From contig JBDRKE010000010.1 of NCBI GenBank assembly GCA_043814315.1, positions 2,896 through 66,895 on the forward strand: a stretch of 64,000 nt of DNA. The letters are read 5' to 3'. The position numbers and the translations under genes are program-made. Under the pieces are notes generated by a model. The model saw nothing but the letters and a program-made list of their open reading frames with translations, ran no database searches and was not told where the DNA came from. Shown here piece by piece: positions 1 through 64,000 of the stretch (its first letter is position 1; each line of letters begins with the position of its first letter). The stretch is from Candidatus Omnitrophota bacterium. Lineage in GTDB: Bacteria; Omnitrophota; Gorgyraeia; Gygaellales; Profunditerraquicolaceae.

Positions 1-417
1 TGGGTAAGATATAAGTGCCAGTTCGGCTGCGATGGTTACGGAGGATGCCTTACCTGTCCGCCAAACTCGCCTACCCCTGAACAGACGCAGAAGGTAATCA
101 ATTCCTATTCTAAGGCTATCCTTATTCATGTGCCAAGCGCATGGAAGGCGGATATCTCTGATATTGTTTCAAAATTGGAGAAAGAGGCGTTCCTGGCCGG
201 TTATTACAAGGCGTTCGGCATGGGAGCGGGCCCTTGCAGGCTGTGCCGGGAATGTGACTTTAAGAACGGCTGCAGGCATGCGGATAAGGCAAGGCCGGCC
301 ATGGAGGCATGCGGGATAGATGTATTTAGAACCGCGCGCAATAACGGTTTACCCATCAATACGGTTGATTCGCTGCGGTGCAAGGCCTCTTATTTTGGCC
401 TGGTGCTCATTGAATAA
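1..417 (+). CDS. DUF2284-like predicted metal-binding protein, 5' end cut by the window edge
   Basis: Frame 1 is open from base 1 (WVRYKCQFGCDGYGGCLTCPP...) and runs into tracked ORF 130..417. Cys-rich CxxxCxxYGxCxxCPP and CRLCRECD motifs. Confidence 0.55.
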   Translation, partial: WVRYKCQFGCDGYGGCLTCPPNSPTPEQTQKVINSYSKAILIHVPSAWKADISDIVSKLEKEAFLAGYYKAFGMGAGPCRLCRECDFKNGCRHADKARPAMEACGIDVFRTARNNGLPINTVDSLRCKASYFGLVLIE

Positions 418-453
418 GAGAGAGGCCCCGTGGTATCTGAAAAGAGGTAAGGT

Positions 454-691
454 ATGCTGATACTCGTGAAGATTATCGGAATTTTTATAACCTGTATGGG
501 GATTGTGACTTTTTTAAATCCGAAACCGGCGAGAAAGATAATGGCTTATTGCCGGCCTTCTTATCTTTATCCTAGGATTAGAAAGGATAAAAGCCATGCT
601 TGATTGGTGGAATAAAAAACCAGATTCCTTTTTACGCCTGATGAGTTTGTTCATTTTTACCTTTGGTGCTTTAATTCTTTATTCTGCCTAA
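454..691 (+). pseudogene. Two short hydrophobic ORFs (454..603 and 596..691) that may be halves of one small membrane protein
   Basis: AGAGG RBS before ATG 454. The two ORFs are in different frames, each has one hydrophobic helix, and the junction is an imperfect palindrome (541..606). Confidence 0.2.
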
Positions 692-828
692 AAAGAATGG
701 GGTCAGAATATTCTTTTTCAGAAAATAATTCTGAACTCATTTTATTGATTCAGCCCTGTTTTTAGACGGTGGAATTATGTGTCTTAAATTCGCTTTCCAA
801 AGAAAAGAAAACGTTTTCAAAAAAAAGC

Positions 829-857
829 TTGACAAAAGGAGAATTTTAAGCTATATT
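829..857 (+). promoter_or_regulatory. Sigma70-type promoter TTGACA-17 bp-TATATT
   Basis: TTGACA at 829..834, 17-bp spacer, TATATT at 852..857, in an A/T-rich upstream context. Confidence 0.55.
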
Positions 858-863
858 CCTCAC

Positions 864-992
864 AGTTGTAATTTGACATAATTTAACGTTATTATAGGTC
901 CGTTTCCTGCATGTTTTGGAGGAACAAGCAGGAGTGCCACGGAGAATTCAAGCCGGACTGACTAAAGGGTCAGTCCGGCTTTTTTGTTTTTT
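864..992 (+). ncRNA. Candidate ~130-nt leader or small RNA that ends in an intrinsic terminator, upstream of giant gene 1
   Basis: Bounded by the promoter at 829..857 and the terminator at 951..992. Contains no ORF. Has an internal stem 905..933 (TCCTGC...GCAGGA) with a GGAGGA-containing loop. Confidence 0.35.
951..992 (+). terminator. Rho-independent terminator
   Basis: Perfect 12-bp stem AGCCGGACTGAC / GTCAGTCCGGCT, 6-nt loop, then TTTTTGTTTTTT. Confidence 0.8.
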
Positions 993-1092
993 AGATAATA
1001 AATAGTTTTAAAAAGACTTGTTGCAAATCGCATGGTTCAAAACAAATCATCTTTCAAAAACCTATTTGTTTCAAATAAAACAGGAGGAAAAA

Positions 1093-4000
1093 ATGTCGCG
1101 TAAAGTCTTTTCTTGGCTCATTATTCTGTGCATGCTCTTCCAGCAGACCGGCTTTGCCCAGGGTCTTTCCCAATTAGAACTATCTAATTATTTTACTAAA
1201 TCATCCAATGCCTTTTCAGGGCCAGAGAAGTTTAGTCCCTTGCATTTACGGTATTTTTCCTATGACCCGCTCACGGATAACTTCCAAATTCTAATCGATA
1301 AGGGAGACGTAAAGGGAATCAAAGAAAGCCAGATTAAAGAACAAGGTCAGAGACTCCTAGAACATTTTCTTGTTGGTGTAGCTCTTCCTGATGACAATTT
1401 CTGGGTTAATCTGCGTCCTGACTCAGAAGACCAGGTTATTGACCCTGCATTAGCCAGGACTGATTTAGGAAAGGTTCTGCTGGAAGCCGACCTGCAGCTT
1501 AAGAAAGATGTTGCAAGGTTTACTTCTCCCCAGACTCCTGAAGGCAAAGATTATTGGAATAAACTATACCAGAAAGCTGAGCAGATTTTTGGCTCTGAAA
1601 ACGTAAATATTCCTGCTCTGGTACGTCCCTGGATAGTTCCGGGTGAAGTCATTATCCGCGAGAACGCAAATTCCGCTTATGTATATAAAGGAGTATTAAA
1701 GGTCATGCTTGAGCAGGATTACTTAAAAAACTCCGCTGACTATAACTTCAGTGACCCCCGGCTTAAAGAACTAAACGAATATTCTTCGCAATTAATCCGC
1801 GAAAAAATCATTCCTAAACTTACCAGAGAAGTGAACTCATCTTCCAGATACGCCTCCTTAAGGCAAGTTTTCTATTCCTTAATATTATCCCGCTGGTTTA
1901 AGCACAAGTTTGCGGGTGAAACCGGACAGTACGCAAGCCTGATTAACACCGGAAACCTAAGCGGCTTAACCTCTGAAGCATCATGGTCAAAAACAACATA
2001 TTTTAAAGAATATCAAAAGTCCTTTGCCAAGGGTGAATACAATATTAGAGAGCAAGTGAATGGAGCGATGGGGCCGGTTATCAGGACTTATTTTAGCGGC
2101 GGTGTGTCTCTTATGAAAAAAGATTTAGTGACACCTACGGTTATTGATTCGACTTCGCCAATAGCAACTTTTACTGGAAGCAGCCCTATGGTAACTGGTG
2201 GTTTAGGAAAAGATAAGATTTCTCTTGCCGGACAAGCAAACGGACAGATTGTGCCGGACTTAGAGGCTGGAGCATTGCCAATCAGTCCAGTGGAAGCGAA
2301 ACCTCGGGTTGCCAATTCGCCGATGGCACAAATAAGAACTGACTTTACAGTGCCGGAGGGCCAGAAACCAGGATTTTTTACTAGCGACTACCATTCGTAT
2401 GTGATAAGCGAGTTATTCGCAAATCCTGTCGAGCAGATTCCCGATGCAGTTGTGAACGCAGTCAAAAGAAAATTAAAAAAAGATATGGCGGAAGGAAAAA
2501 TATTAAGCGCAGAGGTAAATGATTATGGCGCTTCTGAAATAAGTATCCAGGTTACCCATAGGTTTGGCGAACTAAACGCTGCTGTCCAAAGATTGATCAT
2601 GGAAGCTATGAAAGAAGGAGCTTTAAAGGCCCAAGAACTTGGCCTGTTGAAAAAAGACATAAATATAGCTTCAATGAGCTTAGAGGATTTAGCCAAGAAC
2701 CTTAGAGTAAAACGCGAACCATATTCCATAACTGAGCGAGGCTCAGAGTCATTCGTAAGAGTTAAGTTGATTGGTGCTGCCATCGGAGCAGCCAATATTA
2801 AGCTCTATCATCAGTTTTTTATCCCTGGCGCTACGCCGTTACAACCGCTAGGGCTTCTCATTAAAGTGGATACTAAAAAGAAAGACAAGCTTCCTGTGCG
2901 CGGTTTTAGAGCTGTGGTGAGAAGAGTTGATGATGTCTTAAAGGGAAAACTTGACGGAGATGTTTGGGAATATGAAACGTCTGTAGAAGTAGAAATAGAT
3001 GGCGTAAAATATCCTGGTGTAGATCAAGGTCGCCAACTTTTAACCAAGGCTGGCCAGCCCAATGAGTTTCTTATTACTGAAGTTTATCCTGTAGAAGGCA
3101 GCCTTGTGACTTCAACCGAACCATTGGTTAAAGTAGTGTATCAGCCGGTTTATGGAGAAGATGGCAGCTTAAGAACACTTAATCCCACATTTTTGTGCAG
3201 AAGCCAAAGCGGCGCAGATGCTGTGGCTGGAGTTGCCAGCATGTTTTATGATGTTAATTTTGTTCCCGGTGGAAATAACGGAAAGCGTTATGTAGTCACA
3301 ATGCCGGTAACCAAAAAAGAGGCAAGGAAAGCTCCCCCTGAAGGGATTGCCTATGTTGTGGTTGACGGTTGGCAATTTAAGGGAAACGGCATCATCCCTC
3401 AGGAAAAAGACGGAGTTATTGATCATGTAGGTATAAATCCTCCTGCACTGCAACCCGAGCGAAAATTGGCTAAGTGGCTTGCGTCAATCATGACGACCCA
3501 TAAAAAGGACCAGCCATATATAGCTCCCTTTGCAGCAGAGGAAGAGGTTGAACCACTAAGAAAGGCGCAAAACCATCTTTTTAAGCGCGCGCCCAAGGAA
3601 GCAGATATAGACCTGGTTATGGATGAAGTAGAGGCAAAAGTGGAGAGCGGTAAATTAATATCTTTTCATGACATTAAAGCTGACATGGGAGGAAAAGATG
3701 GGCACAACTTTACTCCCGAATATATGTTGGCAATTGATAGGACATCGCAGATAGAAGCTATTGAAAAGGGAGAGATGACCGACGGAAACATCATCGGTTT
3801 TGTTGAAAAGAGCCGTTTAAAAAACGGTACAACTAACAGCATCGGTGATGATGAACATATTATATCATTAGGGGATAAATCGCGCAACGGTGCAAATGCG
3901 AACCAATCGTCGTTTACAGCATTGACGCGAGGTTATCTTGCGTCTATGGTAGGCAAAAGGACAGACTTCGATCCCGCAACTCCTTTAAATACGAAAGAGG

Positions 4001-5997
4001 CTTTGGAGAAGGCCGAGAAACCTTATGGTAGAGCTCAAGATTATGCCGGCAAAGAGGCAAAAGCAGCCATGGCCAATCCCTATTTTTATTCTCGTCTCAG
4101 CGAGCGTTTTTTTGAAATACTTAGAGACATTATGCCATTAGACTATAAGCAGATGGTTGAGAATATGTACAAGGGTTGGAAATATTGGCAGGAACACGGC
4201 ACTATCGGAGTCCTTCCCGATCCTTTTTCAGGCAATGTTTCCTCCCAAGGCATGGGCGCATCTCGTTATTTAGTGGACACAGCCAATGGCGAGAGGAGAG
4301 TTGGTATTCTGGCCGGAGATAAATGTGGGCCAGCAGGCATAAATAGGCCGATCAGAGAAGGAGTATATGCTTTAGGTGAGGCTTTACAAAATGGGACTGC
4401 TGACATTCCGGACTGGATAAAAGATAAAGCAGAACAACTGAAGGCTTTACAAAATGGGACTGCTTCTATTTCTATTGAAGATTGGATAAAAAAACATCTG
4501 CCCGGAGAAATGGAAGCTTTTCAAAAAGGGCTCATTTCTGTTAAAGATTTGATAGAAATGGGTAGAAAAGAACAAAAATATTTACTTGAGCTGTTGGCAA
4601 GCCTTAGGAAAAATGGTATGGTATTTGAGATATGGGATGCCAAGGCTTTTGATGAACACGGTAACATTGCTGTAAATGAAATACCGGAAAGTTATGCTGA
4701 TATTGCAGATGCCGTACCTGAATTAAAAGATGATGCAGGCCAAGATGATAAAGCAGGCCAAGATTTTATTAAAAGCTCTTATAAGGACGGATTCCTCAGG
4801 GGTGATTTGTCAACAGCTGATAAAGAAAAGTTAGCTGCATTGATAGAGAAATCAGGTTTTGTTCCCACCAAGAGGATATTCCTCGACGCTCAACAGGATA
4901 AGGCGGCAGTTGAGCTTTATTTAGCTGATTCTGACAGATTTAACATTAAGCAGGTATGGGCCAAAAATAAAGCCGGTTGGGATATTAATAATCCACAGGA
5001 TTATTTAGACAAGCCATTACTGGGTAGTTCAGTTACCAAATTAGGCATACTGGCAGGCGGAGAATATATTGGTAAAGATGATCCAGTTATGGCGGGAAAT
5101 ATCATACTGATGGAACATATCTACGCGTTTATTAAGAAGCATCCTGTTCTCCTTCAGGGAGATATGAATGGTTCGCATTGGTTAGCAGCTATTCCAACGG
5201 CATTTAAATATGCCGTGGCCAACAAGGAGAGCCACCCTATATTAGTAGGGATGGTCTATACTTTATCTGAAGATGGCAAAACCTTGGTCAGCGTTGAGGA
5301 TATTTTTGGTAAAAAGGATTATGCGCCTATTCGTAACAAGATGTTTAAGTTCAATTTTGAATTTAAGAAAGCTCAGTTGGGTGGTCAGTTTGAGCCCTAT
5401 GGCACTAACCGGCGCACAATAGAAGCAGCCTATCCTAAAAATAAACTGCTTAAGCAACTTGAAGACCCGCGTTCACCTTTTCTAATTAGGAATATGTTAC
5501 CTGAGAAGAGGAAATTAAGGCCCATTACTATGGTGGAGGCAACAGCCGAGCTTTTTAAGGTAGCCACTGCTGCCAGCCCGGCTACGGTTAAAGAAAGCGT
5601 TGAGCCTAACGGACAGGCGGGAAGCCCGGCAACGCAGCAGAACAAGGCCCAAGTTGCCCCAGGCGGTATTGACTTTCGCATTATACCTATGATTACCCAG
5701 CCCATGGGAAATCTTTCGGGCCTTAACTTTAGCCTGCCCAAGTTAGCTAATGTTGAGAGCATCAATCTTGAACAGGAATTCAGTCAAATTCAGAATATGC
5801 TTAAGGCCGGGATCACTCCTTCTTCGGAGCGCTTGAAGGAATACGTGGCTGCCTGTTATCAAAAAGGAGAGCTCAAAGAACACATAGAAGGGATAGTTGC
5901 GTGTTTGGTGGATATTTGCAAGTTGGAAGAGGAGAGAGTATCTGAAGCTGACAATGCATTGAAAGAAGTGTTACTTATCTTAGATGCAGTTGGATAA
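1093..5997 (+). CDS. Giant signal-peptide protein 1 (1634 aa): shared N-module, degenerate plus intact FBP aldolase/phosphatase-like domains, shared C-module
   Basis: Start moved from tracked 1018 to ATG 1093. The RBS GGAGGAAAAAATG and the first ~23 codons are conserved with the downstream paralog. MSRKVFSWLIILCMLFQQTGFAQ looks like a Sec signal peptide. Enzyme motifs are listed in the domain entries. Confidence 0.85.
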   Translation: MSRKVFSWLIILCMLFQQTGFAQGLSQLELSNYFTKSSNAFSGPEKFSPLHLRYFSYDPLTDNFQILIDKGDVKGIKESQIKEQGQRLLEHFLVGVALPDDNFWVNLRPDSEDQVIDPALARTDLGKVLLEADLQLKKDVARFTSPQTPEGKDYWNKLYQKAEQIFGSENVNIPALVRPWIVPGEVIIRENANSAYVYKGVLKVMLEQDYLKNSADYNFSDPRLKELNEYSSQLIREKIIPKLTREVNSSSRYASLRQVFYSLILSRWFKHKFAGETGQYASLINTGNLSGLTSEASWSKTTYFKEYQKSFAKGEYNIREQVNGAMGPVIRTYFSGGVSLMKKDLVTPTVIDSTSPIATFTGSSPMVTGGLGKDKISLAGQANGQIVPDLEAGALPISPVEAKPRVANSPMAQIRTDFTVPEGQKPGFFTSDYHSYVISELFANPVEQIPDAVVNAVKRKLKKDMAEGKILSAEVNDYGASEISIQVTHRFGELNAAVQRLIMEAMKEGALKAQELGLLKKDINIASMSLEDLAKNLRVKREPYSITERGSESFVRVKLIGAAIGAANIKLYHQFFIPGATPLQPLGLLIKVDTKKKDKLPVRGFRAVVRRVDDVLKGKLDGDVWEYETSVEVEIDGVKYPGVDQGRQLLTKAGQPNEFLITEVYPVEGSLVTSTEPLVKVVYQPVYGEDGSLRTLNPTFLCRSQSGADAVAGVASMFYDVNFVPGGNNGKRYVVTMPVTKKEARKAPPEGIAYVVVDGWQFKGNGIIPQEKDGVIDHVGINPPALQPERKLAKWLASIMTTHKKDQPYIAPFAAEEEVEPLRKAQNHLFKRAPKEADIDLVMDEVEAKVESGKLISFHDIKADMGGKDGHNFTPEYMLAIDRTSQIEAIEKGEMTDGNIIGFVEKSRLKNGTTNSIGDDEHIISLGDKSRNGANANQSSFTALTRGYLASMVGKRTDFDPATPLNTKEALEKAEKPYGRAQDYAGKEAKAAMANPYFYSRLSERFFEILRDIMPLDYKQMVENMYKGWKYWQEHGTIGVLPDPFSGNVSSQGMGASRYLVDTANGERRVGILAGDKCGPAGINRPIREGVYALGEALQNGTADIPDWIKDKAEQLKALQNGTASISIEDWIKKHLPGEMEAFQKGLISVKDLIEMGRKEQKYLLELLASLRKNGMVFEIWDAKAFDEHGNIAVNEIPESYADIADAVPELKDDAGQDDKAGQDFIKSSYKDGFLRGDLSTADKEKLAALIEKSGFVPTKRIFLDAQQDKAAVELYLADSDRFNIKQVWAKNKAGWDINNPQDYLDKPLLGSSVTKLGILAGGEYIGKDDPVMAGNIILMEHIYAFIKKHPVLLQGDMNGSHWLAAIPTAFKYAVANKESHPILVGMVYTLSEDGKTLVSVEDIFGKKDYAPIRNKMFKFNFEFKKAQLGGQFEPYGTNRRTIEAAYPKNKLLKQLEDPRSPFLIRNMLPEKRKLRPITMVEATAELFKVATAASPATVKESVEPNGQAGSPATQQNKAQVAPGGIDFRIIPMITQPMGNLSGLNFSLPKLANVESINLEQEFSQIQNMLKAGITPSSERLKEYVAACYQKGELKEHIEGIVACLVDICKLEEERVSEADNALKEVLLILDAVG
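2340..3450 (+). other. Degenerate FBP aldolase/phosphatase-like domain of giant protein 1
   Basis: IQVTHRFGELNAAVQRLIMEAMKEGALKAQELGL resembles the LIMTHTRGELD...AKDLGL region of the archaeal-type enzyme. The IKADIG start is absent, GDD is replaced by GAS, and the YxGKDD position reads YGEDGS. Confidence 0.45.
3650..5500 (+). other. FBP aldolase/phosphatase-like domain with catalytic motifs retained and large insertions
   Basis: ISFHDIKADMGGKDGH (Asp/His spacing as in SVIKADIGSLAGH), IGDDEH, DPFSGNV, EYIGKDDPVM (Tyr-x-Gly-Lys-Asp-Asp), MNGSHW. Confidence 0.7.
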
Positions 5998-6082
5998 GCC
6001 GTAACAACTTGAAAAATAATCCTGCAGCTGGAACGCAGGTGTTATATTTTAAATTTTGTTGTTCTTAACAAAGGAGAAAAAA

Positions 6083-9000
6083 ATGTCGCGTAAAGTCTTT
6101 TCTTGGCTCATTGTCCTGACCATGCTCTTCCAGCAGACCGGCTTTGCCCAGGTCGCTGCCGTTGAACTTAACCTCGCAGGCCAACTCTCTAAGATAGCCG
6201 GTAGCCTCACCACAGACACCTTCAGGCCCGTGCACATCCGCTTCTTCTCCTATGACGCAGCTAATGACGCCTTCAAGGTGATGCTGGACAAAGGAGACAC
6301 CAAGAACCTGACCGATACGCAGCTTAACGCCTCCAACAAGGTCCTCATGAATTATTTCCTCATAGGCGTTACCCTACCCAATGACAGCTTCTGGGTGAAC
6401 CTCAGGCCTGATTCAGAGGACAATATCATAGATAACTATTTAGCTAAGACAGACGTGGGCAAGGTTATGCTTGAGGCAGACCTTCAGCTTAAGAAAGACA
6501 CTGCCCGCTTCACCTCTCCTCAAACCCCTGAAGGAAGGGAATACTGGACCAAGCTCTACAAGAAGGCCGAGGAGCTCTACGGTTACGAGAACGTCAGCAT
6601 CCCAGCCCTCACCAGGCCCTGGATCGTGCCCAATGAGATTATCGTGCGTGAGACCGCAGGAAGCGCCTACATCTACAAGGCGACCCTCAAGGTCATGCTG
6701 GAGCAGGATTATCTGAAGGACTCCTCTGACTACAACTTCAAGGACACCCGCTCAAGACTCCTTAACGAATACTCCTCCCAGCTTATCCGTGAACTCATTC
6801 TACCTAAATTAACCAAGGAGGTGAACCTCTCCAAGACCTACGCCCCCTTAAGACAGGCCTATTATTCTCTTATTTTCTCCAGATGGTTCAAAACCCGGTT
6901 CGCTAACCAAACCGGCCAATACGCTTCCCTCATTGACTCCAGTAATCTTACAAATCTAACCTCTAAGACCTCTTGGTCTAAAGACACCTATTTCCAGGCC
7001 TACAAGAACTCCTTTGCCAAAGGAGAATACAACATCAGCGAGACCGTCCACACCCCCACAGGCCAGGTGATCCGCACCTACTTTAGTGGTGGAATCAAAA
7101 TCCTCCCTCAGAATCTACCCTATAGCGGCACTAGAGTTGCCGATTCTCCTATAACAGATGTCCTCTTAGGGGCAGGGTTGGTTGATCCCAATGCTTCTCT
7201 TCAACCTAATAAAATTGAAGCAGCTAGCCCAATACAAGTTAGTAGCCCAGACGATCTGTTACCGGTTATCACCAATAAAGGCATTAAACAAGCTATCATG
7301 GCTTTGGATTGGAATGTTTCGGTTAAGGACGGAAAAATCGTAGAAAATGAGCGCATTGTTAATTCTCTTGACACGATCAAGTGGGTATTTCAAGAGGCAG
7401 GATTAGATTACGCGTATGTGCTTACCCATTCCGGAAGGCCAAGCGGAAAAGGTTATGAAGAAGCCTTCACTTTAAGGCCTATGGCTAATGAGGCTGCCAG
7501 GCTTTTATCAGAAGCAGGTGTAAATAATGTAGAAGTCATAATGCTTCCCATCAACCTTACAGACGCAAAGACTTTAATTGACGCAAAGAAAGCAGAAGCT
7601 GCTGCTTCCAGAAAAAAAGTATTGTTTGTGGTCGAAAACGTTAGGATGTATGGTGGCGAACAATCCAAAAATCCGGCCGTGAGGGAGCAATTTGAAAGGG
7701 ACCTGATTGCCTTGACAGGGGAAACAACAGAAAAATTAATTTACCTAGAAGAAGCTTTTGACAAATCACATCGTGCTGAAGAAGCTTCCATGGAGATGGG
7801 TGCGTTGTTGTTTCCGAGAGAAAATATAGCAGCTGGAGTAAAGGTTGCTGATGAAGCTGAGAAAGTTCTGGATTTCTTAAGTAAAGCCACCGGTAAACTT
7901 GTCGTTATTGCCGGAGGCGCAAAGTTCGATAAATTAAAGAATATCGCTGATATCGGTAAACGCATTGGTTTAACTGGCGGTAAATTGTTTGTTGTCGGCG
8001 CATTGGCCAATCCTCTTTTAGACAACGCTGGCGTCAATGTCGGAAAATCCCTTATGCCGACCAAACCGGATGATGTAAAAGGATTTAAAGATGGCCAAAA
8101 GAAGTTGATAGAAAATACCAGAGACAATAAACTGCAATCTTCGCTTCCTGTTGATTTTGTGGTCAGGGAAGGCAAAGTTGTGAAAGACACACTTGAGCCT
8201 ACGGATGAACAGATAGACATCGGCCCCAAGACCATAAAAATGATTGTAGATTACATTAATTCTTTGAAAGCCGGGGACGGTATCCTCATGAACGGTGGAG
8301 CCGGCGTATTTGATAAAGAATGGGGTTCTAAAGCAGGCACCATTGCCATTGTAACCGCAGCCAATGAAGCAGCTGCCAGGGGTGTGGCCGTTTTGTTTGG
8401 CGGCGGCGATATGTTTAACGCGGTAAAGATCGTGCAGCGCGAAACAGGTTTAAGGCTCGATCCGTCAATAAAGATTTCGACGGCGGGAGGTGCGCTTTTT
8501 GTCGCCATTTCCAAGGGTGTAGGCGGAGGCCTTGTCCCTGTAAGAGCAACGATGAAATTTCCTGGAGAAGCAGAGAAGAAGTTGCTAGGTATATATTCTG
8601 CCGTGACAGAAGCAATTCCAGGAGCCATCGTATTACCGGTTGCAAGAACTCCCTATAAGGATACTTCTGTGGCTGGCGATGATTCCACCCGAGAGCCTGC
8701 TTTGGATTTGTCCAGAGGACCTGACGGGCATCGTCTTTTGATACCTGATGGTAGACGTGCGGATCTAATTAAGAATTTTTATGAGACGACTTTCTTGCCG
8801 GTCATTGTTACAGCCGAAGATGTCATGAATCTTTGGACTTCTGAGCAAGTTGCGGCATTCCAAGCAGCGAAGAAAGAGAAAGACGTTACGGCCTTTGCGC
8901 AACAACTTATAAGGCCCGTATTGGCCAGCAAAGGCATTCCTGCCCAAGAGTCGCAAGAACGTTCTCACGCGCTTGATCCGGGACTATTAGGAGAAGCGGC

Positions 9001-12000
9001 CGTGGATGTTTCTTCCATCATCGCGATCAGGACTTTGGCAGGTGATTTTCTGGGATGGATACCTGTCGTCATTAAGCGTGGAGAAGATAAGGCGCATGAA
9101 GCTTTGGGGCAAAAAATCGCCGTGAGCGCCGCCCAAGGCTTGGAAAAAACGGAAAAACAACCATTCGCTTTGCCGCCATCTATAGACATTTCCAACCACA
9201 ACAATGCCTTTAATGCGCTTAAAACATACAATCCACTCTTATTTGAAAAGTTACAAAATAATGATCTTCCCGCTATCCGTCTTTTAACCGGAATGATCAA
9301 TAATCTTGATCCTAAAGCCATGGTAGACCCCGGCGCGGCTGGAATTAAATTTGATAAACAGCTGGGAGTTTTCATTTCGGAAATGGACATGGATGCAAAA
9401 GCAACAGCGCCGGGTTTTGGGAAAAACCTGGAGCGTTTTCGAGGCAGCCTCTATGCCGTGGGTCAGACGAGCGCACGCCTGTACCATTTGCTGACTCCCA
9501 ATTACGATACGCAGAGGCAAGTGGGAATAGCTATTAAAAATAAAGACCTGCAGGATGCCGTTATCAAGTTTTACGCCCTTATGCAGAGGCACCTTTTGGA
9601 AGTAGCCATAAACTATTTTAAAGATGCACGCGTATTTGAGTCCTTGAGGGTTGAAATTGGTGATTATGCGCGAAGGTTAAATGAGGCCGTAAGAGAGGCA
9701 GATGCCCTTGAGCTAAGCCAGGCCAGCGGAGAGGATATCCTTATACATCTATCTGCAAAAGGTGTAGTATTATCTGCAAATGAGAAATTTCATATCTTAG
9801 AATTTATACATGGAAGCGGCGGCTTATTTGATGTGCTTCAATTAGCAGCTTTGATGAGGGCGGATAACTTTGTGCAGAGTTTCCGGCACATAAAGTTGGA
9901 TAATCCGTTAAAAGTCCTACCTTCAGATAAACCTTTCGAGGCATACGATGGTTCCGGACGCATCGGAAGGACACAGCTTGCCCAGCGGTTAGCAGCAGAT
10001 ATTAACGGCCAGGAGGAAGGTTATATTGGCAGGTATATGGTGGCCAGCCAAGAGCTTAAAGGTGAAAGTTTGCAAGAGAAATTTTTCACAGCTGTGCAAA
10101 AAGCTTCAGAAATGTTAAGCGACAGGCAGATTGAGGATGCGAAGCTGAATATTCAGCTTGGGACGGAATCTGCCGTATTAACCGACCTGATTAAGAACGG
10201 TCTGATGAGCTTTAGATTAGGAGCAAATGTTTTGGCGGCACAGCTGGACTTTCAAGATACGTATAAGGTTTCCAGTGTTTATCCTGTTCAAGTTAATCTT
10301 GATGGCCGAATGGTGGGTGTAATTTATTTTGTGGATATGGCCCAGTTTAAAGCAGGAATGGAAGTAGCGCTTAAAGCATCAGGAAGACAACTGGATAATA
10401 TCCCTCGTCCCTTCATTGTCCGGGGAGAAAATGATGAAGAAATTTTCTTTGGTTTAAGAGTGGATGCTACACCCGGTGGAGTAGAGATTGGGGATCAAGC
10501 TCTTGAGAAAGCCGGTGCCAAAGGAGCAGTTAAGCTTTCCGGCGACACTTTGTGGAAACTTTTTGCAAAGTCCAATTTGCCTGAAACCTATGGCGCGAAA
10601 TTAGGCGCGACGGATGAGCTGTCCCGCATAAGGCAGATTTATGAACATGTTAAGAACACCCGTATGCCGAAAGAAGGCGGAAAACAACTCATTTATGATA
10701 AAGCGCAAATTCCCAAGAGCATGTTATTGCCTGGATTTAACTTTATGGATAGGCATTTGGGTTGGGTTTTACCCTATGTAGGGGGTTCTGATGTTATGTA
10801 TATGACTCCGGGTTCTTGCTCAACCAATGGTGCGGCACACGCTATTTCCGCTTTAACCGGTTTCGCTGGGAATGCTGAATCTATTGGGCCCACCTTTCAT
10901 ATGTATACGTCAAGCGACAAAATCGTAGAGAAGAACCCTTACGGCCACACGGCGCTAAAATCAACTGGTGCAGCTAAAGGAGTGGTCTTATTGCTTTCAT
11001 TTGAAGAAGGCAGCCAAACCTTTTTTACGGCTATTCGTACGCCAACGGGTTTAGTAAAAGGCAAGGCAGATATTGTAGGCGGTTCAATCTTTGACCTTCT
11101 GGTTCGCTTGCCTAACAACATTCCTGAAAAATTAACAGTGCGTTATTTATCGCGTATAGCCGCTGAATTTCCTCAAGATCTGCTCATGTTTACTCCCGAA
11201 GATATGAGAGAAGGTAGTTACACCTGGCAAGACACCATTGCCGGGCAAAGGACAGGTTCAATTCTCTATAAGAATTTTATTGAGAGGGTTGCTCCCAACA
11301 CTTTGCGTATAAAAGTCGGTTACGACAATGAGTTTAGTTTTGCCACTATGGAAAAAACCATGCATGACGCGGTATATCTGGATGCCAAGCGCAATCGTCA
11401 GACAGCCCAAATGGCAGAAGTATTGGATGCAGCCTTAACATACTCAGCTTCCTCTCCGGCTACGACGCCTATTCTAGAAAAGTTAAACTTGATGATCACG
11501 ACGGTTACCCCTTCACAAACCACTACTTTAGGTAAGCCTGCACTTAGATTAGACATGGGATTAGCCGGCGGCGCAAAAGGTCATTTTGTAGTTCCCGCAG
11601 GAACTTCTACCGGCGAGGATGAGGCAAAAACTATTTTGGATAGATTTGGCTTTGGCCGAGTCCTTAAAAACATAGTCAAGATTCATTCAGCAGTGATGGA
11701 GGAAGGATTGGTGGCTGATGAATTAGCAGAAATCGGCCAGCTCATGTTAAATATGAGTAAGGACGAATTAGGTGCCGAGGTCACTCTCTCTTATCAAATG
11801 TCATCAGCTTGGGCAGCAGCCAGTCAAAAAGGCCTGCAGAATTACGAGTTCGTCCGCGAGATGGCTCCTGACCTTGCTTCTAAGGGCGTTCCGGTAACAA
11901 AGATACAGCAGAATAATACTAATGGCGGACAACATGCGCCCAACAGTTTAGACATGCAGGAATTTATGGTTGTCCCTATTGGCAAAACAACGGCAGAATC

Positions 12001-13312
12001 AAACAAGATGGGAGACAATATAGATCGGGCCCTTGGGTTTATCTACCAGCAAATGGGTTTAAAAGCCAACCCCGATGATAAAGGCGTAGGTGAGTTGAGG
12101 GGCAAGGAGGGCGGATACAAAATAGGGGACCTGACAAATGATAAGTTAAAGGAAATTTATCAAAAGGCAGGTTCATATAACATTAAGAATTTAGACATCG
12201 TCGCCTTGAGAGATCAAGGAGTAGGGGTGCATGAGTTTGTGTTGAATTGCCAGATGGCTGCCATTCGAAACGCTGGGTATGTTCCGTCTACATCTGGAGA
12301 GGTTAGAACTGTAGCATTGGCTTTGGACCCAGCAGCCACTTCCATGTTAGTGGAAGGTCATGACAATCTTTACAATTTTGAAGGGCGCCAGATTACCAGC
12401 AAAGAGTTAGTTGCCATATACAAAAAGTGGGCAGAAAAATATCCGATTGATTCTCTTGAGGACGGCTTAGGGGAGAACGATTGGGAAGGCTGGCTGGACC
12501 TCGTTGAAGCAGTGGGAGACAAAGTCATGGTGATTACTGATGATCTTACTGTCTCTCAGGCAGGCCGATTCCTCAGATTTATTGATATGTTAAAACAAAG
12601 AGGATTTATTGGGCCGGATGGTAAGGTGACAAAGAGGATAGGTATTCTCATCAAGTTAAACCAGAACGGATTCTTGACTACGGGTATTAATGATCCTGCG
12701 AAAGGTTGGTTGGGAACTATAGAAGTTATCCGAATCGCAAAAAAATATGGTATTAAATGGATCGTATCGCATCGCTCTAATGAAGCAGGGCCTGAAGAGA
12801 ATGAAGTTTCCATCGCTGAGCTTGCTGCAGGCACAGACGCGTATGCTTTGAAATCAGGAGACCACGTGCAAGCTGTGCGAGCTGTCAAGGAAGATCGCTT
12901 AGCTGAGATTGATGCCCGGGAAAGAAACAAGGCTGCCGCCTCTCCCATGACACCCGGCGGTATTGACTTCCGCGGCAAACCCATGAACATCACCTATGAG
13001 CCTTTGGGTAACTTCTCCGAGCTTAACCTGAAACTACCCACGCTAAGCAAGAAGGAATTAGCTAGCTTTGATGTTGAGAGCGAGTTAAGGCAGATAGAGA
13101 ATATGGTTAACAGGAAGCTCCTTCCTTCAGGAGCGCGCGTCAAAGAGCTCCTGGCTGCCTGCTCGCAAAAAGGAGAGCTGAATAGGATGCAGGAGCGCGT
13201 CATGGTGCTCTTGATCAAGATGGGCATCCTTGAAGAAAGCGCCTGCTGCACCCAAGAGGCCAGCAGGGAGTACAAAGAAGCCCTGATCCTGGTGGATTCA
13301 TTGGTCAGTTAG
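6083..13312 (+). CDS. Giant signal-peptide protein 2 (2409 aa): shared N-module, PGK, unassigned module, GAPDH-like domain, enolase, shared C-module
   Basis: Start set at ATG 6083 using the RBS AAGGAGAAAAAAATG conserved with gene 1. Signal peptide MSRKVFSWLIVLTMLFQQTGFAQ. Enzyme motifs are listed in the domain entries. Confidence 0.85.
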   Translation: MSRKVFSWLIVLTMLFQQTGFAQVAAVELNLAGQLSKIAGSLTTDTFRPVHIRFFSYDAANDAFKVMLDKGDTKNLTDTQLNASNKVLMNYFLIGVTLPNDSFWVNLRPDSEDNIIDNYLAKTDVGKVMLEADLQLKKDTARFTSPQTPEGREYWTKLYKKAEELYGYENVSIPALTRPWIVPNEIIVRETAGSAYIYKATLKVMLEQDYLKDSSDYNFKDTRSRLLNEYSSQLIRELILPKLTKEVNLSKTYAPLRQAYYSLIFSRWFKTRFANQTGQYASLIDSSNLTNLTSKTSWSKDTYFQAYKNSFAKGEYNISETVHTPTGQVIRTYFSGGIKILPQNLPYSGTRVADSPITDVLLGAGLVDPNASLQPNKIEAASPIQVSSPDDLLPVITNKGIKQAIMALDWNVSVKDGKIVENERIVNSLDTIKWVFQEAGLDYAYVLTHSGRPSGKGYEEAFTLRPMANEAARLLSEAGVNNVEVIMLPINLTDAKTLIDAKKAEAAASRKKVLFVVENVRMYGGEQSKNPAVREQFERDLIALTGETTEKLIYLEEAFDKSHRAEEASMEMGALLFPRENIAAGVKVADEAEKVLDFLSKATGKLVVIAGGAKFDKLKNIADIGKRIGLTGGKLFVVGALANPLLDNAGVNVGKSLMPTKPDDVKGFKDGQKKLIENTRDNKLQSSLPVDFVVREGKVVKDTLEPTDEQIDIGPKTIKMIVDYINSLKAGDGILMNGGAGVFDKEWGSKAGTIAIVTAANEAAARGVAVLFGGGDMFNAVKIVQRETGLRLDPSIKISTAGGALFVAISKGVGGGLVPVRATMKFPGEAEKKLLGIYSAVTEAIPGAIVLPVARTPYKDTSVAGDDSTREPALDLSRGPDGHRLLIPDGRRADLIKNFYETTFLPVIVTAEDVMNLWTSEQVAAFQAAKKEKDVTAFAQQLIRPVLASKGIPAQESQERSHALDPGLLGEAAVDVSSIIAIRTLAGDFLGWIPVVIKRGEDKAHEALGQKIAVSAAQGLEKTEKQPFALPPSIDISNHNNAFNALKTYNPLLFEKLQNNDLPAIRLLTGMINNLDPKAMVDPGAAGIKFDKQLGVFISEMDMDAKATAPGFGKNLERFRGSLYAVGQTSARLYHLLTPNYDTQRQVGIAIKNKDLQDAVIKFYALMQRHLLEVAINYFKDARVFESLRVEIGDYARRLNEAVREADALELSQASGEDILIHLSAKGVVLSANEKFHILEFIHGSGGLFDVLQLAALMRADNFVQSFRHIKLDNPLKVLPSDKPFEAYDGSGRIGRTQLAQRLAADINGQEEGYIGRYMVASQELKGESLQEKFFTAVQKASEMLSDRQIEDAKLNIQLGTESAVLTDLIKNGLMSFRLGANVLAAQLDFQDTYKVSSVYPVQVNLDGRMVGVIYFVDMAQFKAGMEVALKASGRQLDNIPRPFIVRGENDEEIFFGLRVDATPGGVEIGDQALEKAGAKGAVKLSGDTLWKLFAKSNLPETYGAKLGATDELSRIRQIYEHVKNTRMPKEGGKQLIYDKAQIPKSMLLPGFNFMDRHLGWVLPYVGGSDVMYMTPGSCSTNGAAHAISALTGFAGNAESIGPTFHMYTSSDKIVEKNPYGHTALKSTGAAKGVVLLLSFEEGSQTFFTAIRTPTGLVKGKADIVGGSIFDLLVRLPNNIPEKLTVRYLSRIAAEFPQDLLMFTPEDMREGSYTWQDTIAGQRTGSILYKNFIERVAPNTLRIKVGYDNEFSFATMEKTMHDAVYLDAKRNRQTAQMAEVLDAALTYSASSPATTPILEKLNLMITTVTPSQTTTLGKPALRLDMGLAGGAKGHFVVPAGTSTGEDEAKTILDRFGFGRVLKNIVKIHSAVMEEGLVADELAEIGQLMLNMSKDELGAEVTLSYQMSSAWAAASQKGLQNYEFVREMAPDLASKGVPVTKIQQNNTNGGQHAPNSLDMQEFMVVPIGKTTAESNKMGDNIDRALGFIYQQMGLKANPDDKGVGELRGKEGGYKIGDLTNDKLKEIYQKAGSYNIKNLDIVALRDQGVGVHEFVLNCQMAAIRNAGYVPSTSGEVRTVALALDPAATSMLVEGHDNLYNFEGRQITSKELVAIYKKWAEKYPIDSLEDGLGENDWEGWLDLVEAVGDKVMVITDDLTVSQAGRFLRFIDMLKQRGFIGPDGKVTKRIGILIKLNQNGFLTTGINDPAKGWLGTIEVIRIAKKYGIKWIVSHRSNEAGPEENEVSIAELAAGTDAYALKSGDHVQAVRAVKEDRLAEIDARERNKAAASPMTPGGIDFRGKPMNITYEPLGNFSELNLKLPTLSKKELASFDVESELRQIENMVNRKLLPSGARVKELLAACSQKGELNRMQERVMVLLIKMGILEESACCTQEASREYKEALILVDSLVS
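7260..8560 (+). other. Phosphoglycerate kinase domain of giant protein 2
   Basis: LTHSGRPSGKGYEEAFTL (canonical SHLGRP), VENVRMYGGE, EAFDKSHRAEAS, IAGGAKFDKL, MNGGAGVFD, FGGGDM, STAGGAL. Confidence 0.85.
8640..9940 (+). other. Unassigned ~430-aa module between the PGK and GAPDH-like domains
   Basis: I recognised no family motif. TPI (AYEPVWAIGTG) and phosphoglycerate mutase signatures were not seen. Confidence 0.3.
9940..11400 (+). other. GAPDH-like domain with insertions
   Basis: GSGRIGR (cf. GFGRIGR), TPGSCSTNGAAHAISAL (cf. SNASCTTNCLAP, Cys retained), KSTGAAKG (cf. SSTGAAKA), FDLLVRL, KVGYDNEFSFA (cf. SWYDNEWGYS). Confidence 0.65.
11500..12930 (+). other. Enolase domain of giant protein 2
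   Basis: VPAGTSTGEDEA, MQEFMVVP, GKEGGY, ALDPAATS, SLEDGL, ITDDL, IKLNQNG, VSHRSNEAG...ELAAG, LKSGD. These correspond to the enolase metal and catalytic positions. Confidence 0.85.
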
Positions 13313-13340
13313 CGACGGTAAGCACACAGGTTTCACTTAA

Positions 13341-13373
13341 GAACCCTGGGAACAATCCCAGGGTTCTTTTTTT
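13341..13373 (+). terminator. Rho-independent terminator after giant gene 2
   Basis: GAACCCTGGG / CCCAGGGTTC 10-bp stem, AACAAT loop, then a T7 run. Confidence 0.8.
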
Positions 13374-13441
13374 CAAAAACTAAATTGCTATGAATTTTTC
13401 TCATTTAACGGTATAATATAATCTCAAAAAGGAGAAATGGC

Positions 13442-13774
13442 ATGGAATTCGACAAATTAAAAAATGAGGTTAAGACGGTTCCGCTGGATACCCTGCGTTG
13501 CGACGCTGACAACAACTTTGAGGCTGTGGTGCTCAGGGAGGAGATTGAGAAAATGAAAGCGCGCCTTGTGAAATTTTTCGGGACACCGGCGTTTCCTTCC
13601 CCAAACAGCCTGACGTTTCAAATGCGGCAGGTTATTGACGGTTTCGGCGGCATTATGCCTGGCCAGACGCTTTATTTCTGGAATCAGGGCAAAGAGATTA
13701 TATTTGCCATGCTTTGGCCCTGGCAGGACGGCAACCGCACGACCGTCAAAATCATCAAACAGGATAATTCTTAA
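13442..13774 (+). CDS. Hypothetical protein (110 aa)
   Basis: AAGGAGA RBS 7 nt upstream. Co-directional with its neighbours. No recognised motif. Confidence 0.5.
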   Translation: MEFDKLKNEVKTVPLDTLRCDADNNFEAVVLREEIEKMKARLVKFFGTPAFPSPNSLTFQMRQVIDGFGGIMPGQTLYFWNQGKEIIFAMLWPWQDGNRTTVKIIKQDNS

Positions 13775-13813
13775 AACCACACACGTAAAATTACGCCCGA
13801 AGGGAGAGGAGTT

Positions 13814-14764
13814 ATGTTCAGGGAAAAGATTAAGGTATTGGATTGCACCATCAGAGACGGCGGTCTGATCAATAACCACGATTTTGACTTCAGGTTTGTG
13901 CGCGCGGTGTACAAGGCGCTTTCTGAGGCAGGCGTGGATTACATGGAGATGGGTTATAAGAACTCCAAAAGGCTGTTTTCACAGAAAGAGTTCGGCACGT
14001 GGAAGTTTTGCGATGACGATGCCATTAAGAAAGTCATTGACGGGATCGAATCGAATACGAAGATTTCCGTTATGGTGGACGTGGACAGGGTGGATGCCGA
14101 GGATGTCTCACCGCGTAAGGAAAGCCCTGTTTCTATGATCAGGGTGGCTTCTTATGTCAAGGATATTGACAAGGCCATATATTTGGTGAACCATTTTGCG
14201 GATAAGGGTTATGAGACTACGGTTAATATCATGGCTATATCGCGCGCCCTGGATAACGAATTGACAGAAGCCTTGGAGCAGTTAGAAAAAGAAAGCAAGG
14301 CCGATTGTATATATATAGTGGATAGTTTTGGCGCCTTGTATCAGGAAACAACGGAGTTCCTTATCAAGAAAGCCAAGAGCATCATTAAGACCAAAGAGAT
14401 AGGAATACACGCCCATAACAACCAGCAGCTTGCCTTTGGCAACACCATTGAAGCGATCATCCATGATGCGAATTTTGTTGACGGCACTGTCTATGGCTTA
14501 GGCAGGGCTGCGGGGAATTGTCCTTTGGAGCTCATCCTTGGGTTTTTAAAGAATCCCAAGTTTGATATCCGGCCGGTTCTGGATTTGATTTCCAAAGAGT
14601 TCATCCCTTTGCGGGAAAAAATGGAATGGGGTTATATCATCCCTTACGCGATCACGGGTATTTTGGATGAGCATCCGCGCGCAGCCATGGCTTTACGCGG
14701 CAGCGATAAGAAAGAAAACTACCGGGAGTTTTACGAAAGCCTGATTACAGAGGTCGAGGAATAG
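13814..14764 (+). CDS. HMGL-like (DRE-TIM metallolyase / pyruvate carboxyltransferase-type) aldolase family protein
   Basis: N-terminal VLDCTIRDGG motif and a TIM-barrel-like length. GGAGAGGAG RBS. Confidence 0.6.
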   Translation: MFREKIKVLDCTIRDGGLINNHDFDFRFVRAVYKALSEAGVDYMEMGYKNSKRLFSQKEFGTWKFCDDDAIKKVIDGIESNTKISVMVDVDRVDAEDVSPRKESPVSMIRVASYVKDIDKAIYLVNHFADKGYETTVNIMAISRALDNELTEALEQLEKESKADCIYIVDSFGALYQETTEFLIKKAKSIIKTKEIGIHAHNNQQLAFGNTIEAIIHDANFVDGTVYGLGRAAGNCPLELILGFLKNPKFDIRPVLDLISKEFIPLREKMEWGYIIPYAITGILDEHPRAAMALRGSDKKENYREFYESLITEVEE

Positions 14765-14767
14765 GAA

Positions 14768-15400
14768 ATGGATGTGCCCCGTTTTAAAAAGCAGCCTGTT
14801 ATGGGGATTGTGCGCGGCGTAGAATCAGGGCAGATTGAGCCGCTTGTGGAAGCCGTTATTCAATCCGGTTTGCAGGCTTTGGAGATTACTATGAACACTC
14901 CAGGGGCCGCGGAAATAATCCGTAAGGCCAGGAAACTGGCTGGCAATCGTCTTATGCTGGGCGCAGGCACAGTGCTGGATACGGATAGTTTAATGCAGGC
15001 CTTAGATTCCGGAGCCACCTTCATTGTTATGCCTGTGCTCGTCGAGGATGTGCTTGGGTTTTGCGTTAAAAATAAGATACCTGCTTTTCCCGGAGCTTGC
15101 ACACCCCAGGAAATTTATAACGCCTGGCAGGAAGGCGCAACCATGGTCAAGGTCTTTCCTGCCAGATTCTTCGGGCCACAGTATTTTCGCGAAATCAAAG
15201 GGCCATTTCAAGAGATTGAACTTATGGCTGTGGCCGGCGTCACCCCGCAAAATATGCGGGAATATTTTAGTTGCGGCGCCTCTGCCATAGCCTTCGGCGC
15301 AAGCGTGTTCAAGAAAGAGTGGCTGGAAAAGAAAGACTACGCAAGTATTGGCTCAGCCATAAAAGCCTACCTGCAGCAACCATTGATAGAAGCGGCATAA
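14768..15400 (+). CDS. eda: KDPG/KHG aldolase (2-dehydro-3-deoxyphosphogluconate aldolase family)
   Basis: PVMGIVRG, LEITMNTPGA, GAGTVL, FIVMP, GACTPQE, VKVFPA, typical Eda-family pattern, ~210 aa. Confidence 0.8.
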   Translation: MDVPRFKKQPVMGIVRGVESGQIEPLVEAVIQSGLQALEITMNTPGAAEIIRKARKLAGNRLMLGAGTVLDTDSLMQALDSGATFIVMPVLVEDVLGFCVKNKIPAFPGACTPQEIYNAWQEGATMVKVFPARFFGPQYFREIKGPFQEIELMAVAGVTPQNMREYFSCGASAIAFGASVFKKEWLEKKDYASIGSAIKAYLQQPLIEAA

Positions 15401-15418
15401 AAGAGAAGGAGGGGCACA

Positions 15419-15721
15419 GTGTTTGTTCTGTCTAATCTTCTGATGGCGGCAGGCCACGTCCTTGATGTGCTTCTGACGATCCTGTACTGGCTGATATTAA
15501 TCCGGGCGCTGCTCAGCTGGGTCAACCCCGATCCTTATAATCCCATTGTGCAGTTTCTCTATAAGGCCACCGAACCTATCTTGCATCCGATACGCAGGAT
15601 TCTTCCTTCAAATTTTAGGTTCGGAATAGATATATCCCCGATCATTGCTTTTCTCGCTATCATGTTCCTTAAGTCTTTCCTGGTCAGGTCTCTTTTTGAC
15701 TTGGCCGCGAGATTGCCATAA
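15419..15721 (+). CDS. yggT: YggT family membrane protein
   Basis: ILIRALLSWVNPDPYNPI motif, two hydrophobic segments. GTG start after an AGGAGG RBS. Confidence 0.8.
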   Translation: MFVLSNLLMAAGHVLDVLLTILYWLILIRALLSWVNPDPYNPIVQFLYKATEPILHPIRRILPSNFRFGIDISPIIAFLAIMFLKSFLVRSLFDLAARLP

Positions 15722-15785
15722 CTCTGCGAGAAGGGTATCCGTTCCTATCCGGTAAAATGAGATTGAATCTTGGGAGTAAAATCGC

Positions 15786-15814
15786 TTGGGATTTCAGGAT
15801 TAAAGAGGTATAAT
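15786..15814 (+). promoter_or_regulatory. Candidate promoter TTGGGA-17 bp-TATAAT
   Basis: TTGGGA at 15786..15791 and TATAAT at 15809..15814, upstream of the small ORF at 15866. Confidence 0.4.
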
Positions 15815-15865
15815 TATTACCCATGAAGGCAAGGGTTCAAATGCCTTAAAAAAGAGGAGGCGACT

Positions 15866-16048
15866 GTGGATAACGAAAATCAGGGGAGCATGGTGGAGCG
15901 GGGAGAATATAAAGGCAAGCCGCTTATTATCCTTAAGAGAAACGAAGAGGATAAATTTCCGTTTTCCTTTGGGCTCACCAAAGCCAAGCTCATATTGGAT
16001 AATATCGAAGAGATAAAGAAGTTTGTAGAAGAGAACGCTGCGGGATAG
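15866..16048 (+). CDS. Hypothetical small protein (60 aa)
   Basis: GTG start 7 nt after an AGAGGAGG RBS. No recognised motif. Confidence 0.45.
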   Translation: MDNENQGSMVERGEYKGKPLIILKRNEEDKFPFSFGLTKAKLILDNIEEIKKFVEENAAG

Positions 16049-16059
16049 GACGGCTGCCA

Positions 16060-16422
16060 ATGAAAAAAAACAAGAAGATCGATTGCGCTGAATGTAAAAT
16101 TCAGTCCGCATGTTGCCGGATCGGCGCATGGATTGATTTAGAGGAGGCCAAGAAAATACTGACTCTCGGCATAAAGGGAGGGGATTTTTTTCATTTTGAA
16201 AAAGATAACAGCTTTCCTTCAGGATACAAGGTCGGCACGAGCCTTGAGGATGAGCCATGCAGCTTTATCGCTCGTGACGGCCTGTGCGCTATCCATAAGA
16301 TTGATTATAGCCTCAAGCCCGTCACGTGCAAAGAGTTTCCCTATGAAGACGGCAGGTTATCTTCTTTTGCCCCGTATCTGTGCGAGGTTGCGAGATCAAG
16401 AAGCAAAAAGAATAAGAAATAA
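16060..16422 (+). CDS. YkgJ-family cysteine-cluster (zinc/iron-chelating) protein
   Basis: CAECKIQSACC (CxxCxxxxCC) plus downstream Cys residues. Confidence 0.65.
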   Translation: MKKNKKIDCAECKIQSACCRIGAWIDLEEAKKILTLGIKGGDFFHFEKDNSFPSGYKVGTSLEDEPCSFIARDGLCAIHKIDYSLKPVTCKEFPYEDGRLSSFAPYLCEVARSRSKKNKK

Positions 16423-16440
16423 CCGAACTTGCCCCCCTCC

Positions 16441-17403
16441 ATGCTTCAAATCGGTAACCTAAAATTGGAATCCAGATTGATCCTTGCTCCCATGGCCGGG
16501 ATAACGGATTTACCGTTTCGCCTGCTGAACCGGCGTTTCGGGTGCGAACTGGCTTTTATTGAAATGTTGAATGTGCGTTCCTTAAGTTATAAAAGCCGAA
16601 AGACTCAAGAGATGTTGTCCTCGGTTCCTGAGGATCGGCCTTTGGGCATACAGATATTAGGCAAGGAACCCAAATTCATTTTAAGGGCATTGGATATCCT
16701 TAAGCCCTATAAATTCGATGTTTTGGATTTTAATGCGGCCTGCCCCGTAAAGAAGGTCGTCCGTCGGGGAGAGGGGGCCAGTCTCCTGAGGGAGCCAAAA
16801 AGATTAGGTACGCTGCTGAAATTAATCGTAAAAAATTCCCAGCAGCCGGTGACCGTCAAGATCCGAAGCGGCTGGGATGATACATCGGTTAATGCCAGAG
16901 AAGTGGCTCTGCGGGCCGAAGATGCAGGGGTTAAAGCCTTGTTCATTCACGGAAGGACAAAGGCCCAGGGATATAGCGCAGGCGTTGATTATGCGGCTAT
17001 CCGCAAGGTCAGGGAGGCCCTGAAAATCCCCGTCATTGGCAGCGGCGACATCTTATCCATTCCTTTAGTTAAGAGGATGTTTGATGAAACAGGTTGCCAA
17101 GCCGTAGCTATGGCGCGCGGAGCTCTAGGTAATCCCTGGATATTCAGGGAGGCAAAACAATTTTTAGAGAAGCAAGAGATAATCCAGAGGCCTAGCCGGG
17201 AAGAGATTATCAAGGTGATGATTGCCCACTTAAAGTCCTATGTTGATTTTCACGGGGAGAGGGTGGGTATTATCAAATTCCGCAAGTTCTTTGGCTGGTA
17301 TGTTAAGGGATTCCGCAAGATCAGGCCGTTAAGAGAAAGATCCTCCCGCGTCAAGAAGGCGCAAGAGATGATTGAGATTATCCGGTTGACGAGTGCGTCC
17401 TGA
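16441..17403 (+). CDS. dusB: tRNA-dihydrouridine synthase
   Basis: LAPMAGITDLPFRLL, NAACPVKKV, HGRTKAQ motifs. ATG 16441 is preferred over the tracked TTG 16429. Confidence 0.85.
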   Translation: MLQIGNLKLESRLILAPMAGITDLPFRLLNRRFGCELAFIEMLNVRSLSYKSRKTQEMLSSVPEDRPLGIQILGKEPKFILRALDILKPYKFDVLDFNAACPVKKVVRRGEGASLLREPKRLGTLLKLIVKNSQQPVTVKIRSGWDDTSVNAREVALRAEDAGVKALFIHGRTKAQGYSAGVDYAAIRKVREALKIPVIGSGDILSIPLVKRMFDETGCQAVAMARGALGNPWIFREAKQFLEKQEIIQRPSREEIIKVMIAHLKSYVDFHGERVGIIKFRKFFGWYVKGFRKIRPLRERSSRVKKAQEMIEIIRLTSAS

Positions 17404-17481
17404 TGTATTAAAGCTTAATCTAAAGATAATTAACAACGTTGCCGAAAAAAAGCATCCGAATTTAATAAGGAGAGAGAAGCC

Positions 17482-19182
17482 GTGCCTGAAAACAACGTGG
17501 TGAAGAGAAAAAGAAGGGAAGACAGAGAAATCGCTTATTTTTCCATGGAGGTAGGGATTAACCCTCACATGCCTACTTATAGCGGAGGCTTGGGAGTTTT
17601 GGCAGGCGGGACTATCCGCTCCTGCGCAGACCTCAACGTCCCCATGGTCGCGGTGACCCTTCTTTATAAAAAAGGCTATTTTACTCAAAAGCTGGACGCC
17701 CAGGGAAATCAGCAGGAAACACCCGCTGACTGGCAACCTCAGGATTTTCTTAAACTCCTTCCGGAAAAAGTGGAAGTGACAATAGAAAAAAGAAAGGTTT
17801 ATATTCAGGCCTGGGAATATCACCAATCGGGGATGAGCGGATATTTTGTTCCGGTTGTATTCCTGGATACGGACCTGGAGGAGAATGCCCCCGAAGACAG
17901 AAACCTTTGCCAGTACCTTTACGGAGGAGACAAAGAGCACCGTTTATCTCAGGAAATTATCCTTGGCATCGGCGGAGTGAGAATGCTCGGTGAGTTAGGT
18001 TTTAATCACCTTGTGCGTTACCATATGAATGAAGGGCACGCCAGCCTCTTGACCCTAGAGCTCCTGCGTGAGCGCCAGGCCTTATCTGGCCCAGAATGGG
18101 ATATTGAGGGCGTGAAGAAATCCTGTGTCTTTACCACGCATACCCCCGTTCCCGCAGGCCACGACCAGTTTTCTTACGATCTCGTGGCTAATATCCTGGG
18201 AGAACTTGTGCCTCTTGATTTAATGAAAAAACTGGGAGGAGAAGACCGGCTGAACATGACACTCCTGGCTTTAAATTTAAGCGGTTACGTCAACGGAGTC
18301 GCCAAAGAGCACCGCAAAGTTTCCGAAGAGATGTTCCCCGGGTACCATATTGATTTCATTACCAATGGCGTGCATTCTGCCAGGTGGGTGGCCCCAAGCT
18401 TTAAAGACCTTTTTGATAGATATATACCGGGCTGGGCCTATGACCCTTTTAGCCTGCGCTATGCCCTGAGTATTCCCCGTGACCAGATATGGAGCGCACA
18501 TGAACAGGCCAAAAAAGTTCTTATGGATTATGTGAATGCCAAATACAACGTTAACCTCGGGCATGAAGTTCTGACGATAGGTTTTGCCCGCAGGGCTACG
18601 GCCTATAAAAGGGCAGACCTGGTGTTTGCCAACATCGAAAGGTTACGCGATATCGCTCAGCGTTCAGGTAAGATACAATTTATTTTCGCAGGGAAAGCCC
18701 ATCCTAAAGACTGGCCCGGAAAAGAGTTGATTAAAAAGATATTCTCGTTAAAAGAAAACCTAAATAACAGCATTAAGGTCGTGTACTTGGAAGAATATAA
18801 CCTGGAATCAGCCAAGGTGCTTATTGCGGGAGTCGATGTCTGGCTGAATACGCCGCGCCGGCCCCAGGAGGCTTCGGGCACCAGCGGCATGAAGGCTGCG
18901 CATAACGGTGTGCCCTCGCTAAGTATCCTGGACGGATGGTGGATTGAAGGATGCATTGAAGGTGTAACCGGCTGGGCCATTGGTTCGGTCAATGATATCG
19001 CAGGCAGTGACGAAAAGGAGGCTGAGCTCCTGTATGAAAAGCTTGAGAATACGGTACTACCTGTTTTCTACAATAACCGGCAGCAGTGGATAGACATTAT
19101 GCGCCATGCCATCGCCATAAACGCCTCATTCTTTAATACCCATCGCATGGTTCAACAGTATGTTTTAAACGCCTATCTTTAA
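17482..19182 (+). CDS. glgP: Alpha-glucan (glycogen/maltodextrin) phosphorylase, short GT35 type
   Basis: YFSMEVG, YSGGLGVLAGG, EASGTSGMKAAHNG (PLP-lysine motif). GTG start after an AAGGAGAG RBS. Confidence 0.85.
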   Translation: MPENNVVKRKRREDREIAYFSMEVGINPHMPTYSGGLGVLAGGTIRSCADLNVPMVAVTLLYKKGYFTQKLDAQGNQQETPADWQPQDFLKLLPEKVEVTIEKRKVYIQAWEYHQSGMSGYFVPVVFLDTDLEENAPEDRNLCQYLYGGDKEHRLSQEIILGIGGVRMLGELGFNHLVRYHMNEGHASLLTLELLRERQALSGPEWDIEGVKKSCVFTTHTPVPAGHDQFSYDLVANILGELVPLDLMKKLGGEDRLNMTLLALNLSGYVNGVAKEHRKVSEEMFPGYHIDFITNGVHSARWVAPSFKDLFDRYIPGWAYDPFSLRYALSIPRDQIWSAHEQAKKVLMDYVNAKYNVNLGHEVLTIGFARRATAYKRADLVFANIERLRDIAQRSGKIQFIFAGKAHPKDWPGKELIKKIFSLKENLNNSIKVVYLEEYNLESAKVLIAGVDVWLNTPRRPQEASGTSGMKAAHNGVPSLSILDGWWIEGCIEGVTGWAIGSVNDIAGSDEKEAELLYEKLENTVLPVFYNNRQQWIDIMRHAIAINASFFNTHRMVQQYVLNAYL

Positions 19183-19220
19183 AGATAGGCCCATCTTTTG
19201 GGGCCTCTGAAGGTGTAGCT

Positions 19221-20495
19221 ATGAAAAGAAAGCATGTTTTAGCCATTGTGGCCTTTAGCATTATAGGCCTTGTGGCCCTGGCCGCCTATTTTCTCCTTTT
19301 TACGACTTTGGGTTCGACATTTTTTGTAGAATCCGTTATCTCCCAATATGCCCAGTCAGGGAATATTGACGTTGAAGAAAGCAGCGGCAGCCTTTCGCGC
19401 ACCTTAGTGTTTAGGGATATCGAAATCAAGGATTCAAAGATTTTACCTCCCGGCAGCTTGCTGAGAATCCAGAGGCTTGAGATATACTTTGCCTCTTTTA
19501 ATTTAGAAGGGCTCAATGTAAAGATAGATAACGGCAGATTGCAATTGTCCAGTTCAGAGTTAATACTTTTTTACGGCACTCTCCATGATAATGTTTTAGA
19601 TGCCAATCTCTACTCGAAGGGCATGAGCCTATCAGAGGCGGTTAGGTTATTTGCTGAAAACAAAGAACTGGAAAAAATATCGGGTTTCCTTCATGATATT
19701 GACGTTTATATAAAGGGGAGTTTGTCGGAGCCCAGATTCAGCGGCCAGTGTCAAGTAACAAAGCTTATGCGTAACGGCTTTTCGTTATCGGATTGCCCGG
19801 TTGCGTTTGATTTAGAGCTGAAACTTTCCAAGAATGAGCCGCTGTTTTACGGGACGCTTATTTCGGATCGAGGGGTAATTTCCGGGCCCAAGACCGCTGT
19901 TATTAATATGCAAAGTAGTAAGGTATTATTTTCAGGTGTAGCCAAAGATGCCGCTTTAAGCCTGAAGGGAAGTTCTCTCGTTGAAGGCGCCAAAATCAAT
20001 ATCGAATTAAGGGGAACACTCAAAAATCCTGAGTTGAAACTGGCCTCAGATCCCGCCTTGTCTCAGGAGCGGCTGTTGGTTATGCTGATGACAAATAAAA
20101 GCTGGAAGGGAGCAGAGGGCGCCTTAGCTAAGGGGGAACTTTCACCTGACCTTGTGAGTGATTTTGTAGATTATTTTGTTTTCTCCGGCTCAGGGAGCAG
20201 GATTGCCCAGCAATTGGGGATAACCGGATTTTCCTTTACTTTTGATGAGCAAAAGAAAGGCGTGGGAGTAAAAAAAGAAATAACCGAGAAAATCGGGGCT
20301 AGCTATGCCATTGAGCAATCTCAAGGCATAGAAGAACAATCGACAACAACCCAGAGGATAGGTACGGAAGTCAAAATCACGCAAGGTATCTCGATAGGGG
20401 CTGAAAAGGAATTAAAACAGGAGGCCAAAACAGACCCGGCACAGCAGCAACCGCCCAACGATAAAGTGATTTTAAAAATTAAGAAAGAGTTCTAA
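19221..20495 (+). CDS. TamB/DUF490-like membrane-anchored protein (short form)
   Basis: N-terminal TM anchor. C-terminal LKLASDPALSQERLLVMLMT resembles the TamB C-terminal domain. Confidence 0.4.
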   Translation: MKRKHVLAIVAFSIIGLVALAAYFLLFTTLGSTFFVESVISQYAQSGNIDVEESSGSLSRTLVFRDIEIKDSKILPPGSLLRIQRLEIYFASFNLEGLNVKIDNGRLQLSSSELILFYGTLHDNVLDANLYSKGMSLSEAVRLFAENKELEKISGFLHDIDVYIKGSLSEPRFSGQCQVTKLMRNGFSLSDCPVAFDLELKLSKNEPLFYGTLISDRGVISGPKTAVINMQSSKVLFSGVAKDAALSLKGSSLVEGAKINIELRGTLKNPELKLASDPALSQERLLVMLMTNKSWKGAEGALAKGELSPDLVSDFVDYFVFSGSGSRIAQQLGITGFSFTFDEQKKGVGVKKEITEKIGASYAIEQSQGIEEQSTTTQRIGTEVKITQGISIGAEKELKQEAKTDPAQQQPPNDKVILKIKKEF

Positions 20496-20509
20496 AAAAG
20501 GGGCTCCCC

Positions 20510-20980
20510 ATGGATGTGATATACCTGACCCGAAGCGGCTATGAAAAATTAGTTAAGGAGCTGGATTTCTTAAAGAACCAAAAGCGCAAACAGCTAAGTA
20601 AGGCCATAGGCGAAGCCAGGGCGCACGGTGATATCAGCGAAAATGCCGAATATGACGCGGCTAAAGAGGCGCAAGGGCTGAATGAGAAGCGGATTGCTGA
20701 TCTGGAATCTAAGCTGGCGTACGTACGTATCCTGGATTACGAAGATATTCCTAAGGATGAGGTTCTTATAGGAGCTACCGTTACGCTTAAGGATTTGGAT
20801 ACGCAGGAGGAGCTGGAGTACACCCTGGTTTCGGAAGCAGAGGCGGATTATGGCGAAGGTAAAATTTCCGTTACGTCTCCGGTAGGAGCAGCCCTTTTGA
20901 ACCGCAGGGAGAAAGAAGTTGTTGAAATTCATGTCCCGGCAGGATTGTTGAAGTACGAGATATTAAAGATATCCAGATAG
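20510..20980 (+). CDS. greA: Transcription elongation factor GreA
   Basis: AHGDISENAEYDAAKE coiled-coil tip motif, 156 aa. Confidence 0.9.
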   Translation: MDVIYLTRSGYEKLVKELDFLKNQKRKQLSKAIGEARAHGDISENAEYDAAKEAQGLNEKRIADLESKLAYVRILDYEDIPKDEVLIGATVTLKDLDTQEELEYTLVSEAEADYGEGKISVTSPVGAALLNRREKEVVEIHVPAGLLKYEILKISR

Positions 20981-21009
20981 GGCCTTCTCAAGAAATATAT
21001 ACACTATTT

Positions 21010-21147
21010 TGCACAGATGATCGCTGATTTAAATGCACAGATGATCGCTGATTAAAAGATACTGATGATCGCTGATATACTATCTGTGATCATCTGCCGG
21101 TTTTAAAGGATGGTTTTACGCGGATCTTTATCTGTGTCCATCTGTGC
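21010..21147. repeat. Long imperfect palindrome built from repeated GCACAGATGATCGCTGAT words
   Basis: Direct copies at 21010, 21034 and ~21059. Inverted copies at ATCTGTGATCATCTG (21081) and CATCTGTGC (21139). Confidence 0.7.
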
Positions 21148-21262
21148 TTAGTGAAGTGAATCAGTTCAAATTGTAAGTTCATCGGGGAAATTTCTGTTTG
21201 GTTTTCTGTTTAAGCATGTTATAGTAAAGGCTAGAAGTAAACAGGGAGGGGGGAGCATCGTC

Positions 21263-21592
21263 ATGAATAATGGGGAATTGCAAGCCCTGAAGATAGTATT
21301 TGACTATGGATGGAAAAGTTTACAGAATTTTGAGTTCCATTTCTTTAATCCGCTTTTTTGGTGTATCATATTTTTGCTGTTTATAGTTTTGTACAGGTTC
21401 TGGGTGGCGAAGCACGCTTTTTCTTTTTCCCTGATGACCGCTTTGATTCTGTTGTTTGTCACAGAAATAGAGTATCGTTTTTCAATTGTATTTGCAAGGT
21501 CAGGAGAGGTATTTGATTCCAGCGTCATTAGGCTCGTTGCCTTGACATTTCTTGCCATCATTTTCTTGGTTTATACATTTCTTAGGCGTTAA
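21263..21592 (+). CDS. Hypothetical multi-pass membrane protein (109 aa)
   Basis: GGGAGGGGGGAG RBS region and three hydrophobic segments. Confidence 0.5.
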   Translation: MNNGELQALKIVFDYGWKSLQNFEFHFFNPLFWCIIFLLFIVLYRFWVAKHAFSFSLMTALILLFVTEIEYRFSIVFARSGEVFDSSVIRLVALTFLAIIFLVYTFLRR

Positions 21593-21616
21593 ATCTTGAT
21601 ATCTCTCGTTGACTTT

Positions 21617-21753
21617 ATAGGCTGTCACGAAACCCGTACCAGCCTATGATTACAGAGATTTATAATAAGATTACACAGATTTTCTCGTGGAGTAATAATC
21701 TTGCGTAATCACTATTTTTAATCGCATGTAATCAAGGGCGGAACTTTTGTGAC
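21617..21753. repeat. Nested intergenic palindrome built from GATTACA-type words
   Basis: ATAGGCTG/CAGCCTAT and GTCACGAAA/TTTTGTGAC stems. GATTACAGAGATT and GATTACACAGATT lie opposite AATCTTGCGTAATC and AATCGCATGTAATC. Confidence 0.6.
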
Positions 21754-21785
21754 GCTCTATTGATTTTAAACTAGGAGAAGGAATA

Positions 21786-22169
21786 ATGAAAAAGCTGTGG
21801 ATAGGGATAGTTTTAATCTTCTTTTTAGTCAATCTCTATGGTTGCGTGGCTTTGCTGGCAGGGGCAGCCGGAGGGGCAGGCACGGCGGCGTGGTTATCGG
21901 GAAAGTTAAGCCAGGAGGTTAATGCTTCTTTTGACAGGGCCCTGAAAGCCGCCAAACTGGGCCTGGAATTCATGAAATTCAAGGTGACAAAAGAAACCGT
22001 CAAAGACGATATAGCCCAGCTTATAAGTAATTACAGTGATGGAAGAACGATCTGGGTCGATATACGCCGCGTAACGGATTCTGCCTCGCGCATCGAGGTG
22101 CGGGTGGGCGCAGCGGGAGACAGGCAGGCAGCACAAAAAGTGCTTAATCAGATAAGGCGGTATTTGTAA
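21786..22169 (+). CDS. Lipoprotein (DUF3568-like)
   Basis: Signal peptide with lipobox LYGC. AGGAGAAGG RBS. Confidence 0.7.
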   Translation: MKKLWIGIVLIFFLVNLYGCVALLAGAAGGAGTAAWLSGKLSQEVNASFDRALKAAKLGLEFMKFKVTKETVKDDIAQLISNYSDGRTIWVDIRRVTDSASRIEVRVGAAGDRQAAQKVLNQIRRYL

Positions 22170-22194
22170 AGCTAATTTTAAAAGGAAGGCTCTT

Positions 22195-22464
22195 ATGGAA
22201 ATTAAAGTGACAAAATTAAGCCAAGAACAACTAAAGCAAATGAAAATTCCTGAGTGGCCGATCTGGGAAAAAGAGGTATCGCGTTTTCCCTGGTCTTATG
22301 ATAGCCCAGAAGAGTGTTATATTCTGGAAGGGGATGTTACGGTTGAAACTCCTAACGGTGAGAGCGTGCATTTCGGCAAGGGGGACTTTGTTACTTTTCC
22401 TAAGGGTTTGTCCTGTACCTGGAATATAAATAAGCCGGTAAGGAAACACTACAATCTCAGATAA
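22195..22464 (+). CDS. Small cupin-domain protein (cupin_3 / DUF861-like)
   Basis: WPIWEKE...ECYILEGDVTVE...GDFVTFPKGLSCTW pattern. Confidence 0.7.
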   Translation: MEIKVTKLSQEQLKQMKIPEWPIWEKEVSRFPWSYDSPEECYILEGDVTVETPNGESVHFGKGDFVTFPKGLSCTWNINKPVRKHYNLR

Positions 22465-22480
22465 CATCCTCTTGAACAAC

Positions 22481-22510
22481 AAAAAACCCCTAAATTCAGG
22501 GGTTTTTTTG
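22481..22510 (+). terminator. Rho-independent terminator
   Basis: AAAAAACCCCT AAATTC AGGGGTTTTTTT. Confidence 0.8.
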
Positions 22511-22667
22511 TAGGTGATAGGCCTCATTAGCTTTCGCTATCTAGCCAACCTCCTTGTTTCTTCTAAATAAATATACCATATTTCTGGCCTGAATTCAAGC
22601 CCCTATTCAGAAACGCTCCTTGATGGAACCGGTAGGTAAGTTATTGGCAGGGCGAGGCCTCAATGCG

Positions 22668-24764
22668 ATGAGCAAGAAATTAGCAGAAATCCCTATACGT
22701 TTTCTTAAAGGCATCGGGCCAAAACGAGAAAGATCATTTCAGAAGCTTGGCATCCATAGCATAGAAGATATGCTCTACTATTTTCCCAGGCGCTATGAAG
22801 ACCGCAGCCGATTTGTAGGTATTTCGCAACTCAAAGAAGGCGAACCCCAGACGATTAAAGGAACGGTTCTGGCCAGAGGAGAGAAGCAGTCCTGGAAAAG
22901 GCGCAGGTTTAAAATACTGGAAGTCGTTGCAGGGGACGAAACAGGCAGGATATCTTGCGTCTGGTTCAATCAAGGGTATCTTAAGGATTATTTTGAAATA
23001 GGAGCGACGGTCATATTGTTTGGTTCTATCGAACGCTACCAGGGGCGATTACAGATGAACTCCCCTGAATTTGAGATTGTTTCAAAAGACGCAGATGAAT
23101 CTCTGAATATCGGCAGGATCACGCCTATTTACTTTTTGCCGGAAAGGTCCACCCAGCGTCATTTTCGTCAGGTGATAAAAGCCTGCCTGGAGGAATATGT
23201 GCCTGTGCTTTGCGACACCCTGCCTTATGATATGAGGGCAAGGAATCATCTTTTAAATCTTGCCCAAAGCCTTATTCATATCCATTTTCCCGATGATTTG
23301 AATACGCAGAAGCAGGCCTATGAGAGGCTCAGTTTTGAGGAGTTCCTATTATTTCAGTTGCCTTTGATCTTAAGAAAGATGAAGAAGAAAGAAAAAAGGG
23401 GAATAGCCCATAAGCCGCAAGGAGCGTTGGTAGGTGCCTTTATCTCTAACTTACCCTTCAAGTTGACTACGGCTCAGGAAAAGGTTATCCAGGAGATAAA
23501 GCTGGATATGGCCAGGCCCCAGGCGATGCAGCGGTTGCTGCAGGGGGATGTAGGGTCAGGCAAAACCGCTGTGGCCACCGTTGCCAGCATGATAACTATT
23601 CAGGGGGGGTATCAGGTCGCTTTTATGGTCCCGACAGAGGTACTGGCAAGGCAGCATTATAATAGAATCAGTTCGCAGCTCGGAGTTCGCAGCTCGGAGT
23701 TAAGGCAGATTAAGGTAGGGTTATTAACCAGCAGTGCCAATAAGAAAGAAAAAGAAAAAATCTATCAGGGTATCAAAGAGGGGAGCCTTGATTTAATTAT
23801 AGGAACGCATGCTCTTCTAGAAGAGAATGTGCAATTTAGGAATCTGGGGTTGGTGGTTATTGATGAGCAGCATAAGTTCGGGGTAGGGCAGCGCGCTTTA
23901 TTGCCCAAAAAGGGGGCTAATCCTGATTGTCTTATCATGACAGCTACGCCTATCCCCAGGACTTTAGCCATTACGCTCTACGGCGACTTGGATATTTCTA
24001 TTATTGGAGAGCTGCCTCCCGGAAGAGTGCCGATAAAAACACTGCATGTGCGAGAGGAGGATAGGCCAAAGGCTTATAAAATTGCCAGGGAGCAGCTTGA
24101 CAAAGGCAGGCAGGTTTACGTAATCTATCCTGTCATCGAGCAGTCTTATAGCTTGGACATGGCTGGCGCAAAAAAGATGTTTACTAAGCTCAAGGCAGGG
24201 GTGTTTAAAGATTTTAATTTAGGGCTTATCCACGGACGTCTGAAACAAAAAGAACAGGATGAGATCCTGCAGAAATTCAAGGATAGAGAATTAGATATTT
24301 TGGTTTCCACGACGGTATTGGAAGTCGGCATAGATATGCCCCATGCCACCTGCATGATAGTCGAACACGCCGAGCGTTTCGGCTTGAGCCAGTTGCATCA
24401 ATTGCGCGGCCGCGTGGGAAGGTCGATTTTCGAGTCTTTTTGTGTACTGGTATCAAGTGCCGGCACGCCAGAGGCAAAAAAACGCATAGAGGCCATGATG
24501 AATTTTAGCGACGGCTTCAAAATAGCCCAGCAGGATTTAAAGATTAGGGGGCCAGGAGAGTTTTTCGGCAGCAGACAGCATGGCCTGACTGAGTTAAGGA
24601 TCGGCAATCCCTTAACCCAGATGCAGTTGTTGAAGAGGGCGAGGCTTGAGGCCATAAGGCTTCTTGGGCTTGATTCTCATCTGGAACTCAGACAGAATGC
24701 AGCATTGAAGGAAAAGCTTTCGCAGAGGTTCCCGGAGTACGAGAAATTAATGCTTGTGGGCTGA
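22668..24764 (+). CDS. recG: ATP-dependent DNA helicase RecG
   Basis: LKGIGPKR wedge region, GDVGSGKT Walker A, DEQHKFG, TATPIPRT, QLRGRVGR. ATG 22668 is preferred over the tracked TTG 22620. Confidence 0.9.
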   Translation: MSKKLAEIPIRFLKGIGPKRERSFQKLGIHSIEDMLYYFPRRYEDRSRFVGISQLKEGEPQTIKGTVLARGEKQSWKRRRFKILEVVAGDETGRISCVWFNQGYLKDYFEIGATVILFGSIERYQGRLQMNSPEFEIVSKDADESLNIGRITPIYFLPERSTQRHFRQVIKACLEEYVPVLCDTLPYDMRARNHLLNLAQSLIHIHFPDDLNTQKQAYERLSFEEFLLFQLPLILRKMKKKEKRGIAHKPQGALVGAFISNLPFKLTTAQEKVIQEIKLDMARPQAMQRLLQGDVGSGKTAVATVASMITIQGGYQVAFMVPTEVLARQHYNRISSQLGVRSSELRQIKVGLLTSSANKKEKEKIYQGIKEGSLDLIIGTHALLEENVQFRNLGLVVIDEQHKFGVGQRALLPKKGANPDCLIMTATPIPRTLAITLYGDLDISIIGELPPGRVPIKTLHVREEDRPKAYKIAREQLDKGRQVYVIYPVIEQSYSLDMAGAKKMFTKLKAGVFKDFNLGLIHGRLKQKEQDEILQKFKDRELDILVSTTVLEVGIDMPHATCMIVEHAERFGLSQLHQLRGRVGRSIFESFCVLVSSAGTPEAKKRIEAMMNFSDGFKIAQQDLKIRGPGEFFGSRQHGLTELRIGNPLTQMQLLKRARLEAIRLLGLDSHLELRQNAALKEKLSQRFPEYEKLMLVG

Positions 24765-24770
24765 TGTATT

Positions 24771-24897
24771 AATTTCAAATGTCAAAATTCAAAGAACAAA
24801 ATAAATCCAAAATCCAAATTTCAAAACAAAACCTTTTTTAGTTTTTAATTTTGTGCTTTATGCTTATTTTGAGCTTTGTGCTTTGACATTTGAATTT
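24771..24897. repeat. Family-2 intergenic palindrome (AAATCCAAA / TTTGGATTT word arms)
   Basis: Left arm TCAAATGTCAAAATTCAAAG... pairs with right arm ...CTTTGTGCTTTGACATTTGA. Confidence 0.75.
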
Positions 24898-24903
24898 TAG
24901 CTT

Positions 24904-25569
24904 ATGCATATAACTACAGGTAAATACAAGGGTAGGGTTATAAGGATGCCCAAGGGCATCAGGCCCACGCAGGAGAAGGTAAGAAAAGCTTTTTTTGATA
25001 TCTTGGGGGATATAGAGGGATTGTCTTTTTTAGAGTTGTTTTCAGGTTCGGGCGCCGTGGGGTTTGAAGCTGTTTCGCGGGGCGTTAAGGAGCTGATCTT
25101 GGTTGAGGTTGACTGCGGCTGTAGGCTCGCCTTAAAAAAGAACATTGAGTCTCTTGGATTAAAAACCTGTGATTTGTACCCTCAACAGGCAGATGTGGCT
25201 ATCAGGAGGCTCCATAGGGAGAAGCGCAACTTCGACATTATTTTCCTGGATCCCCCTTATTATAAAGGCTCAAGCTCCTGCCACGTCCCAAAAAGATTGG
25301 CTGGTGGCTCGGGGTTAAGGGGGATGACAGGGGAATCTTTATCAAAAAAAACCTTGCAAATGTTAGAGGCTTATGATATATTAGCCCCCAATGGTTTTGT
25401 GGTTGTGCAGCATTTCAAAAAAGACGATCTCCCAGAAGCCCTGGGAGATTTAACCTTATTAAAGCGTTCGACTTACGGAGATACCGTTTTATCATTTTAT
25501 AGGAAGGGAAATCCCAATTTCCAAATCCCAATAACCGAAACAAATCACTCTTTGGAATTTGGATTTTGA
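24904..25569 (+). CDS. rsmD: 16S rRNA (guanine966-N2)-methyltransferase RsmD, with an internal insert and a repeat-derived C-terminal tail
   Basis: ITTGKYKGR, RPTQEKVRKAFFDIL, FLDPPY motifs. The last ~20 codons lie inside the family-2 repeat. Confidence 0.8.
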   Translation: MHITTGKYKGRVIRMPKGIRPTQEKVRKAFFDILGDIEGLSFLELFSGSGAVGFEAVSRGVKELILVEVDCGCRLALKKNIESLGLKTCDLYPQQADVAIRRLHREKRNFDIIFLDPPYYKGSSSCHVPKRLAGGSGLRGMTGESLSKKTLQMLEAYDILAPNGFVVVQHFKKDDLPEALGDLTLLKRSTYGDTVLSFYRKGNPNFQIPITETNHSLEFGF

Positions 25570-25600
25570 AATTTGCCTGCCTGCCGCAGGCAGGGATTTT
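25509..25600. repeat. Family-2 repeat copy with a GCCTGCCTGCCGCAGGCAGGG core
   Basis: AATCCCAATTTCCAAATCCCAA ... TTGGAATTTGGATTTTGAAATTT, with the palindromic core at 25575..25595. Confidence 0.75.
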
Positions 25601-25620
25601 AAGGAGCGAAGCGACGAAAG

Positions 25621-26109
25621 ATGTGTCAAACAGCCATATACGCAGGTACATTCGATCCAGTCACTTACGGACATATTGACGTGGTAAAGAGGGCCAGGGA
25701 AATATTTCCTGGGCTTATTGTGGCTGTGGCTGCCAATCCCCATAAGAGGCCTCTGTTTAGCGTAGCCGAAAGGATGTCTCTGCTTAAAAAAGCAACAGCT
25801 GGCCTGGAGGGAATTGAGGTCTGTGATTTTGAAGGACTGGTGGTAGATTTCTGCCGTAAGCGCAAAGTCAAGGTTCTCATGCGCGGGTTACGCATGGTCT
25901 CTGATTTTGAATACGAGTTTCAGATGGCCTTGACTAACAGGAAGCTCTCGCCTGATATAGAAACAATCTTTCTTATGCCTCATGAATCCTACAGTTACCT
26001 TTCTTCAAGGCTTTTGAAAGAAGCGGCTTCCCTGGGAGCGGATTTATCAAGTTTTGTGCCGTCTTCCGTTGAGAAGGCGCTTAAGAAAAAGTTACATAAA
26101 GTTGCCTAA
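25621..26109 (+). CDS. coaD: Phosphopantetheine adenylyltransferase
   Basis: AIYAGTFDPVTYGHIDV motif, 162 aa. Confidence 0.9.
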   Translation: MCQTAIYAGTFDPVTYGHIDVVKRAREIFPGLIVAVAANPHKRPLFSVAERMSLLKKATAGLEGIEVCDFEGLVVDFCRKRKVKVLMRGLRMVSDFEYEFQMALTNRKLSPDIETIFLMPHESYSYLSSRLLKEAASLGADLSSFVPSSVEKALKKKLHKVA

Positions 26110-26175
26110 GGTTACAAAAGCAAAGTCTTTTTGAAAAGGCCTGTAACCTCATGGAGCTTTAGGTAACTTGTTATT

Positions 26176-26592
26176 ATGAAGATAGATATTAGGCAGGTGC
26201 CTTCTGAGGGGTTGGTTTTAACGGAAGCCTTTAATCCCTCAAGCTTAGATTTAGAGACAGAAACAATCAAATTCAGCGGCCCTGTCATCGCTAAGGCGCA
26301 CGTTTCTATAATCACCAATGCGCTGACCATACACCTGGCCCTTAGCGGCCTTATGCATCTGGCCTGTAGCTGTTGCCTTGATGATTTTGAATTCAAGCTA
26401 GCTAAAGAATTCGATTTGAATTATTCGATCAAGGAATCCGAGCCCTTTATCGATTTGAATCCGCAGATAAGAGAAGAGATTATCATAGATTATCCTATAA
26501 AATCATTATGCCGGAGGCAGTGCCTTGGGTTATGTCCGAAGTGCGGCAAGAATTTAAATGAAGGAAAATGCAATTGTGTACGTAAGGTGTAA
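26176..26592 (+). CDS. yceD: YceD/DUF177 family protein
   Basis: C-terminal CxxxCxGLCPKCGxNLN motif and its position directly upstream of rpmF. Confidence 0.8.
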   Translation: MKIDIRQVPSEGLVLTEAFNPSSLDLETETIKFSGPVIAKAHVSIITNALTIHLALSGLMHLACSCCLDDFEFKLAKEFDLNYSIKESEPFIDLNPQIREEIIIDYPIKSLCRRQCLGLCPKCGKNLNEGKCNCVRKV

Positions 26593-26738
26593 AGCACAAA
26601 GCGTAAAGTTAAAGCTCAGAACTTCCCGCTCGGCTATTAAATTCATGGCGGGATCCCGTCTATTTTTCCGAATAGCTTTACGGGAAAACGTTTTGAACTT
26701 TACGCTTTAGTTTTGCGCTTTACGCTTTGAGTTTTACG
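26589..26738. repeat. Intergenic palindrome built from GTAAAGC/GCTTTAC words
   Basis: GTAAAGCACAAAGCGTAAAGTTAAAGCTCAGAAC lies opposite GTTTTGAACTTTACGCTTTAGTTTTGCGCTTTACGC, with inner CCCGC/GCGGG stems. Confidence 0.7.
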
Positions 26739-26766
26739 TTTTCTGAGCGGCTGAAAGGAGCGAGCT

Positions 26767-26970
26767 GTGGCTTTACCTAAAAGACGACATTCAAAAGCTC
26801 GGGGAAGGCGACGCCGAACGCACTACAAAATTACACAGGCTCATCTTGCCCCTTGCCCGCAATGCAAGCAGTTGAAATTGTCTCACCGGGCTTGCGCAGC
26901 TTGCGGCTATTATGGCGGCAGGCAGGTTATCGAGATCAAGGTCAAAGAGAAGAAGAAGAAGAAAACCTAG
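26767..26970 (+). CDS. rpmF: 50S ribosomal protein L32
   Basis: ALPKRRHSKARGRRRRTH, CxxC...CxxC. GTG start after a GGAG RBS. Confidence 0.9.
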   Translation: MALPKRRHSKARGRRRRTHYKITQAHLAPCPQCKQLKLSHRACAACGYYGGRQVIEIKVKEKKKKKT

Positions 26971-26973
26971 CAG

Positions 26974-27047
26974 GTTGTTCGGAGTTCATTATGCGAAGTT
27001 CATAATAAAATATTTATACTTCGAACTTCGAACTTCGAACTACGAAC
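26974..27047. repeat. Intergenic palindrome built from TTCGAAC words
   Basis: GTTCGGAGTTCATTATGCGAAGTTCAT lies opposite ACTTCGAACTTCGAACTTCGAACTACGAAC. Confidence 0.6.
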
Positions 27048-27051
27048 TAAT

Positions 27052-28044
27052 ATGAAAATAATCGTCGATGCGATGGGGGGCGACTACGCTCCTGAGGTGG
27101 TCATTAAAGGTTCTGTCGAAGCCGTGAATGAGTTTGGAGCGGATATTGTCCTTGTGGGGGATGAGACGAGGCTTGCGCCTCTTTTAAAAAAGGCTAAGTA
27201 CAGCGAAAACAGAATAACTATCCGTCATGCCGCAGAGGTTATCGGAATGTCTGAACCTGCTGCGGTCAGCATCAGGAGAAAACGAAATTCATCCATCGTT
27301 GTAGGTGTCAGTTTAGTTAAGGCAGGCGAGGGAGAAGCCTTTCTTAGCGCAGGAAACACCGGCGCTGTGGTTTGCGCGGCTACCCTGGGCTTAGGTTTAT
27401 TATCGGGAGTTGAAAGGCCGGGAATTGCCCTGGTGGTGCCCACCTTAAAAGGCATATCTTTGGTTATTGATGTCGGTGCCAATATCGATCCCAAGCCGAC
27501 CCAGCTGTTACAATACGGCATTATGGGAGATGCTTACTTCCGTTATATATTAAACAGGCCCGATCCCAAGGTTGGGCTCCTTAATATCGGGGAAGAAGAG
27601 GCGAAGGGCACTGACTTTATTAAAGAGACGCGGGATTTGCTGGAGAAAAGCAGCGTTAATTTTATCGGTAACTTGGAGGCCAAAGATTTATTTTCCGGTA
27701 AATGCGATGTTATTATCTGCGATGGTTTTGTAGGCAATGTCGCTTTAAAGGTTTCTGAAAGCGCCGTAGAAACCATGCAGGTTTTTTTAAAGAGGCATCT
27801 CTTGAGTAATCCTTTAGGAAAGCTTGGCCTTTTATTTTTAATGCCGAGTCTCAAACGTTTTAAGAAAGACTTGGACTATGCTGAATATGGCGGAGCTCCC
27901 CTGTTAGGAGTGAATGGTGTGGTGATTATCGGCCATGGCCGCTCCAATGCAAAAGCCATCAAGAATGCCATTAGGGTTGCCAAGGAAGAGGTCGAGCGTA
28001 AGTTTAATGAAAAGATCTTAGAAGCGATTAAAACCAGTAGCTAG
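27052..28044 (+). CDS. plsX: Phosphate acyltransferase PlsX
   Basis: DAMGGDYAP, SAGNTGA, DGFVGNV motifs. Confidence 0.9.
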   Translation: MKIIVDAMGGDYAPEVVIKGSVEAVNEFGADIVLVGDETRLAPLLKKAKYSENRITIRHAAEVIGMSEPAAVSIRRKRNSSIVVGVSLVKAGEGEAFLSAGNTGAVVCAATLGLGLLSGVERPGIALVVPTLKGISLVIDVGANIDPKPTQLLQYGIMGDAYFRYILNRPDPKVGLLNIGEEEAKGTDFIKETRDLLEKSSVNFIGNLEAKDLFSGKCDVIICDGFVGNVALKVSESAVETMQVFLKRHLLSNPLGKLGLLFLMPSLKRFKKDLDYAEYGGAPLLGVNGVVIIGHGRSNAKAIKNAIRVAKEEVERKFNEKILEAIKTSS

Positions 28045-28165
28045 TAATTTAGTCACTAGTAACTGGTAATTAATGAATAAAAAACTTTATTTAGATGGCA
28101 AAGAAAAAGTGTATAAATTTGTTATTGATTTTAAAAATAAAATTACCGGTTACTGATTACTAATC
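28042..28165. repeat. Intergenic inverted repeat built from TAGTAA/TTACTA words with a large loop
   Basis: TAGTAATTTAGTCACTAGTAACTGGTAATT lies opposite AATTACCGGTTACTGATTACTAATC. Confidence 0.65.
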
Positions 28166-28167
28166 AT

Positions 28168-29145
28168 ATGAAAAAAGTAGGCATCATCGGGGTCGGAGAG
28201 TATTTGCCTAAAAAAGTCTTAACGAACGCTGATTTGGAGAAAATGGTGGAGACGTCTGACGAATGGATCACCACCCGTTCGGGTATAAAGCAAAGGCGTC
28301 TGGCTGCCAAACACGAGGCCACTTCGGATCTGGCGATGAAATCAGCCAAGGCTGCCTTAGAAGATGCCAATCTCGACCCTAAAGATCTGGAATTAATCAT
28401 AGTGGCTACCATCACTCCTGATAAACCGTTTCCCGCTGTGAGCTGTTTTTTGCAGAATGCCCTGGGTGCTAAAAATGCCGTATGTTTTGATATCTCAGCT
28501 GCCTGCGCAGGTTTTGTTTATGGTATATCCGTGGCTCAGCAGTTTATTGCCCGTGGCGCCTATAAAAATGCGCTGGTGGTAGGCGCAGAGATACTTTCCC
28601 GTGTAACTGACTGGGAAGACAGAGCTACCTGCGTATTGTTCGGAGACGGCGCCGGGGCTGCTGTATTGGCAGAGGTAAAATCAGGAGGCATACTTTCTGT
28701 CCATTTGGGTAGCGACGGTTCCAAAACGGATTTACTGATGATACCTGCGGGAGGCTCTAAGATTCCGGCATCGCATCAGAGTATTGACGAACGGCTCCAT
28801 TTTATAAAAATGGAGGGCAATGAAGTTTTTAAATTAGCCGTGACGATTATGGCAGAGGCCGCTCAGGCCGCCTTTAGGCTGGCAGGCCTGGAATGCAAGG
28901 ATATAGACCTGGTTATCCCGCATCAGGCCAATATCCGTATCATTATGGCTATGGCAAAAAAATTAGGCCTCACTCCGCAGAAGGTTTACCTCAATATAGA
29001 GAAATACGGGAATATGTCTTCCGCTTCTACGGCTACGGCCCTTTGCGAGGCGGTAAAAGAAGGAAGGATTAAAAAAGGGGATGTTGTTCTCCTGGTGGCG
29101 TTTGGGGCGGGCCTGGTTTGGGGCGCCTGCGTCATTAAGTGGTAG
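28168..29145 (+). CDS. fabH: 3-oxoacyl-ACP synthase III
   Basis: AACAGF active-site Cys, HQAN, GNMSSAS motifs. Confidence 0.9.
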   Translation: MKKVGIIGVGEYLPKKVLTNADLEKMVETSDEWITTRSGIKQRRLAAKHEATSDLAMKSAKAALEDANLDPKDLELIIVATITPDKPFPAVSCFLQNALGAKNAVCFDISAACAGFVYGISVAQQFIARGAYKNALVVGAEILSRVTDWEDRATCVLFGDGAGAAVLAEVKSGGILSVHLGSDGSKTDLLMIPAGGSKIPASHQSIDERLHFIKMEGNEVFKLAVTIMAEAAQAAFRLAGLECKDIDLVIPHQANIRIIMAMAKKLGLTPQKVYLNIEKYGNMSSASTATALCEAVKEGRIKKGDVVLLVAFGAGLVWGACVIKW

Positions 29146-29179
29146 ATAAATTGTAGCGCACTTTACACTATTCGTATTT

Positions 29180-30124
29180 ATGGTTGCGTATTTATTTGCC
29201 GGTCAAGGTAGCCAATATGTGGGCATGGGGAAGGATTTATATGAGGCTTTCCCTGAAAGCAAGGCGGTCTTTGATAAGGCGGACCAAATCTTGGGGTTTT
29301 CTTTGACTCAACTTTGCTTTGAGGGGCCGCCGGAAGAATTGAAGCAGACCCGGAATTGCCAGCCAGCTATCCTGACCATGAGCATTGCGGCTTGGCAAGC
29401 GTTTCGTTCAGTTCGAAGTTCTCCTGCGAAGGCGGATCCGCCTGCGCAGGAGAAGTGCGAAGCGCGCACGTTTGCGGCGGGGTTAAGCCTGGGTGAATAC
29501 TCGGCGTTAGTGGCAGCAGAGGCTTTAAGTTTTGAGGATGCTGTTTATCTTGTCAGGAAACGCGCAGAGTTCATGGAGCAGGAAGCACTCAAAAAACCCG
29601 GAAGAATGCTTTCTATCATCGGTCTTGATTTGGAAACCGTAAAACAGATTTGCCGGGAAACCCACGCCGAGATCGCCAATTTGAACTGTCCCGGTCAAAT
29701 AGTCATATCCGCAAGCCCGGATAATATAGAGAAGGCTCAAGACAAAGCCAGGCAGAAGTCTGCCAGGATGACTATTCCTCTGGAGGTAAGCGGCGCGTTT
29801 CATTCTTCATTCATGAGGGACGCCAGCGCAAGACTCGCCACAGAGCTTGAGAAAATCAAGTTTAAGGCACCGCGTATTCCCGTTGTCTCTAATGTAACCG
29901 CAAAACCCCCTGTCTCAACGGAAGAGATTAAGGACAATCTGATTCAGCAGGTGGCCTCCAGCGTTCTTTGGGAGGACTCGATGAGATTCCTGTTATCTGA
30001 AGGGGTAAGGAATTTCTTCGAATTCGGTCCGGGTAACGTCTTAAAAGGCCTGATGCGGCGTATCGAGCCACAGGCCAAAATTGTCAATATAGGAAAGAAA
30101 GAGGATGTCGTTAACCTTTGGTAA
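29180..30124 (+). CDS. fabD: Malonyl-CoA-ACP transacylase, with a palindrome-encoded insert before the active site
   Basis: FAGQGSQ, GLSLGEYSAL, SGAFHS motifs. The insert is at 29405..29475. Confidence 0.9.
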   Translation: MVAYLFAGQGSQYVGMGKDLYEAFPESKAVFDKADQILGFSLTQLCFEGPPEELKQTRNCQPAILTMSIAAWQAFRSVRSSPAKADPPAQEKCEARTFAAGLSLGEYSALVAAEALSFEDAVYLVRKRAEFMEQEALKKPGRMLSIIGLDLETVKQICRETHAEIANLNCPGQIVISASPDNIEKAQDKARQKSARMTIPLEVSGAFHSSFMRDASARLATELEKIKFKAPRIPVVSNVTAKPPVSTEEIKDNLIQQVASSVLWEDSMRFLLSEGVRNFFEFGPGNVLKGLMRRIEPQAKIVNIGKKEDVVNLW

Positions 30125-30142
30125 GGTAAGGGGAGAAGAAGT

Positions 30143-30886
30143 ATGCGCCTTAAGGATAAGGTTGTTTTGATAACGGGCGGAGCCAGGGGTATTGGCAAGG
30201 CGATAGCGCTCACTTTTGCCCGGGAAGGCTCCCATGTTGTCATCGGGGATGTGAATATTGAAGAAGCCAGGAAGTCCTCTCTTGAGATAGAATCCCTGGG
30301 CCGGCAATCACTGGCTTTGGAGCTGGATGTTACGAATTACGATAAAGTCGAAGAAACCGTAAACAAAATTCTTGACAAATTCACAAAGGTTGATATATTA
30401 GTTAACAATGCTGGCATCACGAAGGATAATCTTCTCTTGAGGATGAGCGAGGCAGAGTGGGATGCCGTTCTTAATGTAAATCTAAAGGGCGCATTTAATT
30501 GTATAAAGGCCGTGTCCAGGCCCATGATAAAACAGAGGCAGGGCAGGATTATCAACATAGCCTCTATCATCGGTTTAATAGGGAATGCCGGCCAGGCCAA
30601 TTACTCTGCTTCTAAAGCGGGGATCATTGCTCTTACAAAAACCGCAGCTAAGGAGCTGGCTAGCAGGAATATAAACGTAAATGCGATTGCCCCCGGTTTT
30701 ATTGAGACCGAGATGACAGCAAGGCTGCCGCAAGATTTAAAGCAGAAGATGAAAGAGTTGATACCGCTTAAGGAGTTTGGCAGCCCTTCAGATATAGCAG
30801 CTGTAACCTTATTTTTAGCTTCAGAAGAAGCCAGTTATATTACCGGTCAAACGATTGTGGTTGACGGGGGAATGGTCATGCAGTAA
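30143..30886 (+). CDS. fabG: 3-oxoacyl-ACP reductase
   Basis: TGGARGIG, NNAG, YSASKAG SDR motifs. Confidence 0.9.
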   Translation: MRLKDKVVLITGGARGIGKAIALTFAREGSHVVIGDVNIEEARKSSLEIESLGRQSLALELDVTNYDKVEETVNKILDKFTKVDILVNNAGITKDNLLLRMSEAEWDAVLNVNLKGAFNCIKAVSRPMIKQRQGRIINIASIIGLIGNAGQANYSASKAGIIALTKTAAKELASRNINVNAIAPGFIETEMTARLPQDLKQKMKELIPLKEFGSPSDIAAVTLFLASEEASYITGQTIVVDGGMVMQ

Positions 30887-30896
30887 TAGGAGCGGT

Positions 30897-31050
30897 CCCT
30901 CGCCTGAAAGCGGGAAGCGTTCAGGGTTCGGGATAATTTGCTGACATAACGGGAAAGAGGGCAAATACATTAGCCCTCGCGCGAAAGCAGGAAACGCATT
31001 GAGCTCGGGATCAATTTACAGACCCGTTAACAAGCGGGTAAATTGAGGAG
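30897..31050. repeat. Diverged tandem duplication (~77 bp x2) upstream of acpP
   Basis: Both units start CCCTCGC(C/G)(T/C)GAAAGC(G/A)GGAA(G/A)CG and share ...CTCGGGAT.AATTT... later in the unit. Confidence 0.5.
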
Positions 31051-31059
31051 GTAAAAAGA

Positions 31060-31299
31060 ATGGCAGTGCAAGAGAAAGTCAAGTCAATTATTGCGGAACA
31101 ACTAGGTGTCAAGCCGGAGGAAGTAACTCCTGAAGCATCGTTTGTCGATGATTTAGGCGCAGATTCTCTGGACACTGTTGAATTGGTCATGGCCCTGGAA
31201 GAGGAGTTCGGTATTGAGATTCCGGATGAGGATGCAGAGAAAATCACTACGGTGGGTGATGCTATTAAGTATATTGAGGAGAAAACAGCCAATAAATAA
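31060..31299 (+). CDS. acpP: Acyl carrier protein
   Basis: [20 protein letters not shown]. Confidence 0.95.
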
Positions 31300-31399
31300 A
31301 ATTTAATATAAATTGACCTGTCCGATGGCAGGAAGTTTTCTTATCATTTACCCCGCAGTAAGCTAAGGCGGGGTAAATTATAATACATAGGCTAAAGAA

Positions 31400-32644
31400 A
31401 TGCAGGAAAACAGGGTCGTTGTAACGGGGTTAGGGGTTATTTCAGCGGTCGGGAACGATATCCCGACCTTCTGGAATGCGTTAAAGAGTGCAAAAGGAGG
31501 CATAGGCAGGATTACTTCTTTTGATGCCTCTCAATTTGATTCACAGATTGCCGGAGAAGTTAAGGGTTTTGACCCGGCTCTTTACGGTCTGTCTACCAAG
31601 GACCTGAAGAGAATGGATAAATTTGTTCAATATGCCGTTGCCTGTTCCCATCAAGCCATCAACGATGCGGGGTTGGATCTGAATAAAGAAGACAGAAATC
31701 GCATAGGCGTTTTAATCGGCTCTGGCATCGGAAGTCTGCATACGGTAGAGGTTGAGTATACAACTTATTTAGAGCGGGGTCCTTCCAGGTTTTCACCGTT
31801 TATGATCCCTATGCTTATCGTCAACGAAGCCAGCGGTCATGTTGCTATCATTTATGGGTTTAAAGGGCCTAATTCCTGTGTGGCTACGGCTTGCGCTTCA
31901 GGCTCCCATGCCATTGGGGATGCTTTTAGGATTTTGGAGCGCGGGGATGCTGATGTGATGGTAGCAGGAGGCACAGAGAGCTGCATTACGCCTCTGGGCG
32001 TAGGCGGATTCTGTGCGCTGAAAGGATTATCCCTAAGGAATCACGATCCGCAGAAAGCCTCCAGGCCTTTTGACGGCCAGCGCGATGGCTTTGTGATTGC
32101 GGAGGGGTGCGGTCTGGTTATCCTTGAGACTTTGGAGCATGCCAAGAAAAGAAATGCCAAGATTTTCGGTGAGATAAGTGGTTATGGAATGTCCTGTGAC
32201 GCTTATCATATAACCGCTCCTGATCCGTCAGGGGAAGGTGCAGCTAGGGCTATGACATTGGCTATGAAGGACGCAAAAATTAACCCGCTGGACGTTACGT
32301 ATATAAATGCGCATGGCACCTCCACAAAACTCAATGATAAGATTGAGACCCTGGCGATAAAACTGGCATTAGGTTCTCATGCCAAGAAAGTTCCCGTTTC
32401 TTCGACCAAATCGATGACGGGACATCTTTTGGGCGCTGCCGGAGGCGTAGAATTTGTGGTGTGTTGCCTAGCCATCCGAGATAAAGTTATCCCTCCTACC
32501 ATCAACTATGAATATCCTGATCCGGATTGCGATCTGGATTACGTGCCTAGCGTAGCCCGCGAGAGCCCCGTGGATGTTTGTATGTCCAATTCTCTAGGCT
32601 TCGGCGGGCACAATGCGTCCCTCATTGTACAAAAGTTTAAATAA
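31400..32644 (+). CDS. fabF: 3-oxoacyl-ACP synthase II
   Basis: ATACASG active-site Cys, NAHGTST, GFGGHN motifs. Confidence 0.9.
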   Translation: MQENRVVVTGLGVISAVGNDIPTFWNALKSAKGGIGRITSFDASQFDSQIAGEVKGFDPALYGLSTKDLKRMDKFVQYAVACSHQAINDAGLDLNKEDRNRIGVLIGSGIGSLHTVEVEYTTYLERGPSRFSPFMIPMLIVNEASGHVAIIYGFKGPNSCVATACASGSHAIGDAFRILERGDADVMVAGGTESCITPLGVGGFCALKGLSLRNHDPQKASRPFDGQRDGFVIAEGCGLVILETLEHAKKRNAKIFGEISGYGMSCDAYHITAPDPSGEGAARAMTLAMKDAKINPLDVTYINAHGTSTKLNDKIETLAIKLALGSHAKKVPVSSTKSMTGHLLGAAGGVEFVVCCLAIRDKVIPPTINYEYPDPDCDLDYVPSVARESPVDVCMSNSLGFGGHNASLIVQKFK

Positions 32645-32651
32645 CTCTGTA

Positions 32652-32766
32652 GAAATCCAAATGTCAAAATCCAAAATCCAAAATAAATCCCTGCCTGCCT
32701 GCAGGCAGGCAAACCTCAAATTTCAAAACAAATATTTTGAATTTTGTGCTTTGCCATTTGAAATTT
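32652..32766. repeat. Family-2 palindrome with a CCCTGCCTGCCTGCAGGCAGGC core
   Basis: AAATCCAAATGTCAAAATCCAAAATCCAAAA, core at 32689..32710, then TTTTGAATTTTGTGCTTTGCCATTTGAAATTT. Confidence 0.75.
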
Positions 32767-32771
32767 AAAAG

Positions 32772-34043
32772 ATGCCTTACACTATTGCCGAAAAAATATT
32801 ATTAGCTCATACCGATAAGAAAGATATCGCGCCTGGTGAATTCATTGAGGGTAGGGTGGACCTCGCCTTGGGTAACGATATCACGGCACCTTTGGCCATT
32901 GAAGAGTTTAAAAAGTCAAGGTCTTTTAAGGTCTTTGACAAAAACAGGATTGTTCTTGTCCCCGACCATTTTGCGCCGGCCAAGGATTTAAAGAGTGCCA
33001 ATCAATGCAAGGTGTTAGCTGATTTTAGCCGCGAGCAGAAGATAAAAAACTATTTTGAAGTGGGCTGTATGGGCATAGAGCATGCTTTGCTTCCGGAGCA
33101 AAAATTGGTTTTGCCGGGGGATCTGGTTATCGGCGCTGATTCGCACACCTGCACCTACGGTGCCCTGGGGTGTTATTCTACGGGCGTGGGCTCTACGGAT
33201 TTAGCCAGGGCCTTTATTGACGGAAAATGCTGGCTTAAGGTGCCGCCGTCTATAAAGTTTATTTACAAAGGCAGGCGCAATAGTTGGGTGGGGGGCAAGG
33301 ACCTTATTTTATTTACGATAGGCAACATCGGCGTTGATGGGGCTTTATACAGGGTCATGGAGTTTAGCGGGCCCGTGATCAGGCATCTGGGCATGGATGA
33401 CCGATTGGCTATGTCGAATATGGCTATCGAGGCAGGGGCGCGGGCAGGGATTAGCGAGCCGGATGAAATAACCCTGAAATTTATAAAGCCGGCTCCCAGG
33501 AAATATAAGGTTTATCATAGCGACAAAGATGCAGTTTACGAAAAGGTTTACGAATATGATGTTACGAAATTGCAACCGCAGGTGGCTTGCCCGCATTTAC
33601 CCAGCAATGTGAGGCCGGTAGAGGAATTAAAAAAAATCAGGATTGACCAGGTGGTTATCGGTTCCTGCACCAACGGAAGGATCTCTGATTTAAGGGCAGC
33701 GGCAAAGATCCTGAAAGGTAAAAAAATTAAACTGGGCTTAAGGCTGATTGTGATTCCTGCGACGCAGAAGATTTATCTTGAGGCCGTCCGTGAGGGTTTA
33801 GCGGAAATCTTTGTCAAGGCCGGTGGCGTATTTTCTACGCCGACCTGTGGGCCCTGCCTGGGAGGCCATGTCGGAATTCTCGCCGAAGGAGAGGTATGCC
33901 TGGCGACAACAAACCGTAATTTTATCGGCAGGATGGGGCATCCGAAGTCCTTTGTTTATTTATCTAATCCGGCTGTAGCTGCAGCCTCTGCGGTGACCGG
34001 TAGAATTACGCATCCCGACGAGGTATTCAAGTCCGGGTCTTGA
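32772..34043 (+). CDS. leuC: 3-isopropylmalate (or homoaconitate-type) dehydratase large subunit
   Basis: GADSHT, GSCTNGR, CGPCLG aconitase-family Fe-S ligand motifs, ~420 aa. Confidence 0.85.
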   Translation: MPYTIAEKILLAHTDKKDIAPGEFIEGRVDLALGNDITAPLAIEEFKKSRSFKVFDKNRIVLVPDHFAPAKDLKSANQCKVLADFSREQKIKNYFEVGCMGIEHALLPEQKLVLPGDLVIGADSHTCTYGALGCYSTGVGSTDLARAFIDGKCWLKVPPSIKFIYKGRRNSWVGGKDLILFTIGNIGVDGALYRVMEFSGPVIRHLGMDDRLAMSNMAIEAGARAGISEPDEITLKFIKPAPRKYKVYHSDKDAVYEKVYEYDVTKLQPQVACPHLPSNVRPVEELKKIRIDQVVIGSCTNGRISDLRAAAKILKGKKIKLGLRLIVIPATQKIYLEAVREGLAEIFVKAGGVFSTPTCGPCLGGHVGILAEGEVCLATTNRNFIGRMGHPKSFVYLSNPAVAAASAVTGRITHPDEVFKSGS

Positions 34044-34089
34044 AACCCATTGATAATAATTGAGTTAGAAGACCCGGACCTGCAAAAAG

Positions 34090-34572
34090 ATGATTATTAA
34101 AGGAACGGTCCATAAATTAGGCGATCACGTCAACACAGATGACATTATCGCGGCTAAATATCTCGTATCGACGGATGCCAGAGAATTAGGCAGGCATTGC
34201 CTGGAGAGCATCAAGCCGGATTTTATAAGTAAAGTCAACCCGCAAGATATTATCGTGGCAGGAAAAAACTTTGGTTGCGGTTCCAGCCGCGAACATGCGC
34301 CTCTTGCGATTAAAGGGTGCGGGATTCAGGCGGTCATTGCAAAGAGCTTTGCCGCCATATTTTTCAGAAACGCCATAAATATCGGCCTGCCGTTCTTGGA
34401 ATCGGAAGAGGTGGATAAGATTCATGAAGGAGATTCTCTTGAGATCGATTTATCCGGTGGTATAATAAGAAACCTAAGCAAGGAAGAGGTTTATAAAACA
34501 CAGGCATTCCCCGGATTTCTGCAGGAAATTGTAAAACAGGGCGGGTTAATGAACTATATGAGGAGGCGTTAA
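34090..34572 (+). CDS. leuD: 3-isopropylmalate dehydratase small subunit
   Basis: DNVNTDDIIAAKYL, NFGCGSSREHA motifs. Confidence 0.85.
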   Translation: MIIKGTVHKLGDHVNTDDIIAAKYLVSTDARELGRHCLESIKPDFISKVNPQDIIVAGKNFGCGSSREHAPLAIKGCGIQAVIAKSFAAIFFRNAINIGLPFLESEEVDKIHEGDSLEIDLSGGIIRNLSKEEVYKTQAFPGFLQEIVKQGGLMNYMRRR

Positions 34573-34610
34573 TTTCGTTGAACTTAACGAACACAACGAA
34601 CGAAACGAAT

Positions 34611-35663
34611 ATGTATAAAATCGCAGTTATTCCAGGCGATGGAACGGGCCCTGAGGTTGTCCGTGAAGGCCTGAAGGTCCTAAGCGCCGCAGCCTCTGTG
34701 TATAAATTTCAATACGAAGCATCGGTTTTTGATTTTGGGGGAGAAAGATATCTAAAGACAGGCAAGACATTAGAGGATAAGGATATTGAAGCATTGAAGA
34801 AGTATTCAGCGATTTATCTGGGGGCCATCGGGCATCCGGATGTCAAGCCCGGAATCCTGGAAACAGGCATTCTCTTAAGATTGAGATTCTCTTTAGGCCA
34901 GTATATCAATTTACGGCCGGTAAAACTGTATAATTCTGAATTCTGCCCCTTAAAAGACAAGAAGCCGCAGGATATTGATTTTGTGGTGGTGCGTGAAAAC
35001 TCAGAGGGCCTTTATAAAGGTATGGGGGAATTTCAGAAAAAAGGGACCCAAGAAGAGGTGGCTATCCAAATTTCTTATAATACACGTAAAGGTGTTGAGC
35101 GTTGCATCCGTTACGGCTTTGAATACTGTAAGAAGCGTAACAAAATGAAGAAGCTGACTCTTTGTGGAAAGACGAACGTCCTGACCTATGCCTGGGACCT
35201 GTGGCAGAGGGCTTTTGAAGAAGTTGCCAGAGAGTATCCTGATATAAAGACGGATTACGCGCACGTGGATGCGACCACCATGTGGTTTGTGAAGAACCCG
35301 GAGTGGTTTGACGTCATCGTTACGGACAACATGTTCGGGGATATTATTACGGATTTGGGCGCTATGGTTCAGGGCGGGATGGGTATCGCCGCCGGGGGCA
35401 ATATTAATCCCCAAGGCGTCTCGATGTTTGAGCCTATTGGCGGTAGCGCCCCTAAGTATACGGGTAAAAACGTGATTAATCCTCTGGCGGCTATTTGCGC
35501 CGCAGGGATGATGTTGGAGGCTCTAGGTGAAGCGCAGGCAGCGCAAGCCGTGGAAGATGCCGTCATAAAAGTAGTACGAGAGAAATGTAAATCCCTTGCC
35601 GCCGGCAAGATGGGCTATTCGACGTCGGAAGTAGGGGATTTGGTGGTAGAATATCTTAAGTAG
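34611..35663 (+). CDS. leuB: 3-isopropylmalate dehydrogenase
   Basis: [22 protein letters not shown] motifs. ATG 34611 is preferred, because the tracked TTG 34578 extension is encoded by an AACGAA word repeat. Confidence 0.85.
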
Positions 35664-35673
35664 TTTATTCTGC

Positions 35674-35765
35674 TCAAGATCGGGTCTTGAAATTGCTTGG
35701 TGCAAAACAAGTTACAAGACCCGATCTTGAGATGGCAAGTTTCGGACATTGGGATTTGGGATTTA
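35674..35765. repeat. Family-1 hairpin (CAAGATCGGGTCTTG...CAAGACCCGATCTTGA) plus a family-2 right arm
   Basis: Stem at 35674..35731, followed by GATGGCAAGTTTCGGACATTGGGATTTGGGATTT. That tail is the reverse complement of 44468..44497. Confidence 0.8.
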
Positions 35766-35782
35766 TTCATGAGGTAAGATCA

Positions 35783-36796
35783 ATGAAGAAATATAATGTG
35801 GCCGTGGTGGGGGTGGGGGCGGTAGGGATTGAGATGCTGCGCTGCCTAAAGAAACGCCATTTTCCTATCCAGGAATTGCGGGTATTTGCGCGTTCAGCAA
35901 GAGATATTGAACTGGACGGTCAAAAATATTCCGTCCAGCCTGTTTCCGCGGAAGGCTTTGAAGGCATAGATATCGCTTTATTTGCGGGGACTGAAGGCGA
36001 AAAGGGTGCGGCGGTAACCTATGCCGCGGAGGCCGTTAAAAGAGGGTCTGTTGTTATTGATAATGGCGCGGATTTTAGAATGGACCCCGAGGTTCCTTTA
36101 GTTGTTCCTGAAGTCAATGCCAAAGATATAAAGAAACATAAAGGGATTATTGCGAACCCCAATTGTTCTACCATTCAGATGATGGTGGCCTTGTGGCCGA
36201 TTTACAAGAAAGCCGGCATAAAAAGGATCATTGTGACAACGCTGCAAGCTGCATCCGGTGCAGGCAGGGCTGCCGTGAGTCAGCTTAAAGAAGAGACCTC
36301 CATTATCGCCTCGCGCGGCTTTTCCACTCTCCATGTGCATATCAATAATAAAGCTATGCCCCAGCAGCTTGGCTTTAATGTTTTTCCGCATATCGGCAGC
36401 TTCGCAGAATGCGATTATACGAGCGAGGAATGGAAGCTTGTCCGCGAGACCCACAAAATTATGCATGATAAAAAAATCAAAATATCCGCTACCACGGTAA
36501 GGGTTCCTGTTAGGACCGGACACTCTGAATCTATATATATTGAAACCCATAAATCCATCAGCGAGGACAAAGCCAGAAGCTTTCTTTCCCGCGCCCCCGG
36601 CATTATCGTCATAGATGATCCGAAGAACAATCTCTATCCTATGCCTAAAGATGTTGAAGGTAAGGATGAGGTATTTGTGGGGCGTATCCGCAGGGATTGT
36701 TTCGTAAAAAATGGCCTATGGTTGTGGGTCGTAGCGGATAACCTGCTTAAAGGCGCTGCTCTCAATGCGGTCCAGATAGCTGAACGTCTCATCTAA
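35783..36796 (+). CDS. asd: Aspartate-semialdehyde dehydrogenase
   Basis: VAVVGVGAVG, NPNCSTI active-site Cys. ATG 35783 has a GAGG RBS. The tracked 35687 extension lies in the repeat. Confidence 0.9.
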   Translation: MKKYNVAVVGVGAVGIEMLRCLKKRHFPIQELRVFARSARDIELDGQKYSVQPVSAEGFEGIDIALFAGTEGEKGAAVTYAAEAVKRGSVVIDNGADFRMDPEVPLVVPEVNAKDIKKHKGIIANPNCSTIQMMVALWPIYKKAGIKRIIVTTLQAASGAGRAAVSQLKEETSIIASRGFSTLHVHINNKAMPQQLGFNVFPHIGSFAECDYTSEEWKLVRETHKIMHDKKIKISATTVRVPVRTGHSESIYIETHKSISEDKARSFLSRAPGIIVIDDPKNNLYPMPKDVEGKDEVFVGRIRRDCFVKNGLWLWVVADNLLKGAALNAVQIAERLI

Positions 36797-36834
36797 ACTC
36801 ACCTTTTTTGATTCCGCAAAATTCTCAGATATTC

Positions 36835-36864
36835 TTTAACTTATTTCTATTTATGTGTTATAAT
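36835..36864 (+). promoter_or_regulatory. Candidate extended -10 promoter (TGTTATAAT) for the GGDEF/pilus operon
   Basis: TG at 36856..36857 and TATAAT at 36859..36864, with a weak TTTAAC -35. An A/T hairpin lies at 36882..36910 in the 5' UTR. Confidence 0.35.
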
Positions 36865-36922
36865 AAATAATTAAATTTGATTTAACTAAAAAACCTTTTT
36901 TTAGTTATCCATTAACGCCTCT

Positions 36923-39900
36923 ATGGATAATATTCAGAACCCACAGAAAGAACCAGCAAAAGATATTCGTTTTGAAACCCCCACCTTTATTGACCCCTTA
37001 ACCGGGATGTATAACCGGTATTACCTGTTTCAATTCCTTCCCAAAGAGCTGGAAAAAGCAAGATTAGGCAATTATCCTTTGGCTTTTCTTATGATTGACT
37101 TGGACGGGTTTAAAAAGATCAATGATACGCATGGACATCTCTGCGGAGACGAGGTTTTAAAACAGCTTTCCGGAATTTTTAAGATGAGAATCAGAGCCAC
37201 GGATGCGATGGTACGCTACGCCGGTGATGAATTTGCGCTTCTTTTGCCTGCGGCGAATACAGAGAAAGCCAAGCTTATAGCGCAGCAATTAATCGATGAC
37301 GTACGCAACTTTAAATTCAAGGGGCCGGACAATCAGGAGCTACATAACACGTTGAGCATCGGTTACGCTATCTTTCCTGTTGACGCGGATGAACAATTCA
37401 AGTTGATTGACCTGGCGGATAAGGCCCTCTATCTGTCAAAACAAAAAGGCAAAAACCGGGTCAGCTATGCTAAGGATGTGACCCTGGAGGAAGTCAGTTC
37501 CTTGGTAGCTATGGATGCCTTCCCCTGCCGGAATTTTATTGACCGGGAACAAGAGCTGAATAAGCTTAAGCAGATTTATGAAATAGTCCTTGTTTCTAAT
37601 TCGCTTCAAGCTGCGTGTGTTTCAGGCTCAACCGGCATAGGCAAGAGCAGGATGCTTAGTGAACTCAGGAATCACCTACAGGATAAAGCGGCCATCATCA
37701 ATTGCGAGGGAACCCTGAGGCACGTGCAGGATCCGTATCATGCCCTTGCCCAAGGAATCGGGGATTATCTGGAAAGAATAAAGATGGATAGCTTGGACGT
37801 AAAAACAATTCTTTCTAGGGTACCATTTGAAGAATTGGCGGAACTGAGCCTGTTGGTTCCCCAGCTGGCAGGCCTGGTTGAGAAGCCCCAGCGCCCCGGG
37901 CTCGATAATAAGGCCCGTTTTCTGTTGTTTAAAGCTTTTCTGGACTTTTTATTTGAGCTAAACAAGCTTTCACCTGTTCTGCTGGTTTTTGACGATGTCC
38001 AATTTGTAGACAAGGCGAGTCTTGAGCTCGCAAGGTATCTCATTAAACAGGAAAAGAATAAGAAAATGTATCTTGTATTTTCTCTGAATCAGGAGAAATG
38101 GGTGGAATTAAACAAGGAAAGCGGCTTTCACGAATTATGGCCACAGATCAAATCCGGCGATAATTTCACAGAGATCATTCTCGGGAATCTTTCTAAAGAT
38201 GACTTGGTTAAGATGATTAACGTCATTTTTCCCAATTTAGGGGATTCCAGGGACTTTTTGGAAATAATGTACAGCACCACGTCAGGGAATCCCTGTTTTG
38301 TGGAAGAAATATTAAAATCCTTGCTGGAAAGTGGGTATATTATTTATCAAGAAGGCCATTGGCACTTGACCAAAGAAATAACCCCTCAGGATATTCCGGC
38401 CTCGCTTGAAGACGTGGTCAAAAGAAGAGTGAAAAATCTTGATGAAGAGACGAAGGAGATGATTCTCCAGGCAGCCGTTATCGGAGAAGCTTTTGATATG
38501 GATCTTTTAAAAAAGATGGGAAATCAAAACGAGGGATTCTTGCTGGAGCTGGTTCATCGTGCCAAAAAGATGCGCTTAGTCGATGAGAGGGATGTAGGTA
38601 AGTTTCAGTTTACCCACAAGAACGTGCAGGATGCCCTTTACAGCGAGTTGGGCGAGAGCCAGCGTAAGGAGCTTCACTACAGGATTGCCCAGACGCTAGC
38701 CGAACAGCATAAAGATAACCTCTACAATGTTGCCGGAGAATTGGCTTTTCATTTCAGCAAGGCGCCGCAAAACGAAGATACGCTTAAATACAACAGGGTT
38801 TTCTCGAATATGACTTCGGAGTTATTTGATTCTTACGAGATTATGGAAAGCCTGCAGAAGCTGGCCGAAGAAATCATATCGGGTGAAAAAGTTGAGCCTA
38901 TCGTTGAAATCACTGATGAAACAAGGGGGCAAGTGTTTTGTTTTATCGCAACGGTTCTGGGGGCTATTAAGAATTTCCGTCTCTATCCGTCTCACAGTTC
39001 TATGAGGGGCATAAGCATAAAGGAAGCCTACGAAGTACTCCGCGATATCTTTGACAGTAAGCAGGCAGAACGCATCGATATCAGCGAGGTAGAAAAGAGC
39101 CTGGTCATTAACGCCAAACGGATTTTTCCGAAAGAGCTTAGAAGGACAAACATCGAAGATCTTCTGTATCTTATCATGGACCGAAATATCAAAACGATTT
39201 CTTTTGCTAAAGGTTTGCAGGAGAAAGAGTTGAATAGCCTTATCGGATACCTCAGCCTCGATTATCAGGAAGTGATGAACCTGGGCAGCTGGAAAGACTT
39301 GCTTAAAAAAGAACACATAACTCATATTAAGATAGACGAGATAAAATTTACTCCTGTCGGGTGTTTAGGAAAACCGGGTTTCGAAGATAAGGGTAAACTG
39401 CAGGATGCCATGCTCATGGAATTCTTAATGGGTAAACTGGACCCCACGGCCGCAGATAAATCAGGAATATTAAAGGCTATGAGAAACGATCCCCAGAAAT
39501 TAGCCAAGGCGATCATGGAGATTGCTGAGAATGCAACAGCGCAAGGAGAGGCGGGGGATAAGGCGCAGGTCGTCAACAAGCTTATAGGCAAGATGCATGA
39601 TGAGGTTCTGACGGGTCAGCCCTTAGATAATTATGCGCGTGATTTGGCCAAAGTGATACTTGAGTTAGAGCCGGGATTAAGGAATAAGGTGATTCGTACG
39701 AAATTAGATAGTTCTGACCCCGGGGAAAAAGAGATGATGGAAAATGTAATGGTCGCCATACCGGATGAAGTTATCGTGGATATTATGGCTGAGGAGTATC
39801 GAAGAAATGCCGATAATCTATTGAAAGTAAGAGATTTCATTAAGGAAATGATCCCGGATGAATCCAGAAAAAAAATTCTTTTACCCAAATTGGAAGCCAA

Positions 39901-41005
39901 ATTAACAGAGTTGAATGCGAGCCGCGAAGAGGCATCTTTCCTTGTAGATAAACTCAAATGGGAGGAGCTGCCTGTTGATAAAAAAGTAAGCACTCTTATG
40001 GCATCATCAAAAGAGGGGAATTTTTTAGTAGAGAAGCCGAAGATAAAAGAGGTCTTGCAGCAGCTAAATGCCGCGCATAAGAAAGAGGAATTAGAAAATA
40101 GCGTATCCCAGCTATTCTCTTCAGCCAAACAACTGAGTTCTTTGGACCGCAAACAACTATTGGGCGTTATCGCTGATTTTGTAAAAATGGATTTTGCCAG
40201 TGATGCCCGCGAAGCTCTCGGTGTCATTGCGCGGACGGAAACTCTTTTAAAGAGATTAAAAACGGAAAAAGATCAGGAGGCCTTAAGGTTCCTTCTTGAT
40301 ATTTTTAGAGATATCATCCGTGATTTTGTGAAAAAATTTCAAGAAGCGAAGGATATTTTGGTGTTAGAAAATCCCTGGGCGAAGAATTATGGGCTGTTTG
40401 TTAACCGGCTTTTCTCTGCGCTCTTGGTGAGGCTCAGGCTCAATGAGGAAGCCGAGCGCGCCCTGAATGAGACGGTAAAGAACTTTATCTTGGAGATTGC
40501 GCGTGATAACTTTCTGGATATCCTGATTTATTGTTTTATCAATAGCAGCGCCCCGGAACCTTACGACATGAAGGAGTTTTACCAGTGGATGGGAGAGCCT
40601 CTCACGGACGGCCTCATTCATATGGAAACAGAGAGAGTGAACAGGATAACAGACCTTTTTAAGAAATACGTTTTTCAGACCAAGATTATTAAGATATTAA
40701 CGGATTTAGGGGAGGGCTCTATCGGCAGACTGAAATTGCTGGCTTATGAGGCCACGAAAAAAAGAGAGGTGAATCTTGCTTTGATAGAGTTGATGGGGTA
40801 TCTCAAGAATGAAGCCCTGATTGAGAGCATTTCGGCCTTTTTAGATTTCAAGGAGGCTTTTGTCCGTAGGAGCGCTATCCTGGCTTTGAGCGAAATCGCA
40901 TCGGAAAAAAGCCGGGAGATTCTTTCCTCTGTAACCAGGGAAGATAAAGATAAAGCTATTCGTGTTTTTGCAGGTGAGCAGCTAAGAAAAGTTCAGGAGG
41001 GTTAA
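36923..41005 (+). CDS. GGDEF-domain (AGDEF) / STAND-type P-loop ATPase / HEAT-repeat protein, 1360 aa
   Basis: DPLTGMYNR, DLDGFKKINDTHGH, RATD (RxxD) five residues before YAGDEF. Walker A GSTGIGKSR, Walker B LLVFDDVQ. C-terminal HEAT-like VRRSAILALSEI. Confidence 0.8.
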   Translation: MDNIQNPQKEPAKDIRFETPTFIDPLTGMYNRYYLFQFLPKELEKARLGNYPLAFLMIDLDGFKKINDTHGHLCGDEVLKQLSGIFKMRIRATDAMVRYAGDEFALLLPAANTEKAKLIAQQLIDDVRNFKFKGPDNQELHNTLSIGYAIFPVDADEQFKLIDLADKALYLSKQKGKNRVSYAKDVTLEEVSSLVAMDAFPCRNFIDREQELNKLKQIYEIVLVSNSLQAACVSGSTGIGKSRMLSELRNHLQDKAAIINCEGTLRHVQDPYHALAQGIGDYLERIKMDSLDVKTILSRVPFEELAELSLLVPQLAGLVEKPQRPGLDNKARFLLFKAFLDFLFELNKLSPVLLVFDDVQFVDKASLELARYLIKQEKNKKMYLVFSLNQEKWVELNKESGFHELWPQIKSGDNFTEIILGNLSKDDLVKMINVIFPNLGDSRDFLEIMYSTTSGNPCFVEEILKSLLESGYIIYQEGHWHLTKEITPQDIPASLEDVVKRRVKNLDEETKEMILQAAVIGEAFDMDLLKKMGNQNEGFLLELVHRAKKMRLVDERDVGKFQFTHKNVQDALYSELGESQRKELHYRIAQTLAEQHKDNLYNVAGELAFHFSKAPQNEDTLKYNRVFSNMTSELFDSYEIMESLQKLAEEIISGEKVEPIVEITDETRGQVFCFIATVLGAIKNFRLYPSHSSMRGISIKEAYEVLRDIFDSKQAERIDISEVEKSLVINAKRIFPKELRRTNIEDLLYLIMDRNIKTISFAKGLQEKELNSLIGYLSLDYQEVMNLGSWKDLLKKEHITHIKIDEIKFTPVGCLGKPGFEDKGKLQDAMLMEFLMGKLDPTAADKSGILKAMRNDPQKLAKAIMEIAENATAQGEAGDKAQVVNKLIGKMHDEVLTGQPLDNYARDLAKVILELEPGLRNKVIRTKLDSSDPGEKEMMENVMVAIPDEVIVDIMAEEYRRNADNLLKVRDFIKEMIPDESRKKILLPKLEAKLTELNASREEASFLVDKLKWEELPVDKKVSTLMASSKEGNFLVEKPKIKEVLQQLNAAHKKEELENSVSQLFSSAKQLSSLDRKQLLGVIADFVKMDFASDAREALGVIARTETLLKRLKTEKDQEALRFLLDIFRDIIRDFVKKFQEAKDILVLENPWAKNYGLFVNRLFSALLVRLRLNEEAERALNETVKNFILEIARDNFLDILIYCFINSSAPEPYDMKEFYQWMGEPLTDGLIHMETERVNRITDLFKKYVFQTKIIKILTDLGEGSIGRLKLLAYEATKKREVNLALIELMGYLKNEALIESISAFLDFKEAFVRRSAILALSEIASEKSREILSSVTREDKDKAIRVFAGEQLRKVQEG

Positions 41006-41011
41006 AGACAG

Positions 41012-41485
41012 GTGTCTTTCTACAGGACGACAAAAACAGAAATCGGAAAGTTTCTTTTGCAAAAAGGCCTCATCACAGCTGTTCAGCTTCAGGAGGCCTT
41101 GGCTCTTCAGCGCCACAAAGAGAAGGGTAAGCCTTTAGGCCAGATCCTCATAGAATTGGGTTATTTGGTCCGCGATGACTTGTGTTTTGTCCTGGCCATT
41201 CAATCAGGGTACCCTTATATTGACATCAGAAGGTGCCTGATAGATGCAGAAACCCTTTCTCTGATACCGGAGATTATGATCAGGAAATACCGGGTATTTC
41301 CGATAGACAAGATTCAGGATGTCGTGACCATTGCGATGGTTAATCCTTTAGATAGCGGTGTGATCGAACAGATTCAGGAAATGCTTAAAAGCAACATAAA
41401 GGTTTTTTTAACGTCATCCAACGACCTGGCAGAATTGATTTCGCGGTATTTTGTAAAAACGAAAGGCCCGCAAGAATCCGAATAG
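41012..41485 (+). CDS. Stand-alone GspE-N / MshEN-like N-terminal domain protein, ended by an in-frame TAG
   Basis: Two tandem 24-residue xLGxxLLxxGLIxxxxLxxxLxxQ skeletons plus a T2SSE_N-like LIPEIMIRKYRVFPI region. GTG start 8 nt after AGGAGGG. Confidence 0.7.
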   Translation: MSFYRTTKTEIGKFLLQKGLITAVQLQEALALQRHKEKGKPLGQILIELGYLVRDDLCFVLAIQSGYPYIDIRRCLIDAETLSLIPEIMIRKYRVFPIDKIQDVVTIAMVNPLDSGVIEQIQEMLKSNIKVFLTSSNDLAELISRYFVKTKGPQESE

Positions 41486-41488
41486 CCG

Positions 41489-42730
41489 ATGAAAAATATC
41501 CCGCAGGATGAATTTAAAGCCCAGGAGAGAATAGGATTTGAGATTTCCAAAAAGCTCCTTGAGCAGGATCCTTTGGTGCGTACGGTAGCTGAGATTATCA
41601 GCGACGGCATCTCCAAGCGCGCCAGCGATATCCTCATTGAGCCCTTGCAGGATCAACTACAGGTCCGTTATCGCATAGATGGAGTGCTCTATAAAAACCT
41701 ATCTTTAGACAAAACCTTGCATGAAGGGGTTATCAGTAGGATTAAAGTCATGTCTGGATTAGACATCAGCGAGCACCGTCTGCCCCAGGATGGCCGGTTT
41801 AAGATGGTTTTCTCTGAGAAAGAAGTAGATACGCGGGTTTCCGTTATCCCGACGCACTTAGGAGAAAAGATTGCCTTGAGGGTACTTGATAAAGAAACCA
41901 TTATTCTTGATATCGCTAAGTTAGGCCTGGACACGCGCTCCTTAGAATTATTCAAGCGTAATCTCCATAAGCCTTATGGAATGATCCTTGTGTGCGGGCC
42001 CACCGGTTCCGGCAAGACCACTACACTCTACGCGGCTTTAAAATACATTGATTCTATTGAAAGAAATATTGTTACCGTAGAAGACCCTATTGAATACCAG
42101 ATCAGCGGCATCAATCAAGTGTCCGTTCGTGAGGATATCGGCTTGACCTTTGCCTCGAGCCTGCGCTCTATTTTAAGACAGGACCCCAATATCATTCTCG
42201 TAGGAGAGATCAGGGATTCTGAGACTGCAGATATCGCCGTCAAAGCCGCTTTAACAGGCCACCTGATCCTAAGCACTCTCCATACCACCTCTGCCACAGC
42301 CTCCATTATCAGGCTGGTCAATATGGGGGTTGAGCCTTTCCTGATTGCCTCCAGTTGTCTTTTAATGGCTTCGCAAGTTCTGGTGCGCGCACTCTGTCAC
42401 CAGTGCAAAGAGAGCTACCATCCTCCGGAAATGTTCCTGAATGAACTTAAAAACCTTAATATCGAAGTTCCGAATGACCTGGTGCTTTACCGGCCCAAGG
42501 GCTGTAGTTTCTGCAGTCAGACAGGATTTAAGGGCAGGGTGGCGATTATGGAGAGCTTAGAGATAACCAATAATATAACGGAATTGATTATTAAAGGGGC
42601 TTCGGAAAAGGATTTCAAAGAGAGAGCCAAGGGAGAAGGCCTGAGGACTCTAAGAGAGAATGGCTTAGGGATCGTCCTTAATGGAAAGACGTCCTTTGAG
42701 GAGATTTTAAGAGTGAGTACTTCTACCTGA
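41489..42730 (+). CDS. PilB/GspE-type secretion ATPase core (no N-domain), in frame with the preceding ORF
   Basis: RLPQDGRF, GPTGSGKTTT, DPNIILVGEIRD, TGHLILSTLHT, CHQC...CSFC tetracysteine. Confidence 0.85.
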   Translation: MKNIPQDEFKAQERIGFEISKKLLEQDPLVRTVAEIISDGISKRASDILIEPLQDQLQVRYRIDGVLYKNLSLDKTLHEGVISRIKVMSGLDISEHRLPQDGRFKMVFSEKEVDTRVSVIPTHLGEKIALRVLDKETIILDIAKLGLDTRSLELFKRNLHKPYGMILVCGPTGSGKTTTLYAALKYIDSIERNIVTVEDPIEYQISGINQVSVREDIGLTFASSLRSILRQDPNIILVGEIRDSETADIAVKAALTGHLILSTLHTTSATASIIRLVNMGVEPFLIASSCLLMASQVLVRALCHQCKESYHPPEMFLNELKNLNIEVPNDLVLYRPKGCSFCSQTGFKGRVAIMESLEITNNITELIIKGASEKDFKERAKGEGLRTLRENGLGIVLNGKTSFEEILRVSTST

Positions 42731-42743
42731 TAAAACCTTTAAG

Positions 42744-44435
42744 ATGGACTTGGATAAATTTAAAAAGATTTTACAATCCTTAAAGCTTTCAAAATCGCAG
42801 TTTCCGGTTGACGATACCGCGCAGGTTTTGCAGCCGCATATGAAAGAGGCCCAGGAAGAAGAAAACATGCTCTCTCTGGCCAAGGAGCTTGACATTCCTC
42901 CCATCAGGCTCTCTAAATACCTGATTGATATAAAATTACTGGAATTAATCCCTGAGGAGACGGCACGCACGTATTACATGATTCCGTTGGCAAGACTGGA
43001 GCAGAGAGTGACCATTGCCGTTGTCGACCCGTTTAATATTGTGGTAATTGATATGGCCAAGTCTTTGTTTCAGACGGAGATCTATGTGGTTATTGCGACG
43101 GCCTCGGATATCACCAGGGCCATCAATAAATATTACACTATGCTGTCTCTGGAGGGCCAGCCCGCTCCGGTTGTTTCTTCCCTGTCTTTAAAAGAAGACG
43201 CTGTCAAGATTGAGGCTGTGGTGACTCAAGAGGAGGCAGAGGAAGATATTGTTGAAATACAGAAGAGGGTCCAAGAAGCACCCATCATTCAGTTAGTCAA
43301 TACGATCTTTAGTGAGGCGCTCAAATTAAGAGCCAGCGATATCCATATTGAACCCTTTCCAGAACAGACACGGATGAGATACCGCATTGACGGTATTTTG
43401 CATGAGATGCAGGCGATCCCTAAAGACTTGGAAAGGGCTGTGATTGCCAGGATTAAGATCATGTCCAATCTGGATATCACTCAGAGAAGGCTGCCTCAGG
43501 ACGGCAGGCTTTCCTTAAACTTAGAAAAAAAAGAACTCGATTGCCGCGTTTCCATCCTTCCCGTGCACTCCGGAGAGAAGGCGGTTTTGCGTTTGTTAGA
43601 AAAAGGGGCCATGCTGATCGATTTGGAAAAGTTGGGTTTTTCTCCCAGCGCTTATGGAGCCTTTAAAAAAGCCGTCACCCAGCCGCACGGCATGATCCTC
43701 TTGACCGGCCCCACCGGCAGCGGGAAATCCACCACGCTTTACGCGATGTTAAATACACTGGACAGGATAGAAAAGAATATCATCACCATCGAGGATCCTG
43801 TGGAGTATCAGATGGCCGGCATCACCCAGATTCACGTAAAGCCCGAAATTAACCTGACCTTTGCCAAGGCACTGAGGTCCATCTTGCGGCAGAATCCCAA
43901 TATCATTATGATCGGCGAAATAAGGGATTTTGAGACCGTTGATATAGCCATGAAGGCCGCCTTGACAGGCCACCTCATTTTGAGCACGCTCCATACAAAT
44001 GATGCCCCCAGCGCCATTGTGCGGCTGATGAATATGCAGGTAGAGCCGTTTTTGATTTCCTACACTTTATTGCTTGTGGCAGCGCAAAGGTTGTGCCGCA
44101 GGATTTGTTCCTTCTGTAAAGAGCCTTATAATTTTCCAGCCGAGAATCTTTTGGGGTTGCCGCCTGACGTCACTCAAAAAATCGTTACGTTATATAAAGG
44201 AAAAGGCTGTGCGCGTTGTAATCATACGGGATACTATGGTAGAATCCCGGTTGTTCAGGCCTTACTGATTGATGATACGATACGGGAGATGATCTTAAAA
44301 AAGGTTCCGCTTATTGAGATACGCGATTATGCGCACACTCAAGGCATGAAAACACTAAGAGAGGATGCGATAGAAAAAGTCCTAAAGGGAGAGATTTCTT
44401 TAGAAGAGGCCCTTCGCATCACGCCTGAGGGATAG
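42744..44435 (+). CDS. pilB: Type IV pilus assembly ATPase PilB (full length)
   Basis: T2SSE_N region (LIPEETARTYYMIPLA), GPTGSGKSTT, NPNIIMIGEIRD, TGHLILSTLHT, CSFC...CARC. Confidence 0.9.
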   Translation: MDLDKFKKILQSLKLSKSQFPVDDTAQVLQPHMKEAQEEENMLSLAKELDIPPIRLSKYLIDIKLLELIPEETARTYYMIPLARLEQRVTIAVVDPFNIVVIDMAKSLFQTEIYVVIATASDITRAINKYYTMLSLEGQPAPVVSSLSLKEDAVKIEAVVTQEEAEEDIVEIQKRVQEAPIIQLVNTIFSEALKLRASDIHIEPFPEQTRMRYRIDGILHEMQAIPKDLERAVIARIKIMSNLDITQRRLPQDGRLSLNLEKKELDCRVSILPVHSGEKAVLRLLEKGAMLIDLEKLGFSPSAYGAFKKAVTQPHGMILLTGPTGSGKSTTLYAMLNTLDRIEKNIITIEDPVEYQMAGITQIHVKPEINLTFAKALRSILRQNPNIIMIGEIRDFETVDIAMKAALTGHLILSTLHTNDAPSAIVRLMNMQVEPFLISYTLLLVAAQRLCRRICSFCKEPYNFPAENLLGLPPDVTQKIVTLYKGKGCARCNHTGYYGRIPVVQALLIDDTIREMILKKVPLIEIRDYAHTQGMKTLREDAIEKVLKGEISLEEALRITPEG

Positions 44436-44440
44436 ACATG

Positions 44441-44625
44441 AGAAATCCCAATTTCCAAATCCCAAATCCCAAATCCCAATGTCCGAAACTTGCCATCTCA
44501 AGATCGGGTCTTGGAATTGGGGTCTTGGAATTGCTTGGTGCAAAACAAGTTACAAGACCCGATCTTGAGCAGAATTGGAATTTGCCTGCCTGCCGCCAGG
44601 CAGGGTGCTTGGAGCTTGGAATTTA
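44441..44625. repeat. Composite repeat: family-2 arms enclosing a family-1 hairpin and a GCCTGCCTGCCGCCAGGCAGGG core
   Basis: AATCCCAA words at 44441..44480, family-1 stem at 44498..44568 with an internal GGGTCTTGGAATTG duplication, core at 44584..44606. Confidence 0.8.
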
Positions 44626-44644
44626 ATCAATATTCGACTTTAAA

Positions 44645-45859
44645 ATGGCTATATTTAAATACACCGCCGTTGATTATGTGGGCCGAAAGGTGCATGGCCG
44701 CATCAAGGCCAAAGACAGGGCCAGCGTCGTTAGCACGTTAAGAAAAGGCCAGCTTTACATTATCTCCATTGTCGAGATAGATGAGAAAAAGGCATGGCTC
44801 TTCGCACAAAAGAGAATGGTCAGGCCTGAGGAGCTCATGGTTTTTTCCCGGCAGTTATCAGCTTTGGTTAAAGCTGGAATCCCCTTGGTCAAAAGCCTGA
44901 ATACCCTTTTTAATCAGGTAGAAAATCGCCATTTCAAAGAAATCATTTCGACGATCTTCACCGATATCGAAGCCGGCAAGAGCTTATCGGATGCCTTGAG
45001 TTCGCATCCTGAAACCTTCCCTCCTTTATATATCAACTTGATCAGGGCAGGGGAGGTCAGCGGTGCCCTGGAAGTCATTCTCGAGCGTCTCTCCAGTTAT
45101 CTGGAAGGGGCCACGAAACTCAACCGCAAGGTAAAATCCGCTTTCATTTATCCGGCCGTTGTCTTGGCCTTTGCTTTTTTAATCACCGCCCTGATTCTTC
45201 TTAAAGTGATACCGAGTTTTAAAAATATCTACGATCAGATGGGTGCCCGATTGCCTATTCCGACACAGGTCGCGATTAAATTCAGCGATTGGACAAAACA
45301 GTATTTTCTGGTGTTCCTGGTTGCCACGCCCTTGCTCTTTTTTCTCTTTAAGTTCCTCATGCACCAACCCGCCTTTCGTCTGAAATGGGATAAATTCAAG
45401 CTTAATATGCCCGTGTTCGGGTTGCTCTTACGTAAAGTCATTATTGCGCGCTTTGCCCGGACCCTGGCCACACTTTTAAGGAGCGGGGTGCCTATTTTTT
45501 CGGCTCTGGATACCGCCAGTAAAACTTCAGGGAACAGGGTGGTGGAGATGACCTTGGAGCAGGTCAGGATGCAGGTTAGCAAAGGTGAAAAAATCGCCGA
45601 TTCCCTTACGCAATCCAACGTTTTTCCTCCGCTTGTCGTCAATCTCATTGCCGTGGGTGAAGAGACAGGGGAACTCCCCGGGATGCTGGAAAGGGTGGCT
45701 TTATTTTATGAGGATGAGGTGGATAGCTCCGTATCGGGCCTGACGTCCTTAATTGAACCATTTATCATCATTTTTTTAGGGGTGGTTATCGGTGGGATAG
45801 TCCTGGCGATGTTTCTGCCTATTCTGCAATTGACCAGACTGGTAGGTGGGGCAAGATAA
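44645..45859 (+). CDS. pilC: Type IV pilus platform protein PilC (T2SS F family)
   Basis: Duplicated T2SSF architecture, three TM segments, 404 aa. Confidence 0.9.
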   Translation: MAIFKYTAVDYVGRKVHGRIKAKDRASVVSTLRKGQLYIISIVEIDEKKAWLFAQKRMVRPEELMVFSRQLSALVKAGIPLVKSLNTLFNQVENRHFKEIISTIFTDIEAGKSLSDALSSHPETFPPLYINLIRAGEVSGALEVILERLSSYLEGATKLNRKVKSAFIYPAVVLAFAFLITALILLKVIPSFKNIYDQMGARLPIPTQVAIKFSDWTKQYFLVFLVATPLLFFLFKFLMHQPAFRLKWDKFKLNMPVFGLLLRKVIIARFARTLATLLRSGVPIFSALDTASKTSGNRVVEMTLEQVRMQVSKGEKIADSLTQSNVFPPLVVNLIAVGEETGELPGMLERVALFYEDEVDSSVSGLTSLIEPFIIIFLGVVIGGIVLAMFLPILQLTRLVGGAR

Positions 45860-45868
45860 GGAAGCGAC

Positions 45869-48700
45869 TTATGAGCCCTGGGTTTGGCTGTTGAAATAGC
45901 TCTGTGTGATAAATCTCCAGATAGAATTGCCGGTTACGCCTAATGTCGCTGCGTAATTGCTTTGCAGGGGCACGGCACTGCTGAGTTTACTGTCATAGAC
46001 CAAATACCGGTCAGGGGATGAGCCTCCTAAGCGAGCGCCGTTCGATTGAATATAGGAGGAACTCGGCGCTAAGCGGCCCCTATAATTCCAGGTGGCCTCT
46101 GCAGCATCTAAGGCTGCCATGTAATCCGCATACTCCGGATGGTCATCGTCAATAGCATATAAGTCTAAGATAGTGCCGGTAATATACTTATTGGCCTGCT
46201 TTTCTTGATCACTCGCGTTAATATAATACCAGTTTTCCAACGAATCGTTGAGAGGGTAAGAAGTGATAAACAGAGAGGTGTAGTGGTATTCTGTTTTGTC
46301 ATTATCGGTGTCTTTATCCGTCAGGTCAGCCACTCGATTGACAGGTTTTATCTTTTTGGCATGCTGGCTTTGCTTCTCGTCCACTGTTTGTGTTATCCAG
46401 GTCTGGACATCGCTGGGAAGGTAACTTTCATTGCCCCGCAGCCACTTTCCGTTCCCTAAGGCAGGGTTCCCCTCTTTCATAAGAAACACAACTTTACCGC
46501 TAGACGTATCCGCCTTCACATAGACATAAGGGTAATCTGTATAGACGGCAAAATCAGCCAGGCGAGAATCATCAAAGTTATCGGAGAGCGTGTAAACAAC
46601 CTTTTGAGTCGCAATATTGGATATTTTCCAATTGGCATCATTTTCTTCAGGGGAAGCCTTGGAATCATAATTATAGTCTCCTTTTAAATAGACGCTTTCT
46701 TCCGAGATCACCGTAAATACGGCTTTTCCTCCGCTAGAATTCTGGCCAGGCAAGGTTTCTGCATTGGAAAAACGTATGGGGAATTTCGTGTAAAGGATGC
46801 CATTGGAGGGCGCATTGCCTTGTTTATTCATTTCCCCGATATCGATATCGATGACTGTGATGGGTTGGCTGGTCTGCCAGTTGTAAAAGGTAACTTTTTT
46901 GGCGATCTCCTGTTTGGAGGCGTTCAAATTTTGTATGACCGCATCCACGTTATCCTCATCTATATAAATCCCCTGCGCCTGAGCGCTCACTTTGTACATG
47001 CTGTCCTTTGAGCCGTCGTCAAATAAACTTTTTGAATAGTCTTCGCTGACCTCACTTCCCAAGAACACCTCTTTTCTCTGTGTATTCGGCAGGATAACCC
47101 CGCTCATGTAATCCCTGGCTAAGAGAGACGCGTATTGCGCAAAACCCTCCAGCTGCCTGGTAGCATCAAAGGCGCGTATCTGCCGATAGGGATTCTCAGG
47201 GTCATTGGCATCTTCTCCGTAAGTATAATTGGAGAAAAACTCCGGATTGTGGTCATAGTCTTTTGGGACGATATGGTCATAATAGGGTGCGCCATTATAG
47301 ATATAATCCTGGGCTTTTACATATTGGGCGCCAGGATTATTATAGCAGGTATCATTCGTACAGGTTGCGCCATCAAGTTGTTTAAGATACCTCCAGCCGG
47401 TTGAGGTGTAGCTAGGGTCATCGGGTTTGGGTGCGTATTGGCAGCCGGCGCTGCTTCCAGCGCATTCTTGCGTCGTATAAAAAGTAACCGGCGTCTCCGT
47501 GCTGTAAGCATTAGCGTATTTTTGCCAAGGATATGTCTGGGGTAGGGCACCGGGCAGTTCATACCAGGTATTTTCATTAAGATTACCCCAGCTATCTTGA
47601 TAAGGTTGGAAATAGACATTCCCGTATAAATAATCTCTTGCGCCTAATCTTTCCGTTATGCTCAGGCTTCCGCCGGCAAGATCCGATAAATAGAATCTTA
47701 CCACGTTAGCCTGCTGGTCCACAGGGGGTTGTCTACTCTGGTAATTTCCATCTTTTTTCAAATAATAATTTCCCGAGGTCGGGTAGGACGTTTCATAATA
47801 CTGGTTGCCGTAAAAAAAGTTTTCTTCACCCCTGGCAATGGCGGGTACGTTATTTCCCCAACCGCCTCCCACCCAGCTGCCGTAGGATTTCCAGGCCGGA
47901 TAATAGTAGGGCGTGCACACTCCGCTTACACAGACATTTTGCCGCGCCCAGTACTTAAAAGGCCCTGGCGTAACGGAGGTGTTATCAGTCGTATAATAGT
48001 GATTGGATTCTAAGGAAGGGGCAGGGGCCATTCCGTCCACAGCGCCGTCTAGACTGTCAATATAATGCGGAGCCGGATAAAGGTTGGATTGCGCATATTT
48101 GATGGTTCCGCTGGTCGACAACTGCATGATTTGGCCAAGGCGGACGTAATTGCCCTTAAAGGTGACATCTCCGTTAATATGTATCTTTCCGCCATTGCAG
48201 GGAATAAGGCTATCATAGCCGGAGAGCGGAAAGTTGGTGTTTGAATTCTTAAACATCACGTATTGATAAAGGGGAGAATTGGGATGATAGATGAATTCTG
48301 AATATTGCGAGTTCTGCGGATTGTCCTCTGCGCCTTTAAAGGCATGCATATACATATTGATAGTTCCCGAGTATGTGACGTAAGCGCGGAAATTAAATCC
48401 GGGCAATCTGTAAAAATGGTCGGAAGAAGAGATGCCGGCTCCCTTGAGGCGGCAAACCGTGTTGGAAACGGTATTCCAGCTCATCGGCGGAAGGGCATGG
48501 AGCTCTTCCCATAAACAGGCGGTTTTTGCCGCCTCCAGATCGTACGACGTCTGCATGTCACTGGCAAAACGCCTTTGCAGGAGGCTGTTGTTTATATAAT
48601 AATTCCAGGAGACCTCGGCAAAAACAACCAGAAAGACGAGCATGAGAAGAGTGATAATAATGGCTATGCCTTTATTGTTGGTTTTTCTTGTTTTTTTCAT
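45869..48700 (-). CDS. Giant PilX_N-type pilus-associated protein (943 aa), Tyr/Asn/Trp-rich putative tip adhesin
   Basis: N-terminus KGIAIIITLLMLVFLVVFAEV resembles the PilX N-terminal anchor. AGGAGA RBS. Last gene of the minus-strand pseudopilin operon. Confidence 0.65.
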   Translation of the reverse strand: MKKTRKTNNKGIAIIITLLMLVFLVVFAEVSWNYYINNSLLQRRFASDMQTSYDLEAAKTACLWEELHALPPMSWNTVSNTVCRLKGAGISSSDHFYRLPGFNFRAYVTYSGTINMYMHAFKGAEDNPQNSQYSEFIYHPNSPLYQYVMFKNSNTNFPLSGYDSLIPCNGGKIHINGDVTFKGNYVRLGQIMQLSTSGTIKYAQSNLYPAPHYIDSLDGAVDGMAPAPSLESNHYYTTDNTSVTPGPFKYWARQNVCVSGVCTPYYYPAWKSYGSWVGGGWGNNVPAIARGEENFFYGNQYYETSYPTSGNYYLKKDGNYQSRQPPVDQQANVVRFYLSDLAGGSLSITERLGARDYLYGNVYFQPYQDSWGNLNENTWYELPGALPQTYPWQKYANAYSTETPVTFYTTQECAGSSAGCQYAPKPDDPSYTSTGWRYLKQLDGATCTNDTCYNNPGAQYVKAQDYIYNGAPYYDHIVPKDYDHNPEFFSNYTYGEDANDPENPYRQIRAFDATRQLEGFAQYASLLARDYMSGVILPNTQRKEVFLGSEVSEDYSKSLFDDGSKDSMYKVSAQAQGIYIDEDNVDAVIQNLNASKQEIAKKVTFYNWQTSQPITVIDIDIGEMNKQGNAPSNGILYTKFPIRFSNAETLPGQNSSGGKAVFTVISEESVYLKGDYNYDSKASPEENDANWKISNIATQKVVYTLSDNFDDSRLADFAVYTDYPYVYVKADTSSGKVVFLMKEGNPALGNGKWLRGNESYLPSDVQTWITQTVDEKQSQHAKKIKPVNRVADLTDKDTDNDKTEYHYTSLFITSYPLNDSLENWYYINASDQEKQANKYITGTILDLYAIDDDHPEYADYMAALDAAEATWNYRGRLAPSSSYIQSNGARLGGSSPDRYLVYDSKLSSAVPLQSNYAATLGVTGNSIWRFITQSYFNSQTQGS

Positions 48701-48782
48701 AGATTCTGTCTCCTAAAAAAGTGTAGCATATGAAAATAGCAAATTCAAGCCTATTTTACCTTATGAAAATCAATAAGTTAGA

Positions 48783-48840
48783 TCAAGATCGGGTCTTGAA
48801 ATCGATTGGTAAGTAATGAGTTACAAGACCCGATCTTGAT
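48783..48840. repeat. Family-1 hairpin copy
   Basis: TCAAGATCGGGTCTTGAAATCGATTGGTAAGTAATGAGTTACAAGACCCGATCTTGA. Confidence 0.8.
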
Positions 48841-48878
48841 GCATGTTGAGAGAAAGGAAAAGAAGGCGAGGAAAATGA

Positions 48879-49454
48879 CTAGTTACGAGGGGTGATCTTA
48901 ATAGTGGTATTATAAGTGATATTTTCAGGCAAGGATATGCCTTCATAACTGCCGATGGAAAAATTAAATGATAATTCGTATTGAGTAGGAGTCGGGTGTG
49001 TGACTGTAAAATTGGAAAGGTTCCGTGCAATCACGCTTGTGGCTCCAGTAGGATTTCCCGCTACATCAACAATCTGTCTTTCCAGCTGGGTGCCGTTTCG
49101 GGCATAAGAGATGTAGTTGGTAAATGATTGGTCAGCGCCAAAGGAGATTTCTCCTCCTATTTGGATGATTAATTGGCCGTTGGCATCTACAAGAGGAGTC
49201 TGAAATCTTATGGATCCGGCATCCCAATAAATATTTGTCGATTTAGCCTCCAGGAGTTCGCGCATGGTTTTTGAAATAGCCAGCCTTGCCTGAGAATTGA
49301 TATAGATGGCGGCTCCAGCGACAGAATTGGAGGTGCGGCTTGAGACAGTCGAGATTATTACCAGGTAGGTGATTATCGTAAAGACCGCCAAAGCCACCAG
49401 AAGCTCCATCAGGGTGATAGCCGTAGAACCTAACGCTCGGTGTTTCGGTCTCAT
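48879..49454 (-). CDS. Prepilin-type N-terminal domain minor pilin / pseudopilin
   Basis: GSTAITLMELLVALAVF: ITLMEL places Glu at +5 if cleavage follows Ala. Confidence 0.7.
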   Translation of the reverse strand: MRPKHRALGSTAITLMELLVALAVFTIITYLVIISTVSSRTSNSVAGAAIYINSQARLAISKTMRELLEAKSTNIYWDAGSIRFQTPLVDANGQLIIQIGGEISFGADQSFTNYISYARNGTQLERQIVDVAGNPTGATSVIARNLSNFTVTHPTPTQYELSFNFSIGSYEGISLPENITYNTTIKITPRN

Positions 49455-49470
49455 AATATTTCTTTGGCTT

Positions 49471-49977
49471 CTAATGCCGCATAATCAAAGTGGATAACTG
49501 CGTCTCAGAGTTTATTTTTCCGTCACTATTAGTATCTTCTTGGGAATCCAATGCCCCATTCAGATTCCGGTCCTCTCCTATAATGGTGTTACCTGACTTA
49601 TAACAGACGACCACCTCGACCTTCACTAGGTCCGAAAGGACGTTATCATCCGCATCGCGCATCCTTTCCACATAATAAACCCCTGATATATCTTCACCCT
49701 CCGGTACTATTTCGCTCTCTTCCGGGAACGAATTGCGCCTTGGATTTTCTTCGCCCGGGATATAGGCAGCCGGAAGGAGGAAGTTAAGAAAATCAGAATT
49801 CTTGAGGTATTCCATTCCATTCTGGCATATTTCCCAGGACTTGAGGCTTTGCGTATCCTGGGCGATACCCCAAAAGATTCCGGGATAAAGGGAGGCCAAG
49901 GCTCCCACGGCCACGACCATAATAAAAATAGCGACGAGCACCTCCAAAAGACTTAATCCTCCCTGATTTCTCTTCAT
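49471..49977 (-). CDS. PilV-like minor pilin with a C-terminal Ca-binding-like loop pair
   Basis: MKRNQGGLSLLEVLVAIFIM (G/LSLLE prepilin motif), then DRNLNGALDSQEDTNSDGKINSE. Confidence 0.8.
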   Translation of the reverse strand: MKRNQGGLSLLEVLVAIFIMVVAVGALASLYPGIFWGIAQDTQSLKSWEICQNGMEYLKNSDFLNFLLPAAYIPGEENPRRNSFPEESEIVPEGEDISGVYYVERMRDADDNVLSDLVKVEVVVCYKSGNTIIGEDRNLNGALDSQEDTNSDGKINSETQLSTLIMRH

Positions 49978-50121
49978 AAGGACCTCACTTGTAGTGTATC
50001 ATATCTGTGTCATAAATCAACCGTGGTACTGAGCACTTCGCTTTCGCTCAGTGTCCTTCGGCGAAGTGTCCTAAGCCTGCCGAAGGAAGCAGCGTTCACC
50101 CTTTCCCCCTTCATGCAGGTC

Positions 50122-51234
50122 TTAAGGATTGAATTCTTCGAAGATCAATCGTTCATTTTTGGCGTCAATCTTGACCACGAAATTTTCCAAAAAACTCATG
50201 CCTAATAAACCCTCTATTTCCTGGGGTTCGCTGCTTTCCAAGACAGCGGCTCTAACGTTTTTGACTTCAGTATCCCCCACTCTTACGCTCTTCAAGGTAA
50301 CAGGATACGTAGGTATCTTTTTGCCATCCGCCAGTGTCAGAAAAAGGGAGGGGTTTTGGCGCGAAGTGTCGAGTCCGATTTGATCGGCGATATCTCTGGA
50401 TAGCACCACGAGACTGGCCCCTGTGTCGACCATGAGTCGCGTCTTGAAATGGCCGTTCAGTAAGACCTCTACGACGATATTCAGGCCCAGCCGCTGGAAG
50501 CCCACCGGATATTTTGTAAAATCGCTCTCAAAGATGTCCAGTTCTTTTGCAACACCCTTAAAGAAATACGCATCTTTGCCGCTCGCCTCCCCAGAAGGGG
50601 CGTTAAACTTTTTAGAGAACCTGTTTCTGAACAAACCCATTTCTCGGATAAAATCCGAGATGTTTTTATCAAGAAGCTTCATCTTCTTTTTCTGCTGTAG
50701 GACGTTATATTCAGACAGTTTTATCTTTGCCATCATGGAATTGAATTCATTGACGAGGGCGTTGTATTTTTCCAGATTATCTTTTGGTTTTAGGCCGCCA
50801 AGCTGATCGCTGACTAGGGCTAAACGGCTGTTGAGTTCAAGCAGGTTCTTTTCCAACTGCTGTGATTCCTTTAGGATCTTATCCTTTTCTTTTTTGCTTT
50901 GTAACGCCTGGCCCCTCAAGTTTTTGAGATTCTCAAAATCAGCGGCCAGGTCCAAAAGGCTCTTCGGGATGAATTGCGGCTGGGAAAAATATCTGGTATT
51001 CCAGCTTTCAACTAAACGTTCCTGTTCTTGGGGATCATACCTGCGGATGGAGGCGATATTCTTTTTTTTAAGGGCGATCTTGCCGTATCCCAAATGGAGG
51101 CTCACCCTGTCTTTATCCTCTTTTTCTATGATCCCTTCGATGCTTTCACCATTTTTCAAATAGACCATATCGCCGAAGGCCGTGCTTGAAAAGAGGCCAA
51201 AGAATAACACCATGGATAACAACCAGAGAGGCAT
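50122..51234 (-). CDS. Secreted retropepsin-like (clan AA) aspartic protease-domain protein with a coiled-coil middle
   Basis: Start set at MPLWLLSMVLFFGLFSSTAFG (signal peptide). C-terminal MVDTGASLVVLS D-T-G-A motif. Confidence 0.65.
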   Translation of the reverse strand: MPLWLLSMVLFFGLFSSTAFGDMVYLKNGESIEGIIEKEDKDRVSLHLGYGKIALKKKNIASIRRYDPQEQERLVESWNTRYFSQPQFIPKSLLDLAADFENLKNLRGQALQSKKEKDKILKESQQLEKNLLELNSRLALVSDQLGGLKPKDNLEKYNALVNEFNSMMAKIKLSEYNVLQQKKKMKLLDKNISDFIREMGLFRNRFSKKFNAPSGEASGKDAYFFKGVAKELDIFESDFTKYPVGFQRLGLNIVVEVLLNGHFKTRLMVDTGASLVVLSRDIADQIGLDTSRQNPSLFLTLADGKKIPTYPVTLKSVRVGDTEVKNVRAAVLESSEPQEIEGLLGMSFLENFVVKIDAKNERLIFEEFNP

Positions 51235-51297
51235 CGATTTTCCTTTTACAACAATTATAGCGTCAAGGGAATCAAAAGTCAATTTCAAAGATTTCTC

Positions 51298-51325
51298 TTG
51301 ACAAAAGAGCGAGTCATAGTACAAT
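51298..51325 (+). promoter_or_regulatory. Promoter TTGACA-16 bp-TACAAT for the HTH-pilNOPQM-pilZ operon
   Basis: TTGACA at 51298..51303 and TACAAT at 51320..51325, in the divergent intergenic region. Confidence 0.5.
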
Positions 51326-51408
51326 TAATGCGACATTGGGCGTATTTGGTATACCTAATACATACTATTATTGTTTAGTACCAATTTGTTTAGATTTGGC
51401 ATGCTAGG

Positions 51409-51633
51409 ATGATAAAGCAGATGAACAAAAAGTATTATTCGACCAGAGAGGTATTAAAAAAGGTAGGAATATCCCGGAATACGATTTTCCTGTGGTTTAA
51501 GTACCGCAAGGTCCCGGAAGTCCAGCGCGACCGCAACGGCCACAGGATCTTTACGGAGAAGGATATCCAGTTGATTCTGAATTATAAGAATAAAACCATA
51601 CCGCCCAAGGAGATTCGCATTGGCAAGGGTTAA
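51409..51633 (+). CDS. Small MerR/excisionase-type HTH protein (74 aa)
   Basis: YYSTREVLKKVGISRNTIFLWFKYRKV...RDRNGHRIFTEKDI. Its 3' end overlaps the pilN-like start. Confidence 0.6.
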   Translation: MIKQMNKKYYSTREVLKKVGISRNTIFLWFKYRKVPEVQRDRNGHRIFTEKDIQLILNYKNKTIPPKEIRIGKG

Positions 51634-52252
51634 TCTTTTAAAAGCCGAGATAGGCGGGGTGAGCAGGGCCCTGACGCCTAAGTTTTCTCTGGGGAGAGCG
51701 CCGAAGTTTTTATGGATGCTCAGCGGAATTAGTTTTTTGGTTAGCCTCTTGATTGTGGCCCATACGCTGTATCAGAAGAACAATCTAAAATTCATAAGCT
51801 CGGAATATAACGAAGCGGAGAAGCTTAAAAAGGAAATCGGGGTCTTATATCAGGAAAAGGACGAGTTGAACAAAGAAGGTGAGCTTTTGGCTGCTTATTT
51901 AAAAAGGGACGTGATCTGGTCCGAGAAAATAGACCAGATACGCCGTTTTATTCCTCGGGAAGTTTGGCTCAGGAAGTTGTCCCTCGAACAGAGAGTGAGC
52001 AGAGGCAAAGAAAAGGAACGCTTTTTATATCTGAGCTGCGCTTTGGTACCTAAGCCAGGCACCACTTTTATCGCCACCCTTAGTCTTTTTATGAACCAGT
52101 TTAAGGAAAATCAGGATTTTCTTGTGGGTTTTGATAATCCTGTTTTGTCTGATGTCAAGTCAGAGAAGAAGGATAACACCGAGATCATGACCTTTGTTGT
52201 CGAAATTCCTTTAAGAAAGGCAGGCTCAAGGTTCAATGAAAATAATGAATAG
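51620..52252 (+). CDS. pilN: PilN-like pilus assembly protein
   Basis: N-terminal VNLLK, single TM, coiled coil, VWLRKLSL pattern. TTG start. Confidence 0.55.
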   Translation: MARVNLLKAEIGGVSRALTPKFSLGRAPKFLWMLSGISFLVSLLIVAHTLYQKNNLKFISSEYNEAEKLKKEIGVLYQEKDELNKEGELLAAYLKRDVIWSEKIDQIRRFIPREVWLRKLSLEQRVSRGKEKERFLYLSCALVPKPGTTFIATLSLFMNQFKENQDFLVGFDNPVLSDVKSEKKDNTEIMTFVVEIPLRKAGSRFNENNE

Positions 52253-52823
52253 TATAAAAAGCCTGCCCGCTCTTTCTGCTTTTGTGCCGATTTTAATTTT
52301 TCCGGTCGTGGTTTATTTTCTTTTACTGCCTGCCTTCAAGGATAATATTTCACACAGGCTGCAGATAAAGAATAGAAAAATAGATTTGGGAGTTGCCCAG
52401 GCGCCGATTAAAGAATCCGGAGTCTTAAAAGAGGATATCAAAGGAAAAAAGGCCCAGCTGACAGAGATGGAAACGAGGCTTTTCTGGAAAAGGGATATCA
52501 GTAAATTCTTAACCGAATTGACTCGTCTGGCCGCAGATTTAGAGATTGAATTTATCTCTTTGAAACCGGAACCCCTTACCGTGGATCAAGAAAGTAGAAG
52601 CCTTGATAAAAAAGAACCCAAGGAGTTAAAAAAAATGGCGTCCGTGCCTATTTCCGTTGCGTTCAAAAGTAACTATAATGACATCATAAATTTTTTAAAA
52701 AGAATAGAGGAAGGAGAAAGATTCATAAGGGTTGATTCCTTAAGCATTGAATCGGAATCGGGCGATATGCGTAAGCATGTGACCAAGATGGGATTGAGTA
52801 TTTTTGTTGAGGCAGGGGGATAG
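52236..52823 (+). CDS. pilO: PilO-like pilus assembly protein
   Basis: N-terminal TM, coiled coil, C-terminal VPISVAFKSNYNDIINFLKRIEEGERFIRVDSLSI pattern. Confidence 0.6.
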   Translation: MKIMNSIKSLPALSAFVPILIFPVVVYFLLLPAFKDNISHRLQIKNRKIDLGVAQAPIKESGVLKEDIKGKKAQLTEMETRLFWKRDISKFLTELTRLAADLEIEFISLKPEPLTVDQESRSLDKKEPKELKKMASVPISVAFKSNYNDIINFLKRIEEGERFIRVDSLSIESESGDMRKHVTKMGLSIFVEAGG

Positions 52824-53295
52824 AATTAAACGTATTATTCTTTTTATTGCGGTTTTGGTACTATTGTTAATGCATGGAAGCCTTGGGGCTAACGAGCGGG
52901 ATCCTTTTGTTTCCCCCATGGAGCTAGAGAAGCAGAAGGCCAAGAAACAAATCAGTCTTCGGATGGATTTATCCGAATTTGTGTTAAATGGGATTCTCTG
53001 GAACGAAAAAGTCGGGGTCGCTATTATCAACGATGAAATTTTTTCCGTAGGGGATGAATGCAAAGGACTGGAGGTCGAAGCTATCGAGAGGAACAGCGTC
53101 ACGTTAACGGATGGGACGGATTCTTTAAAGCTGGCGGTAGTCGATGAACTTCCTGTTTTCCAAAAGACCTCTTCCATGGAAACCGGCTCCAAGAAGAACG
53201 TGAGGAAAGAAGGCGCCGGACCATGGGAAGAGATGGTAGAGCAGGAGTTAATGCCTCCTCAAGAAGTCGGAGGTTATCCGGAACATGGTTTATAA
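52804..53295 (+). CDS. pilP: PilP-like periplasmic pilus assembly protein
   Basis: Signal anchor, RDPF motif, LNGILWNEKVGVAIINDEIFSVGDECKGLEV beta-domain pattern. Confidence 0.45.
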   Translation: MLRQGDRIKRIILFIAVLVLLLMHGSLGANERDPFVSPMELEKQKAKKQISLRMDLSEFVLNGILWNEKVGVAIINDEIFSVGDECKGLEVEAIERNSVTLTDGTDSLKLAVVDELPVFQKTSSMETGSKKNVRKEGAGPWEEMVEQELMPPQEVGGYPEHGL

Positions 53296-53311
53296 AGACA
53301 ACACTCCATTT

Positions 53312-54832
53312 ATGAAACGGATTTTTTCTTTAATGCTGGCGTTTATTCTTGTGCTATCATGTTTTTTCACCTGGACCCAGGCGCTTTCTGAAGAAAGCAG
53401 CGTTGAAGGGGCCCAGCGGCAGACAGAGCCCGGCCGTATGTCGGAATCTTCTACGGCTGGAACCAATACAGCGCCGGCCTCATCCGAGCAAGCCGTCTTA
53501 GAAGAGAAGGGTCCTTCTCAGGAAATTCTGGTGGATTTGGATATCAAGGATGCAGACATGAAGGATGTGGCCAGGGCCCTTTCGCGGATCAGCGGAAAGA
53601 ATATCATTGTTACCGACGATGTAAAAGCCAAAGTGGCCATAAGGGTTAAGTCCATGGATTGGCAGGAAGTCTTGAATATGATACTGGAGACCTACGGGTT
53701 GACGATGCTGGAAAAGGAGAATTATATCGTTATCACCACATTCGAAAAGCGGCGTGCGGTAGAAGAAAGCGGAGACCTCCAGACAAAAATAGTGCGCTTC
53801 AATTTTGTGGATGTCGCCTCTATTCAGAAAACTTTGTCTTCCATGCTGACCAAGCGCGGCAGGATGGAGATCGATACGAGGACCAACAGCCTGGTGATCA
53901 CGGATGTGTCAGAGGTTTTAAAGAACATAGAGCAGGTAGCTCTGGAGTTAGATACGAAGACGCCTCAGGTGATGATTGAGGCGATGATGTTGACCGTAAA
54001 GCTTAATGATGATGAGAAATTGGGCATAGACTGGGATTGGCTTCCCGAATATCATTCTGAAAGAGAGCTCAGCCAGTCCCTGGGGATAGGAGGCACGGCA
54101 GGCACAGACTATTTTTGGCAGATCAAGTACGGAAAGACGCTTTTTTCTCGGGCCGCTTTTTCTGCGACTCTGCAATTTTTACTGGAAGAGAAAAGGGCTG
54201 AAATTCTAGCCAATCCCAGGGTTCTGACTCTGGATAATATGCCTGCCAATATTGACCTTACGGAACAGGTTCCTTACACCCAGCAGGTTTCCTCAACGGA
54301 AAGTACAGCTTCCGTGACTTCCGTGCAGTTTAAGGATGTGCCGGTAAAATTGATTGTCAAGCCGCATATCACCAAGGATAATTTCATCATAATGAATGTC
54401 CAGACAGAGCAAAGCTATCTTTCCGGATACGCATCAGGCACGACCCAGCCTATCATAGATACGCGGAAAGCTGAAACCAACGTTATGGTCAGGGACGGTG
54501 AGACCATTGTCATCGGGGGATTAAGAAAGAAAGAGAAAACGGAAACTGTCGAAAAATTTCCCCTCTTAGGGGATATTCCTGTGGTTGGCCATTTTTTCAA
54601 AAAAACAATTAAATCTTCGGTGGATACGGAGTTGATTATTCTGATCACGCCCTATGTTTCTATAGATCAAAAAGTGACGGAAAGGGAGAAAAGGCGCATG
54701 GAAGAAATTGACTCCAAGCTCCTATTAATGCATAATCCTTACCTCTCGGATGACTATTCATCGGACGATGAGTACTTTTCCGTTGAAGATATTGAAGATA
54801 TTGAAGATACTGAAGATACTGAAGATTACTAA
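53312..54832 (+). CDS. pilQ: Type IV pilus secretin PilQ with an acidic tandem-repeat tail
   Basis: Signal peptide MKRIFSLMLAFILVLSCFF. Secretin C-domain VMVRDGETIVIGGL...FPLLGDIPVVGHFFK...ELIILITP. Confidence 0.85.
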   Translation: MKRIFSLMLAFILVLSCFFTWTQALSEESSVEGAQRQTEPGRMSESSTAGTNTAPASSEQAVLEEKGPSQEILVDLDIKDADMKDVARALSRISGKNIIVTDDVKAKVAIRVKSMDWQEVLNMILETYGLTMLEKENYIVITTFEKRRAVEESGDLQTKIVRFNFVDVASIQKTLSSMLTKRGRMEIDTRTNSLVITDVSEVLKNIEQVALELDTKTPQVMIEAMMLTVKLNDDEKLGIDWDWLPEYHSERELSQSLGIGGTAGTDYFWQIKYGKTLFSRAAFSATLQFLLEEKRAEILANPRVLTLDNMPANIDLTEQVPYTQQVSSTESTASVTSVQFKDVPVKLIVKPHITKDNFIIMNVQTEQSYLSGYASGTTQPIIDTRKAETNVMVRDGETIVIGGLRKKEKTETVEKFPLLGDIPVVGHFFKKTIKSSVDTELIILITPYVSIDQKVTEREKRRMEEIDSKLLLMHNPYLSDDYSSDDEYFSVEDIEDIEDTEDTEDY

Positions 54833-54927
54833 AGAGAGATAGATGAGTTGTAGGTAAAACTCTTTTCATTACCCGCTCGATTCTATCTCTCATTTTGTTT
54901 CTCAAGGGTTAAGGCGAATCTATAAAA

Positions 54928-55950
54928 ATGAGAGTTTCCAGTTTTTTTCAATCGGTTATCCCCAAGGCCTTTATCGGCGTTGACATCGGGACCTACAGCG
55001 TGAAAGTAGCCCAGATAAAAAAGAAAAGGTTTTCCGATAAGAAATTCCTCTCCTTGGGCATCAAAGACATCAAGCAGCCCCTTACGCACGAGTCTATTGT
55101 TACGGCAATCAAGGCGGCCTGCAAAGAGATAAAGATGGATTCCAATAAAGTGAACATCTCCGTTTATGGGACTGAGATCATCATGAGATATATCACCCTG
55201 CCTGTTTTAGAAACATCGGATCTATCGCGCTGTCTGGAGTTTGAATTAGAAAGATATATCCCCGGCAAGCAAAAGAGCCATATGGTTATTGATTTTAAGA
55301 TATTGTATAGATTACCTAATAATCAGATGGCGGTTTTACTCATTGCTTTGGAAAAACAGGTTATGCAAGAACGCCTTGCCTTAATCAATGATGCGGGGTT
55401 GGTGCCTGTGAGCGTAGGTGTGGATAGCCTGGTTTTGATGGAAGCGTGTAAGCCCCTAGTGGTACCCGGCAAGAAGCAGGACGTCACGGCTGTTTTAGAC
55501 GTAGGTTACTCTGTGAGCAAATTGGTAGTCTTCCAGGGCGATACCCCTTATTTTTCCCGTGACATCAATACTAGCGGTGTGTATAATTTCTTGCAGATGG
55601 TCAGCGAGAATATGGGATTGAATCCCGAGCAAGCCCAAGATGCCCTTTTTAACCCTGCCGACAAAATGCAACAACTCTATGAGTCCATAAAATTGAACCT
55701 GGATAGCCTGACGGATGAATTACGATTGTCTTTTGAGTATTGCGGAAGGAACCTGCAGAAGAAAGTCAATCAGTTGTACTTAACCGGGGGAGGTTCAAAA
55801 ATCAAGGTGTTGAATGAGAACCTGGCCGCAGGTCTGAATTTAAGCACAGTTTTGTTAGATGTGACTCAAGGCTTTAGCATATCCTGCGGTTTAGCGCAGC
55901 AGAATATCAGCCCTCTCATTACCGTGGCCGTAGGACTGGCTATGGGATAA
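54928..55950 (+). CDS. pilM: Type IV pilus assembly protein PilM (actin-like ATPase fold)
   Basis: FIGVDIGTYSVKVAQI, LDVGYSVSKLVVF, LYLTGGGSKI. Confidence 0.8.
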   Translation: MRVSSFFQSVIPKAFIGVDIGTYSVKVAQIKKKRFSDKKFLSLGIKDIKQPLTHESIVTAIKAACKEIKMDSNKVNISVYGTEIIMRYITLPVLETSDLSRCLEFELERYIPGKQKSHMVIDFKILYRLPNNQMAVLLIALEKQVMQERLALINDAGLVPVSVGVDSLVLMEACKPLVVPGKKQDVTAVLDVGYSVSKLVVFQGDTPYFSRDINTSGVYNFLQMVSENMGLNPEQAQDALFNPADKMQQLYESIKLNLDSLTDELRLSFEYCGRNLQKKVNQLYLTGGGSKIKVLNENLAAGLNLSTVLLDVTQGFSISCGLAQQNISPLITVAVGLAMG

Positions 55951-55963
55951 ATAATATCGAAAG

Positions 55964-56293
55964 ATGCAGGAAAGAAGAAAATTTTTAAGGCTAAAAGAGA
56001 ATGATAAGATTTGCTTCAGCGAGATCCCGTATTCCAAAAGCGAACGTATCTTGAGTCTCGATGTCAGCATAGGGGGAGTGCGTTTCCTATCCAACCATTT
56101 TATCAAGCCGCAGTCTACTTTAAAAATCGAGATGGCTTTTGAGCGCGCTAAAAAAGCCATCAATGTCTTAGCTGTTGTAAAATGGATTAAGTCTGTTTAT
56201 GAAGATGAGCGCTATGAAGTCGGCGCAGAATTCGTGGATATCGATAAGGAAGATGCACGATTTCTCAACGACTATGTACGCTCAAAAGATTAA
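55964..56293 (+). CDS. PilZ-domain c-di-GMP receptor protein
   Basis: RRKFLR (RRxxxR) and DVSIGG (DxSxxG) at the canonical spacing. Confidence 0.75.
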   Translation: MQERRKFLRLKENDKICFSEIPYSKSERILSLDVSIGGVRFLSNHFIKPQSTLKIEMAFERAKKAINVLAVVKWIKSVYEDERYEVGAEFVDIDKEDARFLNDYVRSKD

Positions 56294-56315
56294 AATTGAA
56301 CTGCAGGCAGCCTGA

Positions 56316-57056
56316 GTGCGAAATATCAAATTAATCATAGAATATGACGGTACACGTTACCAGGGATGGCAGGTTCAAAAACGTCACCCCTCTAAGACTT
56401 TACAGGAAACAATAGAGCAAGCCCTTCAAAAAATCCTTCAGGAGAAAATAAGATTGGTGGGTTCCGGCAGGACAGATGCCGGCGTGCATGCCTTGGCCCA
56501 GGTAGCCCATTTCAGGGCCATATCAGGTATAAGTTTAGAAAAATTGCACAGGGCCCTCAATGGGCTTTTGCCCGGTGATATCTCGATCTTGGGGGTCGAA
56601 GAGTGTGACATTCATTTCCATAGCCGTTTCGACGCCAAATCCAAGGTCTACCGGTATACGATACTCAATCGGAGGTCACGGTCACCCCTTCAGAGAGATA
56701 CGGTTTATTTTTATCCTTATCCTTTAAACTTAAGGCGGATGAGAAAGGAGGCTGCTGCGCTTTTGGGCAGGCACGATTTTAAGTCTTTTCAGGCCATGGA
56801 TAAAAAAGAACGAAGCTCGATAAGAACTATAAAGCAGGTTGAAATTATTAAGGTTGGGCCCCTAGTTCAGATTGATATAGAAGCGGACGGATTTTTGCAC
56901 CATATGGTCAGGAATATCGTAGGGACACTCATCGAGATAGGCCGGGGCAGATTTCCGGAGGGCTCCATGCGTCATATATTACGCTCAAAAGACAGAAAAC
57001 AGGCTGGCCCGACCGTTCCGGGAAAAGGCCTGTGCCTGCTTGAGGTAAAATATTAA
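56316..57056 (+). CDS. truA: tRNA pseudouridine(38-40) synthase TruA
   Basis: IEYDGTRYQGWQ, GSGRTDAGVHA catalytic Asp motif. GTG start. Confidence 0.9.
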   Translation: MRNIKLIIEYDGTRYQGWQVQKRHPSKTLQETIEQALQKILQEKIRLVGSGRTDAGVHALAQVAHFRAISGISLEKLHRALNGLLPGDISILGVEECDIHFHSRFDAKSKVYRYTILNRRSRSPLQRDTVYFYPYPLNLRRMRKEAAALLGRHDFKSFQAMDKKERSSIRTIKQVEIIKVGPLVQIDIEADGFLHHMVRNIVGTLIEIGRGRFPEGSMRHILRSKDRKQAGPTVPGKGLCLLEVKY

Positions 57057-57064
57057 GTGAGACC

Positions 57065-57209
57065 CAGACTTATGGAACGATAGTGACATAAGTCTGTGGC
57101 CGAACTTATCCCCCACCACTTTCAATATAGCATAGGTTATAGCGAAAGTGGTGGGGGGTTAATTCGCGCATAAACTTACGTTGCACTTCGTGCTGCCGTA
57201 AGTTTAGCG
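57065..57209. repeat. Family-3 triple-hairpin module (left copy)
   Basis: h1 CAGACTTATG/CATAAGTCTG, h2 CCCCCACCACTTTC/GAAAGTGGTGGGGGG, h3 CATAAACTTACG/CGTAAGTTTAG. Confidence 0.8.
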
Positions 57210-57225
57210 CTCATTAAAATTTTAT

Positions 57226-57253
57226 TTGACTTAGGCTGAATTTATGTTATACT
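57226..57253 (+). promoter_or_regulatory. Promoter TTGACT-16 bp-TGTTATACT (extended -10) for rplM-rpsI
   Basis: TTGACT at 57226..57231 and TATACT at 57248..57253, preceded by TGT. Confidence 0.55.
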
Positions 57254-57262
57254 TTAAACCTT

Positions 57263-57694
57263 ATGAATAAAACGTATGTCGTTAAGAAAGAAGATATTAA
57301 GAGACAGTGGTATCTCGTAGATGCCAAGGATAAAATCCTTGGGAGGCTCGCTTCCAAAGTAGCCGTGATTCTTAGAGGCAAGCACAAGGCACTGTTTTCT
57401 TGGCACCTGGATACAGGCGATAACATCATCGTTATCAATGCCTCCAAGGTTAAGGTAACGGGCAGAAAGACCGCTCAAAAGATTTACCGTCGCTTCTCCG
57501 GTTATCCGGGAGGGCTAAGAGAAGTGTTTTTGGGGACCATGCTGGCTAAAAAACCGGAAACCGTAATTAAGCTGGCGGTCAGAAGGATGCTTCCCGGCGG
57601 CCCTTTGGGAAGGGATATGTTTAAGAAGCTAAAAGTGTTTGCCGGCGAGAATCATCCTCATCAGGCTCAACACCCCATACCTCTAAAGATATAA
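57263..57694 (+). CDS. rplM: 50S ribosomal protein L13
   Basis: [19 protein letters not shown]. Confidence 0.95.
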
Positions 57695-57695
57695 T

Positions 57696-58091
57696 ATGAA
57701 TGCGATCACGCAATATGCAGCCGTAGGAAGACGCAAAGAGTCTGTAGCGAGAGTCAAGCTCGTGCCAGGAAAGGGAGAGATTGTGGTTAACGGCCGGCCC
57801 TACGAAAAACATTTTCTGCGCGAAACAGACAGGATAATTGTCAAACAGCCCTTAGTGGCAACCAATACCTTGAATAAATTTGACATCTTCACTCTCATCA
57901 GAGGCGGGGGGCTCACCGGACAGGCAGGGGCTTTGCGTCTTGGCATTTCGCGCGCTTTGGCTACAGCTGACGCCAGCACCAAGGACTTATTGCGCAAGCA
58001 GGGTTACCTGACGCGTGACCCGCGCATGAAGGAACGCAAGAAATACGGCCAGAAGGGCGCACGTAGGCGCTTCCAGTGGACAAAGAGGTAG
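57696..58091 (+). CDS. rpsI: 30S ribosomal protein S9
   Basis: [10 protein letters not shown]...[19 protein letters not shown]...[12 protein letters not shown]. Confidence 0.95.
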
Positions 58092-58129
58092 GAATGTAAA
58101 TCCAAACCCAAAACCAAAAACCAAAATTA

Positions 58130-58158
58130 AGGCCCGCTGGAAAGCGGGCTTTTTGTTT
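58130..58158 (+). terminator. Rho-independent terminator after rpsI
   Basis: GCCCGCT GGAA AGCGGGC followed by TTTTTGTTT. Confidence 0.8.
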
Positions 58159-58166
58159 AATGAGCA

Positions 58167-58313
58167 CATAACTTACGAGCACTGAAAGTGCGAGTAAGTT
58201 ATTGTGCGAATTAACCCCCCACCACTTTCAATAGAGCACAGGTTATAGCGAAAGTGGTGGGGGGTAAGTTCGGGCATACAATTTATGTTCGTTTCACTCC
58301 ATAAATTGTGCCC
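58167..58313. repeat. Family-3 triple-hairpin module (right copy, inverted order)
   Basis: Hairpins run h3-like, h2 (CCCCCCACCACTTTC...GAAAGTGGTGGGGGG), then h1-like. GTTAATTCGC and GGCCGAACTTAT of the left copy appear here as reverse complements. Confidence 0.8.
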
Positions 58314-58396
58314 TTACTTACCGACGAGAAAATACTTGACGATACTAATTTTTTAGTTTAAGATGGAGGCATGACATTGGGGATAAAGGATGATAA

Positions 58397-58545
58397 AACC
58401 AAATACTACAAAATCCAAATGTCAAAGCACAAAGCAAAAAATTCAAAACTAAAAAGTTTTGTTTTGAATTTTGCCTGCCTGCCGGCAAGGCAGGGATTTG
58501 GAATTTGTTTGGGTGCATTGGTATTATTTGAAATTTGGATTTATT
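58397..58545. repeat. Family-2 palindrome with a GCCTGCCTGCCGGCAAGGCAGGG core
   Basis: AAAATCCAAATGTCAAAGCACAAAGC..., core at 58473..58495, then ...TTTGAAATTTGGATTT. Confidence 0.75.
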
Positions 58546-58559
58546 AGATGGGAGCAAAA

Positions 58560-59603
58560 ATGATCAATGCAGGTATTGTAGGAGCCACGGGTTATGCCGG
58601 AGAAGAAACGTTGGAAATACTTTTAAGGCATCCCGACGTCAGAATCACGCATATCTCGGCTAAAATCGATAAGCCGAAAAAGATAGCGGAGATCTTTCCG
58701 AGATTCAAAGGCCGGATAGAGCTGTTTTGTCAGTATCCTCATGTTAAAGATATCGTTGCCAAATGTGACGTTGTATTTCTGGCTTTGCCGCACACTGTTT
58801 CCATGGGCATCGCACCTTTGTTGCTTCAACACGGCAAAAAGGTGATAGACCTCAGTGCCGATTATCGGCTCAAAGACGCGAAGATTTATAAAAAATATTA
58901 TGGTGTCCCACAAAAGGACAAGCGGTACTTAAGCGAAGCGGTATATGGGTTGCCCGAGATTTATCGAGCTAAGATTAAGAACGCACGGCTTATTGCCAAT
59001 CCGGGATGCTATCCTACGGTAAGCTTATTAGCCTTGGCGCCGCTGGTTGCTTTGGGGCTTGCGAACAGCGATTCCATCATCGTAGACGCAAAATCCGGTG
59101 TCACAGGCGCAGGCAGAAAAATTGCCGAAAACTTTTTGTTTTCGGAGGTTAATGAAGATTTTAAAGCTTATAAGGTGGAGTGCCACCAGCATGCCCCCGA
59201 GATTAATCAGGAATTGTCAAAGTGGGCCGGAAAAAAAGTCAATGTGACCTTTGTGCCGCACCTATTGCCTCTCAACAGAGGCATCTTAACTACGATATAC
59301 GTCACAAAAATCAAAAATCCAATGGTTCGACTCCGCTCGCCAAAATCCAAAAACCAAAAGCTGGTTGAGCTTTACAAGAAATTTTATAAGAAAGAACCAT
59401 TTATCAGGATTCGGGATGAGGGTGATTTTCCCAGGCTCAAAGATGTGGTCAAGACCAATTTTTGCGATATCGGGATTAAAGAAAGCACAAATGCAACCAT
59501 CATTATTGCAGCCATAGATAATCTCATCAAAGGGGCCGCAGGCCAGGCAGTGCAGAATATGAATATCATGTATAAGTGGCCGGAACAAACAGCATTATTA
59601 TAA
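58560..59603 (+). CDS. argC: N-acetyl-gamma-glutamyl-phosphate reductase, with a repeat-word insert
   Basis: GIVGATGYAGEE, ANPGCYPT active-site Cys. ATG 58560 is preferred over tracked 58548. Confidence 0.9.
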   Translation: MINAGIVGATGYAGEETLEILLRHPDVRITHISAKIDKPKKIAEIFPRFKGRIELFCQYPHVKDIVAKCDVVFLALPHTVSMGIAPLLLQHGKKVIDLSADYRLKDAKIYKKYYGVPQKDKRYLSEAVYGLPEIYRAKIKNARLIANPGCYPTVSLLALAPLVALGLANSDSIIVDAKSGVTGAGRKIAENFLFSEVNEDFKAYKVECHQHAPEINQELSKWAGKKVNVTFVPHLLPLNRGILTTIYVTKIKNPMVRLRSPKSKNQKLVELYKKFYKKEPFIRIRDEGDFPRLKDVVKTNFCDIGIKESTNATIIIAAIDNLIKGAAGQAVQNMNIMYKWPEQTALL

Positions 59604-59727
59604 ATCCAAATGTTAAAGCACAAAATCCAAAATAAGCCCAAAGCACAAAATTCAAAACTAAAAAGTTTTTGTTTTGAAATTTGAATTTTGGATTTATTTT
59701 GTGCTTTGAATTTTGTCATTTGAATTT
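59603..59727. repeat. Family-2 palindrome between argC and argJ
   Basis: AAATCCAAATGTTAAAGCACAAAATCCAAAA lies opposite TTTTGGATTTATTTTGTGCTTTGAATTTTGTCATTTGAATTT. Confidence 0.75.
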
Positions 59728-59735
59728 TTATTATT

Positions 59736-60872
59736 ATGAAGATATATAAAAGGGCGATTTTGCCAAAGGGGTTTCAGGCAAACGCGCTGGCCTGTGGCAT
59801 TAAGAAATCAAGAAAACCGGATTTGGCTTTATTTTACTCTTTGTATCCGGCCAAGGCGTCTTGTAAGTTTACGGCTAACAAAATCCTGGCGGCTCCCATT
59901 CGGGTCAATAAGCTCCATCTGAAGAATAATAATTTTTTTCAAGCCGTTATTGTGAATAGCGGAAATGCAAATTGTTTTAACGGCCGACAGGGGCTCAAAG
60001 ATGCCGGCGAAGTGGCCAGGAAATTGGCAGATTCTTTGGGCATTAAGAAAAGTGAAGTCTTATTGGCTTCTACGGGGATTATAGGAAAGCGGCTTCCTGT
60101 CGCAAAGATTCAGCGGGCCCTGCCGGAATTAATCAGCGGATTATCTAAGCAGGGAGTCGATAAGGCTAAATATGCGATTATAACCACCGATACATTCGCT
60201 AAGACAATTACAGTGCGTTTCCTTATCGGTGGCCGGACGGTTACGATCTGCGGCGTTGCCAAGGGTGCGGGGATGATCGCGCCGGATATGGCGACCATGT
60301 TAACCTTCATCTTTACGGACGCGCATATCAGCCAGGGTGCGCTTCATAGAGCTCTGGGGATTTGCGTGGAGGATTCTTTCAACTGTATTACGGTAGACGG
60401 TTGCATGAGCACCAATGATAGCGTTATCATGTTGGCCAATGGTTCTGCCAAAAATGTTTTGATAGGCCAAGGTAAAAATTTCAATCTTTTTGTTCGGGCA
60501 CTCAGGAGCGCGTGTCTTGAACTGGCCAAGATGATTGTCAAGGATGCGGAAGGCGCGTCAAAATTTATACGAATCAAGGTTGATCAGGCGAGAAGTTTCC
60601 AGGAAGCCAAAAGACTGGCCTTGGCGATAGCTAACTCCAGCCTTTTTAAAACCGCTTGCTTCGGCCAGAACCCTAATTTTGGCAGGATTGTGGCGGCCAT
60701 GGGTTCCTGTGGCATAGACTTAAAAGAAGAAGATCTAAAGATGAAAGTCAGCTCTCTGGAGAAAAGAGAAATAACCGTCAACATATCGGTGAACCGGGGT
60801 AAATTCTCAGCCGTTGTTTACACGTCGGATTTGACGCCCGAGTATGTCCGGATAAATGCGGCGTATAATTAA
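59736..60872 (+). CDS. argJ: Bifunctional ornithine acetyltransferase / N-acetylglutamate synthase ArgJ
   Basis: TTDTFAK, GVAKGAGMIAPDMATMLTFIFTDA autoprocessing region. Confidence 0.9.
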   Translation: MKIYKRAILPKGFQANALACGIKKSRKPDLALFYSLYPAKASCKFTANKILAAPIRVNKLHLKNNNFFQAVIVNSGNANCFNGRQGLKDAGEVARKLADSLGIKKSEVLLASTGIIGKRLPVAKIQRALPELISGLSKQGVDKAKYAIITTDTFAKTITVRFLIGGRTVTICGVAKGAGMIAPDMATMLTFIFTDAHISQGALHRALGICVEDSFNCITVDGCMSTNDSVIMLANGSAKNVLIGQGKNFNLFVRALRSACLELAKMIVKDAEGASKFIRIKVDQARSFQEAKRLALAIANSSLFKTACFGQNPNFGRIVAAMGSCGIDLKEEDLKMKVSSLEKREITVNISVNRGKFSAVVYTSDLTPEYVRINAAYN

Positions 60873-61024
60873 AAGGTTGCGTCTATCGGTTGTGGTTGCG
60901 CAGCTTGAATCGTTTCGCGTCAGACGCAAGAGGTGCCGTTTGACGGTAAACATATAACGATACGATCCGCGCAACCGATGGACGTTTGACGTTATTTTAG
61001 CGGATTGCTTAAACAAGGAAAAAA

Positions 61025-61879
61025 ATGGAAGAAGCGATAAAAAAAGCTGATGTTTTGATCGAGGCTTTACCCTACATTAAGAAATTCCATAAGAAAGTCA
61101 TAGTGATTAAGTATGGAGGAAGCATACTGGGGGAGGAGAAGATTAGAAAAGGTATTCTGGAGGATATCGTTTTCTTGAATTTTATGGGCTTAAGGCCCGT
61201 GCTTGTCCATGGAGGGGGCCCGAACATCAGCGACCGCATGCGCGCAAGCGGCAGGAAAACCGATTTTGTAGATGGCATGCGGGTAACCGATGAAGAGACC
61301 CTAGGGCTTGTGGAAGAAGAGCTGCAGAGTCTGAATGAGGCTATCGTCAAAGAGATATCTGACATAGGCGCGAAAGCCATCGGTTTGAACGGTAAAGATA
61401 ACAACATCATTCAGGTTATAAAGAAAAAAGCCAAGATAGACCTGGGGCTGGTGGGCCACATCGTGGGCATTGACAATACCCCCATTTTGGATGAATTGAA
61501 AAAGGATAGGATTGTGGTCATTTTACCCATGGGAAAAGGCAGGGACAAGAAAACCTACAATGTGAATGCCGATGAAGCAGCTTGTTACATAGCCACAAGT
61601 TTAGAAGCAGAAAAGCTGGTTATTCTGACTAATGTCAAAGGGATTATGCGCAATGCGGATGATCCCAATTCATTCATATCCACCCTGACCATCGAGGAGA
61701 CAAAAGGGCTCATTGAAAATAATATTGTTTTACAGGGCATGATCCCTAAAGTTTGCGCCTGTATAGAGGCGTTGGAAAAAGGTGTTAAAAAGACACATAT
61801 TGTGGATGCCCGCATCCCGCACGGCCTGCTTCTTGAGATATTTACGGATCAGGGCATTGGTACAGAGATAGGTAAATAG
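61025..61879 (+). CDS. argB: Acetylglutamate kinase
   Basis: VIKYGGS, VLVHGGGP, NVNADEAA motifs. Confidence 0.9.
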   Translation: MEEAIKKADVLIEALPYIKKFHKKVIVIKYGGSILGEEKIRKGILEDIVFLNFMGLRPVLVHGGGPNISDRMRASGRKTDFVDGMRVTDEETLGLVEEELQSLNEAIVKEISDIGAKAIGLNGKDNNIIQVIKKKAKIDLGLVGHIVGIDNTPILDELKKDRIVVILPMGKGRDKKTYNVNADEAACYIATSLEAEKLVILTNVKGIMRNADDPNSFISTLTIEETKGLIENNIVLQGMIPKVCACIEALEKGVKKTHIVDARIPHGLLLEIFTDQGIGTEIGK

Positions 61880-61895
61880 TTCAAAGTTCATAGTC

Positions 61896-63071
61896 ATGAA
61901 AAAAGAAGAAGTATTTCAGGCGTACAAAGATTTCATTATGCCGACCTACACCAAGGTGCCTTTGATTTTTGTCAAAGGCAAGGGGTCGTATCTCTGGGAC
62001 ATTCAGGGGAAAGCCTATTTAGATTTTTTCCCGGGTTGGGGCGTGGGGAATCTTGGCCATTGTCATCCCAAAGTGATGCAGGCGGTCCGGGACCAGGTCT
62101 CAAAATTGATATTCATCCCGAATAATTACTACCACGTCCCGCAGGCGAAACTCGCCCGAGAGATAATCTATTGGACGTATCCTGCTAAAGTTTTTTTCTG
62201 CAATTCCGGTGCCGAGGCCAATGAAGCGGCGATTAAATTTTCCAGAAAGTTCGGCGCAGGCCGATACGAGATTATCACATTTGAAAACTCCTTTCACGGC
62301 AGAACGCTAGGCGCCCTGGCCGCTACAGGCCAAAAAATTTATCAGCAGGGGTTTCAGCCTCTGCCTGAAGGTTTTAAAACGGTAAAGTTTAACGATCTTG
62401 AGGCGGTCAGGCAGGCCATCAGCGATAAAACTGTGGCTATTCTGTTAGAGCTCATCCAGGGAGAAGGCGGTATCCATGTGGCGCAAAAAGAGTTTGTTTC
62501 AGGATTACGAAAGATCTGTGATGAAAAGAAGCTGCTTCTTATCGTGGATGAGGTTCAGACAGGCATAGGCCGGACCGGAAAATTATTCTGTTACCAGCAT
62601 TTCGATGTCGTTGTGGATATAATGACTCTGGCTAAGGCTTTAGGAGGAGGTCTCCCTATCGGCGCCATGGTCGTCAGGAAGGAGATTGCCGATACGCTGC
62701 AACCGGGGATGCATGCCTCGACATTTGGCGGAGGGCCGGTTATCTGCAAGGCAGCCCTAGCTGTCTTAAGAACCATACAGAAAGAAAAGATTCTCACGCA
62801 TGTTAATAAAATGAGCGGTTACCTTTTTTTGAAACTTCAGACTTTAAAAGAAAAACATCCCGTCATCAAAGAAGTGAGGGGTAAAGGTTTTATGGCTGGC
62901 ATCGAATTAATTAGAGAGGGAAAGGGCGTTGTTGAAAAATGCATGGAGAAAGGTCTTTTGATCAATTGTACGCACGAGAAGGTGTTGCGGCTGATGCCGG
63001 CTTTAAATATTACCAGAAAAGAGACGGATAGGGCCATCGCTATTTTGGATGAGGTACTCAAAGGTTTTTAA
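61896..63071 (+). CDS. argD: Acetylornithine aminotransferase
   Basis: NSGAEANEAAIK, DEVQTGIGRTG, TLAKALGGG (PLP Lys) motifs. Confidence 0.9.
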   Translation: MKKEEVFQAYKDFIMPTYTKVPLIFVKGKGSYLWDIQGKAYLDFFPGWGVGNLGHCHPKVMQAVRDQVSKLIFIPNNYYHVPQAKLAREIIYWTYPAKVFFCNSGAEANEAAIKFSRKFGAGRYEIITFENSFHGRTLGALAATGQKIYQQGFQPLPEGFKTVKFNDLEAVRQAISDKTVAILLELIQGEGGIHVAQKEFVSGLRKICDEKKLLLIVDEVQTGIGRTGKLFCYQHFDVVVDIMTLAKALGGGLPIGAMVVRKEIADTLQPGMHASTFGGGPVICKAALAVLRTIQKEKILTHVNKMSGYLFLKLQTLKEKHPVIKEVRGKGFMAGIELIREGKGVVEKCMEKGLLINCTHEKVLRLMPALNITRKETDRAIAILDEVLKGF

Positions 63072-63072
63072 T

Positions 63073-63987
63073 ATGAAAAAGGACTTGATTTCCGTAGCAC
63101 AACTAAGCACAAACGATATTGAAGAGGTCTTTAATCTCACAGACCGACTGAAAGAAGACAGGCCTAAATTCAGCCGTGTCCTGTCGGGCAGGACGCTGGC
63201 GTTGATATTCCAAAAGCCCTCTAACCGGACCAGGGTTTCTTTTGAGGTCGGGATGTACCAGTTGGGCGGGAACTCTTTGTATCTTGCCCCTGATGAGATT
63301 AATCTGGGCGTCAGGGAGTCCATAAAAGATGTGGCTCGGACCCTTTCCAGATACGTGGACGGTATCGTATTAAGGACATTTGAACATAGAAATGTTTTAG
63401 AAATGGCTCGATATTCGGACAAGCCTGTCATCAACGGCTTATCCGATTTTTCGCATCCTTGTCAGGCCCTGGCTGATGTGTACACCATAAGAGAAAAGCT
63501 CAAAATCCTGAAAGGCAAAACCTTGGCTTATGTCGGAGACGGCAATAATGTTTGCAATTCGCTGCTGTACGCTTGCGCCAGAGCGGGGCTCAACATGAAA
63601 GTGGGCTCACCCAGGGGCTTTGAACCGAAAAATTCTGTTTTTAAAGAAGCAAAGCGATTTGCCAAGGCAACCCATGCCGCGATAGAATTATTCCATAATC
63701 CTAAAGAGGCGGTCAAAGGTTCGGATGTCATATATACGGATGTCTGGGCCAGCATGGGCCAGGAAAAAGAAACTCAATCAAGGAAAAAAGTATTTAAGCC
63801 TTTTCAGGTCAATAAGGATTTGGCCCGATTGGCAAAACCCGCTGCCTTGATTATGCATTGCCTGCCGGCTCACAGAGGCGATGAGATTACGGATGAAGTT
63901 CTGGAGGGAGCGAATTCCATCGTATTTGACCAGGCGGAAAACAGAATGCATGTACAGAAAGCGATTCTCATCATGTTATTGAAATAG
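63073..63987 (+). CDS. argF: Ornithine carbamoyltransferase
   Basis: FQKPSNRTRVSFE, HPCQALAD, HCLPAHRG motifs. ATG 63073 directly follows the argD stop. Confidence 0.9.
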   Translation: MKKDLISVAQLSTNDIEEVFNLTDRLKEDRPKFSRVLSGRTLALIFQKPSNRTRVSFEVGMYQLGGNSLYLAPDEINLGVRESIKDVARTLSRYVDGIVLRTFEHRNVLEMARYSDKPVINGLSDFSHPCQALADVYTIREKLKILKGKTLAYVGDGNNVCNSLLYACARAGLNMKVGSPRGFEPKNSVFKEAKRFAKATHAAIELFHNPKEAVKGSDVIYTDVWASMGQEKETQSRKKVFKPFQVNKDLARLAKPAALIMHCLPAHRGDEITDEVLEGANSIVFDQAENRMHVQKAILIMLLK

Positions 63988-64000
63988 AGGAGAAATATTT

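Follow-up and report, generated by a model that had tools for sequence, protein, structure and literature searches.

An unnamed stretch between phosphoglycerate kinase and GAPDH in an Omnitrophota megaprotein is probably a conserved non-catalytic extension of the GAPDH

Introduction

What is the long stretch that separates phosphoglycerate kinase (PGK) from a GAPDH-like region in a megaprotein of a Candidatus Omnitrophota bacterium? The gene lies in a stretch of 64,000 nucleotides (hereafter, the window). The original prediction was that this module might be a non-homologous replacement for triosephosphate isomerase (TPI, TIM) or phosphoglycerate mutase (PGM) or, as a fallback, a regulatory or binding domain or a structural element. 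Giant proteins of Omnitrophota ('Archaeovorin' and others) have been described to contain domains homologous to TPI, glucose-phosphate isomerase and FBPase, and also to PGM/PMM, FBP aldolase and pyruvate-phosphate kinase (West-Roberts et al., bioRxiv 10.1101/2023.11.21.568195). In the main text of that preprint, whose supplements may list more domains, the words phosphoglycerate, enolase and GAPDH are absent, and the module is not described there. One module homologue lies within a frame of 23,636 aa. Here we report that the module is probably a conserved two-part non-catalytic extension of an unusual GAPDH found in giant multi-enzyme proteins of uncultured Omnitrophota.

Results

The whole gene (6083 to 13312, forward strand) encodes a 2,409-aa megaprotein, as judged from the ORF list, its translation, and Pfam and NCBIfam matches. 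Within the ORF 6056..13312 (+), the likely start is the ATG at 6083 (MSRKVF), which is favoured because an identical database protein (P0003) is 2,409 aa long. The protein is composed, in order, of a start that reads as signal-peptide-like, a shared head, PGK, the module, the GAPDH-like region, enolase and a shared tail. PGK (aa 411-816; 7286 to 8503, +) was identified by PF00162 (E 3.3e-50), and the A2 profile matched PGK chains of the PDB (E 6e-52). Enolase (aa 1826-2292; 11531 to 12931, +) was identified by PF03952 and PF00113, and by TIGR01060 (E 7.8e-57). The C-terminal PGGIDF tail (aa 2300-2418; 12953 to 13309, +) was found by phmmer in homologues also. The head (~340-390 aa) and the tail (~120 aa) are common to five other six-frame ORFs of the genome (phmmer, E 1e-151 to 2e-7), one of which is split by a stop, and several homologues of the module match both. 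The host protein thus appears, by sequence, to be a member of the head/tail-framed enzyme carriers of Omnitrophota. Public records name the whole proteins only "phosphoglycerate kinase" or "enolase".

The module begins directly after the PGK C-terminus and covers aa 833-1298 (~466 aa). The two peptides between which it had been placed, ARTPYKDTSVAGDD (aa 863-876; 8642 to 8683) and KVLPSDKPFEAYD (aa 1286-1298; 9911 to 9949), are both in frame in the ORF 6056..13312 (+), but the true start lies ~30 aa earlier than predicted, at aa ~833-836 (window ~8552-8561). The stretch had been described as having no recognisable motif, and this was borne out by sequence searches. From PGK to the GSGRIGR motif there was no Pfam match at E<=10, and the whole megaprotein gave no NCBIfam match in the module stretch at E<=0.1. 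The single module sequence matched no PDB sequence, a 19-row module profile found nothing significant in the PDB (best E 0.15), and 19 aligned family members had no Pfam match better than E 0.02 and none to Gp_dh_C. TPI and PGM signatures had also been noted as absent, and indeed no TIM or phosphoglycerate-mutase family was found in the megaprotein with Pfam and NCBIfam; triosephosphate isomerase PF00121 and the mutase models His_Phos_1 PF00300, Metalloenzyme PF01676, iPGM_N PF06415 and PhosphMutase PF10143 matched neither the module nor the whole protein. The module has 28 non-self homologues, with identity down to about 25%. Together with the confident predicted fold described below, these homologues indicate that the module is not chance ORF sequence.

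The AlphaFold model of the module alone had pLDDT 88.1 and pTM 0.69. A disordered or poorly conserved spacer, or no real feature at all, would agree with the lack of database family matches. We give this reading almost no credence, and a disordered spacer is ruled out by the confident models (pLDDT 88-91, with only 10 of 466 residues below 50) and by the motifs conserved across the 28 homologues. Conservation of the module comes near that of the NAD-binding half of the adjacent GAPDH; mean identity to the query was 0.42 in the first module domain and 0.46 in the second, compared with 0.48 in the NAD-binding half of this GAPDH and 0.56 in its catalytic half.

Structure comparison assigned the GAPDH catalytic-domain fold to part 1 of the module (aa 836-1009, model residues 4-177; 8561 to 9082, +). 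In a VIA-align search of 48,161 representatives, part 1 was placed on the GAPDH chains 7bex_A 148-314 and 8jb1_B 286-449 (Z 8.3 each, at ranks 4 and 6) and 2czc_A 139-299 (Z 7.8, at rank 11). Residues 4-177 aligned with GAPDH/E4PDH chains at ~146-317 over 126-147 residues (rmsd 2.9-4.9 A), and the 50 matches listed were all GAPDH, E4PDH or entries that we presume to be GAPDH-like, at Z 8.5-9.5; 258 of 993 chains reached Z>=8. These scores are moderate, a Z of 8-9.5 being barely above the level that the comparison tool calls common. The Foldseek matches listed for the module model were of the same kinds (E 1.7e-3 to 5e-3); none reached E<=0.001 (best 1.7e-3), and TM was 0.2-0.3 over the whole model. 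No TIM-barrel chain was among the structural matches listed for the module, an absence that does not exclude this fold. Because aspartate-semialdehyde dehydrogenase shares the fold class of part 1 (Z 6.7), descent from GAPDH itself, by duplication, is what we infer rather than what the fold dictates.

Part 2 (aa 1011-1278, model residues 179-446; 9086 to 9889, +) consists of a long connecting helix and a helical-bundle domain, as assigned by DSSP, and found generic helical matches only (Z 6.4-8.9). Residues 179-446 being helical, the module has no NAD-binding Rossmann domain. Its consensus has no GxGxxG, and the first such motif is GSGRIGR at aa 1299, just past the module. Part 2 contains a conserved loop, S1108-x-x-D1111...PGFGKNLE (9410 to 9433, +), recognised by its invariant or near-invariant columns, and N1209, E1243, D1259 and K1280 are conserved alongside it. 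The invariant polar residues S1108, D1111, N1209 and E1243 may indicate a site of ligand binding or catalysis.

The catalytic residues of GAPDH were not found in part 1. In the family alignment, no module column was Cys in half or more of the rows. His came to that share at columns 139, 216 and 399 alone (11/19, 13/19 and 14/21) and was never invariant. Module columns 5-8, which align to the region of Cys149 (the catalytic Cys and His of GAPDH being numbered Cys149 and His176), are a variable G/E/D/A/T. Part 1 is therefore read as a pseudo-enzyme domain, as it has the GAPDH catalytic-domain fold without the catalytic Cys and His. In hhalign, the profile of part 1 against that of the live catalytic domain gave P 0.12 (local) and 0.85 (global). 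Thus, no homology of the pseudo-domain to any GAPDH was detected at the sequence level. As read from DSSP strings, the helices and strands of part 1 follow one another in the order seen in the protein's own live catalytic domain.

The region downstream of the module (aa 1299-1800; 9950 to 11455, +) was assigned as a GAPDH from profile and Foldseek matches and from invariant residues. It starts with GSGRIGR (9950-9970, +) and contains the catalytic residues Cys1588 (10817-10819, +) and His1615 (10898-10900, +). Its match to TIGR01534 (E 4.4e-5, 22.8 bits versus a cut-off of 367) falls below curated family cut-offs; it is therefore a divergent member. The A2 profile matched PDB GAPDH 7bew_A 145-326 (E 1e-7), and Foldseek matched the unit model to GAPDH chains (E ~1e-12, TM(target) 0.64-0.71). 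From GSGRIGR to the catalytic Cys the distance is about 140 aa more than in the matched ~335-aa GAPDH chains. Invariant or near-invariant in 21 rows were S-C-S, H783, G467, G469, parts of STGAAK, R829 and Y-D-N. By model and sequence, this region keeps the GAPDH fold, GxGxxG, and the catalytic Cys and His.

When module and GAPDH were modelled together as a unit of 968 aa, pLDDT was 90.9 and pTM 0.92 (a prediction from a 21-row alignment), versus pTM 0.69 for the module alone. Blocks of the module rose in pLDDT from the module alone to the unit: 41-50 (73 to 85), 51-60 (76 to 94), 201-210 (69 to 86) and 451-460 (59 to 94). Module and GAPDH are thus predicted to form a single compact body, in which the two may meet as neighbouring GAPDH subunits do.

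The module is coupled to GAPDH in its homologues also. The GAPDH-like region starts no more than 80 aa past the module end in 26 of 28, and the other two are truncated (P0014, 413 aa; P0026, 536 aa) and end inside or at the module. Among proteins of 276-879 aa, none was found to be a complete GAPDH-like region standing alone; of the two matches, one is labelled partial and the other comes from a contig of 2,029 bases. One could argue that the module is a connector or channelling scaffold, which sets PGK beside GAPDH or docks other regions of the megaprotein, for instance so that labile 1,3-bisphosphoglycerate can be passed on. The host proteins do chain consecutive glycolytic enzymes, and PGK is directly upstream of the module in 14 of 28 homologues and elsewhere on the chain in several more. 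However, the constant neighbour is GAPDH and not PGK, which follows the GAPDH-like part in P0016, P0020 and P0023 and in P0021 comes only after PFK and TIM, at a distance of about 760 aa. We regard a scaffold as rather improbable.

A second possibility is that the dead copy is an allosteric or sensor extension, whose pocket would bind a metabolite (triose phosphate, 1,3-BPG, NAD(H) or similar) and tune the live GAPDH, in parallel with the regulatory halves of mammalian hexokinase I and eukaryotic PFK-1. The fold and the coupling just described serve this reading equally, and the conserved polar motifs, DTSxxGxDxxRxPALDL and QxRSHxLD in the pseudo-domain and S..D..PGFGKNLE in the helical domain, exceed what a plain spacer needs. 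On the other hand, none of the phosphate-site motifs of GAPDH is visible in the module consensus, and the reading overlaps with that of a pseudo-subunit. As a separate explanation, we therefore consider a sensor to be on the unlikely side, though more credible than a scaffold.

Finally, the idea that the module replaces TPI or PGM was not supported by the homologues, the genome or the fold. In its favour are the absence of a PF00121 TIM from the assembled genome (88.67% complete), in which the TIM segments of the homologues had no match either, and the invariant polar residues of the module. Against it, six proteins (P0004, P0005, P0021, P0027, P0028, P0029) combine the module with a canonical TIM domain in one polypeptide, P0019 combines it with an iPGM domain, and the giant frame of genome G270 contains it together with an apgM domain. 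The genome itself has two mutase genes of apgM type (NF003242, E 2.1e-167; TIGR00306, E 5.6e-123). The assembly lacks gap, pgk and tpi in their canonical forms and has no PGK or GAPDH copy besides the megaprotein. In relatives these genes are adjacent, all three in G270 and G215, and pgk-tpi in G057 and in G245, a genome of the same genus. An unassembled gap-pgk-tpi operon is thus the simpler reading. Moreover, of 301 genomes from the phylum only 3 carry the module, which is too few for a replacement in general use, and its fold combines a dead GAPDH-like domain with a helical bundle. A replacement enzyme is therefore very improbable, and what fits the observations is the fallback of a regulatory or binding domain or a structural element.

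A precedent is found in the giant 23,636-aa frame of G270, which also contains a tandem pair of GAPDH copies; the first lacks Cys and His and the second is intact. Its dead copy is still recognisable as GAPDH (Gp_dh_C, E 1.2e-8; phmmer between the two copies, 3.4e-8). The profile of module part 1 against this dead copy gave P 0.46 in hhalign, and no sequence bridge was found between the two dead domains.

Discussion

The explanation that we favour, with some confidence, is that the module is a non-catalytic pseudo-subunit or regulatory N-terminal extension of a ~970-aa GAPDH unit and not the enzyme of a missing step. In normal GAPDH, the partner surface comes from the neighbouring subunits of the tetramer. 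The dead copy of the catalytic domain would act as a built-in pseudo-subunit that supplies this surface in cis, and/or as a regulatory pocket for the live GAPDH, while the helical domain may brace the enlarged NAD-binding domain. A normally oligomeric GAPDH would thereby be able to work in single-chain glycolytic megaproteins (PGK-GAPDH-enolase and larger).

The module resembles the catalytic domain of phosphorylating GAPDH (Gp_dh_C PF02800; PDB 1gd1, 7bex, 2xf8) in the fold of residues 4-177, but it has no detectable sequence similarity to it, lacks the catalytic Cys/His and a Rossmann domain of its own, and continues into a helical bundle instead. The GAPDH pair of G270 has the same arrangement, a degenerate copy without catalytic residues directly upstream of an intact copy in one polypeptide. 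That dead copy, however, is similar to its partner in sequence and reaches back into the NAD-binding domain, whereas the module has only the catalytic-domain fold, has lost the sequence similarity and has a helical domain of ~250 aa added. Mammalian hexokinase I and eukaryotic PFK-1 are duplicated glycolytic enzymes in which one half has turned regulatory. Like the GAPDH unit, they fuse a glycolytic enzyme to a degenerate, non-catalysing copy or part-copy of itself; they differ in that the whole enzyme was duplicated, the halves are clearly similar in sequence and the allosteric role has been demonstrated, whereas here a single domain would have been copied, and its role is suggested by fold and coupling.

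More tentatively, Omnitrophota megaproteins may follow a general building rule in which a dead copy precedes a live one. The degenerate copy would provide the partner surface in cis and so make enzymes that need oligomers, such as GAPDH, self-sufficient as single chains. Under this rule the module would be the most diverged example, to which a new helical domain was added. Such units could be strung into glycolytic assembly lines of one polypeptide (PGK-GAPDH-enolase, or longer), in which labile intermediates might be passed along and which, given the export-like leader, might lie outside the cytoplasm.

About 460 residues that are unnamed in public records are now structurally assigned, and in pathway reconstructions the unassigned stretch should not be counted as a gap-filling enzyme. 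The boundaries of the ~970-aa GAPDH unit are defined well enough for expression and testing. If the favoured explanation is true, a normally tetrameric enzyme of core metabolism has been recast as a self-sufficient part of giant fusion proteins, and the module and the G270 pair would point to dead/live pairing as a design rule and not a curiosity.

The module and its gene

The module occupies aa 833-1298 (window 8552-9949, + strand) of a megaprotein encoded by a long open frame on the + strand (6056..13312). Translation probably starts at ATG 6083, given the 2,409 aa of the identical database protein P0003. In this protein, Pfam and NCBIfam models locate PGK (aa 411-816) and enolase (aa 1826-2292), with a weak match to type-I GAPDH at aa 1585-1764 between them. 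The two peptides quoted in the original prediction lie at aa 863-876 and aa 1286-1298, and the module begins about 30 aa ahead of the start proposed there. Two minus-strand ORFs (8965..9390 and 9284..9592) lie inside the region; the conserved frame is the plus frame. Among the seven sequencing runs listed, all presumed to be DNA and none RNA, six contain part of the stretch, and in no run is as much as half of its words present.

Head and tail modules are common to six proteins of this genome. Four of these, apart from the megaprotein, are encoded at C5:24004-36675, C24:251-3541, C33:48792-54005 and C33:26628-30509; three have 4,224, 1,097 and 1,738 aa, and one is split by a stop into 1,112+181 aa. 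No Pfam domain was found between head and tail in these four, only a sub-threshold TAT-signal match. The neighbouring gene at 1018..5997 has two FBPase_3 stretches in Pfam. Downstream of the megaprotein (window 13814-20495) are genes for an HMGL-like aldolase, a KDPG/KHG aldolase, Dus, a carbohydrate-phosphorylase-like protein and a TamB-like protein, and this neighbourhood is carbohydrate-flavoured too.

The module is conserved but rare, and its constant partner is GAPDH

Sequence searches revealed no family for the module. It had no match in Pfam at E<=10, in NCBIfam or, as a single sequence, among PDB sequences. A profile of the 19-row module alignment found nothing significant among PDB sequences either (best E 0.15), the ESM Atlas gave no usable match, and phmmer against all frames of the window and the six-frame genome returned only the module itself. 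TIM and phosphoglycerate-mutase models of Pfam and NCBIfam matched nowhere in the megaprotein. These results confirm that an unassigned stretch lies between PGK and the GAPDH-like region, and that TPI and PGM signatures are absent from the protein, as had been noticed from the sequence.

When 1.84 billion representatives were searched in full with HMMER, 24 proteins reached E<=1e-3, self included, and 19 of these reached E<=1e-30. A word-indexed search added five, which brings the homologues other than the protein itself to 28 (P0004-P0031). The majority are long chains of several enzymes, up to 5,785 aa, and the shorter ones look like fragments. Public records that name them go no further than "phosphoglycerate kinase" or "enolase"; one entry carries the label Candidatus Omnitrophota. 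Relative to the query, identity averages 0.42 in part 1 of the module and 0.46 in part 2, compared with 0.48 and 0.56 in the NAD-binding and catalytic halves of the GAPDH that follows. Of 301 genomes sampled from the phylum, 3 carry the module, counting the present one; it is absent from the 41 other genomes of the family and from G245, which belongs to the same genus. The module is therefore real and conserved, yet rare. That it is a spacer, as the original prediction allowed, or an artefact has a negligible probability given this conservation across homologues.

We mapped the pieces of the megaprotein onto the 28 homologues and counted the partners of the module. The GAPDH-like region begins within 80 aa of the module end in 26 homologues, and the other two (413 and 536 aa) stop inside or at the module. 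PGK lies directly upstream in 14 and downstream in P0016, P0020, P0021 and P0023; in homologues without upstream PGK, no shared or Rossmann-like element was found ahead of the module. A search for GAPDH-like proteins of 276-879 aa gave only two matches, a record marked partial and another from a contig of 2,029 bases. Thus, the constant partner of the module is GAPDH, not PGK. The coupling in 26/28, together with the lack of a complete stand-alone GAPDH-like protein in that search, indicates that the evolutionary unit comprises both the module and the GAPDH-like region, with about 970 aa in all. A connector between PGK and GAPDH, or a scaffold for channelling, would fit the order of domains in half of the homologues; with PGK placed elsewhere in others, we regard this reading as improbable.

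P0029 (3,050 aa, from a metagenome) is a near-complete lower glycolysis on a single polypeptide: precomputed Pfam data give it a PF06560 cupin-type glucose-6-phosphate isomerase, TIM and PGK, then the module, the GAPDH-like region and enolase. In the third module-bearing genome, G215 (L019, C31:4000-12000), the module lies in a 1,029-aa frame that overlaps the following 848-aa frame by about 140 nt, and the overlap may mean two genes or a frameshift. Pfam matches neither of the two frames.

Predicted structure of the module

Structure prediction and fold search, the checks proposed for the module, divided it into two parts. AlphaFold2 with the 19-row alignment gave a model with pLDDT 88.1 and pTM 0.69. 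Foldseek found no PDB match at E<=0.001; the matches listed, with E from 1.7e-3 to 5e-3, were all GAPDH, erythrose-4-phosphate dehydrogenase or entries titled merely dehydrogenase, which we take to be GAPDH-like. In VIA-align against 48,161 representative chains, model residues 5-177 matched GAPDH with Z 8.3 (7bex_A 148-314; 8jb1_B 286-449) and the archaeal 2czc_A with Z 7.8, while aspartate-semialdehyde dehydrogenase, of the same fold class, scored lower (Z 6.7). Rescoring of the top Foldseek chains gave Z>=8 in 258 of 993, and all 50 entries listed were GAPDH, erythrose-4-phosphate dehydrogenase or presumed GAPDH-like, with Z 8.5-9.5 over 126-147 residues at rmsd 2.9-4.9 A. Model residues 4-177 span the entire GAPDH catalytic domain (chains ~146-317). 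These moderate scores extend over a complete domain and point to the enzyme encoded right beside it. Residues ~200-450 matched only generic helical proteins (Z 6.4-8.9).

The likeness is confined to the fold. HMM-HMM comparison, also proposed for detecting remote homology, did not bring it out: hhalign gave probabilities below 1% when the module was set against profiles of the GAPDH-like region, PGK and enolase, and neither hhalign nor Pfam on family members linked part 1 to GAPDH at the sequence level. Where GAPDH has its catalytic Cys and His, part 1 conserves neither: residues vary in the columns that match the Cys region, and Cys reaches half of the rows in no column of the module alignment. 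These features suggest that part 1 is a dead copy of the catalytic domain. We consider a role as a purely allosteric sensor unlikely. It overlaps with the connector reading and with that of a pseudo-subunit of GAPDH.

The downstream GAPDH is predicted to form a compact unit with the module

The region downstream of the module is a divergent GAPDH that has kept its catalytic equipment. In a 21-row alignment built from stored proteins by id, the invariant or near-invariant positions are G467 and G469 of GSGRIGR, S-C-S (Cys1588), His1615, parts of STGAAK, R829 and Y-D-N, which presumably belong to the catalytic and phosphate sites of GAPDH. The profile of this alignment matched PDB GAPDH catalytic domains with E 1e-7, and in Foldseek the 968-aa model matched GAPDH chains with E ~1e-12 and TM(target) 0.64-0.71. 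Between GSGRIGR and the catalytic Cys (window 9950-10816, aa 1299-1587), this GAPDH has about 140 aa more than the matched GAPDH chains of ~335 aa. The model of this stretch is of high confidence and shows a long beta-hairpin at unit residues 572-595.

The model of the module together with the GAPDH-like region reached pLDDT 90.9 and pTM 0.92. From the module alone to the unit, pLDDT rose from 73/76 to 85/94 at module residues 41-60, a loop region bearing the conserved DTSxxGxDxxRxPALDL motif, from 69 to 86 at residues 201-210 and from 59 to 94 at residues 451-460. These predictions support a compact unit of module and GAPDH-like region.

TPI, PGM and the glycolytic genes of the genome

The original prediction had offered the module as a non-homologous replacement for TPI or PGM, and this did not hold. 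Six homologues (P0004, P0005, P0021, P0027, P0028 and P0029) have a canonical TIM domain, P0019 has an iPGM domain and the giant frame of the genome G270 has an apgM domain, each on the polypeptide that bears the module; in addition, the present genome has two apgM-type mutase genes. A replacement enzyme is thus very improbable.

No TIM, canonical GAPDH or canonical PGK was found in the present assembly (88.67% complete), and its only PGK and GAPDH-like domains are those of the megaprotein. A weak genome-wide Gp_dh_C match (window 35687-36796) is an ordinary aspartate-semialdehyde dehydrogenase (PF01118, PF02774). In G270 and G215, gap, pgk and tpi lie side by side, and pgk and tpi are adjacent in G057, another relative, and in G245. 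The G245 block (compare L011, G245:C24) was not found in the present assembly; it adjoins a gene whose copies lie near the starts of two contigs here. The simplest explanation for the missing genes is one unassembled operon, although a true loss, with real dependence on the megaprotein, may also account for them.

A possible role for a dead catalytic-domain copy

A dead GAPDH copy ahead of a live one has a precedent in G270, whose 23,636-aa frame contains a tandem GAPDH pair upstream of the module, in the stretch L018 (G270:C8:8000-23500). The first copy has no Cys/His at the expected motifs but is still recognised by Gp_dh_C (E 1.2e-8) and resembles its partner (phmmer 3.4e-8), and the second is intact, with SCTTN, the conserved His, STGAA and WYDNE. 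When the sub-domains were compared by hhalign with each other and with these copies, only live versus live gave a match (94.5%). The order in this stretch is dead GAPDH, live GAPDH, PGK, enolase and apgM-type mutase. The PGK looks circularly permuted, with its C-terminal part (profile 283-376) placed ahead of its N-terminal part (8-278). The module and GAPDH-like unit follows about 800 aa beyond the mutase, so that a single frame holds two GAPDH systems.

Searches of the literature on Omnitrophota glycolytic fusions and GAPDH pseudoenzymes found no description of the module. Giant Omnitrophota proteins with TPI, GPI, FBPase, PGM/PMM, FBP aldolase and pyruvate-phosphate kinase domains are mentioned in the available portion of the preprint 10.1101/2023.11.21.568195, whose main text contains none of the words phosphoglycerate, enolase and GAPDH. 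The accessible part of Seymour et al. 2023 (PMC10066038) mentions Embden-Meyerhof glycolysis and does not contain "fused", "glyceraldehyde" or "triose". The sources searched, as far as their available parts extend, likewise describe no GAPDH fused to a dead copy of its catalytic domain.

Taken together, the module is probably a non-catalytic extension of GAPDH. Its dead catalytic-domain copy would serve the adjoining GAPDH as a built-in pseudo-subunit, a regulatory pocket or both, and its helical domain would brace the enlarged NAD-binding domain.

Follow-up and report, generated by a model that had tools for sequence, protein, structure and literature searches.

An MshEN-domain protein and a PilB-type ATPase core are encoded by two adjacent genes in a type IV pilus operon of Omnitrophota

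Gene content of the operon

The window analysed here, which is the whole stretch of 64,000 nucleotides taken from contig JBDRKE010000010.1 of a Candidatus Omnitrophota bacterium (GCA_043814315.1), carries a type IV pilus operon with the gene order AGDEF cyclase-STAND-HEAT, MshEN, N-less PilB-1, PilB-2 (devoid of the c-di-GMP subdomain) and PilC. The first gene (36923..41005, + strand) encodes a diguanylate-cyclase-type protein of 1360 aa and ends 6 nt upstream of the MshEN gene. Its product combines, according to Pfam, a GGDEF domain (138.7 bits), a STAND-type AAA_16 NTPase and C-terminal HEAT repeats (HEAT_2). The N-terminal GGDEF domain presents an I-site together with an AGDEF active-site variant (RATD-AMVRY-AGDEF), in which the RxxD lies five residues upstream, and this RxxD-x5-AGDEF arrangement was invariant in 12 of the 12 orthologous loci examined. 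It was previously demonstrated that the AGDEF diguanylate cyclase VCA0965 of Vibrio cholerae makes c-di-GMP (PMC3974145), and by likeness to this enzyme the operon protein can possibly act as a cyclase, although only the AGDEF variant is shared, the domain context being unrelated and the window protein adding the STAND NTPase and the HEAT repeats. In a promoter and terminator scan of positions 36500..46200, candidate counts did not exceed those of shuffled sequence, and the only plausible operon promoter in that scan was TTAACT-17-TATAAT at 36836..36864, before the cyclase gene.

The second gene (41012..41485, + strand) starts with GTG and encodes a protein of 157 aa that was assigned to the MshEN/GSPII (T2SSE_N) family both by homology over a domain of approximately 145 residues and by fold, as evaluated by Pfam, homologue searches, profile alignment, AF2 and Foldseek. 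The Pfam MshEN model (PF05157) matched residues 66-149 with 68.8 bits (cut-off 23.1), and the protein is laid out as a four-helix subdomain with two degenerate 24-residue repeats of the c-di-GMP type, followed by an alpha/beta subdomain (residues ~66-149). A profile of the family aligned over positions 3-145 to residues 2-143 of PDB 5HTL (E 5.8e-22), over positions 9-150 to residues 24-165 of Geobacter PilB (E 1.6e-30), and end to end with the GSPII domains of PilF. Additionally, the AF2 model (pLDDT 86.9) placed helices at residues 3-17, 23-35, 42-48 and 54-64 ahead of the alpha/beta part, and Foldseek returned 5HTL as the best match to this model, with the top 20 matches being all MshEN/GSPII domains, PilB N-domains or XpsE N-domains. 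The product of this gene is thus a free-standing MshEN/GSPII domain.

The third gene (41489..42730, + strand), which ends with TGA, encodes a PilB/GspE-type hexameric ATPase of 413 aa, here called the PilB-1 core, consisting of N2 and the C-terminal ATPase domain. The Pfam T2SSE model (PF00437) matched it with 438.5 bits over profile positions 4-370, and the Walker A (GPTGSGKT), Asp box (VTVEDPIE), Walker B (IILVGEIRD), His box (GHLILSTLH) and tetracysteine (CxxC...CxxC) motifs were all found, being intact in each of 11 core-only proteins. Aligned to the full-length PilB-1 proteins of sister operons, with 56-58% identity, the core corresponds to residue ~154-179 onward; it begins in the N1-N2 linker, and no N1/MshEN domain is present in the same chain. 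The gene therefore encodes a PilB-type ATPase without an MshEN domain, predicted from its motifs to be catalytically intact. In phylogenetic terms, the core-only clade received 99.5% bootstrap and grouped with PilB-1 in 65% and with PilB-2 in 0% of replicates; the Walker A ending GKT is common to the core-only clade and PilB-1, while PilB-2 has GKS. PilT and PilU retraction ATPases are hexameric and lack N1/MshEN, just like the PilB-1 core; however, the 413-aa protein is a PilB by phylogeny, placed in a clade with PilB-1 and with the PilT-like proteins as a distant outgroup, and it keeps the tetracysteine motif that is absent from PilT-like proteins. A regular expression for the PilT motif AIRNLIRE found no match, PilT-like proteins included, and was not used as a test.

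The second PilB paralogue, PilB-2 (42744..44435, + strand), is of full length (563 aa), is terminated by TAG and was matched by Pfam MshEN at residues 49-131 and by T2SSE. It retains only the C-terminal half of MshEN, matching positions 53-148 alone of the N-domain profile; the two-repeat four-helix part is missing, and the repeat skeleton was not found in it. The PilC/GspF platform protein (44645..45859, + strand; 404 aa; Pfam T2SSF, 215 bits) is the last of the conserved five-gene cassette and follows PilB-2 in all related loci that extend this far, except for L090. Other type IV pilus genes, recognised by Pfam, lie close by within 49471..55950, namely a pilin-like gene with an N-methylation motif (49471..49977, - strand), PilO (52236..52823, + strand), a secretin (53285..54832, + strand) and PilM (54928..55950, + strand). 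Among those window ORFs that were scanned, none was PilT-like; sister operons present a PilT-like gene of 352-356 aa at the corresponding place.

A true stop codon between two genes

The MshEN gene and the PilB-1 core gene are separated only by the stop codon TAG (41483..41485, + strand) and a spacer of 3 nt, CCG (41486..41488, + strand). The first-pass annotation had described both ORFs as lying in a single frame, with a combined length close to that of PilB, and had assigned a GspE-N/MshEN domain to the first and the ATPase core to the second. These coordinates were confirmed (41489-41012 = 477 = 159 codons), the two domain assignments are supported by Pfam, and a product ignoring the TAG would have 572 residues, compared with 563 aa for the adjoining PilB. 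From this layout it had been proposed that one PilB is cut by the TAG, either by a recent nonsense mutation, by an error, or at a site of read-through or recoding. Nevertheless, sharing a frame has no weight alone, because adjacent genes do so one time in three.

Among the homologues of the first ORF, 57 of 58 were free-standing (139-159 aa, 48-100% identity), while the best 70 homologues of the core were all core-only proteins of 384-428 aa with T2SSE alone, full-length proteins being first seen at 58% identity or lower. In 15 related loci, which sample 13 distinct species (one for the pair L082/L083 and one for the pair L004/L088), the two genes are always adjacent yet separate, with the first one ending in TAA or TAG and with spacers of -14, -8, 2, 4, 5, 8, 14, 25 or 57 nt. 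Every frame relation is represented among these loci; all species but one (12 of 13) show an offset of 1 or 2, and in the exception, the L004/L088 species, the spacer is in frame but contains an additional in-frame TAA. The orthologues of the first gene end at the same place, so that where the earlier proposal looked for a sense codon, a stop was encountered in every relative. In the four closest loci (70-79% identity for the MshEN protein, 80-84% for the core) the spacer has 4 nt and the genes are out of frame (+1). The common frame in the window thus results from a spacer of 3 nt where the nearest relatives have 4 nt, and is a coincidence without functional meaning. Since the earlier annotation had itself taken orthologues consistently encoding two genes with non-aligned junctions as evidence against its proposal, and this is the situation in the relatives, the idea of a single gene is refuted.

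A recent nonsense mutation, leaving a pseudogene or a newly disrupted PilB, would account for the single frame, for the presence of just the TAG and one codon between the ORFs and for the PilB-like joined length. However, all relatives, including those of only 42% identity, have their stop at this same place, with junctions out of frame and of varying lengths, and no close relative has an intact single gene, all of them being split. Moreover, with dN/dS values of ~0.11 for the MshEN gene and 0.05-0.10 for the core gene, and with saturated synonymous sites, both genes are, as judged by these ratios (0.05-0.11), under purifying selection rather than relaxed selection, and the catalytic motifs are all intact. 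The comparison of orthologues refutes this explanation, to which we attach a negligible probability.

Programmed read-through or recoding of the TAG (e.g., by pyrrolysine or a suppressor tRNA), yielding a fused PilB of 572 aa, is equally far from being credible. The in-frame layout would suit it, and in E. coli, termination at TAG is weak when the next base is C. Nonetheless, the in-frame layout is not conserved, as relatives have TAA at this point, and their junctions are in the +1 or +2 frame, overlap, or contain further in-frame stops; therefore no conserved fused product is possible. In the window itself, the TAG is an ordinary terminator: among 43 ORFs, 24 end with TAA, 14 with TAG (PilB-2 included) and 5 with TGA, and the TAG-ended ones have lengths fitting their families. 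Reassignment of TAG genome-wide, which had also been raised, was rejected on this stop-codon usage and on the finding of no tRNA gene in the window. Sporadic leaky read-through in this genome alone, if any, would be incidental.

Finally, the TAG might have been made by a sequencing or assembly error, considering that the source is a metagenome-assembled genome; yet a stop at the same position in every relative leaves this hardly any probability, and the GenBank annotation of the contig already has two genes, a hypothetical protein, ABIG31_01600 (P0001), and a GspE/PulE family protein (P0059). Therefore, the TAG at 41483..41485 is the true terminator of the first gene, and 41012..41485 and 41489..42730 are two real genes, each with its own start and stop, in a type IV pilus operon conserved in an Omnitrophota clade. 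Among the options considered earlier, the one that proved right was a functional two-piece arrangement with a start at ATG 41489. The in-frame TAG is thus quite ordinary, a genuine stop between tightly packed operon genes, and represents neither a pseudogene, nor a recoding site, nor an assembly error in the annotation.

Origin of the separate MshEN gene

Two old, conserved genes, taken together with the origin and function discussed below, make up the explanation that, as a whole, is with fairly high confidence the best one. In relation to the origin, it is likely that the stand-alone MshEN gene predates the truncation of the ATPase, and that PilB-1 in the window clade then lost an N-domain that had become redundant. 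It is improbable that the MshEN protein originated as the N-terminus of the downstream ATPase and became detached, because in sister operons a full-length PilB-1 is preceded by a stand-alone MshEN gene: in the sister cassettes L085-L087, L011, L012, L016 and L020, a stand-alone MshEN protein of 147-167 aa is encoded directly before PilB-1 with its own N-domain. When these loci were evaluated with a profile built from the MshEN proteins of the window clade, the stand-alone protein received, in all 7 loci, a higher score than the N-domain of PilB-1 itself.

An ancient fission represents the alternative: in the ancestor of the clade, a full-length PilB-1 would have broken into two genes at its N1-N2 linker and the older upstream stand-alone MshEN gene would have been lost, so that the MshEN protein of the window would be the detached N-terminus of the ATPase. 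In agreement with this, the lengths of the MshEN protein and the core sum to that of a normal PilB, and it is precisely in the N1-N2 linker that the core begins. Furthermore, reciprocal HMMs found the MshEN proteins of the window clade equally close to generic fused PilB N-domains and to the sister stand-alone proteins, and NJ trees of the N-domains did not separate a stand-alone from a fused origin, a single stand-alone clade receiving 22% bootstrap. Orthology of the window gene with the sister stand-alone genes is thus not provable by sequence alone, and since the reciprocal HMMs do not discriminate, the argument on the origin is built on synteny and parsimony, together with the decay seen in the repeats of the PilB-1 N-domains. 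On these grounds a fission appears unlikely: it needs two events, the split and the loss of a stand-alone gene at the same position, versus one deletion; the preference of the profile scores for stand-alone proteins goes against it; and the present PilB-1 N-domains, those of the closest full-length relatives included, have lost the repeat Gly and Gln that are kept by all the stand-alone proteins, the window one among them.

c-di-GMP binding and possible roles of the MshEN protein

The MshEN domain of V. cholerae MshE (PDB 5HTL; Wang et al. 2016, PMC5013675) shares with the window protein the fold of a four-helix part, bearing a tandem pair of 24-residue repeats, and an alpha/beta part (Foldseek TM 0.61-0.69), and the hydrophobic/Gly/Gln skeleton is present in both repeats of the window protein. 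On the other hand, in MshE the domain constitutes the N-terminus of the ATPase, whereas in the window it is a separate 157-aa protein, and the spacer between repeats has 5 residues in MshE and 7 in the window protein. The two repeats reported by the first-pass annotation, with the leading Arg replaced by Glu in one and by Pro in the other, were verified at residues 10-33 (EIGKFLLQKGLITAVQLQEALALQ; Arg to Glu) and 41-64 (PLGQILIELGYLVRDDLCFVLAIQ; Arg to Pro), the leading Arg being consequently gone from both. They begin with E-I-G and P-L-G, respectively, and the relaxed motif of Wang et al., applied in full, is matched by repeat 2 but not by repeat 1, in which position 1 is Glu. The strict motif RLGxx(L/V/I)(L/V/I)xxG(L/V/I)(L/V/I)xxxxLxxxLxxQ in tandem was found in 0 of 57 family members, but when position 1 was ignored, the relaxed-motif skeleton was kept in both repeats in 41 of the 57. 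In the family, the residues replacing the leading Arg are mostly Lys in repeat 1 and Pro or Leu in repeat 2, and the N-terminus and the inter-repeat spacer are basic.

It was demonstrated that binding by MshEN is chiefly hydrophobic and that Arg9 changes cost at most 5-fold in affinity (PMC5013675). MshEN-like domains include binders and non-binders, as exemplified by the homologous GSPII-A/B/C modules on the pilus ATPase PilF of Thermus thermophilus (PDB 6F8L, 8PDK, 9G1W), of which some bind c-di-GMP and GSPII-A does not (PMC11731258, PMC12002112), for reasons invisible in the motif (PMC12002112). In the AF2 model, helix 1 of the window protein begins before the repeat and in this resembles GSPII-A, although the pLDDT of this extension is low. 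Binding of c-di-GMP by the window protein is, therefore, uncertain as judged from its repeats. PilF is the best overall sequence match of the family (E = 2.7e-50 summed, with four matched stretches spanning three domains); however, its modules are covalently joined in a 900-aa chain, while in the window the module is encoded by its own gene, next to an ATPase devoid of such modules.

Other systems present partial likenesses. In the PilB-PilZ-FimX complex of Xanthomonas citri (PDB 7LKM-7LKO; PMC8389850), the c-di-GMP input reaches the extension ATPase via separate proteins acting in trans, and the PilB N-domain of this complex matches the window protein structurally (TM 0.63-0.68). There, the sensor is the EAL-domain protein FimX, the adaptor is PilZ and PilB has its N-domain, whereas in the window the separate protein is MshEN itself. 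In E. coli, a dedicated diguanylate cyclase, DgcJ, serves the MshEN receptor NfrB, a glycosyltransferase, in local c-di-GMP signalling (PMC8669469), but this pair differs from the window in having a polysaccharide synthase as output, the MshEN domain fused to the effector and another cyclase architecture. The cyanobacterial receptor CdgR was also considered as a precedent for a stand-alone MshEN protein and was rejected, as the available part of its source gives no link to MshEN.

The 3-nt spacing could couple the translation of both genes, by termination followed by re-initiation; since no clear Shine-Dalgarno sequence precedes ATG 41489, we only infer such coupling. Likewise, a link between the MshEN protein and either ATPase is inferred from their adjacency and co-conservation only. 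The free MshEN protein would then provide in trans what other PilB/MshE proteins have in cis, docking to the ATPase and/or to the PilM/PilC platform, and sensing c-di-GMP from the co-encoded cyclase, so that a locally made signal would gate pilus assembly by one or both ATPases. This combination of coupling, action in trans and local gating is put forward tentatively, with slightly less than even confidence.

[quoted passage not shown] Throughout an entire Omnitrophota clade, the pilus operon encodes this domain as a separate small protein, together with a dedicated AGDEF cyclase, and in this operon neither PilB paralogue holds a complete MshEN domain; in the literature on stand-alone MshEN proteins and on Omnitrophota pili or PilB, no description of such an arrangement was found. 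If the free MshEN protein does bind c-di-GMP and dock to ATPases, receptor and motor would be naturally separated, which would aid the study of how MshEN controls PilB-type ATPases, the fused proteins being hard to dissect. Omnitrophota are uncultured, and any test therefore needs heterologous expression. A more elaborate reading, in our view rather improbable, is that the MshEN module has been uncoupled from both motors, PilB-1 being N-less and PilB-2 devoid of the repeat subdomain. One diffusible MshEN protein, loaded with c-di-GMP by the AGDEF-STAND-HEAT cyclase, would pick the ATPase for the PilM/PilC platform, and the N-less PilB-1 might replace the PilT-like ATPase; if so, the operon would be an example from nature of a type IV pilus motor designed with its "regulatory domain in trans".

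Junction between the MshEN gene and the core ATPase gene

The MshEN gene (41012..41485, + strand) starts with GTG, encodes 157 aa and ends at TAG 41483..41485, which a single CCG codon separates from the ATG at 41489 of the PilB-1 core ATPase gene (413 aa, ending at 42730). The start-to-start distance of 477 nt corresponds to 159 codons, placing both ORFs in one frame, and this layout and its coordinates were confirmed exactly as described in the first-pass annotation. Its domain assignments also agreed with Pfam, which placed PF05157 (MshEN) on residues 66-149 of the small protein (68.8 bits) and covered the core ORF with the complete T2SSE ATPase model PF00437 (438.5 bits), and the two 24-residue MshEN repeats were indeed found, one spanning residues 10-33 and carrying Glu in place of the Arg of MshE, the other spanning residues 41-64 and carrying Pro.

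The central idea of that annotation, namely one PilB gene interrupted by TAG through nonsense mutation, sequencing error or read-through, did not hold: six agreeing lines of evidence demonstrated that the two ORFs are not a single broken gene. Of the 58 homologues retrieved with the 157-aa protein as query, 57 have 139-159 aa and 48-100% identity; the named homologues among these matches all belong to Omnitrophota, and the 100% match is the GenBank protein of the same contig. The family alignment reaches a common end position, followed by short, variable, polar tails. Likewise, the 70 best matches of the 413-aa protein (58-100% identity) are all 384-428 aa long and carry the T2SSE domain only, and homologues with an N-terminal MshEN domain enter the list only at identities of 58% or lower.

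The orthologue comparison, set beforehand as the refuting test, was run on 15 related loci from 13 distinct species (L082/L083 and L004/L088 represent one species each) and revealed separate genes with non-aligned junctions. The small gene directly precedes the core-only ATPase in 15/15 loci and stops with TAA or TAG, while the spacer measures 4 nt (L081-L084), 5 nt (L001, L002), 14 nt (L003, L005) and, in the remaining loci with a spacer, 8, 25, 57 or 2 nt, and the genes overlap by 14 nt in L009 and by 8 nt in L090. In all related species but that of L004/L088, the second gene is shifted in frame by +1 or +2 relative to the first; the L004/L088 spacer, in frame and 57 nt long, contains another TAA. 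Since the four closest loci (70-79% identity for the MshEN protein and 80-84% for the core) have a spacer of 4 nt, against 3 nt here, the shared frame is a one-nucleotide accident.

Additionally, TAG is an ordinary terminator in the window, where it ends 14 of 43 ORFs, PilB-2 included; in a TAG-ended isopropylmalate-dehydrogenase-type gene, Pfam matches reach to within 5 residues of the stop. Both genes are under purifying selection, with dN/dS of ~0.11 for the MshEN gene and 0.05-0.10 for the core at saturated synonymous sites, and the Walker A, Asp box, Walker B, His box and tetracysteine motifs are intact in 11/11 core-only proteins. TAG 41483..41485 is thus the normal stop between two old, conserved, translationally close-packed genes, and their common frame is due to chance.

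Operon organization and origin of the gene pair

The pair belongs to an operon whose gene order is the same in all related loci that extend far enough to cover it. Upstream lies a 1360-aa protein (36923..41005) in which Pfam recognized GGDEF, STAND-type AAA_16 NTPase and HEAT repeats, and downstream follow PilB-2 (42744..44435, 563 aa), adjoining the core gene, and PilC (44645..45859), with successive intergenic distances of 6, 3, 13 and 209 nt. In the related loci, the products are a GGDEF-STAND(-HEAT) protein (1332-1418 aa), an MshEN protein (142-159 aa), a core-only ATPase (397-430 aa), a second PilB (531-569 aa) and, except in L090, PilC (~400 aa). The RxxD-x5-AGDEF motif of the GGDEF domain is invariant across 12 loci, and the AGDEF variant is active in V. 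cholerae VCA0965 (PMC3974145). The 413-aa protein starts within the N1-N2 linker of a normal PilB and has all parts required for ATP hydrolysis. PilB-2 of this clade matches only MshEN profile positions ~53-148, repeat 1 and the greater part of repeat 2 having been lost, which leaves the free protein as the sole complete MshEN module of the operon. No description of a stand-alone MshEN together with an N-less PilB was found in the literature; the new part is this clade-wide operon variant, in which a free MshEN and a putative AGDEF-STAND-HEAT cyclase accompany a PilB-1 without N-domain and a PilB-2 without repeats.

Additional pilus genes (pilin-like, PilO, secretin, PilM) occur at 49.4-56 kb; the scanned window ORFs include none that is PilT-like. 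Between pilC and the pilin-like gene (49471..49977) lie ORFs of 943 aa (45869..48700, -) and 191 aa (48879..49454, -) without Pfam match, and L088 has similar unannotated ORFs (190 and 814 aa) behind a weak N_methyl gene; these ORFs could encode pilus-associated proteins such as minor pilins or a tip adhesin.

Among full-length proteins, those closest to the core (56-58% identity) were located in sister Omnitrophota operons, which encode a HAMP-GAF-GGDEF protein with a degenerate GGDEF motif, a PilT-like ATPase (352-356 aa), a stand-alone MshEN (147-165 aa), full-length PilB-1 (570-576 aa), full-length PilB-2 and PilC; L011, L012, L016 and L020 resemble them. As the free MshEN lies directly upstream of PilB-1 there too, this arrangement predates the window's clade. 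The sister head proteins carry SESQF (L085, 3774..5198), GDYQF (L086, 3989..5410) and VLDKF (L087, 176..1594) in place of GGDEF and are therefore probably not cyclases; the window-clade protein retains RxxD-x5-AGDEF.

In neighbor-joining trees of ATPase cores, the core-only clade (99.5% bootstrap) joined PilB-1 (65%) and never PilB-2 (0%), and it shares the Walker A GKT with PilB-1, versus GKS in PilB-2. The MshEN profile of the window's clade scored sister stand-alone proteins above the N-domain of PilB-1 itself in 7/7 loci (155 versus 110 bits in L085), and the repeat Gly and Gln, kept in every stand-alone protein, are lost in PilB-1 N-domains. By parsimony, these findings suggest that the MshEN gene quite probably descends from the old stand-alone gene, PilB-1 having shed an N-domain that had already decayed; on this reading, the gene does not represent the N-terminus that the downstream ATPase lacks. 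Two results temper this view: a single stand-alone clade received weak support (22%) in the N-domain tree, and generic fused PilB N-domains give the window-clade proteins equally high scores. Fission of PilB-1 followed by loss of the older stand-alone gene is therefore an alternative, albeit an unlikely one.

The free MshEN protein and its proposed role

The small-protein family profile aligned end to end with solved MshEN/GSPII domains, namely those of T. thermophilus PilF (E 2.7e-50), Geobacter PilB residues 24-165 (E 1.6e-30) and V. cholerae MshEN (PDB 5HTL, residues 2-143; E 5.8e-22). The AlphaFold2 model (pLDDT 86.9) comprises four helices followed by an alpha/beta subdomain, its best structural match being 5HTL, followed by the PilF GSPII domains and the X. 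citri PilB N-domain of the PilB-PilZ complex. Since both sequence and fold match, membership in the MshEN family is established.

Such stand-alone proteins are not rare in sequence databases, since 30,859 of 1.84 billion representative proteins were found to contain MshEN when searched by profile, and the best 150 of these include 23 single-domain proteins of 145-178 aa, besides many multi-MshEN architectures. In an unclassified MAG (L010, 207..2627), a 366-aa protein with N-terminal MshEN precedes a 411-aa core-only PilB-type ATPase and PilC; this core falls outside the window's core-only clade and is apparently an independent case. Two tandem stand-alone MshEN genes (158 and 156 aa; L014, 5977..7101) and a single one adjoining anti-sigma-antagonist-like and response-regulator-like ORFs (L023, 6010..6462) have no secretion ATPase nearby.

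Regarding c-di-GMP binding, the strict RLG...Q motif is found in 0/57 family members, with Lys (23), Glu (13) or Arg (4) at position 1 of repeat 1 and Pro (16), Leu (14) or another residue at that of repeat 2, all of which counts against binding. In its favor, the hydrophobic/Gly/Gln skeleton of both repeats is retained in 41/57 members, the N-terminus and inter-repeat spacer are basic, and MshEN binding is mainly hydrophobic, with Arg9 changes lowering affinity at most five-fold (PMC5013675). PilF GSPII-A, a non-binder for reasons beyond the motif (PMC12002112), calls for caution in this prediction.

The five operon genes would be co-transcribed, and translational coupling is suggested by the gap of just 3 nt and the absence of a clear Shine-Dalgarno sequence ahead of ATG 41489. 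Working in trans, the free MshEN protein would dock onto the core ATPase, the PilM/PilC platform or both, in the manner of the N1 domains of GspE and PilB. Provided that it binds c-di-GMP, it would also pass on the signal of the putative cyclase encoded in the operon. An equally serious alternative is that it serves as an adaptor or inhibitor that needs no nucleotide. In function, the closest parallels are the X. citri PilB-PilZ-FimX complex, where the signal is delivered in trans, and E. coli DgcJ-NfrB, where an MshEN domain is found with a dedicated cyclase.

Other features of the window

Two giant uninterrupted ORFs carry glycolysis/gluconeogenesis enzyme domains. The first (1018..5997, +; 1659 aa) has two FBPase_3 (PF01950) regions, at residues ~507-830 and 1284-1469, and the second (6056..13312, +; 2418 aa) combines a near-complete phosphoglycerate kinase domain (411-816) with an enolase N and C domain pair (1826-2287) in the same chain; their inter-domain stretches (~400-1000 aa) gave no Pfam match even at E <= 1. 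The 22-mer TGTGCTTTGMCATTTGAAWTTT, containing TTGACA, occurs five times in the window (24877..24898 and 32745..32766, +; 58410..58431 and 59601..59622, -; 59668..59689, +) versus 0 expected in shuffles. In three cases, the 22-mer sits 5-46 nt ahead of a gene's ATG (genes 24904, 32772 and 59736), and the element may be a shared promoter or regulatory sequence. Finally, tandem CGAACTT-type heptamer repeats (cgaacttcgaacttcgaactacgaact, ~27022..27051) directly precede a plsX-like gene (27052..28044).
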